64,000 nt of DNA. Origin: Nageia nagi (taxonomy: Eukaryota > Plantae > Pinophyta). The notes under the pieces were generated by a model. The model was not told the DNA's origin and made no database searches. It saw only the letters and a list, made by a program, of their open reading frames with translations. Shown in pieces: positions 1 through 64,000 of the stretch. The number at the start of each line of letters is the position of its first letter. Positions within the stretch are counted from its first letter, which is position 1. The DNA is taken from the NCBI GenBank assembly GCA_050084985.1, contig JBITNC010000001.1, positions 138,880,001 through 138,944,000 on the forward strand. Direction: 5' to 3'. Position numbers and translations under genes: made by a program.

Positions 1-1744
1 AAATTACAGCCCATTTGATACACCAGCTATTGTCAAAGCCAACCTATTGAAAGAAGACTCCTCTCCACATGTTGATGCCACTATGTACCAATCCTTAATA
101 GGTAGCCTTATGTGTCTCACTGCTACCAGGATAGATATCATGTTTGTTGTTAGTAGGGTAGCCCAATTCATGCACTCACAACATTAGATGCATTGGATTA
201 TAGCCATGTGAATCCTACACTATGTGAGTGGCATACATCAATATGGGCTTTGGTGTAAATCCTCAAATTAGGCAATGTTATAGGCCTATATAGATGCTAA
301 TTGGGCTACATGTCTTGATGACTAGAAGAGCACGTTAGGGTATGGATTCTTCTCTAGAGAATCCTTGGTTTCATGAAGCACCAAGAAGCAATCAAAAGTT
401 GTAGCTTCATTAGCAAAAGTTGAGTATATTATTTCCTTTACCATGTGTACATAAGCCAATTGGATTTCCCATCTTTTTGGAGATTTGGGCATAAATATTG
501 AGCTCCCCATTTCAGTGCATTGTGATAATCTTAGCATGATTGCCATGACCAAGAACCTCATGTTTCATAATAGGATAAACTATATTAATATATGCCATCA
601 CTTTATGAGAGATCTCATTGAAGATGGCTTTATCCATTTTTATCAATGTCCTACCGATGTTCAAATTGCAAACATCTTTACAAAACAATTGCCCATGGAT
701 CATTTTTGCTCCTTTAAAGCCAATTTGGAGTGCAAACCTTAGACATTTAGGGGGAGATTATTAGCAAACCTTGACTAGACAAGAGTACTAGTTGGATTTT
801 GTATATATATTACATATGACTTTTACTTTCTTTTCTTTGTATTTGTAATTTTTGGCCAACAGATACATGCTCTCATTTGTCAAAGAGATTAAGGGGACGA
901 TTAAAAAATGTTAATCTCCACATCTGAGACTTCCTTGTCATATTCAGGCTCTGTTCCATTCTGGGTGTTACTAAGATATGTTCATTTCGGTAACAGTTCT
1001 ATCCATTCCTAGGTGTTACTCCTCCGAGCTCTATTCATTCTCTGGGCAGTGTCTCCTCCACTCGTGGTCTTTTATATCTGTAACTTAATCACTACCTGAG
1101 ACATTCCATAGCTGAGACTTATTTCCTGCATGTGGGACTTATTATCTCTGGAACTTATTACTTTTCGGGTTGCAGCTATTGTTAACACCCACTATTTTGG
1201 ATGGATGATATCACTATTTTAAACCTCAAACCTCAGACGCTGGGACATCCCTTTTGCACTAGAACTTGGATTAACATTCTGGAAATGTCCTTCTAAGGGG
1301 TTTCTACACTAAAATTAAACTCTCAACCACAAACATTAATTTTTAAATATCCATATTAATGTTTTGTAAAAAATGGTTGATCTACTTTCAACCATTTAAT
1401 ATTTTGCAAATGCCATGTAGATAGAAACAACATGGGCTTCCTCTACCTTCTACAACATTCAATGTTGTGCAGAAAGAAAGAGTATGACCTTCTACAGAAT
1501 GGACAACAGAATACGTACATAGAATCATGCTGCATTTAATCTTATTTTTGACTAACTAACATGCTATTAATATTTTTTCTTAGTATAAATATTAAAAAAC
1601 TATGTGCAAAAAGATTGGTTAAAAAGGGAAAAACACACATTTATGTTTTACTGTTTAACTCCAAGAAAACCGTGTAATAGTTTTTGGTTCACCTTACCAT
1701 ATTCTAGCTATATGCATTATTATTATTTTTCTTTAAAATCATCA
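1..1744 (+). mobile_element. Degenerate Ty1/Copia LTR retrotransposon, 3' part (RT C-terminus, RNase H, PPT, 3' LTR); 5' part outside the window
   Basis: ORF 485-742 has Copia RNase H motifs (HCDNLS, FHNR..YINI.HHF.RD, Q.ANIFTK); many stops upstream. Purine tract AGAGATTAAGGGGACGA 884-900 precedes an LTR at ~902-1744 homologous to the LTRs at 6896 and 11997. It ends ...AAATCATCA, followed by CATAC (1745-1749), which matches the empty paralogous site at 6567-6571. Confidence 0.88.
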
Positions 1745-1888
1745 CATACAATATTTTGGTTGTGCGTATTTATTTGACATATTCCCAAACGCAATTGCCA
1801 GGTCGCATTCGATGCCAGTAGATAGTTGAAACAGTTCCAAATATAATTGGCATATTTTTCTTTTACAGAATGGCAAATGTAATTTACC

Positions 1889-1907
1889 ATGTCGGATTAG
1901 CCGACAT
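1889..1907. promoter_or_regulatory. Palindromic TGTCGG-N5-CCGACA element (inverted AuxRE-like / DRE-core-like)
   Basis: ATGTCGGATTAGCCGACAT. The paralogue ATGTCGGATTATCCGACAT at 6689-6707 is a perfect palindrome with 9-bp arms. CpGs are retained in a CpG-poor background; function is inferred only. Confidence 0.35.
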
Positions 1908-2194
1908 TGACTGTGCTTAGTTCTTTTAGATAATGGCAAATCCAATGACCACGTTACGTTTTCCTCTGCCACATACGAATTTCAATGATGCCTGTCTCCT
2001 TTCTCCGCCTACATTGAAGATATTCAACCCAATGTATGTGTCTTCGATAGAAATTTCTTTACCTATGTTAAATTGCAAAACGTACTGGTTTATACAGGAC
2101 GAACTTCTTGGGTAGAAAGTAATGCATTACTTCTTTACTCAGTGAATTTTAGCTCATGAACATTTATTATATTTTGAGTATGTCTTGTTTATCT

Positions 2195-2197
<3 letters not shown>

Positions 2198-2235
<38 letters not shown>
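2198..2235. repeat. (TA)n microsatellite
   Basis: Direct reading of a TA dinucleotide run. Confidence 0.95.
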
Positions 2236-2242
<7 letters not shown>

Positions 2243-3949
2243 TGTTGGCACCATCGTTTACTTGTAATACATTGTTGAAATCTAGTAAGATTAGAACTTG
2301 TTAATTTATCGTTCTTCAGCAATAGACGTCCACATAAATTTTCTAAACATATTTATTCAATTTTTAGAAAATGATTAAAACATAAAAAATATCCATTAAA
2401 GAATCCTTGATGATGATCCATAAATAATTGCTTTTATTTTCTCATGATATTCCAAATGCCAAGTATATTAGCTCCTCCATTAAGCTACAATTTCCAAAAT
2501 TGACCAACAATTCCATTTTTTTCAATAACAAACCTCATTGGCAACAAATTGTTCCTCCTCGTTCTTGATAAACACGAAAATATCAAGTAATTATTACTTC
2601 GTTGCATAATCTTCCCTTTGGGTGTTTTCTGCCGTAAATAACCGAGTTCAAAATGCAAGGTTTGAAAATTGTGCTATACAAATTTCGTGCCAATGGTATC
2701 GGACCTTTGGGCTGCACGTTTTTATATGAAACATTACCAAAATCAATTGCCATGAAACAATCCCAAGTATTTACAATGAACTTGACTAATTGTCGACCAA
2801 GAAAACGAAGGTCAAACTGACCTACGCCGGAAGAAGCAAAGAAATTTCCAGGCATTCTCCTAGAAAACGTTCCCGAAATTATTGAAAGTTGTTCGAGTAC
2901 GCGGTTGTAGGCTGAATGTAAAATTACGGCTTGTTCATATTACGTATTCACATGGGAATCAAAAGATGGCCACGTCTGTGCAAAAATCAGAATGGCAAGC
3001 AAAAATGCGGCGAACGCATTCTCCCGTTGAAACAAACAAATTAGATTCCATGTAAATGAAAGAAGGAATAGATGTATGGTTGAATGAATGCTGGTCTGCC
3101 TTGGAGTTAAATAGTTTTTGAAATGTATTGAGACAAAATAGTAGAGCAGCATTCCGAAAAAATAGAATAGTAATGAGACAAAATAATATAGTAGCATTCA
3201 AAAAACAGAATAGTAATAAGAGAAAATAATCAAGCAGCATTCCAAAAATATATATAATAGTTAAATACTATTTTTTCCCTTTAGAACTTAAAAGTAGCAA
3301 AAATTTTATGAATCTATTGTATACAGAAAATGAAATATCATTAGATCATTTTTAAGTGATATTTTTATTTCAAAAACAAGGTCTAGGTTAACAGATTGTG
3401 AGTATATTGAGAAGGACTATCAATACGGATTCGTATCAAGAAAAAAGAAAATAAATAAAAGTCATATAATTTGTAATATGGTTAATTAAAATTCAAAAAT
3501 TAATTATATATATTAAAGTGAAAGAAAAATGATTCATGTCATAAAGTTGTAATTTAAAAGTATAGTGAAAAATAATTTATGGGATAATTATTATCTATTA
3601 GTCTAAGTTATATTTAAAAGTTCATCATTAGATGGAATATGTGTTTTTCTAAATCAAAAGTTTTAACAAGAGTTTTTTACTAAACAATCATAAGGTTTTT
3701 CAAAGATGATAACAAAGATAAACTTTTAAAAGGTAAGAAAGATCCTCATGGATAAATCTATAAAAGCTCAAAGATATCCTTTAGTCAAATTAGATATATA
3801 TCTTTGGAGTATATTATTTTTTAACTGCATACAAAAATGACTGAAAACGAGCTCAAAATATGTAAGTTTCATCCCCAATAAAACTATAGACCTGTTTATC
3901 CTTCCCCAAGTTTACCCATTTATTATGAGCATTTACCCACTAAATCCAT

Positions 3950-6420
3950 TTAGAATGGAAATATTAAAGGTCCCTTGGAAGGGTGGTAGTAATATTTTAA
4001 AATGCAACACCATAATACGAAATGTGAATAGTAATTCATGTTTTTTTAGAGAAGTTAATATTTCCAAAATGTAAATGTATAGAATCTTACTACCAATAAA
4101 AAAAGTTCCATATCCCCGTGATTCTATAAGTTTAGTTTTTGAAATGTCTTTTAAAATTTACCTGCTTCATTGGTAAGAACTATTTAAGATTTTTCAATCC
4201 ATGCTTTTGAAGGTTTTTTTTAATTAATAAGGTAAACTTTCTTAATAAAAAAAAGTTTAGTTTTGTAAGATCTCCAAAACCTTACAAAGTGACAATATCC
4301 TTTTTTTAGCTACAACCTTTAAAACAATAATTTTTGAAATGCTATATTCTTCTCTATGGGTTACTGTCAACGCCAATTAATTCTTCAGTAACAATAAAAC
4401 CACATTATAACAAGAGGCCCATTAAAACATTAAACTAGATTGCCTTTAACTACTTTGTTTACAAAACAAGTGTATAAGTTTACAAAAAACCTTCGTGAAC
4501 AGTCTTCTTTAGGAAAATTAGTCATGATGTTCGTCCTAAGTTTTTCCCCAACTGAAGGACCACCATCTCAGAATTATTTAAAAATTTGAATCCCATCTGA
4601 TTGTAGTTGTTCTTGAAGTACTTATTATAAATTTTCTTTTCATCACTTCTATGAACTCGGACTTACCTGCAATAAATTCATACAAAGCGCTTGGTTGGAT
4701 TTTCTTCTTATGCAGATATTTTATTGTACAATGGTATCTCTATTGGTGGCCTAGCCAGAGCCTCAACAAGCCTCGTCCATCTTCCCTTTAGTCAAGACTC
4801 GGTAATTGACTGCAGATCTTCGTGTTGTTTCAACTATATACTCCTACTGTCTTGTTTTACTTCCGCGCACTTGTCTTTCCTCACCTTAACATCCCCTTCC
4901 TCAAATTTTATCTCTTTCCTTTCCACATTGATTTCCATGGTTTCTATATCACTGACACTACTTCTTGTTGCTCTTCCTTCGCTTGTCACTCATTGAGACT
5001 TTATCTGGTATATCTCTAGTGGTATGAAGCTATCTAGGTCAATGGTATGCATGTCTAACTCTTTCTCATAATCTATATCTCTATTTATTGGGCTTGGTAA
5101 GTTACTGTTCTCCTTCCACTGTTTGCTCTGTGCTCTAGATTTTTCAGCATTCGTAGCCTCTCTTGTATCCTTCAACCAACCTGATGTGGTCTTCAGGTCC
5201 TGGTTCCCGTTTTTAAGGTTACCAATGGTAAGAATCTTATTTTTCATTACAAGTTAGAAAAAAATTTACTATTTGGAATTAGCTTTTTCAATCAAAATTT
5301 ATTAATCAACAACAACAATTTACATTTATATTCTATAATTCTATATGTAAAATTGTCGATTTCAATTCGAAGAGTACTCCTCTTATATCTTTAAAATCCT
5401 AAGATGAGTTTTCAACATGAGTTTTAATCATTTCAATACTTCTACTTCCTAGGGAGAGAGTTCATGCAAGGGGAAATATTTCTAAAAGTTTTGATCTTCA
5501 CTTTCTTTACCATAAACTTCTACCTTGATTCTAAATAAAGTGTTTGTGATTTTTTATGTTGCAACAATGTCTATAAGAACATAAAGAATTGGATCTCTCA
5601 TCCATATATCTTTTTAGAGATTAACTTTTTGACAATTCCTCACAATCCATATTTATTCTTAAACCTATGATTAGGAGATCTTTAATATAGATAATAATTT
5701 ACCCAAAAGAAGAGCCACTCCTCAGGTATTATTGCTAAGAAACAATAATTGAAGTATTTTCGTTCTAGAATTTTTATTCATCCCAATGATTAATCCTTAA
5801 TATATTTAAATTGAAATTAAAAAAAAATCAAGATGTTATTAATAAAGTTAAATTATGAATTGCTGATAAAAGTATTATAAGATTTACAAAATTTAAGATG
5901 TATGTTATGTGCATAAAATGTATAAAAATAAGTTAATATGTGTTTAGAGTCGTAGGGTTTAAAAGGTTCTAGTAGTTTATAAAAGAAAATAAATTATATT
6001 CCATAACACATTAATTCAAACAATTGGATTAGATATATATCTTTTGTTAAGAATAAAATTCATCTACAAAACTCATAGAATTTACAACAATTTAAACTTT
6101 GAGTTTTTCCTCTGTCCTTTTTCTTTATTGTACCATAGATCCACTTAATGTCAATTTATAGTTTAAATCCTTTCAACTTAAGAATCTCTATCATCTTCCA
6201 ATTATGAAATGTATTCACTAATAATAAACGGCAAACTTACAATGAAAGAGTATGAGATTGATACAATTGTGCATAAGCAAGTTACAAAAACGAAATTTGT
6301 AATTAGTAGCATCATACATATACATTATGGATCAACATAGAAGAAAACCCATCTAAAATTACTTCAAAATTAAAATTTATACTATATTAAATCTTACGTT
6401 CATTAACAAAGCCACACGCA
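3950..6420 (-). repeat. Uncharacterised ~2.5-kb repeat X with a degenerate charged ORF on the minus strand (copy 1 of 3)
   Basis: Colinear with 44430-46960 and 40755-43830. Minus-strand ORF 4990-5247 (MKNKILTI...IDYEKE.DMHTIDL) is paralogous to 45363-45782. Family not recognised. Confidence 0.7.
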
Positions 6421-6895
6421 AAATGTTAATGAAATTTAAGAGAGTTAATAAAATTTATTTCTTTCTCTCGACTGTAGAGATCGAGTTCTAAAACGAACAC
6501 CAGCAAATTGTGCTATACTATGCGTGTCATCTCGTATAAAAAATTCATGTCTTATTCACTGCCAACCATACCACATTTTGGCTGTGCCTATTTATTTGAC
6601 ATATTCTAAAACGCAATTGCCATGTCGCATTGGATGCCAGTAGATATTTGAAACAATCCTAAATATAATCGGCATAGTTATTTTTTACATGTCGGATTAT
6701 CCGACATTCACTGTGCCTAGTTCTTTTACATAGTGGCAAATACAATGGCTACGTTGCATTTTCCTTTCCCACATACTAATTTCAACGATGTCTCACTCCT
6801 TTCTCCGCCTACACTAAAGATATTCAACCCAATGCATGTGTCATCGATACAAATTTCCTTACCTATGATAAATTGCAAAGCGTACTGGTTTATAC

Positions 6896-7759
6896 TCAAA
6901 ACGTTAATCTCCAGACTCCGGGTGCTATAGCTAATACCATTCAGGCTTTATCTCCATTATCGCATCGAACGTTATTTCATTCTCCGGGTTCTGTTATCAG
7001 AGCGTTATTTCATCTCGCACTGGGCGTTATTTCTTTCTCCCGGGCTCCCGGACTTAACGATAGCAAGACTTACCTCCCGGACTCCGGGACTTAGTGATTT
7101 GTCTTCTCCGCTCAGGTCTTCTCCGGGCTGTATTAACTCCGAATCCGGGACTTGTTGCACCCGTCATTTCCGGGCTGTGTTCATCTCCAGGAAATATTTT
7201 ACTCTCCGCTGTTTTGTGTGAGCGATCTCACCATTTTATACCCCTGACCCTAGGTTTTCTTACGCTAGAACGTCCCTCTTTCTTCAGAACCTGAATTAAC
7301 ATTTCAAAAAACATTCTTCTAAGAGATTTCTACCCCTAAATTAAATTCTCAATCGTTAACATTAGTTTCTGAACATTGGTATTTACTTTTTTGTACAAAA
7401 ATAGTTGATATACCATCTGCAACCATTTAGATGTGGTGCATACAGAAAGGGCATGGGCTTCCTCTATTCTTTATAGAAAGGATAGCAGAATACTTGCATA
7501 GAACCATGCTGCATTGAATTTTATTTTTTACCAAATATAAGGAATATCATATTGTATCTTAATATATAATATAGAATGCCTATGCATAAATAGATTGATG
7601 AAGAACAAAAGAACATAGGTTTATGTTCTGTTGTTCAACTCCAAGAGAACATTGTAAAAAATGTTTTACTTCTCTACAAATACAAAATACTTGGTCTCCA
7701 ATTTATATCACTATTTATTCCACCTGTGGTTAGCCTACTAATTTTTTGGCTATACACAT
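6896..7759 (+). repeat. 5' LTR of the Copia element
   Basis: Starts TCAAAACGTTAATCTCCA (the 3' LTR starts TGAAAATGTTAATCTCCA). It is followed directly by the PBS and lacks the last ~29 nt present in the 3' LTR. Confidence 0.88.
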
Positions 7760-7771
7760 TGGTATCAAAGC
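7760..7771 (+). promoter_or_regulatory. Primer-binding site (tRNA-iMet type)
   Basis: TGGTATCAAAGC, one mismatch from canonical TGGTATCAGAGC, immediately after the LTR. Confidence 0.88.
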
Positions 7772-7839
7772 GAGAGATTTATTCACTGTAGTTGTAGATT
7801 CTCAGTTTCACTGGAGACCATTACGAGTACTAGTGCATC

Positions 7840-10800
7840 CGAATGGAGACATTTCTTATCTCTCAAAACTTGTGTAAATTTTTTCTCAAGGTTTTACCGA
7901 TTGAGATGAAGTAACCTTTGCAACTATGACTGCAGATGATAGAAAAGAAGTGTTGAAGAACCATAGGAAGGATTCTAAGACATTGTTTGTCATCCATTCT
8001 AGGATAGATGTGTCCATCTTCCCCAAAATTGTAGTGCAAGACTTCCAACGAAGCATGGAAGATCTTGGAACCACATACAAAGGATCAGCCAAGGTCCATG
8101 TGGCAAAGCTCCAGCTATTAAGGAAGGAGTTTGAATCTCTCCATATGAGAGAGGAAGAAAATATAAGTTTTTTTTCCAAGATCTAAGATCTTGTGAATGC
8201 CCTCCATTCACATGGTGAAGAGATGGGAGGCACCAGAATTGTTGAAAAGGTGCTCAGGAACTTACCCAAAAGGTTTGATTCCATTACCATTGCCATTGAA
8301 GAAGCAAAGGACCTATACCAACTCATGCTTAAAGTGTTACAGGATATAATAACTACCTATGAATATAAAATTAGTAACAATGTTGAGTTTTTGGACCAAG
8401 ATTTCCAAGGATACTTTAAAGTGAAGGCCCAAAAGCCCTCTTCATCAACTCCTAGTTCTTCTTCTTCATCCTCTCATGAAAGAGGTGGATCATTGCATGG
8501 AAGAAGCAATAGAAGAAGCCGAGGTAGAGGCAGAAGAGGCCATGGAAGAGGTCATTCTAGGGGAAGATCACAAGATGATACCCCTAGACATTATGACTTT
8601 TATAACAATGATCATCACATAAAATCACATTGCTGGAAGAAGAATCCAAAGCTAAAAGCTTAGTATGTTGAAGATCAAGCTAAGAACAACATGTTCCTCA
8701 CCTCTAGTAGTTTCCAGGTTGAGGAAGAAGATGTATGGTACCTAGAAAGTTATTGCTCTAACCACCTAAATAGAAATAAATCTTTATTTCTTAAGATTGA
8801 CACCAATGTCATAGGCCAAGTCAGATTTGGTGACCAAAAAAATGCCAACATCCACAGTAGAGGGACTATTTCTTTTAAGTCCAAAGCTAGTAAGATATTT
8901 TAGAGGCATAACACTGTCTTTGTTCTCGACCTAAAGCATAATATGTTTAGTATTGGCCATCTTAATATAAGAGGTTATATAACCACCTATTGAAGGAAAG
9001 GGTGTACCATAGTAAAAGAGACCACTAACCGGCTTATAGCCACCATCCATATGATTGAAAATAGAATGTATATGCTCAGGATGATACTTGCAACAAGTTG
9101 TTTAAAAGCATCCATTGATTCTTCCTAGTTATGGCATAAGAGATTTGGTCATTTAAATTTCACTCATTAAATGGTCTACACAAATTGGAGAGAGGCATTC
9201 TTGCCATCTCCTATAAACCTAGTGAGGTCTATGAAAGTTGTGTTGGAAGAAACCAACATAGAGTGAAGTTTCCAAAGCACTAATTTAGTGCCATGTACCC
9301 TCTTTAGCTGGCGCATGTAGACCTATGTGAACCAATGAAGACTCCCAATGGAGGTAGTAAGTCAAGATATATGCTTATATTTACTAATGACATTTCTAGG
9401 ATGAGCTAGCTTTATTTACTGCAAAACAAGTCTGACTCCTTTAAGAGTTTTGTTAAATTTAAGTCTCTTATTGAAAAATAATTTGACTACTTAGTTAAGA
9501 AGTTTAGAACTAATTGAGGAGGATAATTCACTTCTAATGAATTTAAGAACTTTAACCATCAGCATGTCGTTATTAGGCAGTATACAACTATCTACACTCC
9601 ATAGAAGAATGGAGTGGTTGAAAGGAAAAATCAAATAGTAGTTGAGATGGCTAGATGCATGATAAAAGAAAAGGGCCTTCCCACTAGTTTTTGTGGTGAA
9701 GCAGTAGATGATGTTATTTATATTCTAAATAGGTTTTCCACTCAAGTTTTGAATGATACCACCCCTTATGAAGCTTGGTTTGGTGTACAACAAAACATTT
9801 CTCATCTCTAAATATTTTGCTTAACTTGTTTTGTGCTTGTGCCAAAAGAAAAAGGGAAGAAGCTTGATGAGAAATTCATCAAATGTATTTAAGTGGGATA
9901 CTCTAAAGTGTCCAAGGCCTATAAATGTTATGATCCACTAAGTGGCAAGATTCACTTCAACAGAGATGTGATTTTTGAAGAAGGGCACATAACTAATCAA
10001 GAAAATGGTTCTAAAGACACTATTATTGAATTTCAATTTGATGAAGATTGTGAACCTTCTCACAATTCTCTACCTAATCCTCCTTAACCTTCATCACCAT
10101 CTTCTTTAGCCATAAGCTCACCATAGAAAGCATAGCCAAACCAATCTCCTACTGCTCATACTTCATAAGCCAAATATAAATGGACATCTGATTGCTATCA
10201 TCCTCCATCATTGATGTTGGATAAAGAGCTCAACAAAATAATGACTCGATCACAAACTAGAGCTAGAAATGAAAAGGTAAACATCTCTTATGCATTAATG
10301 GCTTCATTTGTTGAGCCTTCCTCATAAATTGAAGCTATTGCTAATAAGGATTGGAAGAAAGCCATGGAGGATGAGATTGAGCAAATTTAGAAGAATGACA
10401 CCTACGAACTTGTGCCTTCTCCCAAAGATAAGAAGATAATTTGTGTTAGGTGGATTTATAAATTGAAGCATAATCTTGATGAGAGTATTGCAAAGTAGAA
10501 AGCCCATCTACTTGCTAAAGGATATGATTAGAAGGAAGGCCTAGATTATGATGAGACTTTTGCCCTAGTGGCCCAGGTAGAGACTATGAGGTCTCTGCTT
10601 GAACTTGCCTCTCATCTTGCATTAATAGTCTATCAAATGGATATCAAATCTATTTTCTTTAATGGATATTTAAAGGAGGTTATTTATGTTAAGCAACTTG
10701 AAGAATTTATTATTCCTAATGAAGCAGACAAGGTGTATAAACTTAGAAGTGCTCTCTATGTCCTTAGACAAGCAACCCAAGAGTGGTATGCCCAAATTGA

Positions 10801-11843
10801 TGGTTACCTTAGGAAAAATAGTTATCAAAGATGTTCAATGGAAAGCACATTCTATACAAAATTTAAAGGTAGCAACTTCTTTATTCTATGCTTGTATGTT
10901 GATGATATCTTTTTATATCACCTCTAATGCTATGATAAATGAATTCAATAATGCTATGATTAGTGAATTTGAGATGAGTGATCTTGGAGAGATGAATTAT
11001 TTTCTTAGCATACAAGTCAAGCAATCATCTAGTGGCATTTTGATCACTTTGTCCAAATATGTGGAAGATCTACTAGCCTAATTTAAGATGCAAAATTGCA
11101 ACACCATTAATACACCAATCGTTGTCAGAGCTAAGCTATTGAAGGAGGACTCCTTTCTCCATGTTAATGCTAGCATGTATCATTCCTTAATAGGTAGCCT
11201 TATGTATCTCACTACTACTAGGCCAAACATCATGTTTCCTTTCACCAAAGTAGTCCAATTCATGCACTCATAACATCAGATACATTGGATCACAACCAAG
11301 TGGATCCTATGCTATATGAGTGGCACACATTAATATGGGCTCTTGTATAAATCATCATACTAGGAAATGTTTCAAGCCTATATAGATTCTGATTGTGTCG
11401 AATGTCATGATGATTGAAAGAGCACATCAGGGTATGGATTCTTCTTCAGAGAATATTTGCTCTCATGGTGCAACAAAAAGTAGTCTACTATTGCATTTTC
11501 ATCAACAAAAGCTGAGTATATTACTTCCTTTGCCACTTACTCACAAGCCATTTTGCTTGCTCATATGTTTGAAGATTTTGGAATGGATACTAAGCTCCCC
11601 ATTTCAATGCAATGAGATAATCTTAGCATGATTGCCATGACCAAGAACCCCGTGTTTCATAGTAAAATAAAGCACATTGATATATGCCATCACTTTATGA
11701 GATATCTAGTTGAATATGGCTTTATTTAGTTTCATCATTATGCTACTAATGCTCAAATTCTAGATATCTTTACAAATCCATTACCCAAGGATCATTTTTG
11801 CTACATTTGGAGCCAAGTTGGAGTCCAAACCTTAGATATTCAA
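7840..11843 (+). pseudogene. Disrupted Copia gag-pol polyprotein
   Basis: Fragments: gag (KLQLLRKEFESLHM, IVEKVLRNLPKRFD), protease (WYLESYCSNH), integrase (VERKNQIVVEMARCM), RT (YQMDIKS.F.NG, LYVDDI, SDLGEMNYFL) and RNase H. Many stops and frameshifts. Confidence 0.92.
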
Positions 11844-11996
11844 GGGGTGAATGTTGATGAACCTTGACTAGCATGGGGTACTAGATGGAGGCTATATATA
11901 TTGCTTATGGCTTTCACTTTCTTTTCATTGTATTTGTGTTTTTTTTGCCAAAAAAGAAAATGTTCTTCTTTTTTTCATGGAGATTAAGGAGGTCAT

Positions 11997-12889
11997 TGAA
12001 AATGTTAATCTCCATTATCACATCAAGCATTATTTCATTCTTTGGGTTCTATTATCTAGACGTTATTGCATCACACACTATGTGTTATTTCCTTTCTTCT
12101 AGACTTCGAGACTTAACGATCGCGAGACTTACCTCCTAGACTCTGGGACTTAGTGATTTTTCTTCTCTTCACAAGTCTTCTCTGGGTTGTATTACCTCCA
12201 GATCTAGTACTTGTTGCACCCATTATTTTCAAGCTATGTTCATCTCTGGGAAATATTTTACTCTCCCTTTAGGCTCTATTATACCTAGGACTTACTATCT
12301 CTAGGACTTACTACTTCTGAACTATGGGTATTATTAACAACCCAATGTTTTTGATGAGTGACCTAACAATTTTACACACTAGACCCAGGGTCTTATTTTG
12401 CACCAATGTCCCTCTTGCTCTATAACCTAGATTTACACTTTGAAAACATCCTTCTAAGGGATTTCTACTCCGAAATTAAATGCTCAACTATCGACATTAG
12501 TTTCTGAACATCGACATTAACTTTTTTGTACAAAAATGTTTGATCTACCCTCTGCAACCATTTAATGCATTTCAAATGTCATGCATAAAGAAAAAGGCAT
12601 GGGTGTCCTCTACTCTCTATAGAGAGGACAATAAAATGCATGCGTAGAACCATGCCACATTCAATTTTATTTTTGACCAAGTTGCAAGAATATAATATTG
12701 TATCTTAGAATAGAATATAGATTGCCTATGCGTAAATAGATTGATGAAGAGGAGAAGAACATAGATTTATGTTTTGTTCATACAAAATACTTTGGTCTCC
12801 AATTTATCTCACAATTTATTCTGCCTATGGTTAACCTACTATTTTTTTGGCTATACACATTACTTGTTTATTTTTCTTTAAAATCTTCA
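11997..12889 (+). repeat. 3' LTR of the Copia element, preceded by a PPT at 11979-11996
   Basis: TGAAAAT...ATCTTCA terminal inverted repeat; GGAGATTAAGGAGG purine tract upstream; homologous to 6896-7759. Confidence 0.9.
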
Positions 12890-14002
12890 TATACAAGACA
12901 AATTTCTTGGATAGAAAGTAATGCATTGCTTCGAAAGTAATGCATTGCTTCTTTACTGAATGAATATTAGCGCATAAATATTTATTATATTTTGAGTATG
13001 CCTTTTTTATTACATTTAATTTTTCAAAATATATTTCTTCATATAATTTTCCTTCAATATTAATGTTATTGGCATCATGGTTATTTATAATACTTTGTTG
13101 AAATCTAGTAAGATTAGAACTTGTTAGTCTATTATTGTTCAGCAATAAGACCACATAAATTTCATTAACATATTTATTCAACTTATAGAATATAATTAAG
13201 AAATGAAAAATCCTTACTTTAAAGAGTCCTTGATGATGATCAATTAATAATTGCTTTTATTTTCTCAGAATATTCCAAATGGCAAGTATATTACCTCCTT
13301 CATTAAGCTACAAATTTTCAAATCGACCAACAGTTCCATTTTTTTCAATCATAAACCTCCTCCTCACCAAATTGTTGCTCCTTGTTCTTGGTAAACAACA
13401 AAATATCATCAAAATATCAACTAATTATTATTTCGTTGCGTAATCTTCCCCTTGGGTGTTTTTCTGCCGTAAAGAACGGAGTTAAAAATGCAAGGATTGA
13501 AAATCGTGGTATACAACTTTCGTGCCATTGGTACCGGACCTTTGGGCTGCGCGTATTTATTTGAAAGTTACCAAATACAATTGCCATAAACTTGACTAAT
13601 TGTCGATCGAGAAAACGAAGGACAACTGACCTACGCCGGAAGAAGCAAAGAAATTTCCAGGAATTTCCTTAGAAAACGTTCCGGAAATCATTGAAAGCTT
13701 TTCCACTAGTTGATTGTGGACTGAATGTTATATTAAGGCTTCCTCATATTATGTATTTATATGGGAATCGAAAGATGGCCACGTCTGTGCAAAAATTAGA
13801 ATGGCAAGCAAAAATGCGGCGAATCCGTTCTCCCGTCGAAACAAACAAAATAGATTCAATGTAAATGAAAGAAAGAATAGATATATGGTTGAATGAATGC
13901 TGATCTGCCTTGGGGTTAAACTGAGACAAAATATTACAGCAGCATTCCAAAAAAAAATAGAATAGTAATGAGATAATATAGTATAACAGTATTCCAAAAA
14001 AA

Positions 14003-14390
14003 CAGAATAGTAATAAGACAAAATAATCAAGCAGCATTCCAAAAAAACATAATAGTTAAATACTATTTTATCCTAATAGAACTCTAAAATAGTAAAACTT
14101 TAGAGATAATGAAATATGATTAGATCATTTTCAGAATAGTAACAATACAAAATAATCAAGCAACATTTGAAAAAAACATAATAGTTAAATACTATTTTGT
14201 CCGAATACAATTCAAAAGTAGCAAAATTTTTGAGATAATGAAATATCACTAGATTATTTTCAGAATAGTGATAAGACAAAATAATCAAGCAGCATTACAA
14301 AAAAATCATAATAGTTAAATACTACTTTGTTCCAATACAATTCAAAAGTAGGAAAACTTTAGAGAAAATGAAATATCACTAGATCAATTT
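14003..14390. repeat. 129-bp tandem repeat x3 in the LBD upstream region (copy B only)
   Basis: CAGAATAGT.A.AA.ACAAAATAATCAAGC starts at 14003, 14132 and 14261. Copies A and C have a single unit. Confidence 0.85.
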
Positions 14391-15329
14391 CAAGTGATAT
14401 TTTTAATTGAATTATAAATGAAGGTTTAAGTGAACAGATTGTGAGTATGTTGAGAAGGATTATCAATGAAGTATTAGAAACAAGAAAATAAATAAAATGT
14501 AATATAATTTGTAATATGGTTAATTAAAATTCAATAAATAATTATATATATTAAACTAAAACAAAAATGATTCATGCAATAAACTTTTAATTTAAAATTC
14601 TAATAAAATATATTTTATGAGGTAATTATTATTTATTATTTAAAGTTATATTTAAAAGTCTATTATTAGATGGAATATGTGCTTTTCGAAATGAAATATT
14701 TTAACAAAAGTTTTCTATTAAATAAGTATAAGATTTTTCAAAGATGATAACAAAAATAAATTTCTAGAAGGTAATAAAGCTCCTCTTGGATAAATCTATA
14801 AAAGACCAAAGATATCCTAATCAAAGTCAAAGTCATCCAGATTCAAACACCATTAGCAATTGACCTGTTCCATTAATTTTCGACCATTTCTATACTAGAC
14901 TTATATTTCTTCTACATGTTCCATCAATTGACGTACAAGAAGAAAAATCTGACCGGAATCCTCTTGGAAAACTTCGTGGGCTTTACTCATAGTAGGCAGC
15001 TGAGTACGCGTTTTATATTAGGGCTTCTTCAAGCTGTGTGAATACATCGAAAGAGGAAACATGGCTACAACGGGGTGCGGTGTATGTAGAATACAACGCA
15101 AAAAATGCAGCCCAGAGTGCATTTTAGCTCCATATTTTCCATCCAGCAATCCTGAAAAATTTGCAGTTGCCAAAAAACTTTTCGGAACTAGTCACATTCT
15201 CAAAACGCTTCAAGTAGTTTTTAAAAATCTGTTTTTTTGCACATTTGCTTTAGATTGGTTACCTAGTCTTACGTGGTTAAGATTGCAGAGAGTTCCTGTC
15301 GAGCAGAGATCAGATGGTGTGACTAGCAT

Positions 15330-15420
15330 TATTTCGAATCCGGTTTTTCATGAGCTTATAGAATCCGGTTTTATAGAACTTGTTACTGCACTTCTATAAA
15401 AATAATATTGTTTAATTGAA
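15330..15420. other. Templated filler DNA at the LBD/NAC junction
   Basis: AATCCGGTTTTTCATGAGCT (15337-15356) is identical to 16483-16502 and is an inverted copy of Copia RNase H sequence near 16629-16642. It is partly repeated at 15362-15372. CTGCACTTC (15386-15394) and TTGTTTAATTGAA (15408-15420 = 18900-18912) also match the Copia. Confidence 0.78.
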
Positions 15421-15764
15421 AGACGGTTCAGGGGAAAGCACACTGTCGTTTCAAGGTACTTACTGAAAATCAAACCCCCAGGGAAAATGGAGATGATGGC
15501 AGGGAAATCTCTTATGGCAAGACAGGGCTGCTTTTTGTTTGGTTATTGTTGGAAGGATTGGAGTGATGCATTCACTACGTCTTAGAAAGGGGTGGACTTC
15601 GCACTCTCACGAGTGTATTTGGTTTGCTTATGATATTTGGCATCTAGAAGCATTTCTATTTGCTGTATTATCGTCACTCCTTTTCTGAACCTTTTTTCTG
15701 TGTTTCTGCTACTATTGGTATATACATAGTTTGTTACTAGTGGATTTTAAAGGGAATTTCTTGG

Positions 15765-16427
15765 ATGGGGCAAGTTTCTTTACCACCTGGGTTTCGGTTC
15801 CACCCTACTGATGAAGAGCTTTTGAGTTATTTTTTGAAGAGAAAAGTGTGTGGGAAGAAGATTCAGGTTGATGTGATTCCTGAGATTGATCTTTACAAGT
15901 ACGAGCCTTGGAATTTACCAGACAAGTCTTGCCTACGAAGCAGAGATTTGCAATGGTACTTTTTCAGTGTTAGGGATAAAAAGTACCCTAAAGGATCTCG
16001 CTCTAACAGAGCGACAGAAGATGGCTACTGGAAAACCACTGGACGAGATCGGACTGTGTTTTCAACTTCTCGGAAAGTGGGGATGAAAAAGACTCTAGTA
16101 TATCACATTGGACGAGCTCCTCGTGGTGAAAGGACCAATTGGGTGATGCATGAATATAGACTTGAGGACGAGGAGTTGGATGTGTCAACCATAATTCAGG
16201 ACTCTTATGTAGTTTGCCGTGTTTTTCAAAAAAGTGGTCCTGGTCCCAGAAATGGAGAACAATATGGTGCTCCTTTTAGGGAAGAGGAATGGGATGAAGA
16301 TGAATCTTCCGTAGCTGTCACATTGCCCTGTTTAGAAGTGGGTCATGCACGACTTGATCCAAGCTGTTCAACTTTGACAAATGCGAACGAGGAAGATCAA
16401 TATAATAAGTTTTATATTGCTTCCTAA
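15765..16427 (+). CDS. NAC: Intronless, 3'-truncated NAC transcription-factor retrocopy (NAC2/ANAC078-ANAC053/ANAC082-like); 220-aa ORF whose last ~8 codons and stop come from filler DNA
   Basis: All NAC subdomains are present ([67 protein letters not shown]) plus [19 protein letters not shown]. It reads through both conserved NAC intron positions without an intron. Preceded by a ~340-nt leader; no activation or TM domain and no poly(A). Confidence 0.92.
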
Positions 16428-16502
16428 CTACACAAAACATTGAAAAGGGTGATATTCTCCATTAGTGCATTATATTGCTTCCAATCCGGTTTTTCATGAG
16501 CT
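16404..16502. other. Templated filler DNA at the NAC/Copia junction
   Basis: 16430-16456 equals 19467-19493 (27 nt, direct). 16472-16496 is the reverse complement of 16629-16653 (25 nt). 16414-16424 is an 11-nt partial repeat of the latter. Confidence 0.9.
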
Positions 16503-19500
16503 CTTATTGCTTTGGTGAATACGTCGGCAAGCTGACGAGTAGATGGAACATAAGCAGTATTTAAAGTGCTAGCTTGAATTTTATCACGGATAAAATGACA
16601 ATCTATTTCAATATGTTTTGTTCTCTCGTGAAAAACCGGATTGGAAGCAATATGAAGTGCAGCTTGATTGTCGCAATAAAGAGTGGCTGAGTGTTTAAAT
16701 ACCCTGAGATCATGCAGTAAATATTGAAGCCAGGTGATTTCAGATGATGCGGAAGCCATTGCACGGTACTCAGCTTCAGCTGAAGATCTAGAGATAGTGT
16801 ATTGTTTCTTTGATTTCCAAGATATGGGACTGTCACCAAGAAACGTGCAGTACCCAGTGATGGAACGTCTGGTAGTGGGACAAGCACCCCAATCAGAATC
16901 ACAATAGGCAGTTAAAAGAAGTTGGCTTGAGGACGAGAGAAGGATGCCAGAGCCTGGGCAAGACTTGATGTATCGAGCAACATGAAGCGCAGCTTGCCAA
17001 TGTGGATCACGTGGTTGACTCATGAATTGACTGAGAACATTCACAGAGTAAGCAAGATCAGGCCGGGTGATTGTCAAATACAAAAGGCAGCCTACTAAAC
17101 GCCTATAGGAAGCAGAATCTTGTAGTAGAGAGCCATCAACAGGATTTAGTTTGAGATTTTGCTCCATTGGAGAATCACAAGTGCGTCCCCCAAGAGTTCC
17201 AAGATCAGCGAGTATATCCAAGGCATATTTTCGTTGGGAGAGAAAAATGCCCTGTTTAGAGCGAGCAACCTCGATCCCAAGAAAATATTTGAGTTTGCCC
17301 AAATCTTTAATATGAAATTTGGAGTTAAGAAACCGCTTCAATTCAGTAATGGAGGTAGGATCATTGCCGGTGATGATAATGTCATCAACATAAACAAGAA
17401 CAACTGTAAAAGAACTGCCTTGATATGAGGTGAACAAGGAGTAATCTGCCTTAGATTGAGAAAACCCGGCATCAAGAAGAGCTAAAGAAACTTTGGCAAA
17501 CCAATTACGAGAGGCTTGTTTGAGACCGTAAATTGATTTGTTAAGACGGCAAACTCGATGCTCCCCCTATTTGGAGAATCCAGGTGGAATTTTCATGTAA
17601 ACTTCCTCATCTAAGTCACCATGAAGAAAAGCGTTGTTGACATCCATCTGATATAAAGGCCAACCCCGGATGGTGGCAACAGCTAAGAGACAACGCACAG
17701 TATCAATTTGGCAACAGGGGCAAAAGTCTCATTATAGTCCAGGCCCTCGGTCTTAGTGAAGCCCTTAGAAACAAGTCGAGCTTTGTATCGCTCGATGGAA
17801 CCATCTGATCGGTGCTTGATTTTATAAACCCATTTGCAGCCAATAGGATGCTTCCCTAGAGGTAAAGTGGTGAGAATCCATGTATTGGTTTGCTCTAATG
17901 CTTTAATCTCAGCTGCCATTGCTTCCTTCCACTTAGGATGTTTGTTAGCCACATTAAAAGAGGTGGGTTCCTGTTCATTAGAAATTGAGCAAAGAAATGT
18001 ACGATGGGTAGGGCTAAACTTATCATAAGAGAGGAAATGAGAAATTGGATATTGTATACCTGTCAACGCAGGACCACTCGTGGAAGAATCAGTGGTGGGG
18101 TATACATGACCGTAAAATAATCTCGTAGATGGGATGGTGGGCGAGTGGATCTGCTGGATCGACGTGTATCATTAGATGGAGCTGTGGCTTGTGGGCTAGT
18201 GGGTTGTGGGGTGGGTGTAGGAGGTGAGGAGGGTGGGTTTGTGATTTCGAAAGAGGTGTGGGGACTAGGCTTGAGGGTGTGCTCCAGAGGTGGATCATTC
18301 TGTATAGAAGTAGGTACAACCAAAATGGGTGAAGAGGTGGTTATGGAAGAGTAATCAGGAATGGGAAGAGGTAGGACAGTATGTTGTTCTGTGGAATGGT
18401 CTATGTAAGGAAAAATAGTTTCGTGAAAGACAACATCTCTGCTAGAAAAGTACTGATGTGTTTCAAGATCAAAGAGACGGTAGCCTTTTTGTCCAGGAGG
18501 GTAGCCAACAAAAATACACCGTATTGCTCGAGGTCCAAATTTATCATGGTGTAAATGCCCATAGGAGGCATAACAAAGGCAACCAAAGACTCTTAAATGG
18601 TCATATGAGGGAGGCTTTTGAAAGAGGATCTCATAGGGTGTGCAACCATTAAGAATGGGTGTTGGAATGTGGTTGATCAAATATGTAGCAGTGAGAATGC
18701 AATCACTCCAAAAGGAAGGAGGGAGTTGAGCTTGGAAGTGAAGTGCACGAGCTACGTTTAGAAGATGACGGTGCTTTCATTCAACGACACCATTTTGCTG
18801 GGGTGTGGCAACGCAACTATGTTGGTGGAGAACACCATGATTATTGAAAAAGGATTGCATAACCTTGGAAAAAAATTTAGAACCATTATCAGTTCGAATT
18901 TGTTTAATTGAACAATTATATTGAGTTCGAACATGTGCAAAAAAATTGCAGATAAGGCCATAAGTATCAGGCTTAAATTTCATAAGAAATGTCCATGTGC
19001 AACGTGTAAAATCATCAACAATAGTTAAAAAATAACGAGCACCATTGGTTGAACTAGAATAACATCCCCAAATATCGCAATGTATTAATTCAAAAGGTGC
19101 AGTAGTACAAATCGAACTAGATGGGAAAGGTAAATGATGCTGCTTTGCAAGAGGGCAAATATCACAGGCAGAAGGAACATTATTGGATGAAAAAGAGAGA
19201 GTAGTCTGTAATTTATTGAGTCGGTCTGGAGCGGGATGGCCTAATCGTTGATGCCATAGTTCGAATGAAAGGGATGTAGATGTAAGGGCAACATGGGATG
19301 GGTCAAGATCAAGATAGTAGAGACCTCCGCGTTCATGGCCCCGACCAATCTCCTTCCTCGTCGAGAGGTCCTGAAAAATACAATAAGAGGGAAAAAATGT
19401 TACGGAGCAGTTTAAATGAATGGTGAGTTTGTGAACTGAAAGAAGATTATGTTTAAAAGTAGGTGCACACAAAACATTGAAAAGGGTGATATTGGGAGTG

Positions 19501-20808
19501 AGTTTAGATTGCCCAGAACATGTGATTGGTATGAAACTGCCATCCAGTATGCAAATAGATGAGGAAGAAACTGATGGCGGATGGGTATTATGCAATAAGT
19601 CAGGAACAGCAGTGACATGATCAGAAGCCCCTGAGTCTATTATCCATGTGGAAGGTGAATGAACAGATGAGTGTAAGCAAAGAGGCATACCTGTAAGGTT
19701 GGCAATAGGCTGAACAGTTACCACATTCAGCAAGCTTAGCAACCGTTGGTACTGATCAGAAGTAAGAGGAGGTGTCGTAGAAGCCGTGGAAGGAGCTGAA
19801 GATGTGTTGGAATCAGAAGGCCCTTGACATTTTGGTGGACAGTTTCCAAATTTGTGATTTGGTGGGTAGCCGTTCAACTTGTAACAGACATCACGGGTGT
19901 GACCAAGGATATGGCAGTAAGTACAACGCTCCTTGGATTTGTATTTTGGACGTTGATCAGTCGAATGAGAACATACAGCTGCATTTGCATGAGAGCCCGA
20001 AGCAACATTTGTAGAAGAAGCCATCATGGCTGAGCCATCAGATGTAGGTAGAGATTGAAGAAGGCGCTGTGACTCATCTTGTAGGATCAAGGAATAAGCA
20101 CGACCCAGAGAAGGGAGTGGATCCATGAGCAAAATCTGGCTACGAGCATGTGCATACGTATCGCTTAGTCCCATGAGAAATTGCATTAACCGTCAATTTT
20201 GAGAGTGCTCAGCAAAGGTGTGAGCGGCGTTGCAAGTGCATGCAGGCAGAGTGATGTATGTGGACAGTTCATCCCAATAGCTCTTCAAGGTATTGTAGTA
20301 TTTGGCAACATAATCATTATTCTATTGCAGAGTGGCAATCGCTCGCTCCAAAGAGAAGATACAAGGTCCATTGGATGGAGAGAAACGATCATGCAAGTCT
20401 TTCCATATAACGGAAGCAGAATCAGCATAGAGGACAGAGGGAGCCAGATCACAATGGATGGAGTTCAACAACCATGAGGAAACCATGTTGTTGACCCTAA
20501 CCCAAGCAGGGTGGTCTGCGTGGTCTGTTGCAGGTTTGGGAATGGTCCCATCAATGAAGCCTACCTTGTTTTTTGCCGTGAGTGCCATGAGCATGGTGCT
20601 GCACCAGGTACTGTAGTTGCCACCGGTGAGAGGATGGCTGACGAGATTAGTCCCTGGATTATCCGATGGATGCAGGAAGAAAGGATTATTAATGGCATCA
20701 AGGGAGGATGGGATGCTAGTATCAGCCATTGTTAAGAATATAGAAAAGGCAGATCGATTGCAGAGAGTTGTAAGAGGAAGAGAAAATAAATAATTTTTTC
20801 AAATTATT

Positions 20809-20820
20809 GCTCTGATACCA
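20809..20820 (-). promoter_or_regulatory. Primer-binding site (tRNA-iMet)
   Basis: Minus strand reads TGGTATCAGAGC directly after the LTR-terminal CA. Confidence 0.93.
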
Positions 20821-21012
20821 TGTCAAGATTGGAATATTGGTGACAAATTGATATCTTTCTCATTAACATAATATGTACAGGAAAGATGGACTGTACCAAA
20901 TGTAGGAATAGAAAGTGATTCCTTATTTTAAGGAAACCTACAGTAAAAATCAGGAAACTACAGGTGTAAAGATATATACAAACATATACAAAGATATACA
21001 ATGATTCTGTCA
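20821..21012 (-). repeat. 192-bp 5' LTR of the Ale-like element
   Basis: Minus strand TGACAG...TTGACA, bounded by the PBS on one side and by resumption of LBD homology (21013) on the other. No second LTR is available to confirm it is complete. Confidence 0.75.
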
Positions 21013-22439
21013 ATAGGAGATGCGCAGATGCCGTTTGAGGAATTCATGTCGCAGAACGTGGAACCATTGCGGTTATGGGAACTTTAGATGTAATAAGAAA
21101 AGGGTAACTATAGCTATTTTATTTTCCTTTTGGGGGGAACTTGTATTATTACGAGTCTAGACATTATAGAAATAATATTGTTATTCCCTTTCTTTTTATT
21201 ACTCTCTTTTTCCATGAAAGTGATGAAAGAAATTCTTGCGTGTTAAGGTTCGGTTGCGAATAGTGGTCATTTGTAACTTTCACATTAAGATCTCATATGG
21301 TTTCTGTTCACGAACTAGAAACGACCAGCAAATTCCTCACACAATTGAACCAAAACGCGAAAATTTCAGCTTCACTACATACAATAGAATCGGAATATAG
21401 TAATGCAGTGTATATCGTTTTGCTATCAGAACAAACATCTATATCCATGTAAATTTATATAAATTTATACAGAAGATGGGTTATATTGACACCTTTAGTA
21501 CTGTTATTCTACTCAATTTCTTTTTGTTGTCGACTTTTATGTTATTTGCCAATTTCTCGTCGATATCATATATGGTTTCTTTGTCACTGTCTATTAGTCA
21601 TGAATGGGGTCTCAGATATGATCTTGTGAAATTGTTATACTTCTTTCAGCACTCGTTCTTCATGTTTAGATTTCATCCTCTGAAATTATTACCTGCTACA
21701 AGACGTGAAGTAATACGGGAATCAAAATATATGAAGTAATTCTGAAATCAAAATATACTTTAAGAAATTTATGTTCAATGTAAATTATTTTCTATCATCT
21801 TTCATTCGAAAAACCGTATAGCTTAGCTCTAAATACCATGCAAATTGAAATGTTCTAGTAATATTCTTAAGGAGTTGTTTAGGTAAGAGATTTTTTTTGC
21901 CTTGTGTGTACTTTGAGTAAATTTCTCAACAAAGGTTTGACTTCATATTTGGCAAAGCTAAACGTACATATTAGTTTCACGAATTCGCATGAGAAGTTTT
22001 CAAATCTACGTATATTCATGAAGCTAATGAAACATTTTAATTTTACAAATATGTAACACTATCTTTCCTTAAAAAATCTAGGTTTACAAATTTGTTAAAA
22101 TATTATGTCATCTTCGTGAACGATACATTAGTTCCGTGATATATGTAAACTTACATTTTAAAAAACTTTGCCACATATTAGTGAAACTTCCGAATAGATG
22201 AAGGAGAAAAACAATCATGCACCTTCATGAAACTAAAATGTAATATTATTTTCATGACTCAAACCTTTTTAAAAAATAAAGCAGACCATGCTTCTCGAAG
22301 CTACCAACTTTCTGGATGCAAAGTACATTCAATTGATGTAGGCTGGAAAGCTCATTAGAAGCCAATGGAACTCTGAAGAACCTACAACAAATAGTATTTC
22401 ATTCCTTCAAATTTGGCCAAGCTATTAAAGTAAGCATGA

Positions 22440-24570
22440 AGAATTTTTTCTTTATTGTACTTTCATGAACTACAGTCGATAAATTTGCATTTGCAACATG
22501 CATCTTGTCAAATAAATAATGATATTTTACATACATGTCTACGAGGGCATTCACAATAACAACATTTGATTAAAACCCATTTTTAGCTACTATTTGATAG
22601 ATGAAAATGTGATAAAAAATCATTTTCAAATATTGATTGATACATGTCTATAGGGCATTCATCACAATAATATGTGATGAAAGACCATTTTCAACTACTA
22701 TTTGATGGACGTTTGAAATTTCATAAAAATCTATAACCCTAGATCATTGTACTCAATCAACCTCAAAACCCAAACCACTAGGAGCCCTAGAGAAACAATG
22801 TATTTCATGCAACTAATCTTCTCAGGTAAGCAATGAAAAATCCTTTTTATTATATTAGAATGCTTTAGATTCTAATAAAGTTTATTTACTCCATGCACCC
22901 ATCTTTCATGAACATTTCTTCTATATTTTGCATACATGTATATTGGGGCAAACATATCTACTACGACTATGTTCATATCTTCTTCTAGATATTTGTTTTG
23001 CATATATATTAGGTAGGGCACTCACAACAATAACATTTGATGAAAACCCAATCCATCAAATTGTATCTTCATCATGTGTCATATGAAATATTTTCTAATC
23101 CTTCTCTACTCTTTGATATTTTGGATGCATGTAGATTAATACAATCAAAACAATAACATCAGATGAAAACCCACTTTCAATGACTCTTTGATGGATTTCC
23201 CTAATGGGTTCTGTACTCTTTGAAATTTCACATACATGTCGACCTATAACAATAATAACATTTAATGAAAATCTATCTTCAACAACTCTTTGATGAATGA
23301 TTTTGTTCATATCTTGTGCCCATTAAAGCCTAAAAAATTACATCTCATTCTATTTTACTATTAACTTTGAAAGGTTTAATTATCATCAAGAATATTTTAT
23401 CTATTAGGATAAATATTTCTTCTATAAAAACTAATCTTCAATTCCTAATCATTGTTTTACAAAACATCAAAGATGTAATAAAATCTTTAAAAAAATAATT
23501 TTGCATAAGATTAAAAAAAAAAAATTTAAAAACCCATATAATATTTTACAAAACAATTTTATATGTTGTTAAAAATCTACTATATTTTATTAATCTACTA
23601 TATACTTGTTTAAATTTTAATTTGTGCTCTCATTTATTATTATTCTTATATCATTTACTTTCATTCATATATCATATTTATATAAGAATTAACCAAATTT
23701 TATTGCATCGTATAAGCACTATTAATTTATACTTATAGTTTTAAATTGAAATGTTAATTGTTATTTTAACTAATCATAATATCAATTAAAAGTATTTAAT
23801 ATATACCCATGCGTTTACATTATCAAACAAATCCAAGTGAGGCTCAAACATCAGTAACTTAATTCCATTATCATCCCTCGATTGGGCGGGGTTGGGGGGG
23901 TTTGGGAAGTTAGTGCTAGATTTATTAATAAATAGAAATCTAAAAGTAAGTAATTAAAATGTGTGTAATTTAAATTGTAGATGAGTTATCTTCCCACATG
24001 TACCTTGCAATGAACACGATAGTACGAAAGTAATTGAGGTGGGTGAATAATTAAAAATTGTGTAGACCCAACAAATTCCCATTCTTAGTTTTCTCCCCGT
24101 GTAGATGTTATTCTCAAAGGCGCAGGGATATCATGGCTACTAGCGATCAATTCCTTTATCTACAAGATAGCTTTATATGCACTCATATTCTTACAAAACT
24201 CTATATAAAATAAGTTTTATATGCACTCATATTCTTACAAAATTCTATATAAAATTAGTCATTAGATGCTCCGTAGTCTCATGAAAATGGAAATGATTTG
24301 ATAGGTTGTTATCAACTCTTAGTTTTATACAATAATTTTGCTATTCCATACCATTAGTAACTTATAAAAAAGAAGCATTTTGATAAATATCTACCATGAT
24401 ATTTTTAACAATAATATTAAATGAAAACCTATGTTCATGTTTGCATCATTGCATTCCATGAAATTGTGTTAGAATCATGCATCTTATCAAACAAATATTG
24501 GGCTTAATTTATTGTTTCACATTTATCATATATATCTATAGGGTATTCAAAAAAAAAAAATGATAAAAAA
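22440..24570 (-). pseudogene. Mosaic of degenerate PLS-class PPR gene fragments (copy B)
   Basis: Minus strand 23095-23310 reads EIHQRVIESGFSSDVIVLIVLIYMHPKYQRVEK. The GFSSNVIVVSAL motif (plus-strand ACAATAACATTTGATGAAAACCC) recurs several times. Paralogous to 51265-53340. Confidence 0.75.
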
Positions 24571-25399
24571 ACTATTTTCTTTGTAGGAAATATTATTGCA
24601 AGATAATAATTTTTAATAGTTAAATTTACAAAATGTGGTCTAATTTCATTGAAAAAATTATAATAATTTTATTCATAAATAGTCCAAATCTACATCAAGT
24701 ATACAAAAATTCCTACATAGAATTTAGGCCATATACTCCATAGAATGAGAAAAGAGAAAAAGAAATTTATAGAAAATATAGAATACTATTGATGGAAATT
24801 TCTCTAACTCCACATGAAGCTCATGTTTGCTTTATATGAAACTTTACATGGGAGTCAAAATAGATTAACTAGTATATAAAAATCTAAAATTAAGTCATTA
24901 AACATTGAGACATTTTAGTTAATTTTAGATTTTTATGTACTAGTGAATCTATTTAATATGAGGCATGTCTGAGTTGCTAAACTTATGTAAAGTGAAATTC
25001 AATTCAATCAATAGTTCTATGTATTTTTCATTATTTTTATTTTCTTTTTTTGAATAATGAAATGGTGTATGCTTTCATATTCATGACAACACTATTACAA
25101 AGGGATGATTACGAATAAATACTAGAAAAAATAGATAATATTATTATATCAACTTTGTAACATAACTTTGATATGTATTATACTTGAATACAAATTTAAT
25201 GGACGAGGGTTGTTAATACTTTAATACCACAAGTGAGTGTAATTACATTATTCTCTTAAAAAAATATGTACATTCTCTCATTTCATTCAATCAAATTTCA
25301 AGATACTAAGTAATGAATAAACTAATTATATTTAGATCTTTTGATCTAATAAACTGCTTGGAACAACACTATATCAAAACATTCATGCACTTTGTGTAA

Positions 25400-28300
25400 T
25401 CTTGTACATTTTACATACATGTCTATCAAATCATTTACAATGATAATATTTCAAATAGATGAAATTCTTCATGAATATATATCATGAAAATTGTATTTGC
25501 ATCATTCATACTATCAAATAATTTCATGGATATTGGGTAATATTATGCATTTTTCATATATCTCTATCACAACATGCATGCCTATCATTGTAGCCCATGA
25601 AACTATGTCTACAATATATATCTTGTGAAATAATTCCCCAACTTTACTATGTAGTATCCCATATGGATACTATGAATCATGCATTCAGAATGATAATTTT
25701 AAAACATATGATATTTTGCATTCATGTATCTCATGCAAACTATATTTGTATCATGCAAACTATAAAATAATTTTAGGGATATTGTGTAATATCATACATT
25801 TTGTATATATGTCTATCAAAGCATGAATGTATATCATTATAGTCTATGAAACTAAATCTGCAACATATATCTTGTCAAACAATTCCAAAATCTACTAAAG
25901 TCTCCCATATGCATATTGATAATTATGCATTCATAATAATAATTTTTAAAGTACATGATATTTTTCATCCATTTCTATTGTAAAAAATATGTTTGCATCA
26001 TGCATGTTGTCTAATAATATCCTCTATATTGTGTGATGTTATACATTTTACAGGCAGATATATGATAGAATACATATCTATCATTGTATTAATTTGTGAT
26101 GACCTTTCAATACTCCACATTATATTCATTTTGCACATTGAATTTTTCTTGTACAAGTTTTGTATAATGTTACTAGAGGAAATTTAAAAATCCAAATTAT
26201 TGTACTATATCATCTTTTTAATAAATAAAAGAAATATCTTAATTTAAGAAGATAAGGAGTAATGTACACTATCGAAACATATTTGTTTGTTCATTGTATT
26301 CTGAAGTCATGCCACTGTCGTACAACTTCAACATGCTAAATAGAAGTAATGTCAAGGTAAATTAGTGACATGATGTAAATCTCCATGAAATTACTTCTAT
26401 GTAGCAACATGTAATAGTTGTAGCATGTTGGATAGCTCTATCATTCCACTATATATATTTCAAAATAAACTTATAAAGGTATCCTTCAAATGATTGGTAT
26501 GCAATAATTGCAAATAAACATGTTTTGATATCTAATTTATGCAATGTTTTTCTATAAGAGACAAAAATGATCTCTATGCTCCAGACTAAAGGCTCTCAAT
26601 CAAAGCTTGATCAACTTTTACTGACATGAATACAAATGTTATTGAGCCTTCCTAGAGAGATGAAATACACTAAAGCATATAAGTTAGATTCTTTTTATTA
26701 GTTTAGGTTTCTATTGAAGAACAATATCTTTTACAACAAATATTTGTTTACAAGTTTAATTAATTGAAGAAAGATTAATGGAATTCCTTGAATCATTTTA
26801 GTCCATGAAATTGCATTTTTATCATGCATATTATCAAAGAATCATTGGCCTTCATTTTTCCTTCCACATTTTACATGCAAGTAGAACACATGAAAGGAAT
26901 ATGTTATAGTCATGAATTGAACATCCTATCAAAATAAAAATTATTTTGAACTTAATAAGTTACTAAAGTATATATGTATATCATTGTAGTCCACTTGTGA
27001 CACAACTATAATAGGGCAGTCATGCACCTTTTCCATTCTAGTAGATTTTGCATAAATATTCATTAGGGCATTTACAATGATAATTTTTAAAATAAATGAT
27101 ATTTTGCATGCATATATATGATGAAAAATATGTTGTCATTATGTATATTATAGAATAATTTCATTGATATTATGTAATATTATACATTTTGCATACATGA
27201 CTATCATTGCCTCCCATTAAACTATATCTCCAACTTATATCTAGTCAAACGATTACCAAACATTTTGTATTCTCCTATATGGATATTGTAAATCATGTAT
27301 TCACAATGAATTTTTTTAATAAAGATGATATTTTACATGGATGTCCCTTATGAAAACTATGTTTGCATTATGCATATTATCAAACAATTTGATGGATATT
27401 ATGTAATGTTGTACATTTTGTATACATGCCTATAAAATTATAAATGACTATCATTACAACCTGTACAACTATGTCTACAAATATATCTTGTCAAAAAATT
27501 CCTATATCTTACGTATTATCCCATATGTATATTATTAATCATGATTCAAAATGATAATTTTTAGAATAATGATATTTTTCATGCCTATTTATTTATGAAA
27601 ATTGTATTTGCATCTTGCATACAATCAAAATGTTTTATGGATATTATGTAATATTGTACATTTTGCATACATGTTTATCACAACATACATGACTATCATT
27701 GTAGGCCATGAAACCATATCTACAACATATATATTATTATATAATTCTTAGATCTTATGTAGTCTCCAATATGGATATTGACAATTTTGCATTCATAATG
27801 AAATTTTTTCAAATAGATGACATTTTGCATGCACATATATCATAAAAACTATGTTTTCAGCATGCATATTGTCAAATAATTTTATGTATATTGTGTAATA
27901 TTCTACATTTTGCATGCATATCTATCACAACATACATGACTATAAATGTAGCTCATAAAACTATATCAGTAACATATATCTTGTCAAACAATTCCTAGAT
28001 CTTATGTAGTCTCCCATATAGATATTACGAATTGTGCATTCATAATGATAAATTTTCAAATAGATGATGTTTTTCATGCATGTCTATAATAAAAAAATAT
28101 GTTTACATCATGCATACTATTGAATAATTTTATGGATATTATGTAATATTGTACATGTTGTATACATATCTATCACAACATACATGACTATTACTGCACC
28201 CTTATATCAAATAATTTTCAAACCTTATGTAGTCTGTCATATGGATATTGTGAATCATATATTTATAATGATAATTTTTGAAATAGATGGTATTTTGCAT

Positions 28301-28520
28301 ACATATCTCTCATAAAAATTATGTTTGCATCATGCATACTACCAAATACTTTTATAGATATTATGTAATATTGTACATTCCTTATACATGTCCATCATAA
28401 CATACATGACTATCATTGCAGCCCAAGAAATTATATCTACAACTTATATCTTATCAAACATTTCCTAGAACATTTGTAACTTTCTATGTTTTACATACAT
28501 ATATATAAGAGCATTCACAA
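25400..28520 (-). repeat. ~247-bp tandem repeat arrays made of PPR-motif coding fragments (~2.5 units at 25400-26090, spacer, ~6 units at 27050-28520)
   Basis: The anchor TAATATTGTACATTTTGCATAC recurs near 27406, 27651, 27898 and 28146. The minus strand encodes ELFDK..IVSW..MI and IDMYAKC-like peptides. The spacer at 26785-26880 reads LHVKCGRKNEGQ*FFDNMHDKNAISWTKMIQG. Confidence 0.85.
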
Positions 28521-29824
28521 TGATTGAACATGAAGCACAAGATTAATTATAAGATTTTTAGAGGGCTTTTCAAAACTTCACATTGTATTAATTTTATAGA
28601 TTGTAATCTTATTGTACAAATTTTATATAATGTTACTCAAGGGATTTTCAAAATCCCAAATTATTTTACAATTTTAACTTTGTAATGAAATAAAGGAAAG
28701 ATGTTATTTTTTCTTGATCATCTCCAATTTGATGATTGTTTTATAACATCAAGTAAGGTGAACTGATCTTCTTAGAATATTATTTTTTGCTATTACATAA
28801 AAATTTATTTTATTCATATGCTAACTAATATTATTCCATATTATAAGGGATGCCAATAATGACAATACAAGAATGAAAATACTATTAATATTGATAAATT
28901 GTTTTAAGGGATTCCAAACAATATTATTGAATTTTGTAAGGGATGCCAACCTTTGTATGTGTTCTACTTGCATGCAACTCTAAGGGATGAGGATTGTAAA
29001 TATTTTAATAGCATTATTGATTGTACTAATATGGTCTATACATTCTTTTATATATCCATTTTTCATACAAGTCTACCAAGGCACTCACAACAAGAAGAGT
29101 GGCTACTCAAATGTGTTAAAGAATATGATTCTTGGTTTACTTTGTTTCTAATAGAGAACAAGAGGTTTAATAGAGCTCTTATAGCTATGAATATGATTGG
29201 AATGAGCACAAATGTAGTGAGCCATGTGCTCATTATATTTATGCTTGGTCCAATTATCTTCATAACTCTTAGAACTATGTTAAACCTATATTTTTTTGAG
29301 TTGGATTTGTAGGCTTTTATTAGGAAGATATGGGTTACATCACAAAGTTCTTTCAAAAGAAGAGGAGTGGATGATGATTTTTTTTAATATCATTCATATT
29401 AATATTTTTTTGTAAAACTTCACACTAATATTTCTATTTTGATTTAGGAATTGTAGTTGATTAGGATATACATTCATGTCAACATAAGATGATTAGTAAT
29501 AATATTTTTTTATATAATTCATATTTATGTTTGTATGTAAATATTCACATTATTTATCTATTGTATTTTTATTATTGCACATGATCAGGATTCAACATCA
29601 TAGCAATGTAATATATTATTGAAAGTGGAATAATCATCTTTGATACCTTTAGATAGTTATCAAGATGGTGAGCTATGATTATTAATATTATTATTTTTAT
29701 ACAATTCATCATGTTCTTGTTTGTATTTCAATATTCAAATATTTTTTCTGTTATATTTTGGATGTTAGAGATGATCAGGATATACCTTCATGTCCACACA
29801 TGATGTAATATACTTTTTTGAAGG

Positions 29825-31122
29825 GTGGTCTTGTCCAACATGAATAATTGTATATAAACTTATCTATTTTTCAAATTTCTTCAATCTTATAGAGAATTGT
29901 TTGTAGCTTATCCCCATATAATATTTTTTATAATTCTCAAAAAATAAAAAGTTATTACCAAAATAAAATACGCTAATATTTCAAGTATATGGATTAGTTT
30001 CCTTAAAATATTGTATAACAAATCACACATTAGAAATCTACACTCTTTCATTTCTAATTTATTTTAATTTTATTAAAAATTCTAGTAAAAACTCTATCAA
30101 AAATATGTTTAAATTTGAGTTTTTCTATTGAAATTACCATGAACACATGCTTGCAAGTCTAATTCTAAGGGTTTTTCCTCCAAGCCTTTCCCAAGACTAA
30201 AACTTAGGTTAAATTGGAGCTAAATTCATTTAAATATACGAAAATCTTGATTTAAATTCAAACATTGAGATCCCTATATATATTGGTATTCTAATAAATA
30301 TCAAGATCCTAATTTAATATCGAGATCTCGATCCTCATTGAGATCTCAATCCTAATGGTTATAGATGCTTTTAATAGAAATATCAGATAGATGTTGATGA
30401 TATGAATGAACCCATCCCCATTTCAAAGGCTCAAGTAGGAGAGGATCCTATTTCCCTGACAATATTAAAGCTAGTAAATGAGGGTAGGTACAACAAATAA
30501 TATCAAATTCTTTCTTAATGAATAACTCATCATATGAATTCATAAAGGTATGAAAAATAGCTCAAGCATATTTCTTTGATCAATCAACAATAATAAAAGG
30601 ATTGACACCATCTAAGTAAGTTTAGAATAAAAAATAATTTTTTAATGTATTTAAAAAAATGCATCTTTATTCCAAAGTAGAATATATTATGTAAGGAATT
30701 ATTGAGAGAATATCATGACACACCTTAGATAGGGCACCCTTTAAGGGATATGGCCTTGGCCTTAGTATCTCATGTGTTCTATTACTCAAATATTATATGG
30801 TATATTGAGTTCATGTAAGTATTTTTTTGATCTTCCAATAGGATAAAGTTGAATGTAAATAAAATAGCAAGGCTGCTTTAGCCTTTACTAGTTTTAGTTA
30901 CATTGAAGGTTTTAGTGAGTACAAAATTCATCACAAAGATCCCAAAAATATATGGTTCCATTCATAAAAATGAAAAATGAAATGCAATTCATTTAAAAAC
31001 TCCAACATCACCATATTTATATTCATAAATAATTTCTTCCTTGAGAGCACCTCTATGGTACTTTTGAATACAAATGATGTGTAACTACATATCAAGCATG
31101 CAAAATGCACTATCTATTTACA

Positions 31123-31156
<34 letters not shown>

Positions 31157-32128
31157 ACAACTATATATATATATATATATATATAGAAAACTTATAATAT
31201 GGTATATTTGTACCATTATATAATTTAGCTTAGTCCTTAGTATACTTTGATCAACCTCTTAGATCTTCCAACCATTTTTTGATTGAAAAGTGATGTAAAA
31301 CTAATATGTTCCAAGAGGTTAGCCATTCTTACTTTCTCAAGTCATAGAATACTTAACCCATACTTAAACATGCAATGAAGCTCCCTAAAATTCCCCTTTT
31401 TGGAAATTAACCTGCTAATAAATTCTTCTTAGGTTTTTTGCACATAAATATAGTACAAGAAGTAGATTCATAAGGTGGTGTCTCCTAGATATCAATCGAA
31501 TATTGATGACATGCATTACTAAGCCCATCCCCTATTTAGATTTGGTATTATAGAACTTACATAGGAATAAAGTTTTATATTTCAATAAATGATCTACAAT
31601 GACCATTATGCTTAAATATAATTTCATTTCTTGAACCTTTAGGATGAAGTCTATACTCACTAAGATCCATAATCTAACTGGAATTGGTAAAGGTTGGGGG
31701 AGCCCTACTTCTTTATTTGCATTCAATTTTATTTTTTTGAAAAATCAAATAATTCCAAACATAATCCTAAATATACAATATCCACTTTATCTAATAGAGC
31801 CCATTATACTTTATGGTCAAAGTCTTATCCCACCTAGGGTATCCTACCAAAGGTGTATCATGGTTTTCTCTCAATAACTTTGTATGAAATCCATCCCAAT
31901 TTGGAATACAGATAAGGTTTTGCAAATATAGTAGGAAAGAAAGTTTAATTTTGAACTTACACAAATGACATCAACACTTTTTCTATTATAGAATCAATTA
32001 AGCTATATATGCCTTCACATGAGGGTGTCTTTCCAAACCTTTATGAATTCATAAGATAAGGTCTTCATATAAAAAAAATAATTATCTACTTCTTCTAGTT
32101 ATCCTCATCTACTACTTGTATTATTATG
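29825..32128. repeat. ~2.3-kb composite Gypsy-derived block duplicated at 38440-40752
   Basis: Colinear from CTTGTCCAA... to ...TTATCCTCAT.TA.TACTT..ATTATTAT in both places. It contains a plus-strand integrase-region fragment (30360-30960) facing a minus-strand one. Confidence 0.75.
31125..31185. repeat. Compound (AC)n/(TA)n microsatellite
   Basis: Direct reading. Confidence 0.92.
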
Positions 32129-33900
32129 AGACTAAAAGATTCCTTGCCCCCTTTAATCTATGAAGGGGTAATATACTCTTATTTATCATCAGCATCTAAT
32201 TCATATTAGGGTTTTCTACTCAAAGCATCTATAGGCATAATTTTCTCTACTCAACAATAGTATTAGCCCAATATCCCTCCTTTCTAAATAAATTTTTGAA
32301 GATTTGAAAAAGGTGTTACTAATGTTATTTGTTTTCACCATAATGAAAGTCCCCAAAAGGTAATGGTGCTAAACTCTAAAATAAAATATTACTAATGATC
32401 ATTTTATTACCATGAGCTAGATAATTATGTTCTACATCTATTTCAACTTACGTGATTCAAAGGCTACTAGATGATCATCCTCTAACATGAAACTACCAAG
32501 CATAAAGTTGAAAGCATTCATTTGCACTTTAAAGGATTTAGAGAAATCCAGTAAGGCCAAGATAAGAGCATTATGAGTTTCATATTAAGTTCATCAAACA
32601 TTGCTTTCCTCCTATCTATCCAATACCACTTGGTACTTTTCCTTAATAATTAATATAAAGGAGAAGTGATTCTAGAAAAATTTTGCATAAAATTATACTA
32701 GTAGGTTACAGAGCTAAAAAATTGAATGATCACCTAATGAATAATCCTAGGTACCTACCAATTCTTTATTGCTTATAATTTTTGAGAATTCAATAATATA
32801 ATAAATTTATTGACAATTTATAAAAGAAAATGCATGTTATATTGTGCAAAGGTGCACTTCTTTCTTTTAATATAAAGCTCATTATCTTAAAGAATATAAA
32901 AGAGCTTGATGAGATGAGATTTACATTCCTCAAATATCTCACTATAAACTTATATATCATCTAAGTACACCATATTGAACTTATATAAGAGTGAGCATAA
33001 TAAATTCTTCATTAGTGTATTAAAATTTATTGAAGTATAGGATAGCTCAAACGGCATGACCATAAAGTCATAGGAGCCATATCGAATAACACACATTATT
33101 GTATTCTCATTTGCTTCTACTATATTGATCTAATAGTATCACTACTTATGTTTCCTTACCCAACTAATCGCAGTAGTATTCAATACATGGTAGGGGATAT
33201 TTTTTTAATTGTTAATTTGTTCAATACCTTCCAACCCATGCACATTCTAATAGAAGTATCCCTCTTCCATTGGAAAATGATTAGTGGCCTATAACTAATA
33301 ATAGATGGATGCAAATACCAAGAACCATTAACTCTTCCAACTATTTTATTTAATTTTACCATTTTTCTTGGTAATAATCGATATGATATAATTGCATGAG
33401 GCTTAGAATCTAGAGCTAACTCAATCTTATGATTAATTTTCCATTGCGATGCTAGTATACAAGGCAACTACACTAGAATAACATTTGAAAAAAGAGCTAA
33501 TTGTGATTAAACCTCTATTATCATAAGCCCTAAAACTACTACATGTTCATCCCAAGCCCCTAGAAAACATGGTAGAAATAAAGTTCACATTTATTCATAT
33601 AATCATTTTTGAGAGACATTATTGATAATATTTGTGTTACCCATTTCCTTCTTAGTTCATAAAAAGTTACCATGCATTCATACTATGTATTGAGAATAAT
33701 TATTTTAATGATATGGAGGTATCAAAGTTGAGAAAATTATTCTTGCAAGTTACTATCTTGAAATTAGGTAAAATTTAAATATGTAGGACCAACCTAATTA
33801 CCCACCTCAAAGATAATCTTGTACTGACATCCTAATCTTTTATTTTTGGTGATTTAGCCCCTTGATAGAGTGATCCATTATGGTCATCTTTTTGTTAGGA
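31300..33900 (-). mobile_element. Degenerate Ty3/Gypsy pol (RT-RH-IN), chromovirus-like
   Basis: 33180-33467 INHKIEL...YRL...IRMCM..KVLNKLTIK (RT N-terminus); 31532-31726 GLPQPLPIP.RLW..VSIDFI...SIMVIVDHLLKY (integrase). RT lies upstream of IN, as in Gypsy. Confidence 0.82.
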
Positions 33901-35029
33901 AAGTCATAAACGTATTCCATATCATAATTTAAGTATTCATCTAAACTATTCTTAGTCCATGATATGTTTATTTCATCTTGATATTGGTACTAAATTAGCC
34001 TCTCCTACATAAGTTACCAACCATAATTGAAAATTTTAACTTTGTTATGTAATGCACTTGTTCAAGCCATAAATATAAAATAATGTTAGTTTGTATGCAA
34101 TGGTAATATCATAATTAATGTAAGATAGTTGAGGTATCAAAATTATAATATTTTTAGGTGGTATTGAACATTAACTAAAGGGTATATGCCACTACCATAT
34201 TCTAAAATATATTTTACCAAATCATTACTTATAGTGTATATATATGGATATCCATTATATAGGTAGCGTGATGTTGATCACCCACTCCTTTGGCCATTTT
34301 GAACAAACAAACAAGACATACATTATTTTATTATATTTATAATCATGATAATAACAAAAATAATTGCAATAACTTAACAATACCAATAATTAGATATTGA
34401 ATAAATATAAAATCATATTAAGGTATATATAGATGCCACACTTTGGAAGTATAATTGAAAAATACAAGTATTTTGAAAATTGTGTATTTAAAAGAGAAAT
34501 ACAAAGATATAATTCATTGAGATTTTATGGATCTTCTTGATGATAACACCAACTTCATAACCCCCTTTTGACCTAGATACTCTTTGTAGCAAGGAAATAA
34601 AGAGCAATATAAGGTAAAAATATCTTACACTAAAATATTAAGTTCTTACCAATAACACCAATGCCTATTTAATACTTATTATTTTATCATACATGCTATC
34701 ACTATAGTTTGCTCAAATTTATGTCATACATATGGATATTTTCAATCATTGCTAATTGAACAACAAATCTTTATATATGTATGACATAGTTAGTTATGTT
34801 AACAAATTATATTGTTATCTACAAAACATGGTCATACATAAATATGCAAAACTAGATTTCTAAGTTCTAGAGTATAATTATCTACATAGAAGGATCATCG
34901 ATAAATCTATTCAATATAAATGATAAGAAAATGTCATAAAAAATACAAATAGATTGGAAAGTTATACATGAATTTTCTTTCTTTCATAGTGTTCCACCAA
35001 TGGTTCATTGGTTCCCCATAAGGTGAATA

Positions 35030-35680
35030 TGATAGATGTAAATAACTAACCACCATTATTTTATCCAATTGTATTTTTAATTATACCATTTTCTATGGTG
35101 ATAATCGATATGATCTAACTAGAGGAGGTTTATAACTTGAAGCCTTTTTAATTTTATGATCAACTACCCATTACAGTGGTAGTTTTCTATTGTCTTAGGC
35201 CCTAAAATTGTTGGCAGTTCATGTAAAGCCCTTAAGAAACATGCTAGAAATAAATATTCATATTTTTTCATATAATTATTTTTTAAATACATCTCTAACA
35301 ACATTTGTTATCCCTTTCCTTCTCATTTCATGAAAAGTTACAATGCATTCATACCCTATATGAAGAATAATCACTTTAATGATATGTGGGTATAGAAGCT
35401 AAACATGTTGTTCTTAGAAACTAGTAACCTCAAATTAGGTCAAACTAAAATGTGTGGAAGTAATTTATTTCCCTACCTTAGAGATAGTCCTTTACTTGTA
35501 TCCCAATATTTTCTTTTACATGATTTACCTTGCTAATATACTGATCCATTTTGGTCATCTTTTGCCCCCTTTTGTACATATTTTCTATAAGAGATCATTT
35601 TTGGTAGGTCCCTACTTCACAAGTATCACTATACCCTTACTATTTGATAGTATATTAAACAAGGTTTAATGTATGAGATG
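35030..35680 (-). mobile_element. Second Gypsy fragment (protease to RT linker), paralogous to 33320-33900
   Basis: Shared strings such as TAATCGATATGAT, AGAAACATG.TAGAAATAAA and AATGCATTCATAC. Confidence 0.6.
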
Positions 35681-35699
35681 CATATTCATATATTAAACA

Positions 35700-38000
35700 A
35701 GGCCTATCAATATTTCATAACTTAAAAAGACTCATCATGGCTCAAGATATTGTAGTTATGTAAGCCCTAAATATAGAATTACAAGATCAACTAAAATAGG
35801 AAAATGATAACTTGGGTGTTCTAGATAAAAAAATTTAGTTAAGGAGTTCTCATAAAATTCCTTAATATATGATCTTTCTCTTTTAAAATTGATAGTGGCT
35901 TTCGGCCATTTAGTTTTTGGCAACATCAAGGTTCATAAGATCTAGGATCAAGAATCATACAATGGTTTTAGTAGCAAGGTTGTACTTCAAAATTATATCT
36001 AAGATAAAGACTAATAATTGGATTAGGTGTTGATTATTTGTGAAAAATAAGAAATGAAGACATCTTATTTCTTCTTCAACATGGATGTAAAACTATTGTA
36101 AAGGACTAAATAAGAAAATCTAGAGTTGGGTGAGATGGTAGACAGTTATGACACTTGGGATCATATAAAAATACTCCTAAGAGTTCAATTCCATCCCACC
36201 AATGCTACTAAGAAATATTATGAAAGGTCAATGATGATGAAATGGATTGGATCAATTCAGGACTATGTCAAGGCTTACTCAAAATATGAACTATTTAATT
36301 TCAATTACGATACATATACTTGGGCCAAGAATGAGCTCAACCATTAGAACTTGAAACAAACCCCTAAAAATATTATGGATCTAGATAAGGTAACTAATTA
36401 TTAGGATAGAAATAATTTTTCTAATAAAATTTCAAGTAAGGAGAAGCATGGTGGATATAGTAAAAATACCTATAGATCCATTTGCCCGATGGTAGAAAAG
36501 GTTGGCTAGACAAATTAGATCATTATAAAAGGTTTAGCACTAAGCTTGATAAGAAATTAAGGGATCAAATAGAGGTTCAAGAACTATGGTAAGGGAAAAC
36601 TCCTAGGGTCCCCAAAAATAAAAAAATAATGGCAATGGTCTAGAGTCAAACTATAAATGCTTTATTTGGTATAATGTGGATCACCTTGTCATAGAATATC
36701 CAATGAAATTAAGGATTAATGTAATGGCCCTGGGAGATTCCTTACCCAAACCATAATTCTCTTTCCCTAAATCTTTAAATCCTACATGAACATTGATAAT
36801 TAACTTAAAAAATACTAAAAATATTATGATTCCTTAATGCCATATGTTAATTTAAGAGCAGAACTATCAAAATCCATTAGGAAACTTATAATTTATTGAA
36901 ATACATTGAAGTCACTATCAATAAGCAAAACATTGAGGCACTTATCGATTATGGTGGACTAATAATTATTTTTTAGATAAGTTGTTTAAGGAAAATTGAG
37001 CATGAATATGACTAAATATGACCATGAAATCATGGTGGTAAATCCCTTGCAAGGAAAGATAGTGAGTTGGGTAGAAATTTCTATGAATTATGAGGCACTA
37101 AACAAGTTAATGATTACTAATAAATATTTTATACAACTATTTGAATACTACTTTGATAGATTTGAGAGGGTAACTTACTTCTGTAAAATGGACCTAAAGT
37201 AGGGATACTATCATGATTGGATAGTATAAGGAGATGAAGAGAAAACCATGTGTGTGACTCAGTATGGCTCCTATAAATTTATGGTTATGATATTCAAGTT
37301 TACAATGATACAATAACTTTTTATAAAGTAATAAATAATATTATCCATCTTTTCTTTGAAAAGATTATGATGATGTTCTTAGATGATATCTTAGTGTATA
37401 GTAAAATGTTGAAGGAAGATAAATCTCATCTTACCAAGGTATTTGAGCTTCTCTAAGAGAATAAATTATATGTTCAAAGAGAGATGTATATATTTAATCT
37501 AAATTTTAATTTCTTTTACACATGATTGGTATTGGTACCATCCACCCTAATCCTTAGAAATTGCAAGCCATAAAGGATTGGGAAGTGCCTAAGGATATTC
37601 ATCATGTGAGCCAGTTCTTGGTGTTCAAAACCTACTACCATAAGTTTATAATCTTTTTGTTTCAAAATCACTTCTCCACTAAATTACTCTAAAAAGGTAG
37701 AAAGTGCTCATTTATAGAGAGGATACAAGAAAAATTTGATGAACATAAGGTGAAATCGATATCTTATCATATTTTTTTACTTTACCTAATTCTTTAAAAA
37801 TTTTGAAATGTAGATGGATGCTTCCAACTTTTCATTTAGTGGTGTCTTGGTTCAAGATTGTTATCCTATAGCATCTAAATCATAGAGGGGGGTGAAAGAT
37901 AAAAAATGTAGGTATTTAACTCATGATAAATAAATTGTTATAATAGTTCATTATTTGAGATTTGATACTATTATATATTATGACATTAATTTCTATTACT
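35700..38000 (+). mobile_element. Degenerate Ty3/Gypsy gag-RT-RNase H, chromovirus-like, internally deleted
   Basis: gag TWDHIK..LR.QFHP.N...GSIQDYVK (36126-36347); RT NYEALNKLMITNKY...FCKMDLK.GYYH, GDEEKT.CVT.YGSY, FLDDILVYS; RNase H DASNF..SGVLVQD.YPIA. Confidence 0.82.
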
Positions 38001-38439
38001 ATCTAGGAAAGGAAAATGTGGGGTAAGTGTGAGAAGTTGGTTCCACTTTATGGTAAAAAAAGTGGAAGTCTTTTTCTTTATTTTCAAGTTTACTTATAAT
38101 TTATCTCAAAATTTGAAGTACTTAGACATGGAATCATGAAAAACATCACTAAATTCATAATGTAATACTCAAAGACTAATTTTTAAACATGTAATTTATT
38201 TCAATAAACCAATAAGAAAATTTAAATTTTGATATTGATGAAATAAAAGCCACTTTTTAAAATATATAGTTATAGGAATATACCACACACATGTTTGAAA
38301 AGCATAATTTGAACTCAATAAAACTATTTTTTAAAATCATTATAGGCATAGATATCTAGGCTATTGAAACTTTTTGTGGATATTTTTTTATAAATATTTT
38401 TTTAATTAATTTTCCATTATTCATATTTGTTGTTACAAA

Positions 38440-40752
38440 AAGTGTTCTTGTCCAATGTGAAAAAATTTGATCCAATGTTATCTATTTTTCAATTTTTTTA
38501 ATCTTATAGAGAATTATTTGCAACTTATCCCCATATAGTGTTTTTCATAATTCTCAAAAAATAAAAAGTTATCAATAAAAAAGGATACAGTTATATTTCA
38601 AGTACATGAATTAATTTCCTTGAAGAATTGCAAAACAAATTGCATATTTAAAACATACTCTTTCATTTGTAATGGATTTCAATTTCATTAAAAATCTACT
38701 AAAACCTCCATCAAACATATGTTTGAAGTTAATATTTTCTAGTGAAATTCCCATAAATACATACTTGCAATTCCAAGGTTAAGGGTTGTCTTACCTAGCC
38801 TTTCCCAAGCCTAAACTGAGCTTAAATTAGAGGTAAATGCATTTAAATATATCAGTATCCTAATTTGAATTTAAAAATTGATATATATATATATATAGCC
38901 TAAGCAAAATCAAGATCTTGATAAGTACTAGGATCCTGGTCCTAAATCAACATATCAGTATAAACTATGTTAAAATTGATATCCTAATTTTTCTACCATT
39001 GTGTTTAAGTCCTTTGATTTCCTCTCTTAGTGGAATCATACTCTTGCATTCACCCTATGGTCAAAGATGCTTTAAATAGAAAAGCCCAATATCAAATAGA
39101 TGTTGATGATATCAAGTGAGAGAGGATCCTATTTCCCTCTTAATATTATAGGTAGTAAATGAGAGTAGGTATAATAAATAAAATAAAATTCTTTTGAATG
39201 AATATCTCATCATGTGAATCCATAAAGGTATGGAAAAAGACTCTCAAGCATATATATTTGATGATTTAGCAATAATAAATGGATTGACACCATATAATAA
39301 ATTTAGAATAAAATATGCTTTGTTAATATATTAAAAAAAAATTGCATGTTTCTCCCAAAGAGGAACATGATACCTAAGAAACTATAGAGAAAATAACAAG
39401 ATACACCTTGGATAGGAAGCCATTAGAGGGATAGGGACTCAGTCTTAGTATCTCATGTTCTATTGGCCAAAGATGATATGGTATGTTGAGTTTTATATGA
39501 ATATTTTTTGATCTACCAATAGTATAATGTTGAATGTAAATAAAACAACAAAGCTCCCGCAACCTTTACTAGTTCCAGTTAGATTGTAGGGTTTGATGAT
39601 TATGAAATTCATAATAAAGATTGGAAAAATAATATGGTTTCATTCATCAAAATTGAAATATACAATGAATGCATATAGAAAATCCTACATCAATATATTT
39701 ACATTTCATAAATAAGTCCATTCTTGAGAGCACCTCAATGGTACATTTGAATGTGAATGATGTGCAACTACATATTAGGAATGCAAAATACACAATCTAT
39801 TTTTTAAGAAAATATAAAAAACTTAATATATAGTATATTTATATGATTTTGTAAGCTGGCTTATTCCTTAGTATGTTTCAACTAACCTCTAAGGTATTCC
39901 AACTAGTTTCAATTGAAAAGTGGTATAAAACTAGGATGGTCCAAGAGGTAAACCATTCTTGGTCTCTAAAGAGAAGGAGTATTTAAACCATACTTAAACA
40001 TGCCATTCAACTCCAAAAAATATACCTTGTTGGTAACTAACCTCATAATAAATTCTTGTATGCATTTTTCACATAAATCTACTACAAGAAGTAGATTCAT
40101 AGGGAGACATTACGTAGATATCAATCGAATATTGATGGCATCCATTCCCAAGCTCATCCTCTGTTTAGATTTAGTATTGTAAAACTTACATGGGAATAAA
40201 GTTTTATATTTCAAGAAATTATCTACAATGACCATTATATTTGAATAATAATTCATTTCTTGGACCTTTATAATGAATTCAATACTAACTAAGATCCCTA
40301 ATCTAAATAGAATTGGTAAAGGTTAGTGGAGCCCTGCTTGTTTATTTGCATTAAATTTAACATTATTGGTAAATCAAATAACTCTAAACATAATCCTTAA
40401 CATATAATATCATCTTAATCTAATAGAGCCCATTATACGCTATGGTCAAGATCTTATCCCTCCCAAGGTACCCTACCCAAGGTGTATCATGGTATTCACT
40501 CAATAATTCCTTAGGAAATCCTTCCCTCTTTGAATAAAGATAAGGTTTTACAAATATAGTAGGAAAGAAAGTTTAATTTTAATCTTAGTCAAATGGCATC
40601 AACCCTTTTCCTAATATCAAATCATTGAAACCATATATGCCTTCAACTAAGGGTCTCCTTCCATACATTTACAGATTCATAGGATAAGATCTTAATAAAA
40701 AATAATTTCTTTACTTCTTCTAATTATCCTCATATATTACTTTCATTATTAT
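38440..40752. repeat. Second copy of the composite Gypsy-derived block (29825-32128)
   Basis: Colinear homology by eye, including both oppositely oriented integrase-region fragments. Confidence 0.75.
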
Positions 40753-41380
40753 AGGTCTCTTACAATTTACCTGATTTGATGGATTTGAACTTCTCTTTAT
40801 AAGGTAACAACTATTTAGAATTTTCAATCAAATCTTTTGAAGTTTTTTTTTTAATAGGGTAATTTTTTTAAATAAAACAAGTGTTATTTCATAGGATATC
40901 CAAACCCTTACAAGATAGTAGTATCCATATTTTAGTTACAACCTTTAAAGAAGTAAGTTCTAAAGAAAGAAAATTATTTGTTTCCCATAATGGAAACAAA
41001 TAAGTAAGTTCTAAAGGAGTAATTTTAATCTTAGTCAAATGGCATCAACCCTTTTCCTAATATCAAATCATTGAAGCCGTATATGCCTTCAACTAAGGGT
41101 CTCCTTCCATACATTTACAGATTCATAGGATAAGATCTTAATAAAAAATAATTTCTTTACTTCTTCTAATTATCATCATATATTACTTTCATTATTATAG
41201 GTCTCTTACAATTTACCTGATTTGATGGATTTGAACTTCTCTTTATAAGGTAACAACTATTTAGAATTTTCAATCAAATCTTTTGAAGTTTTTTTTTAAT
41301 AGGGTAATTTTTTTAAATAAAACAAGTGTTATTTCATAGGATATCCAAACCCTTACAAGATAGTAGTATCCATATTTTAG
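40574..41380. repeat. Recent ~361-bp direct duplication (40574-40935 / 41020-41380) with intervening filler
   Basis: The copies differ at only ~4 positions. Confidence 0.93.
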
Positions 41381-43830
41381 CTTGTATCCTTCAGCCTATC
41401 TGATGTGGTCTTCAGGTCCTTGTAGGTGACTTATCCTATAACTATTTATTATATAAAAGAACCTCTACTATGAATGCTAATTAGTTCTTTAGTAATAGTA
41501 AATTCACATGATAATAAGAGACCCATAAAAACATCAAGCTATATTACATTTAACTACTTTATTTACAAAATAATTTTATAACTTCACAAAAAAAACTACT
41601 TCAGTATTCTTTAAGAAAATTACTCATGATATTCATCTTAAGTTTTACCCCAAGTGAAGCATCACCATATTAGAATTATTTAGAAACTTGCACCCATCTA
41701 ATTGTAGTTGTTATTAAAGTACTTAATATAAATTTATTTTTCATTGGGTGTTTGTGAACATTAGCTTACTTGCAATAATGTCAAACAAAGGGCTTAGTTT
41801 TGCCTTTCCTTCTAATTTCTTTTGCAATTATTTTGTTGTATAGTGGTATCTCTAATGGTGACCTCATTGAATCCTATAAAAGCCTCCGCTATATTCCCTC
41901 TATTGAAGATAAAGTAAATGCATGTGGTTGTTTATGTTGTTTGAACACTATTCTCTTACTACCTTATTTTTGTTTTTGGCACTTGTCTTTCCTCACCATC
42001 ACATCCCCTTTCTCAACTTGCTTCTGTTACCTTTTTACTTTCCTTTACATGATTTCCATATCACTCCTTATTGTTCCTCTTCTTTTACTTGTACCTCCAT
42101 GGGATTTTATTTGGTATATCTCTAATCATATGAAGCTATATAGGTCAATGGTATGCATGTTTATCTCTTTCTCATAATCTATATCTCTATTTATTAGGCT
42201 TGATAAGTTAATACTATCCTCATACTTTTTGCCCTATGCTTCAAAACTTTCAGCATTCTTAACCTCATTTTTAATGTTTATCAATGGTAATAATCTTATT
42301 TTTCACTATAAGCTACAAAAAAATTTACTATTTAGAATTAGCTTTTGGAACCAAACATTATTAATCAAAAACCACCCTCATGTTTATGTTCTAAAATTCT
42401 ATATGCAAAATTGACAAAAAAAGTGTTCTTTTTTTTCAATTTAAAAAGTAATCCTCTTGCACTTTAAAATTGGAAGATGAGTTTTCAACATGAATTTTAA
42501 TCATTTCAATACTTCTACTTGTAGGGAGAGAGTTCATGCATGGGAAAATATTTCTTAAAAAATTTATCTTAAGTTTTTTTATGAAAAACTTCTCCTTTGG
42601 TTCTAAATAAAGTGTTTATGATTATTTATGTTGCAGCAAAGTGTACAAGATCATAAAGGATTTGATCTCTCATCCACCTATCCCTTTAGATATTAATTTT
42701 TTGGCCATTTCCCACCATCCATCTTTATTCTTAAAACTATGATAAGGAGATCATTAATATAAATGATAATTTTCCTAAAGGAAGAGTTCCTCCTTAGGCG
42801 AATTCTTGCCAAGAAAGAATAATTCATATATTTTGGTTTTAGAATTCTTATTCATCCCATTGTTTCATCCTTGAATATATATTTAACTTGATATTAAAAA
42901 GAAACCAAGGTGTTACTAATAAAGCTTAATTATGAAGTGTTGATAAAAGTGTCGCAAAATTAACAAAAATTTAGATGTATTTTATTTGCATAAATGGTAT
43001 GAAAAAATTAATCTATGTTTAAAATTGTAGTGTTTAAAAGTTTTTAGTTGTTTATAGAAGAAAATAAACTAGCTTTGATATAATCCCTTATATATATACA
43101 AAAATGTCAACAGATATCATTCCCAAATAATTTAGAAATTAAATTCTAATATTATCAATAATATAGATTATAAACTATTTCATAGTTTATAATATAATAT
43201 TTTAGAAACTAATGTTTACACCATATGTATATAAAAAATTAAAAATAATGAATGTATAAATTTAAAACACCGAATATATAAATTTAAAACACCTAATGCA
43301 TTTAAATATATTTATTTGAATACACATCAAATGAATTTAATTACATATTTAAAATAATAAATGTATTGTATAATATTAAATTATATATAAATTAAAATAA
43401 AAAATGTATAAATTTAAAGCAACCAATATTTTAAATATATTAAACTATATACAACTAATATATTTATATCCACATATTATTAAATTTATATTTAAAATAA
43501 TTAATAGAGTTAGTTGTTGATGACAAACTTAGAGACAGAATGACATTAGTTACAATTTTTGATATAAAAAATCAATTACAAATTATATTTTTCTTAGAAG
43601 TGTACTCACATTGAAAAAAATAAAATTAGAACAAAAAAGCAGGAGATTGCTACAATAATGCATAAGCAACTTACAAAAAAATTAGTTTATAATTCTTAAC
43701 ATTATACATCTATAATATGCATCACCATAGAAGGAAATAATATGTAAAAGAGTTTCAAAATTGAAATTTATACTATATTAAATCCTACACTTATTAACAA
43801 ATCCACACACATAAAATGAAAAATTGATAA
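40755..43830 (-). repeat. Repeat X, more diverged copy (2 of 3), interrupted by a patchwork insertion and an AT-rich segment (~43080-43540)
   Basis: Colinear with 44625-46965 and 4140-6420. Confidence 0.7.
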
Positions 43831-44429
43831 ACACTCTTCTATTCTACTTTCTTCTTCGACTTGTTCCTCCCTATGCCATTTTTCTCCGGATTCTTGCTTT
43901 TCTCCGTCAAATTTCGAGGATTATTTTAGAGGAGGCACCCCCTTGCTGCTCTTGAATGGACTAAAGGTTTTGTTAGGGGTTCTGCTTCAGTTCCAGGTTT
44001 TACTCTTACTTCCCCTCCTCCTTAGTATTTGCTTGTTTTCATTTCTATTTTTTCCCCTTGTTAACTATTGTGCGTTGAGGGGTTTCTTATTTGTTCCTTT
44101 GGTGGACTCTTGGTTCTGCTAGTTTTGACAAAGATGTAGGATATCGATGCATGATGATCTTCATAGAAGGATAGCATTGCCATCCACCGGGAGGATTGTC
44201 TAGGGTCGCCTAGCATTTTTGTAGGTTTTGGAAGAGATCCATAGCCTCTTCTTGAAACGACCTCCTCAAGAGGATATTCTTAGCGACGACTTGGAGATTC
44301 AACATCATTCCATATTTATAATAGACACTATCTTGCTAGAGTCCTTCTGGGAGATACCTCTTGTGAGAGAGGAGAAAATTCCATTATGGGAAACAAATAA
44401 TTTTCTTTCTTTTAGCCCATGTTTCAAAT

Positions 44430-46799
44430 TTAGAATGGACATATTAAAGGTCTTTTGGAAGGTTGTTGTAATATTTTAAAATGAAACACCATAGTAGAAA
44501 ATGTGAGTAGTACTTTAAGTTTTTTACATAAGTTCAAATTTCTAAAATGTAAATGTATAGAGTCCTAATACCATTAAAAGAATTCCATATCCCTGTGATT
44601 TTATAAGTTCACTTTTTGGAAGGACTGTTAAAATTTACCCTGCCTTTATGCATTTTCAAATTCTCCTTATAAAGGTAACAACCATTTACGATTTTTCAAT
44701 CTATGCTTTTCAAGGTACTTTTTAATTAAATGGGTAAACATTCTTAATAAACAAGTTTAATTTTATAAGATCTCCAAAACCTTACAAGCTGACAGTATCC
44801 ATGTTTTAGTTTCAACCTTTAAAACATTAATTTTTGAATTGCTACATTCTTCTCTACAGGTATATTATCCTATCACTATTCCTTAGAGAAAATAACTTCT
44901 ACCACCAACGCCAATTAATTCTTCAGTAACAATAAAACCACATGATAACAAAAGTCCCATTAATACATTAAACTATATTGCCTTTAACTACTTTCTTTAC
45001 AAAACAATTTTATAATTTCCCACAAAACCTTCTTCAGTCTTCTTTAGGAAAATTAATCATTATGTTTATCCTACGTTTCCCCCAAGTGAAGGATCACCAT
45101 CTCAGATTTATTTGAAAATTTGAATCCCATCGGATTGTAGTTATTCTTGAAGTACTTATTATTCATTTCCTTTTCATCACTTAACTTTTGCTTACCTGCA
45201 ATAAATACATACAAAGGACTTGGTTGGGCTTTCTTCTTATGCAAATATTTTGTTGTATAATGGTATCTCTATTGGTGACCTAGCTAGAACCTCAAGAAGC
45301 CTCCTCCATCTTCCCTCTAATCAAGGCTAGGTAGTTGCGTGCAGATCTTTGTGTTGTTTCAACTACATACTCCTACTGTCTTGTTTTCCTTCCTCGCACT
45401 TGTCTTTCCTCACCTTAACATCCTCTTCCTCAAATTTTATCTCTTTGCTTTTCGTTTTCATTTCCATGGTTTCAATATCACTGACACTCCTTGTTGTTGC
45501 TCTTGCTTTGCTTGTAGCTTCATGAGACTTTATCTGGTATATCTCTTGTGGTATGAAGCTATATAGGTCAATGGTATGCATGTCTATCTCTTTCTCATAA
45601 TCTATACCTCTATTCTTTGGGCTTTGTAAGTTACTACTCTCCTTCCACTGTTTGCTCTGTGCTATAGAGTTTTCAGCATTCTTAGCCTCGCTTGTATCCT
45701 TCAGCCTATCTGATGTGGTCTTCAGGTCCTTGTACAGATTCCCGTTTTTAAGCTTATCAATGGTAAGAATCTTATTTTTCATTACAAGCTAGAAAAAAAT
45801 TTACTATTTGGAATTAGCTTTTTCAACAAAAATTTATTAATCAACAATAAGCCTCTACATTTACGTTCTATAATTCTATATGCAAAATTGCCAAAATAAA
45901 AGAGTTTTTTTCTTTTCTCAATTCCAAAAGTACTCCTCTTACATCTTTAAAATCGAAAGATTAACTTTTTAACAATTCTCCATTATCCATATTTATTCTT
46001 AAATCTATGACTAGGAGATCCTTATCCTTTTTTGAGATTAACTTTTTGACAATTCCCCATTATTCATATTTATTCTTAAATCTATGACTAAGTGATCCTT
46101 AGTATAGGTGATAATTTACCCAAAGGAAGAACTCCTCCATAGAGGTATTCTTGCAAAGAAAGAATAACTAAGCTATTTTGATTTTAGAATTCTTATTCAT
46201 CCCAATGGTTAACTCTTGAATATATTTAACTTGATATTGTAAAAAAACAAAGATGTTTCTAATAAAGTTAAATTATGAAGTGTCAATAAAAGTATTACAA
46301 AATTTACATAATTGTACATGTATGTTATGTGCATAAATGGTATAAAAAAAATATTATAAAAAAAATAATCTATGTTTAGAATCTTAGGGTTAAAACTTTT
46401 TTAGTAGTTTATAAAAGAAAATAAATTATATTCTATAACACATTAATTGAAATATTTGGATTAGATATATATCTTTTATTAAGAATAAAATTCATCTACA
46501 AAACTCATAAAATTTACAACAATTAGGACTTTGACATTTTCCTATTTCTCACCTTTTTCTTTATCCTACCATAGAACCACCTAATGTTAATTTATAGTTT
46601 AAGTCCTTTCAACTTAAGAATCTCTATCATCTTTCCAAATATGAATGCCACATGTGCCAATTCTACTAGATTATTTACAATTTTCGACATAAACATTCAA
46701 TTATATTTTGTATTTTTCTTAGAAGTATAATGACTAATGATAAACAGCATACTTACATCAAAGGGGTATGAGATTCATACAATTGTATACAAATAAATT

Positions 46800-46838
<39 letters not shown>

Positions 46839-46960
46839 GATAACATCATACATGTACAATATGCATCACCATAAAAATAAAAAAAAAACATGTAAAAATA
46901 TTTCAAAATTTAAATTTGTACTATATTAAATCTTACACTTATTAACAAATCCACACGCAT
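44430..46960 (-). repeat. Repeat X, copy 3 of 3, with a 139-aa charged ORF at 45363-45782
   Basis: Colinear with 3950-6420 from TTTAGAATGGA.ATATTAAAGGTC; marks the start of duplication unit C. Confidence 0.72.
46803..46835. repeat. (AT)n microsatellite
   Basis: Direct reading. Confidence 0.95.
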
Positions 46961-49313
46961 AAAATTAAAAATTAATATTTTTCTTTTATTTTAAAATTTT
47001 AAAATAATCTTTAATACTTTCAATCATGAACATATTTTATTATTTTATTATCTCAACACAGTAATTCTTACTAAATTTGTAGAGTAAAATTAAATTTCCT
47101 AACTTCTCTTTATTTTTATGCCATGTCGCATTCTCCGTCATTCACTGCGCTTAGTTCTTTGACATAATGTCAAATCCAATTGTCACATTGCATTTTCCTC
47201 TGCCACATACGAATTTCAATGATGTCTCTCTCCTTTCTCCGCCCACACTGAAGATAATCAACCCAATGCATGTGTCTTTGATACAAATTTCTTTACCCAT
47301 GATAAATTCAAAAGCGTACTGGTTTATACAAGACACACTTCTTGGGTAGACAGTAATGCATTACTTCTTTACTCAATCAATATTAGCTCATAAACTTTTA
47401 TTATATTTTGAATATGTTCTTTTTATCTTTTATATATATATGGTTAACCTTTTTCATATAAATTTTTGTCAATATTAATGTTATTGGCATCATGTTCTAT
47501 TTATAATACTTGTTGAAATCTAGTAAAATTAGAACTTTTTACTCTATCGTTGTTCAACAATAGGCGTCCACAAGAATTTCATTAGTATATTTATTCAACT
47601 TTTAGAATATAATTAAGAAATAAAAAATCTTTAAATTAAAGAGTCCTTAATGATGATCAATTAATAATTACTTTTATTTTCTCATAATCTTCCAAATGCC
47701 AAGTGTATTAGCTCTCCTTCATTAAGCTACAGTTTTTCAAATCGACTAACAGTTCCATTTTTTCCAATCATAAACCTCCTTCTCACCAAATTGTTGCTCC
47801 TTGTTCTTGGTAAACAACAAAATATCAACTAATTATTATTTCGTTGCGTAATCTTCCCTTTGGGTGTTTTTCTGCCGTAAAGAACAGAGTTAAAAATGCA
47901 AGGTTTGAAAATCGTGCTATACAAATTCCGTGCCAATGGTACCGGACCTTTGGGCTGCGCGTATATATTTGAAATATTACCAAATACAATTGCCATGAAC
48001 TACCGTATATATTTGAAAGATTACCAAATACAATTGAAAATCGTGCTATACAAATTTCTGCCGTAGAGACCGGAGTTCAAAATGCAACGTTTTAAAATCG
48101 TGCTAAACAGATTTCGTGTCAATGGTATCGGACTTTTGGGCTGCGCGTATTTATTTGAAAGATTACCATGAACTTGCCTAATTGTCGACCAAGAAAACGA
48201 AGGTTTACTGACCTATGCAAAGAAATTACCAGTAGTTCTCTTAGAAAACGTTCCCGAAATTATTGAAAGCTTTTCCAAGTAGGCGGTTGTGGACTGAATG
48301 TTATATTAAGGCTTGTTTATATTACGTATTCACATGGGAATCGAAAGATAGCCCAATCTATGCAAAAATGAGAATCGCAAGCAAAAATGCGGCGGATGCA
48401 TTCTCCCGTTGCTATAAACAAATTATATTCAATGTACATGAAAGAAAGAATAGATGTATGGTTAAATGAAAGCTGAGCTACCGTGGAGTTAAACAGTTTT
48501 TGAATTGTATTGAGACAAAATACTACAGCAGCATTCAAAGAAAAATAGAATAGTAATGAGACAAAATAGTATAATATTATTTTAAAAAATGGAATAGTAA
48601 TAAGACAAAATAATCAAGCAGCAGTGGAAAATAAACATAATAGTTAAATACTATTTTGTCCCAATACAACTCAAAAGTAGCAAAACTTTTGTCAATGAGA
48701 AAATGAAATATCATTAGTTCATTTTTCTCCGAGTGATATTTTTCTTTGAATTATAAACGAAGATTTAGGTGAACAGATTGTGAGTATGTTGAGGAGGACT
48801 ATCAATGAAGGATTCGCAAGCAGAAAGAAGAAATAAATAAAAGTCATAAAATTTGTTATATGGTTAATTAAAATTTAAAATTTTATTATATATATTAAAT
48901 TGAAAGAAAAATGATTCATGTAACAAAGTTTTAGTTTAGAATAATAGTCGCAAATGCTTTATAAGATAATTATTATTTATTATTTTAAGTTATATTTAAA
49001 AGTTCATCATTAAGTAAAATATGTGTTTTTTAAAATGAAAAATTTTAGGAAGAATTTTCTACTAAATAATCATAAGGTTTTTCAAAGATAATAACAAAGA
49101 TAAACTTTTAGAAGACAATAAAACTCCTATAGATAAATCTATAAAAGATTAAAGATATCTTAATCAAAATCAAAGTCATCCAAGCACCATTACCCATCAA
49201 CCTGTTCCGTCAATTTGCAACCATTTCTAGACTTATACTTCTTCTACCTGTTCCATCAATTGACATACAAGAAAAATCTGACCGGAATCCTCTTGGGAAA
49301 CTCCGTGGGCTTT

Positions 49314-49349
49314 ACGCGTACTAGGCAGCTGAGTACGCGTTTTATATTA
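49314..49349 (+). promoter_or_regulatory. LBD proximal promoter: inverted repeat ACGCGTACT-N9-AGTACGCGT abutting a TATA-like TTTATATTA
   Basis: Lies 41-76 bp upstream of the ATG at 49390. The distal arm is degraded in copy B, while the proximal arm and TATA-like sequence are conserved (15003-15020). Confidence 0.5.
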
Positions 49350-49389
49350 GGGCTTCTTCAAGCTGCGTAAATACATCGAAAGAGGAAAC

Positions 49390-49880
49390 ATGGCTACCAC
49401 GCCGTGCGCTGCATGTAGAATGCAACGCAAAAAATGCAGCCCAGAGTGCATTCTAGCTCCATATTTTCCATCCAGCAATCCAGAAAAATTTGAAGTTGCT
49501 AAAAAACTTTTCGGAACTAGTCGACTTGTCAAAACGCTTCAAGTAAATTTCTTACAAATCTGTTTTTTCGCACATTTGCTTTAGATTGGTTACTTCGTCT
49601 TACGTAGTTATGATTGCAGAGTGTTGCTGTCGAGCAGAGATCGGATGCTGTGAATAGCATGGTTTATGAAGCGAGCGCCAGGCTCCGGGATCCTATCAAC
49701 GGTTCTATCGGAACTGTAAATCGCCTGAAGAGGAAAATATATGAGTTGGAGTCTGAGTTGGCAGGCAACCTAGCAGAGCTGGAGAGAATGCGCATGAAGC
49801 GAGATAATCTTATGTCTCACCTCTTCCCTTCATATGATATAGGAGGTGCGCAGATGCCCATTGAAAAATTCATGTCGTAG
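49390..49880 (+). CDS. LBD: Class I LBD/LOB-domain transcription factor, copy C: exon 1 49390-49542, intron 49543-49619, exon 2 49620-49880; 137 aa
   Basis: C-block CAACRMQRKKCSPEC (CX2CX6CX3C), APYFP, FG.S, DAVNSMVYEA.AR.RDP..G GAS block and LX6LX3LX6L zipper (LKRKIYELESELAGNLAEL). Phase-0 GTAAAT...TTGCAG 77-nt intron after K.LQ. Confidence 0.93.
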
Positions 49881-51264
49881 AACGTGGAACCATGGCGGTT
49901 ATGGGAGCTTTAGATGTAATAACAAAAGGGTAACTATAGCTATTTTATTTTCCTATTGGGAGGAACTTGGATTATTACGAGTGTAGATATTATAGAAATA
50001 TTATTGTTATTCTCTTTCTTTTTAGTTCTCTGTATTTCGTTGAAATTGATGAAAGGAATTTTTGAGTATAAAGGTTTGAGTACGAATACTGGTCATTTGT
50101 ATCTTTCACATTTAGATCTCACAGTCTTTCTGTTCATGAACTAGAAACGACAAGCAAGTCCCTCACACAATTGAACCTAAACGCCAAAAATTTCAGATTC
50201 ATTACATGCAATACAATCGCAATATAGTAATGCAGTGTATATTGTTTTGCTATCAGAACAAACCTCTGTAGCCGGAAGGAGCCTCTCATATACGTTACCC
50301 GATCGTGTGTGTGAAATGCATATTTTACTTCTCAATTTCTCTTGCTTGTAGAGTTCGGTGTAATTTGCCGATTTCTCTTCAATATTATATGGGGTTTCTT
50401 TGTAACTGTATATTAGTCATGAATGGGGTTTCAGATATGATCATGTGAAATTGTTATACTTCTGTCAGTACTTGTTCTTTATGTTCAGATTTCATCCTCT
50501 GAAATTTTTACCTGTTTAAAGTCGTGAAGTAATTCTTAAATCAAAATATACTTCAAGAAATTTCTGTTCAATCTAAATTATTTTTTAACATCTTTCATTT
50601 CAAAAACCGTATTTTTTTGCTCTAAATACAATGTAAATTGAAATGTTCTACGAGTTGTGTAGGTAAGGGACTTTTCACCCCTTCAAAACCATATGCACCT
50701 TTTGATATTTTGATACATCTGTTGAGAATTTTTGTAGATCTCATTTGCTTTTGGTGTATATTCTAAAATTAATATTGGTTTCGTGAAGAGAATTTTTTGA
50801 ATTTGCACAAATTCATAAAACTAACGAAGCATTTTAGTTTTATGAATATGCAATATAATTTTTTTAAGAAATCGAGGTTCACGTATTCGTAAAACTAATA
50901 TGATGCACTAGACTTTCCACGAATATGTAAACCTACATTGTAAAAATACAACTATGCCGAATATTTGAGAAACTAAGATGTTGCATTTGTTTCGTAAGTA
51001 TGGGAAGGGGAAACCTAAAATGCAATATTTGTTTCATGAATCTATAGACCAAAATTTAAAAAAAAATAAATAAAAGAGGATCATGCTTTCAAAGGCCATC
51101 AACTTTCTAGACATCAAGTATGTTCAATTAATGTAGGCTAGCAGACTCATTTGAAATCAAATAAAACTCTAAAAACTTAGCCCATTCTTTCATTTCACTC
51201 AACTGACCTTAAAACCTTGACCAATGGAGTTCTGAAGAATCTGCAATATGTAATATATCTTTCT

Positions 51265-53340
51265 CTAAAATCTGCATAAGCTGTAAAAGTAAGCACTAAA
51301 AACTCCCTTTTGTTGTATTTTTATGAATTCTAGTTGATGAGTTTGCATTTGCACCATCCATCTTGTGAAATAAAAAAGATATTTTATAAACATGTCTACT
51401 AAGGCACTCACAACGATAACATTTGATGAAAACACATTTTCAGCTATTATTTGATAGATGAAAATGTGATGAAAGACAATTTTCAATACTATTTGATGAA
51501 TGTTTGAAATCATGTAAACATGAAAAACCCTATATCATTATTTCGTTTCACTCAATCGACTCCAAAATCTCAACCAAGGGGAGCCTTGGAGAAATTTGCA
51601 ATAATATTTCTTATAATCAATCTACCCAAGCTATGAAAGTAGGTGGTGAAAAATCATTTTTTATTGTATTTGTATAGTTTAAAGTTAAATAAATTTCATT
51701 TTCACCATGCATCTATTTTTCATGAATAGGTCTTTGATATTTTGCATACACTAAAACCAGGGAAAATATGTCTACGAGGGATATGTCCACACCTTCTTCT
51801 AGATATATGTTTTACATACATGTCTATGAGGGCACTCACAATAATAACATTCGAGAAAAACCCAGTCCATCAAACTGTATCTACATCATGGATCTTGTTA
51901 AATATTTTATGATCCTTTTGTATTCTTTCACATTTTAAATGCATGATGATCACGATGGTGACAATAACAACATTCAATGAAAACCTTTCAATCATTCTTC
52001 AATGGATGTCCCTTATGGGTCTTCTACATTCTTGAAATGTTTCATAAATATCAACTAGGGTTCTCACAACAACAATATTCAATGAAAACCCATTTTAAAC
52101 CACACTTTGATGGATGATTTTATGCATATCTTGGGACCATTGAAGACTAACAAATTGCATCTCATTTGATTTTAGTTTTAAATTTGGAAGGTTTAATTAT
52201 CATCAAGAAGATTCTATTTATAGAAGTAAACCTTTCTTCTATAAAAGCTAATCTTACATTTCTAATCATTACTTTATAAAATATCAAAAATGTAATCAAA
52301 TCTTAAAAACAAAAAATAATATTACATATTGTAAAAAAATATATTTTAAAAACGTATTAAACATTTTACAAAGCTACTTTATATGTTTGTAAAAATCTAT
52401 TGTATTTTATTAATCGATTATGTACTTATTTCAATTTGAATATATGCTATCATTTGTTAATATTCTTATATCATTTACTATCATTCATATATCTTAGTTT
52501 TATGAGCATTAGCAAAGTTTTCTTACTTCGTGTGGGCTTTGTTAATTTATACTTAAGATTTTAAATTGGAATGTTAATTGGTATTGTAACTAATCACAAT
52601 ATCATATAAAAGTATTTAATTCTTACCTATGTATTTCAATTATCAAACAAATCTACATGGGCCAAAAATATCAATAACTTGATGTCGTTATCATGCCTCG
52701 ATTGGGTAGAGTTTAGTACTAGATTTATTAGTACATTAAAATCTAAAAGTTAGTAATTAAAATGTGTTAGATTAAAATTGCAGGGATGTTCTCTTCCCAC
52801 ATGTACGCTATAGTGAACGTCATGGTATGAAATTATTTTAAGTAGTGAATAATTGAAAACTATGCAAACCAATAAAATTCCCATTCTTAGTTTTCTCCTA
52901 ACATAGATATTATTCTTGAAGTCCCAAGGATATCATGGTTGCTAGGGATTGATTTCTTGATCTACAAGATAGCTTCATATGCACTCATATTCTTATGAAA
53001 CTCTCTCTAAAAAAAGTCATTTAGTGCTTTGTAATCTCATCCAAATGGAAACAATTTTGAACACTATTACCAGATCTCAAGTTTATAGAAGACTTTTTAT
53101 TCTATACCATTAACAAGTCATAAAAGAGAAAATTTTACATACATAATGACCATGGCACTAACAACAACAACATTTGATGAAAACCCATATTCATATCTAT
53201 ACCATTGCATTCCATGAAACTATGTCTACATCATGCATCTTATCAAATGATTCTAGGGCCTAATTTATTATTTTCCAATTAGCATAAATGTCTATCAAGG
53301 CATTCATAACAAAAGTGTTTGATGAAAAGACATTTTTTTG
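51265..53340 (-). pseudogene. Mosaic of degenerate PPR gene fragments (copy C)
   Basis: ORF 51265-51513 reads IYQIIAENVFSSNVIVVSALVDMFIKY; colinear with 22440-24570. Confidence 0.75.
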
Positions 53341-53828
53341 TAGGAAATATTGTTGTAGGATATTAATTTTTAATAGTTAAATATAGAAAACATGGTCTAA
53401 TTCTATTGAAAAAAAATTATAGTATTTTTATCCATAGGTAGTGTAAATTTGCATCAAGTATACAAAATGTTTTATATAGAATTTGGGACATATAATGCAT
53501 TGAATGAGAAAATAAAATAATAAAATATATACAATTATTGATGTGAATTTGTCTAACTCCACACAAATTTGGCGGCTCATGTTTGCTTTGCATTACATTT
53601 GACATGGTAGTCAAAATAGATTCACCAATATGTAAAAATTCAAAATTAAGTCATTAAAATATATTAATACATTTTAAATACTTAATTTTAGGTTTTTATG
53701 TACTAGTGAATCTGTTATGATTCTAGTGTCAAATTTAATTCAAGGCATATGTGAGTTGCCAAGCTCATGTGAAGTAAAATGAATTTCCATCAACGGTTCT
53801 ATATATTTTTTGTTATTCTTAATTTCTA

Positions 53829-53968
53829 TATTTTTTATTATTTGCATGGTCCATGCTTTCAAATTTCATCAGAATATTATTACAAAGGGAGTGTTATTTT
53901 ATTTTTTATTATTTGCATGGTCCATGCTTTCAAATTTCATAAGAATATTATTACAAAGGGAGTGTTAT
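53829..53968. repeat. ~70-bp tandem duplication
   Basis: TTTTTTATTATTTGCATGGTCCATGCTTTCAAATTTCAT.AGAATATTATTACAAAGGGAGTGTTAT occurs twice. Confidence 0.88.
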
Positions 53969-54898
53969 GAATAAATACATGTACAAATAGACAATGTTGT
54001 TCCTCCAACTCTAGAACATAACCTTGGTATGTATTCTACTTGAATGCAACTTTAATGGATGAGGGTTATAAATACTTTAATACCATGAATGACTATAAGT
54101 GCATTATTCTCTCCAAAAACTAGTGAACATTCTTTCATTTCACTCAATCAAACTTGAAAATCAAAGTAATAGATAAATTAATTATACTTAGATTCTTTGA
54201 TATAATACACCACTTGGGACATAATTATATCAAGGCATTCATGTACCTTGTGTATTCTTATACATTTTGCATACATGTCTATTGGATCATTCACAATGAT
54301 ATTTTTTTAAACATATGACATTTTGTATGTATGTCTACTATGAAAATTATGTTTTTATTGAGCATACTATCAAATAATTTTTATGGATATTGCGTATCAT
54401 TGTACATTTTGCATACATGTCTATCACAACATACATGACTATCATTGCAACCCATGAAACTATGTTAGCAATATATACCTTATCAAACAATTCCCAAACT
54501 TTATGTATTCTCTTATATGGATATCATGAATTGTGCATTCACAATGAAATTTTTTAAAACATATGACATTTTGAATGCATGTCTATCATGGAAACTATGT
54601 TTGCATCTTACATATTGTCAAATAATTTCATCAATATTGTGTAATATTTTACATTTTTCATACATATCTATCAAATGATATATGTATATTATTACATTCC
54701 ATGCAATTTTATTTACAATATATACCTTGTCAAACAATTCTAGGTTCTTTTGTACTCTCCCATATGGATATTGAGAATTATGCATTCACAATGCTAATTT
54801 TTAAAATAGATGATATGTTGCATGCATGGCTATCATGAAAATTGTGTTTACATCATGCATATTATCAAATAATATCTTATATATTGTCCAATATTCTT

Positions 54899-55024
<126 letters not shown>

Positions 55025-56510
55025 ATCACTGAATGCATGTCTATCATTGTATTAATTTTGGATGGCCTTTTAATAATCCATATTGTATTCATTTCTTATA
55101 TTGTATTATGCATGCATATGTTTTATATAATATTATTGGAGGGCCTTCTGAAACTCTAAATTATTATTCTATATCATCTTTTTAATAAATAAAAGAACTA
55201 CATTTATTTTTGAAGATAAGGATTAACATGTATCTAAACCTCTTTGTTTGTACATTGTATTTTACTTTCCACTTTCCCACAACTGAAACATGCTAAATAG
55301 AAGAATGTCGTGGTAAATTACTAGCATGTTATAAAACTCCATGATATTGCTTCTATCTAGCATGATATAGTTGTAGGACAATGAAAAACTCTATCATTCC
55401 ACTATATATATGTTGCAAGAAACCTAGAAAGGTATCCTTCATTCAATGATATGCTACAATTAGAAACAAAGATATTTTGATAGCCATTTTATGCAATGAT
55501 TTGATATCCATTTTATGTAATGATTATTAGGAGGTTTTGGATTTACACTTGAGAATTGTGTATTATTCTACATTATGTATTTCTAATGATTATTTTAGTG
55601 CATGTACTAAGGATGACATTAGATAGAGGTTAAGAATCTTATTTGAGTAAAGTGTAAGGCTCTTTTATTATCTTCAAAGAATTGTGAGACTTTTTCTTTA
55701 GAATAAAAAGGACACTAAGAATTCATTTTTTTAAGAGACAAAAATGAACTCTATGCTCTAGACTAAAGGCTCTCAATCACAATCTAATCACCTTTTAGAG
55801 ACATGTATACAAATGATACTAAGCATTCCAAGAGATATTAAAGATACTAAACCGTATGAGTCATGTTCTTTTTATTAGTTTAGGTTTTCCTTAAAAAATA
55901 ATATCTTTTATAATAAATATTTATTTACAAGGTTATTCAATCGAAGGAAGTTGGAGGGAATTCTTTGAATCATTTTAGTCCATAAAATTGTATTTTCATC
56001 ATCCATATTGTCAAACAATCATTGGTCCTACTTATTTCTTCCATATTTTGCATGCATGTAGATTATATAAAAATAATATATTGTATTCATGAATTGAACA
56101 TCCAATCAAAAATAAAATTACTTTTAATATTTAATACTAACAAAATATATATGTCTATCATTATAGTCCACTTGGGATACAACTATAATAGGCCATTCAT
56201 GTGCCTTACACATTCTTGTACATTTCGCATATATGTCTATCAGGGAATTCACAATGATAGTTTTTAAAATAGATATATTTTACATGCATTTATATCATGA
56301 AAATGGTATTTCATCATGTATAATGTCAAATAATTTCATGGATATTGTGTTCTATTGTATATTTTCATACATTTATATCATAGCATACATGACTATCATT
56401 GTAGCCCATGAAACTATGTCTACAACATATATCTAGTCCAACAATTCCCACAACTTTTGTAGTCTCCCATATTGATATTATGAATTGTGAATTCAAAATG
56501 ATAAATTTTC

Positions 56511-57596
56511 ATAAGGCATTAGTACACTTGATGTGAATTCAGCTATAAGAGATCAACAAAATGGGCTCCAATCACATAAATGTATTAACATAGAAGAAAA
56601 CTTTCTAATGGTCTTCTTCTCATTCTTAAATTCACAATGCCTTTTTAGGTCTATTAAAATAGCTAATATATAAAGAAGGAGATTCTCACTTAAAAATAAC
56701 AAATAGTCTAAAAACCAAGACATTACTAAAAATAGCAAGTTTCTAATAAAAAGATAGAAAGTTTCTAAAAATAGGAAGTTCCTCGGATTCTACCCAAACT
56801 TGGCATGCAAGCCTAGTTAACATGGACTAAGGCATAACCCAATTTATTCTCCTAAACAAATTCTACAACAAAAGATATTAAAGTCTACAAGAGGTGGTAG
56901 TCGAATCATGAAAACCCATATCTAGCTCTCCTCAAATTTTCAAGAAGCTCTGACAATTGGATCAAAAGTTATGATCATTTTAAGGTGCATAAACATTGAA
57001 TTTGGGTTTTTTAGTTTTCATCACATTGATCTCATAATTTGGAGCACTTAGACATGGAATCTTGAAGAGGATTATTTTGGTAAAAATGTAGTGCTTTGAC
57101 TATAGTTTTCAAACATATAATTTATTCTAATACCTATATGATAAAACATTATTTTTATAGGTATGAATAAAAACCACTATTTAAAAAATATTATTTCTGG
57201 ACCATACCATGCATTTGTCTATCACATATATTTTGATCTAAACTAAAGTAGTTTTTAAAATCCTTTTGGAAAAGATACCTAACACAATGAAGCTTGTCTT
57301 GAATATTCTTTTATAATTATTTACTGAATATTTTTTTAATTAATATTTAATAGATTGTAATTATGATTTTGACAAAAGCTTACATTCATCATGTATAATT
57401 TGATCTAAATTTATCATTTTTTCAAACTTCTTTTTTTTTTATTTTGTAGAAAATTATCTAAAGGTTGTCCCTATATATTTGTTTTCTTAAAATTCTTAAA
57501 AAATAAAAATTTATTAAAAAATAAAACTTTACTTTTAAATTTTTTAAGTCATAAAACTTCCTCTTCATGTGGACTCATCTTTTTGTATGCACCCTC
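56511..57596. mobile_element. ~1.1-kb insertion in a repeat unit, probably an LTR-derived fragment or solo LTR
   Basis: Interrupts a 247-bp unit between ATAAATTTTC and GATGACATTTTGCATG. TGATGTGAA at 56529; 57040-57530 resembles Gypsy-flanking sequence at 38110-38580. Termini and TSD not resolved. Confidence 0.5.
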
Positions 57597-59207
57597 GATG
57601 ACATTTTGCATGCATTTCTCTCACAAAAACTATGTTTACATCATCCATACTATTAAACAATTTCATGGATATTATGTAATGTTGTACATTTTGCATGCAT
57701 ATCTATCAAAGTATACATGTATATCTTATCAAAAAATTCTAAGATCTTCTATAGTATCCCTTGTGGATATTGAGATTATGCATTCACAATGATAATTTTT
57801 AAAATAGATGATATTTTGTGTATATTTCTATCATAAAAAATGTGTTTGCATCATGCATTCTAAAAAATAATATCATGGATATTGTGTAATGTTATAGAAT
57901 TTTCATACATATCTATCACATAATACATTTCTATCATTGTATTAATTTTAGGTGACCATTCAATACTCCACATTATATTCACTTAATATATTATATTTTC
58001 CCTACACAAGTTTTGTATAATATTACTTGAGGGCCTTTCAAAACTCTAAATTATTGTACTATGTTACCTTTTTAATAACTAAAATAAATATGTTTGTTGG
58101 TGCATATGAGGAGTAATGTGTATCAGAATATCTTTATTTTTACATTGTATTATGCTTTCCACTATCCTACAACTATAACATACTAAATAGAAGTAATATC
58201 AGGGTAAATAACTGGCATGTTATAAACCTCCATTGTATTACTTTTATTTAGCATGTTACACTTGTTAAAAAATGGAAAGTTTTATAATTACACTATCTAT
58301 ATTTCTAAAGAAACCTAGAAAGGTATCTTTCATATCAATGATATACAACAACTACAAAAAAATATGTTTTCATATCCATTTTATGCTATATTTTGATATC
58401 CATTTTATGTAATGGTTATTTGTAGGTCTTGGATTTACACCTAAGAATTGTGTATTTTTATATATTATGGATTTCTCATTATTATTTTAGTGCAACTACT
58501 AAACAAGGGTTTAGATAAGCCTTGAGAATCTTGTTTCAAGAACTATAAGGCTCTTTTTTTGTATTCAAAGAAATGTAAACCCTTGTTCTTAGACTAAACA
58601 TGACACCAAAGAATTTAATTTTTTTAAGAGACTAAAATGAGCTCTATACTCTAGACTAAAGTCTCTCAATCATATCCTAATTACATTTTAGTGACATGTA
58701 TATAAATGATATTAAGCATTCCAAGAGAGATTAAAGACACTAAAGCATATGATTTAGATTATTTTTATTATTTTGGGTTTATCTTCAAGAACACTATCTT
58801 TTGCAATAGATATTTATTTACAAGGTTAATCAATTAAAGTTAGTTGAAAGAGATTCTTCAAATTATTTTAGTCCATGATATTTTATTTGCATCATGCATA
58901 TTATCAAACAATCATTAGCCCTAATTTTTTCTTCCATATTTTACATGCAAGTAGAACACATAGAAAGAATATGTTGAAGTCATGAATTGAACAACCTACC
59001 AAAATCAAAATTACTTTCAATATCTATTACTAATACAACATATTTATCTATCATTGTAGTCTACTTGGGATATTACTATAATAGGGTATTCAAGCACCTT
59101 GTTCATTCTAATACATTTTACATATATGTTTATTAGGGCATTCATAATGATAATTTTTAGAATAGATTACATTTTGTATGTATGTCTATCATGAAAACTT
59201 TATTTTA

Positions 59208-62200
59208 TGTTGACACCTGAATTTGGTCCCCTAAGGTGGCCCCTCTTAGGTGTAACATTACGTACATCATTTATAATACTTTTATCATATCTTAATTTAA
59301 TATTACATATTTCTTAGGTTGTGTTCTTATATTTATGTTAGGTATACCAATACATTTATATATAATATAAATGTAAGAATCTCTAGTTTGGGGAAAGCAT
59401 GTGAACATTACATCTTGATAGCTAGTACCCTACTCTTGGGTGTTTCTAAATACCTCATATTGAGATTGGAATTTTGTTATCACTTGAACAAATATATATC
59501 ATCCATTTTTAAAATCATATGCTTGTATTAGCTTGTTCATATCTCTTCTATTGTCAATCCTTGTTGGCATACTTCATTGTACTAAACTGCTAGTGCTTGC
59601 ACTAACATGCATGGCTATGCTTAGCTCTTGGAACCTAGCTCCTACATTGAGATCCTTTCTACTATTAGTCATGGGGTTCATACATCAAGTTCATTACTCT
59701 TAAATATTTCATCCTATGTTTATTAAAGTTTTTCACAAGTAACAATTCAAAAGTATTTATATTACACTTGATTCCATGTCTTTAGTGTGTGCTTTCAATT
59801 TGTGTCTTGATATAAATAGAACTGTAGTTCTATTATTACATTATTATATTCAATTTCATTATTTACTATTATTATGTATATTTGTTTGAGTTAAATAGCT
59901 TAGATATTACATACTTAAATATTTATATGTAATTAGTTCATCTAGGCCAAAATCCTAGGTGTACCAAAACAAATATCAACATATTGGTGGCCACCCATTT
60001 ATAACATTTTCTTTCTCTAAATTAGGGTTAAAATAAAAGTGTTAATGAACCTATATGTATCTTATTACATCAATATCCCTAGTGTTCTTGTTTACATTTG
60101 ATCAAAGGTTTTATAAGTGTGACATAAATGGAAAATATAACTCACAAATTCTTAGCCAAATTATTGGTAATGCTTGAATTTCAAGCTCTCATAATGAAGG
60201 CTTATATACCCATAGCTCATATTAGTAACCATACTAGCATGAATGTGCACATCAACATGAATGCAATCTTCATCACCAATGTTAATTGTAGTGCAAATGT
60301 TAGGAATAATGCATTAAATTTTATATCTTATACAATAGAGTAGATTAGATAGATTGAATCCAAGGTTAATATGTTTGAGAAAAAAATTGGAATTGGTACA
60401 TAGTGGATTAAGAATAGAGGTAACACCTCAAAGATGTCGATTCATAATACACTTTTTGTTGATATAGATAAGGATCTTAAATTCAAAAAGTTTAACAATG
60501 AGACTAATCGTATCATACATCTTCAAGATTTTGAATACATTATGGAACTTAAATGTGAAGTTAATGATAATTTAAAAGCAAAATATATTCCTATGAGTTT
60601 AAAAAATGAAGCTCATAAGTAGTTTCATAGTTTAGAACCAGGTTCCATATCCTCATATCAATAATTAAAGGAACAATTCAAAGCTCATTTCATATTGAAT
60701 GTCAAGAAACTATTTGATTTAACATATTTGATTGATTACCATAAAGGAAAAATAGAAAAGTTGGATAAATTCACTCCTAGACTTGTGAAGATTTGGAGGT
60801 CCATTGAACAAAAGGTAGATGAGCATTTCATCACAATGATATTCTATGATAACACTAATCCTATTCTTTGTGAAGAAGGACTTGAGCATGTTAATTATTC
60901 ATTAATCTATATGCTTAATTGACTTATTGAAAAGGAGGCATTTCTAATAAGGTCTAAACTACTTAAGGACACATCATCTTCTTCCAACAAAGATAGTGGT
61001 AGGAAACCTTAACATAAAAAGGATGATACTTTAGTCAATGCATTTGAATTAGCTAATCAAGATAATTCCAAAGATAGAAAATCAACCAAATATTTACATC
61101 CATTACCTATAAATCTAAATCAAATACTTGAATACTGTATAGAAAAATATGTAATAAAAAGGATTCAAGCAAAATACTATGGATTTAATGATGAAAAACC
61201 TATTTGGTATAAGGATAATCAATTCTACAAATATCATCAAGTCAAAGGGTACAATACCATAGGTTATTATGCTATGAGAAAGAAGTTGAAATAATTACTA
61301 GATAATGCAATAATATCATATGATAATGATGTGAGAAAAGTAAAATCTCAAGATTTACCTTCAACAAACATGATGAATATGATTATCCATGATGATAATG
61401 GTGAACCAACTGAGTTTGATGATGAATTTAATGCAGAACTAGAATCAAATACAAAATCAAAATTAGAAATGGATAAGGCATGGAATATAGTCACAAGATC
61501 AAATAAAGGTATTCTTAACCTAATCTTTGTTGCAAATGATGTACCTTCTAAACCTTCTCTTACAAAAAATTAGAAAGATAAATGCAAAAAGAATATTTAA
61601 TAGAATCTAAAAAATACTAATACTAAGATTAGTTTTCTTAAATTATTTGAAACATTTGAAGAGCATAGAGTAACTTTATTTGAATTAGTTATTGGCACTA
61701 ATGTTGAAATTAATATTTCAACTACTTTTTTAATAGAAATGGTTGGATATTTAAATAATGCTATAATAATTATAGAAGATGAGATTCTAAGTCATGACAT
61801 CATTGATAAATGGTTACTAATACAAATATATGTTAAAATATTAGGTAAAACTATCAAGCATGCATTTGTAGATGTTGATGCAGATTTTATTATTTCCTAT
61901 ATTGAATTTCTTAAAAAGTTTGGTGATAAGTTGATGCATATGTTTGTAAGAAATAAGTACAGATTATAAGTTATAATAGTGATAACAAATTATGTACAGG
62001 TCACATCATGTTGTCTATTTAGTTGGGAACAAATATGGTCATGATATACATTCTAGACAATAAGTTTCTCTATGATATTCTTGGAAGACCTTAGATACAT
62101 CCAATGAGGTGTGTACCAAATACATTACATAGATTGATTAAATTTAACCGTGGTGAATATGAATTTGTAGTTGAGGTAGTGGAGGAAAATTTAAATATGA

Positions 62201-64000
62201 TTGTAAAAGTAGGGAACACCATATTAATCCCTTATAAAAATATTAAAATTCATGAAGATAATGATAAAGATAATGAGGAAGATGAAGAGGAACATAGTGA
62301 TAGTATATATTTGTACAAAGAAATAGGTATTGAAACATATGTAGTTAGTCATAGAGTTATTAAAGATGACATTAGAAACTTTGACAAACTAAAAGCATAA
62401 AATGGAAATCAACATCAATGCTAGCCTCATTACAAGCACTACCCTCATTACTATAGATGTAGTTAGGATTAATATGAATATAATAAAGATGATATATATA
62501 CAATATTATAAAATGTAGATACTTTAAAAATAGAATTAAAGGATTATATAGATAGCAAAAAGATGGTAGCTTATGCTAAAATCAATAAAGAACATGAGAA
62601 ATGAAATACCATATACTGTATATAACTTAGTACATGGAATACAAAAAATATAGGGGTAAGGGATGTGAAAGGAATGGATAAGGTATTGAGTATTGCCTGT
62701 AAAAATATTATAATCAAATGAAAGAAAGATTGGACTACGTTCAAAGAAGATGAATAAGAAAAATTTAGTTTCACATAGTAGTTACACATATTTAGGATTA
62801 CAATTAGAGATACAGTTAGTTAATAGGGTTCAGTTTGCATCAATCAATAAGAGAATCACCTTAGATGATCCCCACTAAATCCATTTCCATGTTGAGAAAA
62901 TAGATGTCATAGCCTCCTAGCTTATGCTTTACAAGATAGTTTATAGCTCTTCTAATGTATTTAAAATAGATTATATTCTTTTGCACACATTGGGGGTAAG
63001 ATCAAAGTTCAAACTATTCCATCCTAAGAGGAAAGGAAAATTCACTTTTCATATTTATGCTTACTTTGGAGAAAATATGGAGGATATAACATGTTCTTCC
63101 ATACTACACTAACCTACTTTCTTTTTTCATTACATATGAGTAAGATAGGTAACTAGGGGTAGGTGTATATGTGTGACATTATTTCTCTTATGACATAAGA
63201 GTATTGGAGACATTGCCTAACTTGCATCAATATGGTGATGAGATACCATTGTTGAATGAGAATATTTTTGAGATAAATATTGATAATGTAACAAGGTTTA
63301 TGGAATATTTATATTAGAACAAGAATAATTAGGAATGATAAATACAACTACCAATAGTTTTTAATAGAATTTTAAGGATATTTTTCCTAAAAATACAATG
63401 ATATGATAGGATTAGATCCCTCCTTTATGAATCATATCTTGGTACTACATAAAGATGCCAAACTTGTATAATATAAAATAATACTAATGCATCTAAAGAA
63501 TTCTTTGCTAGTCAAGAATGAAACAAATAAGTATCTCAAGGAAGAATTCATTGAAACCATTTATTACTCACCTTGGTTGGTAAACATTGTTCCTACTTTG
63601 AAACCAAATGGAGAGATTAGATATTGTATAGATTTTAGATATCTAAACAAGGCTTGTACAAAAGATAATTTTCCTTTACCATACATTGACATAATATTCA
63701 ACTACAAAATATAAATTGTTATCTTCCATGGATGGTTTCTTCAAATAGCCAAATTAGAATCAATAGTTAAGATCAACATAAGATAACTTTCATGACACCT
63801 TGGGGAATATTTTGTTGGTTATTCATGCTCTTTGGCTTCAAAAATATAGAGAGAAACATATTAAAGAGAAATAGTAACTATGTTTCATGATCTTATTCAT
63901 AAACATGTTGAAGTTTGTGTTGATGACATTCTTACAAAATTAGTTAAGCAAGAAAATCATTTAGAATATCTAATATTCATTTTTGACAGGATGAGATAAT
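59208..64000 (+). mobile_element. Degenerate Ty3/Gypsy element of the Tat/Ogre type: 5' LTR 59208-59981, PBS-like site ~59985, gag, protease, RT (runs off the window)
   Basis: LTR TGTTGACACC...TATCAACA followed by TGGTGGCCACC. gag PMSLKNEAHK.FHSLEPGSISSY; protease tail ILGRP.IHPMRCVPNTLHRLIKF; RT SPWLVNIVP..KPNGEIR.CIDFR.LNKAC.KDNFPLP.ID, MDGF, EVCVDDI. Confidence 0.88.

Follow-up and report, generated by a model that had tools for sequence, protein, structure and literature searches.

Plant retrocopies are usually ascribed either to the machinery of LINEs or to switches of template within elements that have two LTRs. Truncated LTR retrotransposons reportedly form by illegitimate recombination or deletion, a view credited to Devos et al. 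2002 and Ma et al. 2004, and Ty1 cDNA is said to have been captured at HO breaks in yeast by Moore & Haber 1996 and Teng et al. 1996. PMC1976456 also bears on the capture of retrotransposon and cellular cDNA at yeast chromosomal breaks, and PMC10923293, PMC9299229 and PMC4912351 treat double-strand-break repair in plants with templated insertions, or filler DNA, involving polymerase theta at T-DNA and CRISPR junctions. LTR-mediated retroposition by template switching is exemplified by Bs1 of maize (Tan et al. 2016, PMC5131818), where the retrocopy replaces internal element sequence between two LTRs and the chimera inserts like an element; the minus-strand switch model would give such a retrocopy the element's orientation, a word that PMC5131818 never uses.

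Here we describe a locus, in a window of 64,000 nucleotides (the whole stretch of DNA that was analysed) from what appears to be a gymnosperm genome, that shares features with each of these systems. With the plant filler-DNA products it has in common a target deletion without TSD, microhomology joins and bidirectional short copies of nearby sequence, with snap-back and repeated abortive copying; it differs in that spliced mRNA sequence, about 1 kb long, makes up its main filler and in that some of its templates lie 2.4-4.7 kb from the end, compared with the tens to hundreds of base pairs typical in experiments. As in the yeast captures, reverse-transcribed DNA without poly(A) or TSD would have been trapped at a break by end joining, and retroelement and cellular sequences may occur together, but here the event is natural and took place in the germline of a seed plant, the insert carries an elaborate templated patchwork, and its Copia part was perhaps resident rather than captured. 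It resembles the Bs1 type in being a partial mRNA copy without poly(A), tied to an LTR retrotransposon, with short similarities at the switch points, and departs from it in its single LTR, opposite orientation, lack of a TSD, 178-bp target deletion and snippet of chromosomal flank. Like truncated LTR retrotransposons, the element has one LTR and its missing end appears to have been deleted along with flanking host DNA, whereas its deletion junction holds a 1.2-kb insertion that includes a gene retrocopy. The mechanism was already anticipated from yeast and T-DNA work, and the locus offers a cleanly resolved natural case of it, in which a spliced mRNA fragment became chromosomal without poly(A), TSD or an enclosing element. 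It shows that the filler laid down when a broken chromosome is repaired can give rise to a gene retrocopy; NAC and Copia need not have arrived together.

An LBD gene interrupted by NAC and Copia sequence

Self-BLAST and pairwise alignments identify an uninterrupted tandem LBD paralogue, copy C (48592..51173, plus strand), that serves as reference for the disrupted copy B. The 5' part of copy B with its upstream sequence (14263..15329, plus strand) is 85% identical to positions 48592-49660 of copy C, and the end of exon 2 with the stop codon and 3' flank (21013..22377, plus strand) is 73% identical to positions 49839-51173. Comparison with copy C gives the splice sites of copy B and thereby exon 1 (15061-15213), which holds the N-terminal half of the Pfam LOB domain (positions 2-49 of 99), the intron (15214-15288) and the first 41 bp of exon 2 (15289-15329), all on the plus strand. 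Absent from copy B is the exon 2 segment 49661-49838 of copy C (178 bp), in place of which stand the 5683 bp of 15330-21012. The edges of this insert read ..TAGCAT on the left and ATAGGAG.. on the right and have no direct repeat in common, hence no TSD, and the replacement is as the preliminary description had claimed. The same alignments, together with Pfam and repeat searches, bear out its layout of the insert as filler, sense NAC, filler and antisense Copia, with NAC and Copia tail-to-tail.

Because the open reading frame of copy B terminates at 15397-15399, within the left filler, the gene is knocked out. That stop lies 366 nt before the NAC ATG, and the one run guessed to be RNA has zero coverage over 15200-15398 and 16394-16508, so that the suggestion of one transcription factor placed under the promoter of another is unsupported; the locus is probably non-functional. 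Uninterrupted LBD contigs of organism B show 9 mismatches versus 11-12 for copies B/C, which is equivocal between the two, and are not counted as an empty site.

The NAC piece (15427..16392, plus strand, 966 bp) is a fragment of a spliced NAC53/78-like mRNA, delimited by Pfam, run contigs and protein homology. It comprises 5' UTR (15427-15764) and a coding sequence that starts at the ATG at 15765 and is cut near 16392-16394, where protein homology ends with ..TLTNANEE. A single uninterrupted reading frame (15765-16427, plus strand) encodes a complete NAM domain (Pfam 1-122/122, E 8e-49). The nearest proteins are gymnosperm NACs of 480-672 aa, and the intact NAM domain without their C-terminal half shows break repair to be capable of producing copies of transcription factors that consist of one domain only. 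A homologous-protein search with the 220-aa frame returned nothing above 73%, a full-library HMMER search gave Taxus as best match at 77% in collections that apparently lack the species' own proteins, and a profile search admitting proteins of 264-840 aa returned gymnosperm relatives only, at no more than 76%; the exact pattern of NAC exon 2 had no match in JGI metagenome contigs.

Contigs from public runs place the introns of the parental NAC gene exactly at 15919/21 and 16199/200. The match of the X7 contig is confined to 15920-16200, the X2 contigs lead into ends that resemble introns, and genomic contigs of relatives break at 16198-16200 with GTAAAT.. and ..GTAG ends. In genomic contigs of organisms B and D the breaks fall at both 15919/21 and 16198-16200, followed by intron-like continuations, at positions where the window reads through in one frame. 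The X1 contigs cover 15454-15919 (2 mismatches), 15892-15950 (spliced) and 15921-16227 (0 mismatches), and have loose ends before 15427 and 15454; the parental transcript extends upstream of 15427, by at least 104 nt. Because the parental gene has introns at exactly the positions where the window has none, the NAC piece is a processed copy, and the sequence comparisons support its being a reverse-transcribed, spliced copy without either mRNA end. The intron-bearing genomic contigs vindicate the earlier proposal of a spliced, reverse-transcribed mRNA and remove the objection that the parent might be natively intronless. To these parental contigs the piece is 99.7-100% identical, with 2 of 774 and 0 of 229 bases differing; both differences are transversions, and C>T-type changes number zero.

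The copy fits neither of the two usual routes, in agreement with the preliminary description. For a LINE-type processed pseudogene, no A-run was found at about 16392 and no TSD at the insert ends, and the 3' part of the mRNA is missing. For LTR-mediated retroposition, there is a single LTR, NAC is antisense to Copia, a TSD is lacking and 178 bp of target are lost; to the left of NAC, the Copia-like filler before LBD amounts to no more than about 30 nt.

The Copia element lies on the minus strand. Its internal region (16509..20820) is defined by Pfam domains in Copia order (Copia gag, protease/pre-integrase/integrase, SH3-like, RVT_2), reading-frame coordinates and family contigs. The sole LTR, the 5' one (20821..21012, 192 bp, TG..CA), is defined by its sequence and by collapsed-LTR contigs, and its outer end coincides with the right junction of the insert at 21012. 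Read directly after the LTR's CA, the PBS TGGTATCAGAGC (20820-20809) is complementary to initiator tRNA-Met; with the domain order and the TG..CA termini it identifies a Ty1/Copia element, whose short LTR is compatible with, although not diagnostic of, the Ale lineage. The gag ATG is at 20729. Four breaks interrupt the reading frame, namely in-frame stops at 20322-20324 and 18777-18779 and frameshifts that frame arithmetic places near 18114 and near 17706; family contigs show single-base length differences at 17706 (four runs) and 18114 (two runs).

The element is truncated inside the pol C-terminus (..QLADVFTKA) at 16509, where the match to family contigs begins, and it has neither a 3' LTR nor a TSD. 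Collapsed-LTR contigs of three runs (X1, X2 and X3) end at 21015 and continue at 16509 after 74 letters, from which it follows that the window's copy lacks these 74 bp and the 3' LTR. They bear out the earlier claims that Copia stops exactly at the LTR's TG and that its other end lacks PPT and LTR, and they supply the intact relatives, with 74 bp plus a 3' LTR beyond 16509, that had been called for. They also add an ambiguity of 3 bp at the right junction, as ATA (21013-21015) occurs both in LBD copy C and beside the LTR of intact relatives. The exact pattern of the pol end had no match in JGI metagenome contigs. Family contigs occur in the run guessed to be RNA, and the family may be expressed.

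Templated fillers at the NAC junctions

The two stretches that flank NAC are patchworks of short copies. The mid filler (16393..16508, plus strand, 116 bp), between NAC and Copia, contains an abortive 13-nt motif copy (16412-16424), an exact copy of 27 nt of Copia 19467-19493 in body orientation (16430-16456; 27/27, E 4e-10) and an inverted, error-bearing copy of Copia 16625-16664 (16461-16500; 25/25 identity, E 7e-9); these are the pieces for which templates were assigned, and the copies were also detected as inverted repeat I1 and direct repeat D2. The left filler (15330..15426, plus strand, 97 bp) begins with a low-fidelity copy of the mid junction (15330-15361), joined to LBD through a shared GCAT (15326-15329), and goes on with a stuttered re-copy (15362-15379), a copy of LBD 3' flank 21165-21182 (15395-15412; 17/18, a match reached by 0 of 200 shuffles) and a possible copy of Copia 18899-18912 (15407-15420; 14 nt, reached by 11 of 200 shuffles), so that its assigned templates account for 15330-15379, 15395-15412 and possibly 15407-15420. 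Positions 15337-15356 and 16483-16502 of the two fillers are identical (20/20), and both share a CAT-for-CAC change, two 1-nt losses and GAGCT(C)TTAT. Compared with Copia, NAC, both LBD flanks and the 178 bp of copy C, the pieces 16393-16411, 16457-16469 and 15380-15394 gave no match above shuffles; they may derive from the missing 74 bp of Copia.

Taken together, the templates are Copia at 0.1-3 kb, the NAC-Copia junction and the LBD 3' flank, copied as snippets of 13-40 nt. One motif was copied four times, for 13 nt and then for 31-40 nt, and errors reach 3 in 40 nt and 5 in about 30 nt. The 178-bp loss, the absence of a TSD, the GCAT at the left join, the 13-40-nt snippets and the stutter are those of templated-filler break repair, and from their sequence the stuttering low-fidelity copies read as the signature of nuclear microhomology-mediated end joining. 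The snippet of chromosomal LBD 3' flank in the left filler speaks for a patchwork built at the locus, in the nucleus and not in a particle. The repair polymerase's choice of templates can be followed to the letter, down to its copying of a junction that had only just been formed.

We also considered the motif copies on either side of NAC (15328-15356 and 16474-16502) as a template-switch duplication in a plus-oriented chimeric element, and rejected this because neither continues into native Copia.

A second patchwork in the window, separate from the insert (40950-41424), draws on templates 3.4 and 4.3 kb away, both on one side. Its templates indicate that kilobase-range cis templates are usual in the window, and the two patchworks within 64 kb show that repair in this genome uses cis templates several kilobases off.

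Order of events and competing explanations

We lean, at about even odds, to a history in two steps, a normal Copia insertion followed by a later break that was repaired with NAC cDNA. Copia would have integrated through its integrase into exon 2 of LBD copy B, setting the exact LTR end at 21012 and already disabling the gene, and would then have decayed in place as methylated DNA. A later double-strand break near the Copia 3' LTR, followed by resection, would have cost some 440 bp, made up of that LTR, 74 bp of internal Copia and 178 bp of LBD. The ends would have been rejoined by microhomology-mediated end joining of the polymerase-theta-like kind, with few-base annealing, short error-prone copying and dissociation, repeated on templates that comprise Copia at 0.1, 2.4 and 3.0 kb from the break end, the fresh NAC-Copia junction and the LBD flank 4.7 kb off; the 966-bp cDNA of NAC mRNA, without both mRNA ends, would have been trapped between the two patchworks as the main filler. 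It is the scar pattern that points to a polymerase-theta-like enzyme, and we infer for NAC a template of free cDNA, not of RNA that was copied at the break.

That the right junction falls exactly on the LTR terminus argues for this two-step history, as integrase yields such ends, and a resident Copia needs no special pleading to account for it. Relative age points the same way. Copia differs from organism-A contigs at 46 of 3963 positions (1.16%), these family contigs being majority sequence, and its window-specific changes favour the C>T/G>A direction by 14:2, 11 of the 14 being in CG/CHG context. At Copia's rate of C>T-type change, about 7 such changes are expected in 774 NAC bases, and none is observed. 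A Copia that is about 1.2% decayed with four frame breaks, next to a NAC with 2/774 and 0/229 differences, favours two steps and goes against the similar ages that a single event had led the preliminary description to expect, although the contrast is soft, because the family contigs are majority sequence, a decayed source mobilised in trans gives the same picture, the NAC counts are small and the methylation of NAC may differ from that of Copia. Other observations weigh against the two-step history. The NAC retrocopy lies 116 bp from the Copia end, which suggests a common reverse-transcription origin; the 3 bp of ATA shared at the right junction, for which chance gives 2-4%, are a hint that this end was joined through microhomology and not by integrase; the LBD-flank snippet would have come from 4.7 kb away, compared with 153 bp from the break under a single event; and no LBD-B allele with a complete two-LTR Copia was seen.

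That single event, which we regard as possible but somewhat unlikely, would have struck LBD exon 2 as a break or as an attack by integrase at one end. An incomplete Copia cDNA (intact U3 end, no 3' LTR) and a partial cDNA of NAC, made in the same cell or particle, would have been taken up there together through end joining that used templated filler. Besides the nearby flank template (153 bp from the right junction) and the possible 3-bp microhomology at the LTR junction, this reading accounts for NAC adjoining Copia with Copia-derived snippets on both of its sides, for a left filler that copies the mid junction, which makes both NAC junctions one repair episode, and for a Copia that begins with the first nucleotide of U3 and ends 74 nt before the PPT, just as an unfinished plus strand would; the possible expression of the family would also suit it. 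It requires, however, a cDNA whose LTR end was kept to the base yet with 264 bp gone at the opposite end, and a source in which about 1.2% of deamination-type changes, along with two frameshifts and two stops, were present beforehand. In plant LTR retrotransposons, moreover, post-insertion truncations are far commoner than aberrant one-LTR insertions. Of the earlier view that both cDNAs were stitched into a break, the end joining with filler stands, and the same particle and single event stay conjectural, since a resident Copia explains the same anatomy. If a single event were true, retrotransposon replication intermediates would be directly coupled to gene retroposition outside the integrase pathway.

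Quite improbable is a variant with one aberrant particle cDNA, in which the Copia plus strand, from U3 to 16509, halts before the PPT and switches templates repeatedly, once onto a co-packaged NAC mRNA, the covalent product of antisense NAC and sense Copia entering by one-ended integrase action at the LTR and by end joining elsewhere. It would explain the tail-to-tail orientation, the exact U3 start with the PPT and 3' LTR absent, and the copying of NAC from mid-CDS towards its 5' end, and if true it would be a plus-strand-stage route to retrogene birth that explains antisense one-LTR retrocopy composites. Against it, the left filler holds a chromosomal LBD 3'-flank snippet and the complement of the already made mid junction, both of which point to synthesis at the locus; the error densities of the snippets far exceed the limits of reverse-transcriptase fidelity; the NAC copy stops at 15427 when parental transcripts go further upstream; and the objection from Copia decay versus a near-pristine NAC applies as it does to the single event.

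A copy made at the DNA level is a similarly poor prospect: NAC, or a NAC-Copia composite, would have been pasted by synthesis-dependent strand annealing from an existing pseudogene or chimeric element, with no reverse transcription at the repair. Ectopic DNA on the kilobase scale is a known filler in the repair of plant breaks, and the window's second patchwork includes a 362-bp copied block. The near identity of NAC to the intron-bearing parental contigs, however, makes an older intermediate pseudogene unneeded, and the runs, whose coverage is too thin to exclude one, contain no second context for the NAC-filler junctions.

It is very improbable that the assembly wrongly joined reads of the NAC gene, of a Copia copy and of the LBD locus: zero contigs of the four public runs span 15329/15330, 16392-16509 or 21012/21013, but misassembly makes neither spliced gene copies nor microhomology joins with fillers templated from both neighbours and the flank, and contigs of the organism-A DNA run cover 15520-15843 with 0 mismatches, agreeing at 15666 with the window and not with the parental transcript contig.

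Replacement within LBD copy B

Self-comparison of the window matched 14263-15329 to positions 48592-49660 of copy C, the uninterrupted LBD paralogue, at 85%, and 21013-22377 to its positions 49839-51173 at 73%. Pairwise alignments with copy C place the break points of LBD copy B, the disrupted tandem gene, at 15329/15330 and 21012/21013; they leave 178 bp of copy C (49661-49838) without a counterpart in copy B and revealed no direct repeat between the insert flanks. Together, these comparisons confirm the replacement of 178 bp by 15330-21012 without a TSD that the preliminary description had proposed. Exon 1 of copy B encodes the N-terminal half of the LOB domain (Pfam), and the frame passes from exon 2 into the left filler of the insert, reaching a stop at 15397-15399. 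The conserved remainder of the LOB domain is thereby lost, and the gene is thus disabled.

Tandem repeats of roughly 129 bp, 86-88% alike, lie directly upstream of copy B (14003-14399), and the LBD upstream region recurs a third time at 3206-3780 (82% to 14261-14818), where only that region has a counterpart in the self-comparison. Contigs from organism B, one of the coded sources of public-run contigs, pass without a break from LBD exon 2 into sequence resembling copy C and cover both insert sides (15220-15329 and 21013-21150); at 92-93% identity to copy B, they could be the empty orthologous site or the copy-C orthologue. The non-genic DNA of the window has 25-29% G+C, and an air metagenome contains 42% of the window's words; both, along with the gymnosperm affinities of the NAC open frame, point to a wind-pollinated gymnosperm as the probable host.

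NAC and Copia components

The NAC fragment carries a complete NAM domain in a single open frame (15765-16427, plus strand; Pfam), whose closest proteins are gymnosperm NACs of the NAC53/78 kind with 480-672 aa (76% identity in Taxus; about 71% in Araucaria, Cryptomeria and Ginkgo). For NAC and Copia comparisons, we aligned public-run contigs to 15200-21150. The match of a 1025-nt organism-D genomic contig is limited to 15920-16200, while organism-B contigs diverge from the window at 16200, continuing as GTAAAT.., and join it at 16198, preceded by ..CCGTAG. An organism-A run guessed to be RNA yielded contigs over 15454-15919, 15892-15950 (across the junction) and 15921-16227, as well as an unspliced branch entering at 15920. 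These contig breaks and spliced contigs place parental introns at 15919/21 and 16199/200, both of which the window reads through, so that the proposed intronless retrocopy is indeed a processed copy.

The copy starts at 15427, where parental contigs continue upstream for at least 104 letters of sequence unlike the window, and thus falls short of the mRNA 5' end in that isoform. It ends around 16392-16394, where both an organism-D contig and protein homology (..TLTNANEE) stop, and poly(A) is absent from this end. The suggestion that NAC came under the LBD promoter is unsupported, and so is an LBD-NAC transcript: neither 15200-15398 nor 16394-16508 is covered in the run guessed to be RNA. At 15427 and 15454, the parental NAC contigs pass into two differing upstream sequences, suggesting paralogues of the parent or else alternative splice sites or 5' UTR exons. 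Exact-pattern scans of JGI metagenome contigs for NAC exon 2 and the Copia pol end gave no match.

On the minus strand, the Copia element encodes gag (start at 20729), protease/pre-integrase/integrase, an SH3-like domain and RVT_2 (Pfam). Its 192-bp LTR (21012-20821, TG..CA) is directly followed by TGGTATCAGAGC (20820-20809), the primer-binding site for initiator tRNA-Met that plant Copia elements typically have. Contigs from three runs, representing two coded organisms, pass from the LTR at 21015 to 16509 with 74 letters in between, as expected of an intact relative in which assembly had merged the two LTRs into one. Such contigs set the outer LTR end at 21012-21015 and leave the window Copia missing only 74 bp of internal sequence (pol end, PPT) and the 3' LTR, supporting the element ends first described. 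Copy C has ATA (21013-21015) too, which leaves 3 bp of uncertainty in placing the right junction.

In-frame stops occur at 20322-20324 and 18777-18779, and two frame breaks lie near 18114 and 17706, with a one-base length difference in all or most runs. Adjoining the latter break, a 33-nt stretch of the RT region (17707-17739) exceeds the remaining element 10- to 30-fold in contig depth in three runs, with contigs entering and exiting through unlike sequence; the element shares this stretch with a much more abundant repeat or conserved RT motif.

Templated fillers at the junctions

The mid filler (16393-16508, plus strand), between the NAC copy and Copia, contains 27 nt identical to Copia 19467-19493 and oriented like the Copia body, about 40 nt copied in inverted orientation from Copia 16625-16664, a template just 116 bp inside the truncated end, and a 13-nt abortive copy of a motif (16412-16424). 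The inverted copy carries one substitution and two single-base losses. The left filler (15330-15426, plus strand), between LBD copy B and the NAC copy, is joined to LBD via a common GCAT and opens with a copy of the mid-filler motif that repeats the same substitution, the same two losses and GAGCT(C)TTAT. As these are found only at the mid junction, that junction, and not native Copia, served as template. The motif is partly re-copied at 15362-15379. Further on, 15395-15412 matches the LBD 3' flank (21165-21182) at 17 of 18 positions, a level reached by none of 200 shuffles; since this snippet derives from the chromosomal LBD flank, at least the left patchwork was made in the nucleus at the locus. 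Overlapping it by six bases, 15407-15420 may be a copy of Copia 18899-18912, a match that 11 of 200 shuffles reach.

At plant T-DNA and CRISPR junctions, polymerase-theta-type end joining is recognised by short pieces templated in either orientation, by stutter and microhomology, and by frequent copying errors; by analogy the fillers are probably the scar of such a process. Filler capture at breaks involves Ty1 and cellular cDNA in yeast, and genomic and T-DNA filler in plants. The insert works in the same way, but here a spliced copy of host mRNA serves as filler, and the patchwork is unusually legible. The absence of poly(A) and a TSD rules out a LINE-type pseudogene. Nor does the insert match LTR-mediated retroposition sensu Tan et al. 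2016 (PMC5131818), in which a retrocopy flanked by two LTRs takes the place of internal element sequence; NAC does not lie between two LTRs, and the misfit to both routes noted earlier stands.

Possible order of the Copia and NAC events

Whereas the templated patchwork upholds filler-mediated end joining, the joint capture also put forward is less secure: the anatomy fits both a single event and a resident Copia followed by a later break with NAC capture, and age is the sole evidence separating them. Copia differs from organism-A DNA contigs at 46 of 3963 bases. Among differences common to all runs, the window has T/A where the family has C/G in 14 cases and the reverse in 2, and 11 of the 14 C>T-type changes are in CG or CHG context, a pattern that is decay of methylated DNA in a genome. 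Between NAC and its parental contigs, 774 compared bases yield 2 differences, both transversions, and a second comparison of 229 bases yields none; about 7 C>T-type changes would be expected in the 774 bases at the Copia rate, and none is seen. This contrast favours a Copia older than the NAC capture, an argument that would be blurred if a decayed source copy was mobilised in trans or the NAC piece was unmethylated.

We give the resident-Copia reading about an even chance. Integrase insertion would have produced the exact LTR end, and a single subsequent loss of about 440 bp spanning the LBD/3'-LTR boundary would account for the missing Copia 3' end and LBD sequence alike; in its favour, every filler template identified is in cis, to the right and no more than 4.7 kb away. 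Capture of Copia and NAC together is possible but less probable. The Copia part extends as far as an unfinished plus strand would, the opposite NAC orientation would follow if the NAC mRNA was copied towards its 5' end by synthesis primed from the Copia end, the template of the flank snippet is just 153 bp from the break, and the ATA overlap could be microhomology; against this stands the C>T decay that NAC does not share. A DNA-level copy of a pre-existing pseudogene is improbable, in-particle plus-strand switching slightly more so, and misassembly very improbable. None of the public-run contigs crosses 15329/15330, the mid junction or 21012/21013.

A second patchwork, separate from the NAC-Copia insert, occupies 40950-41424. 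Besides a 362-bp copy of 40574-40935 (98.9%), it contains two exact copies whose templates lie to the right: 34 nt, inverted, from 44379-44412 (3.4 kb away) and 45 nt from 45690-45734 (4.3 kb away). Thus, kilobase-range cis templates are not peculiar to the Copia case.
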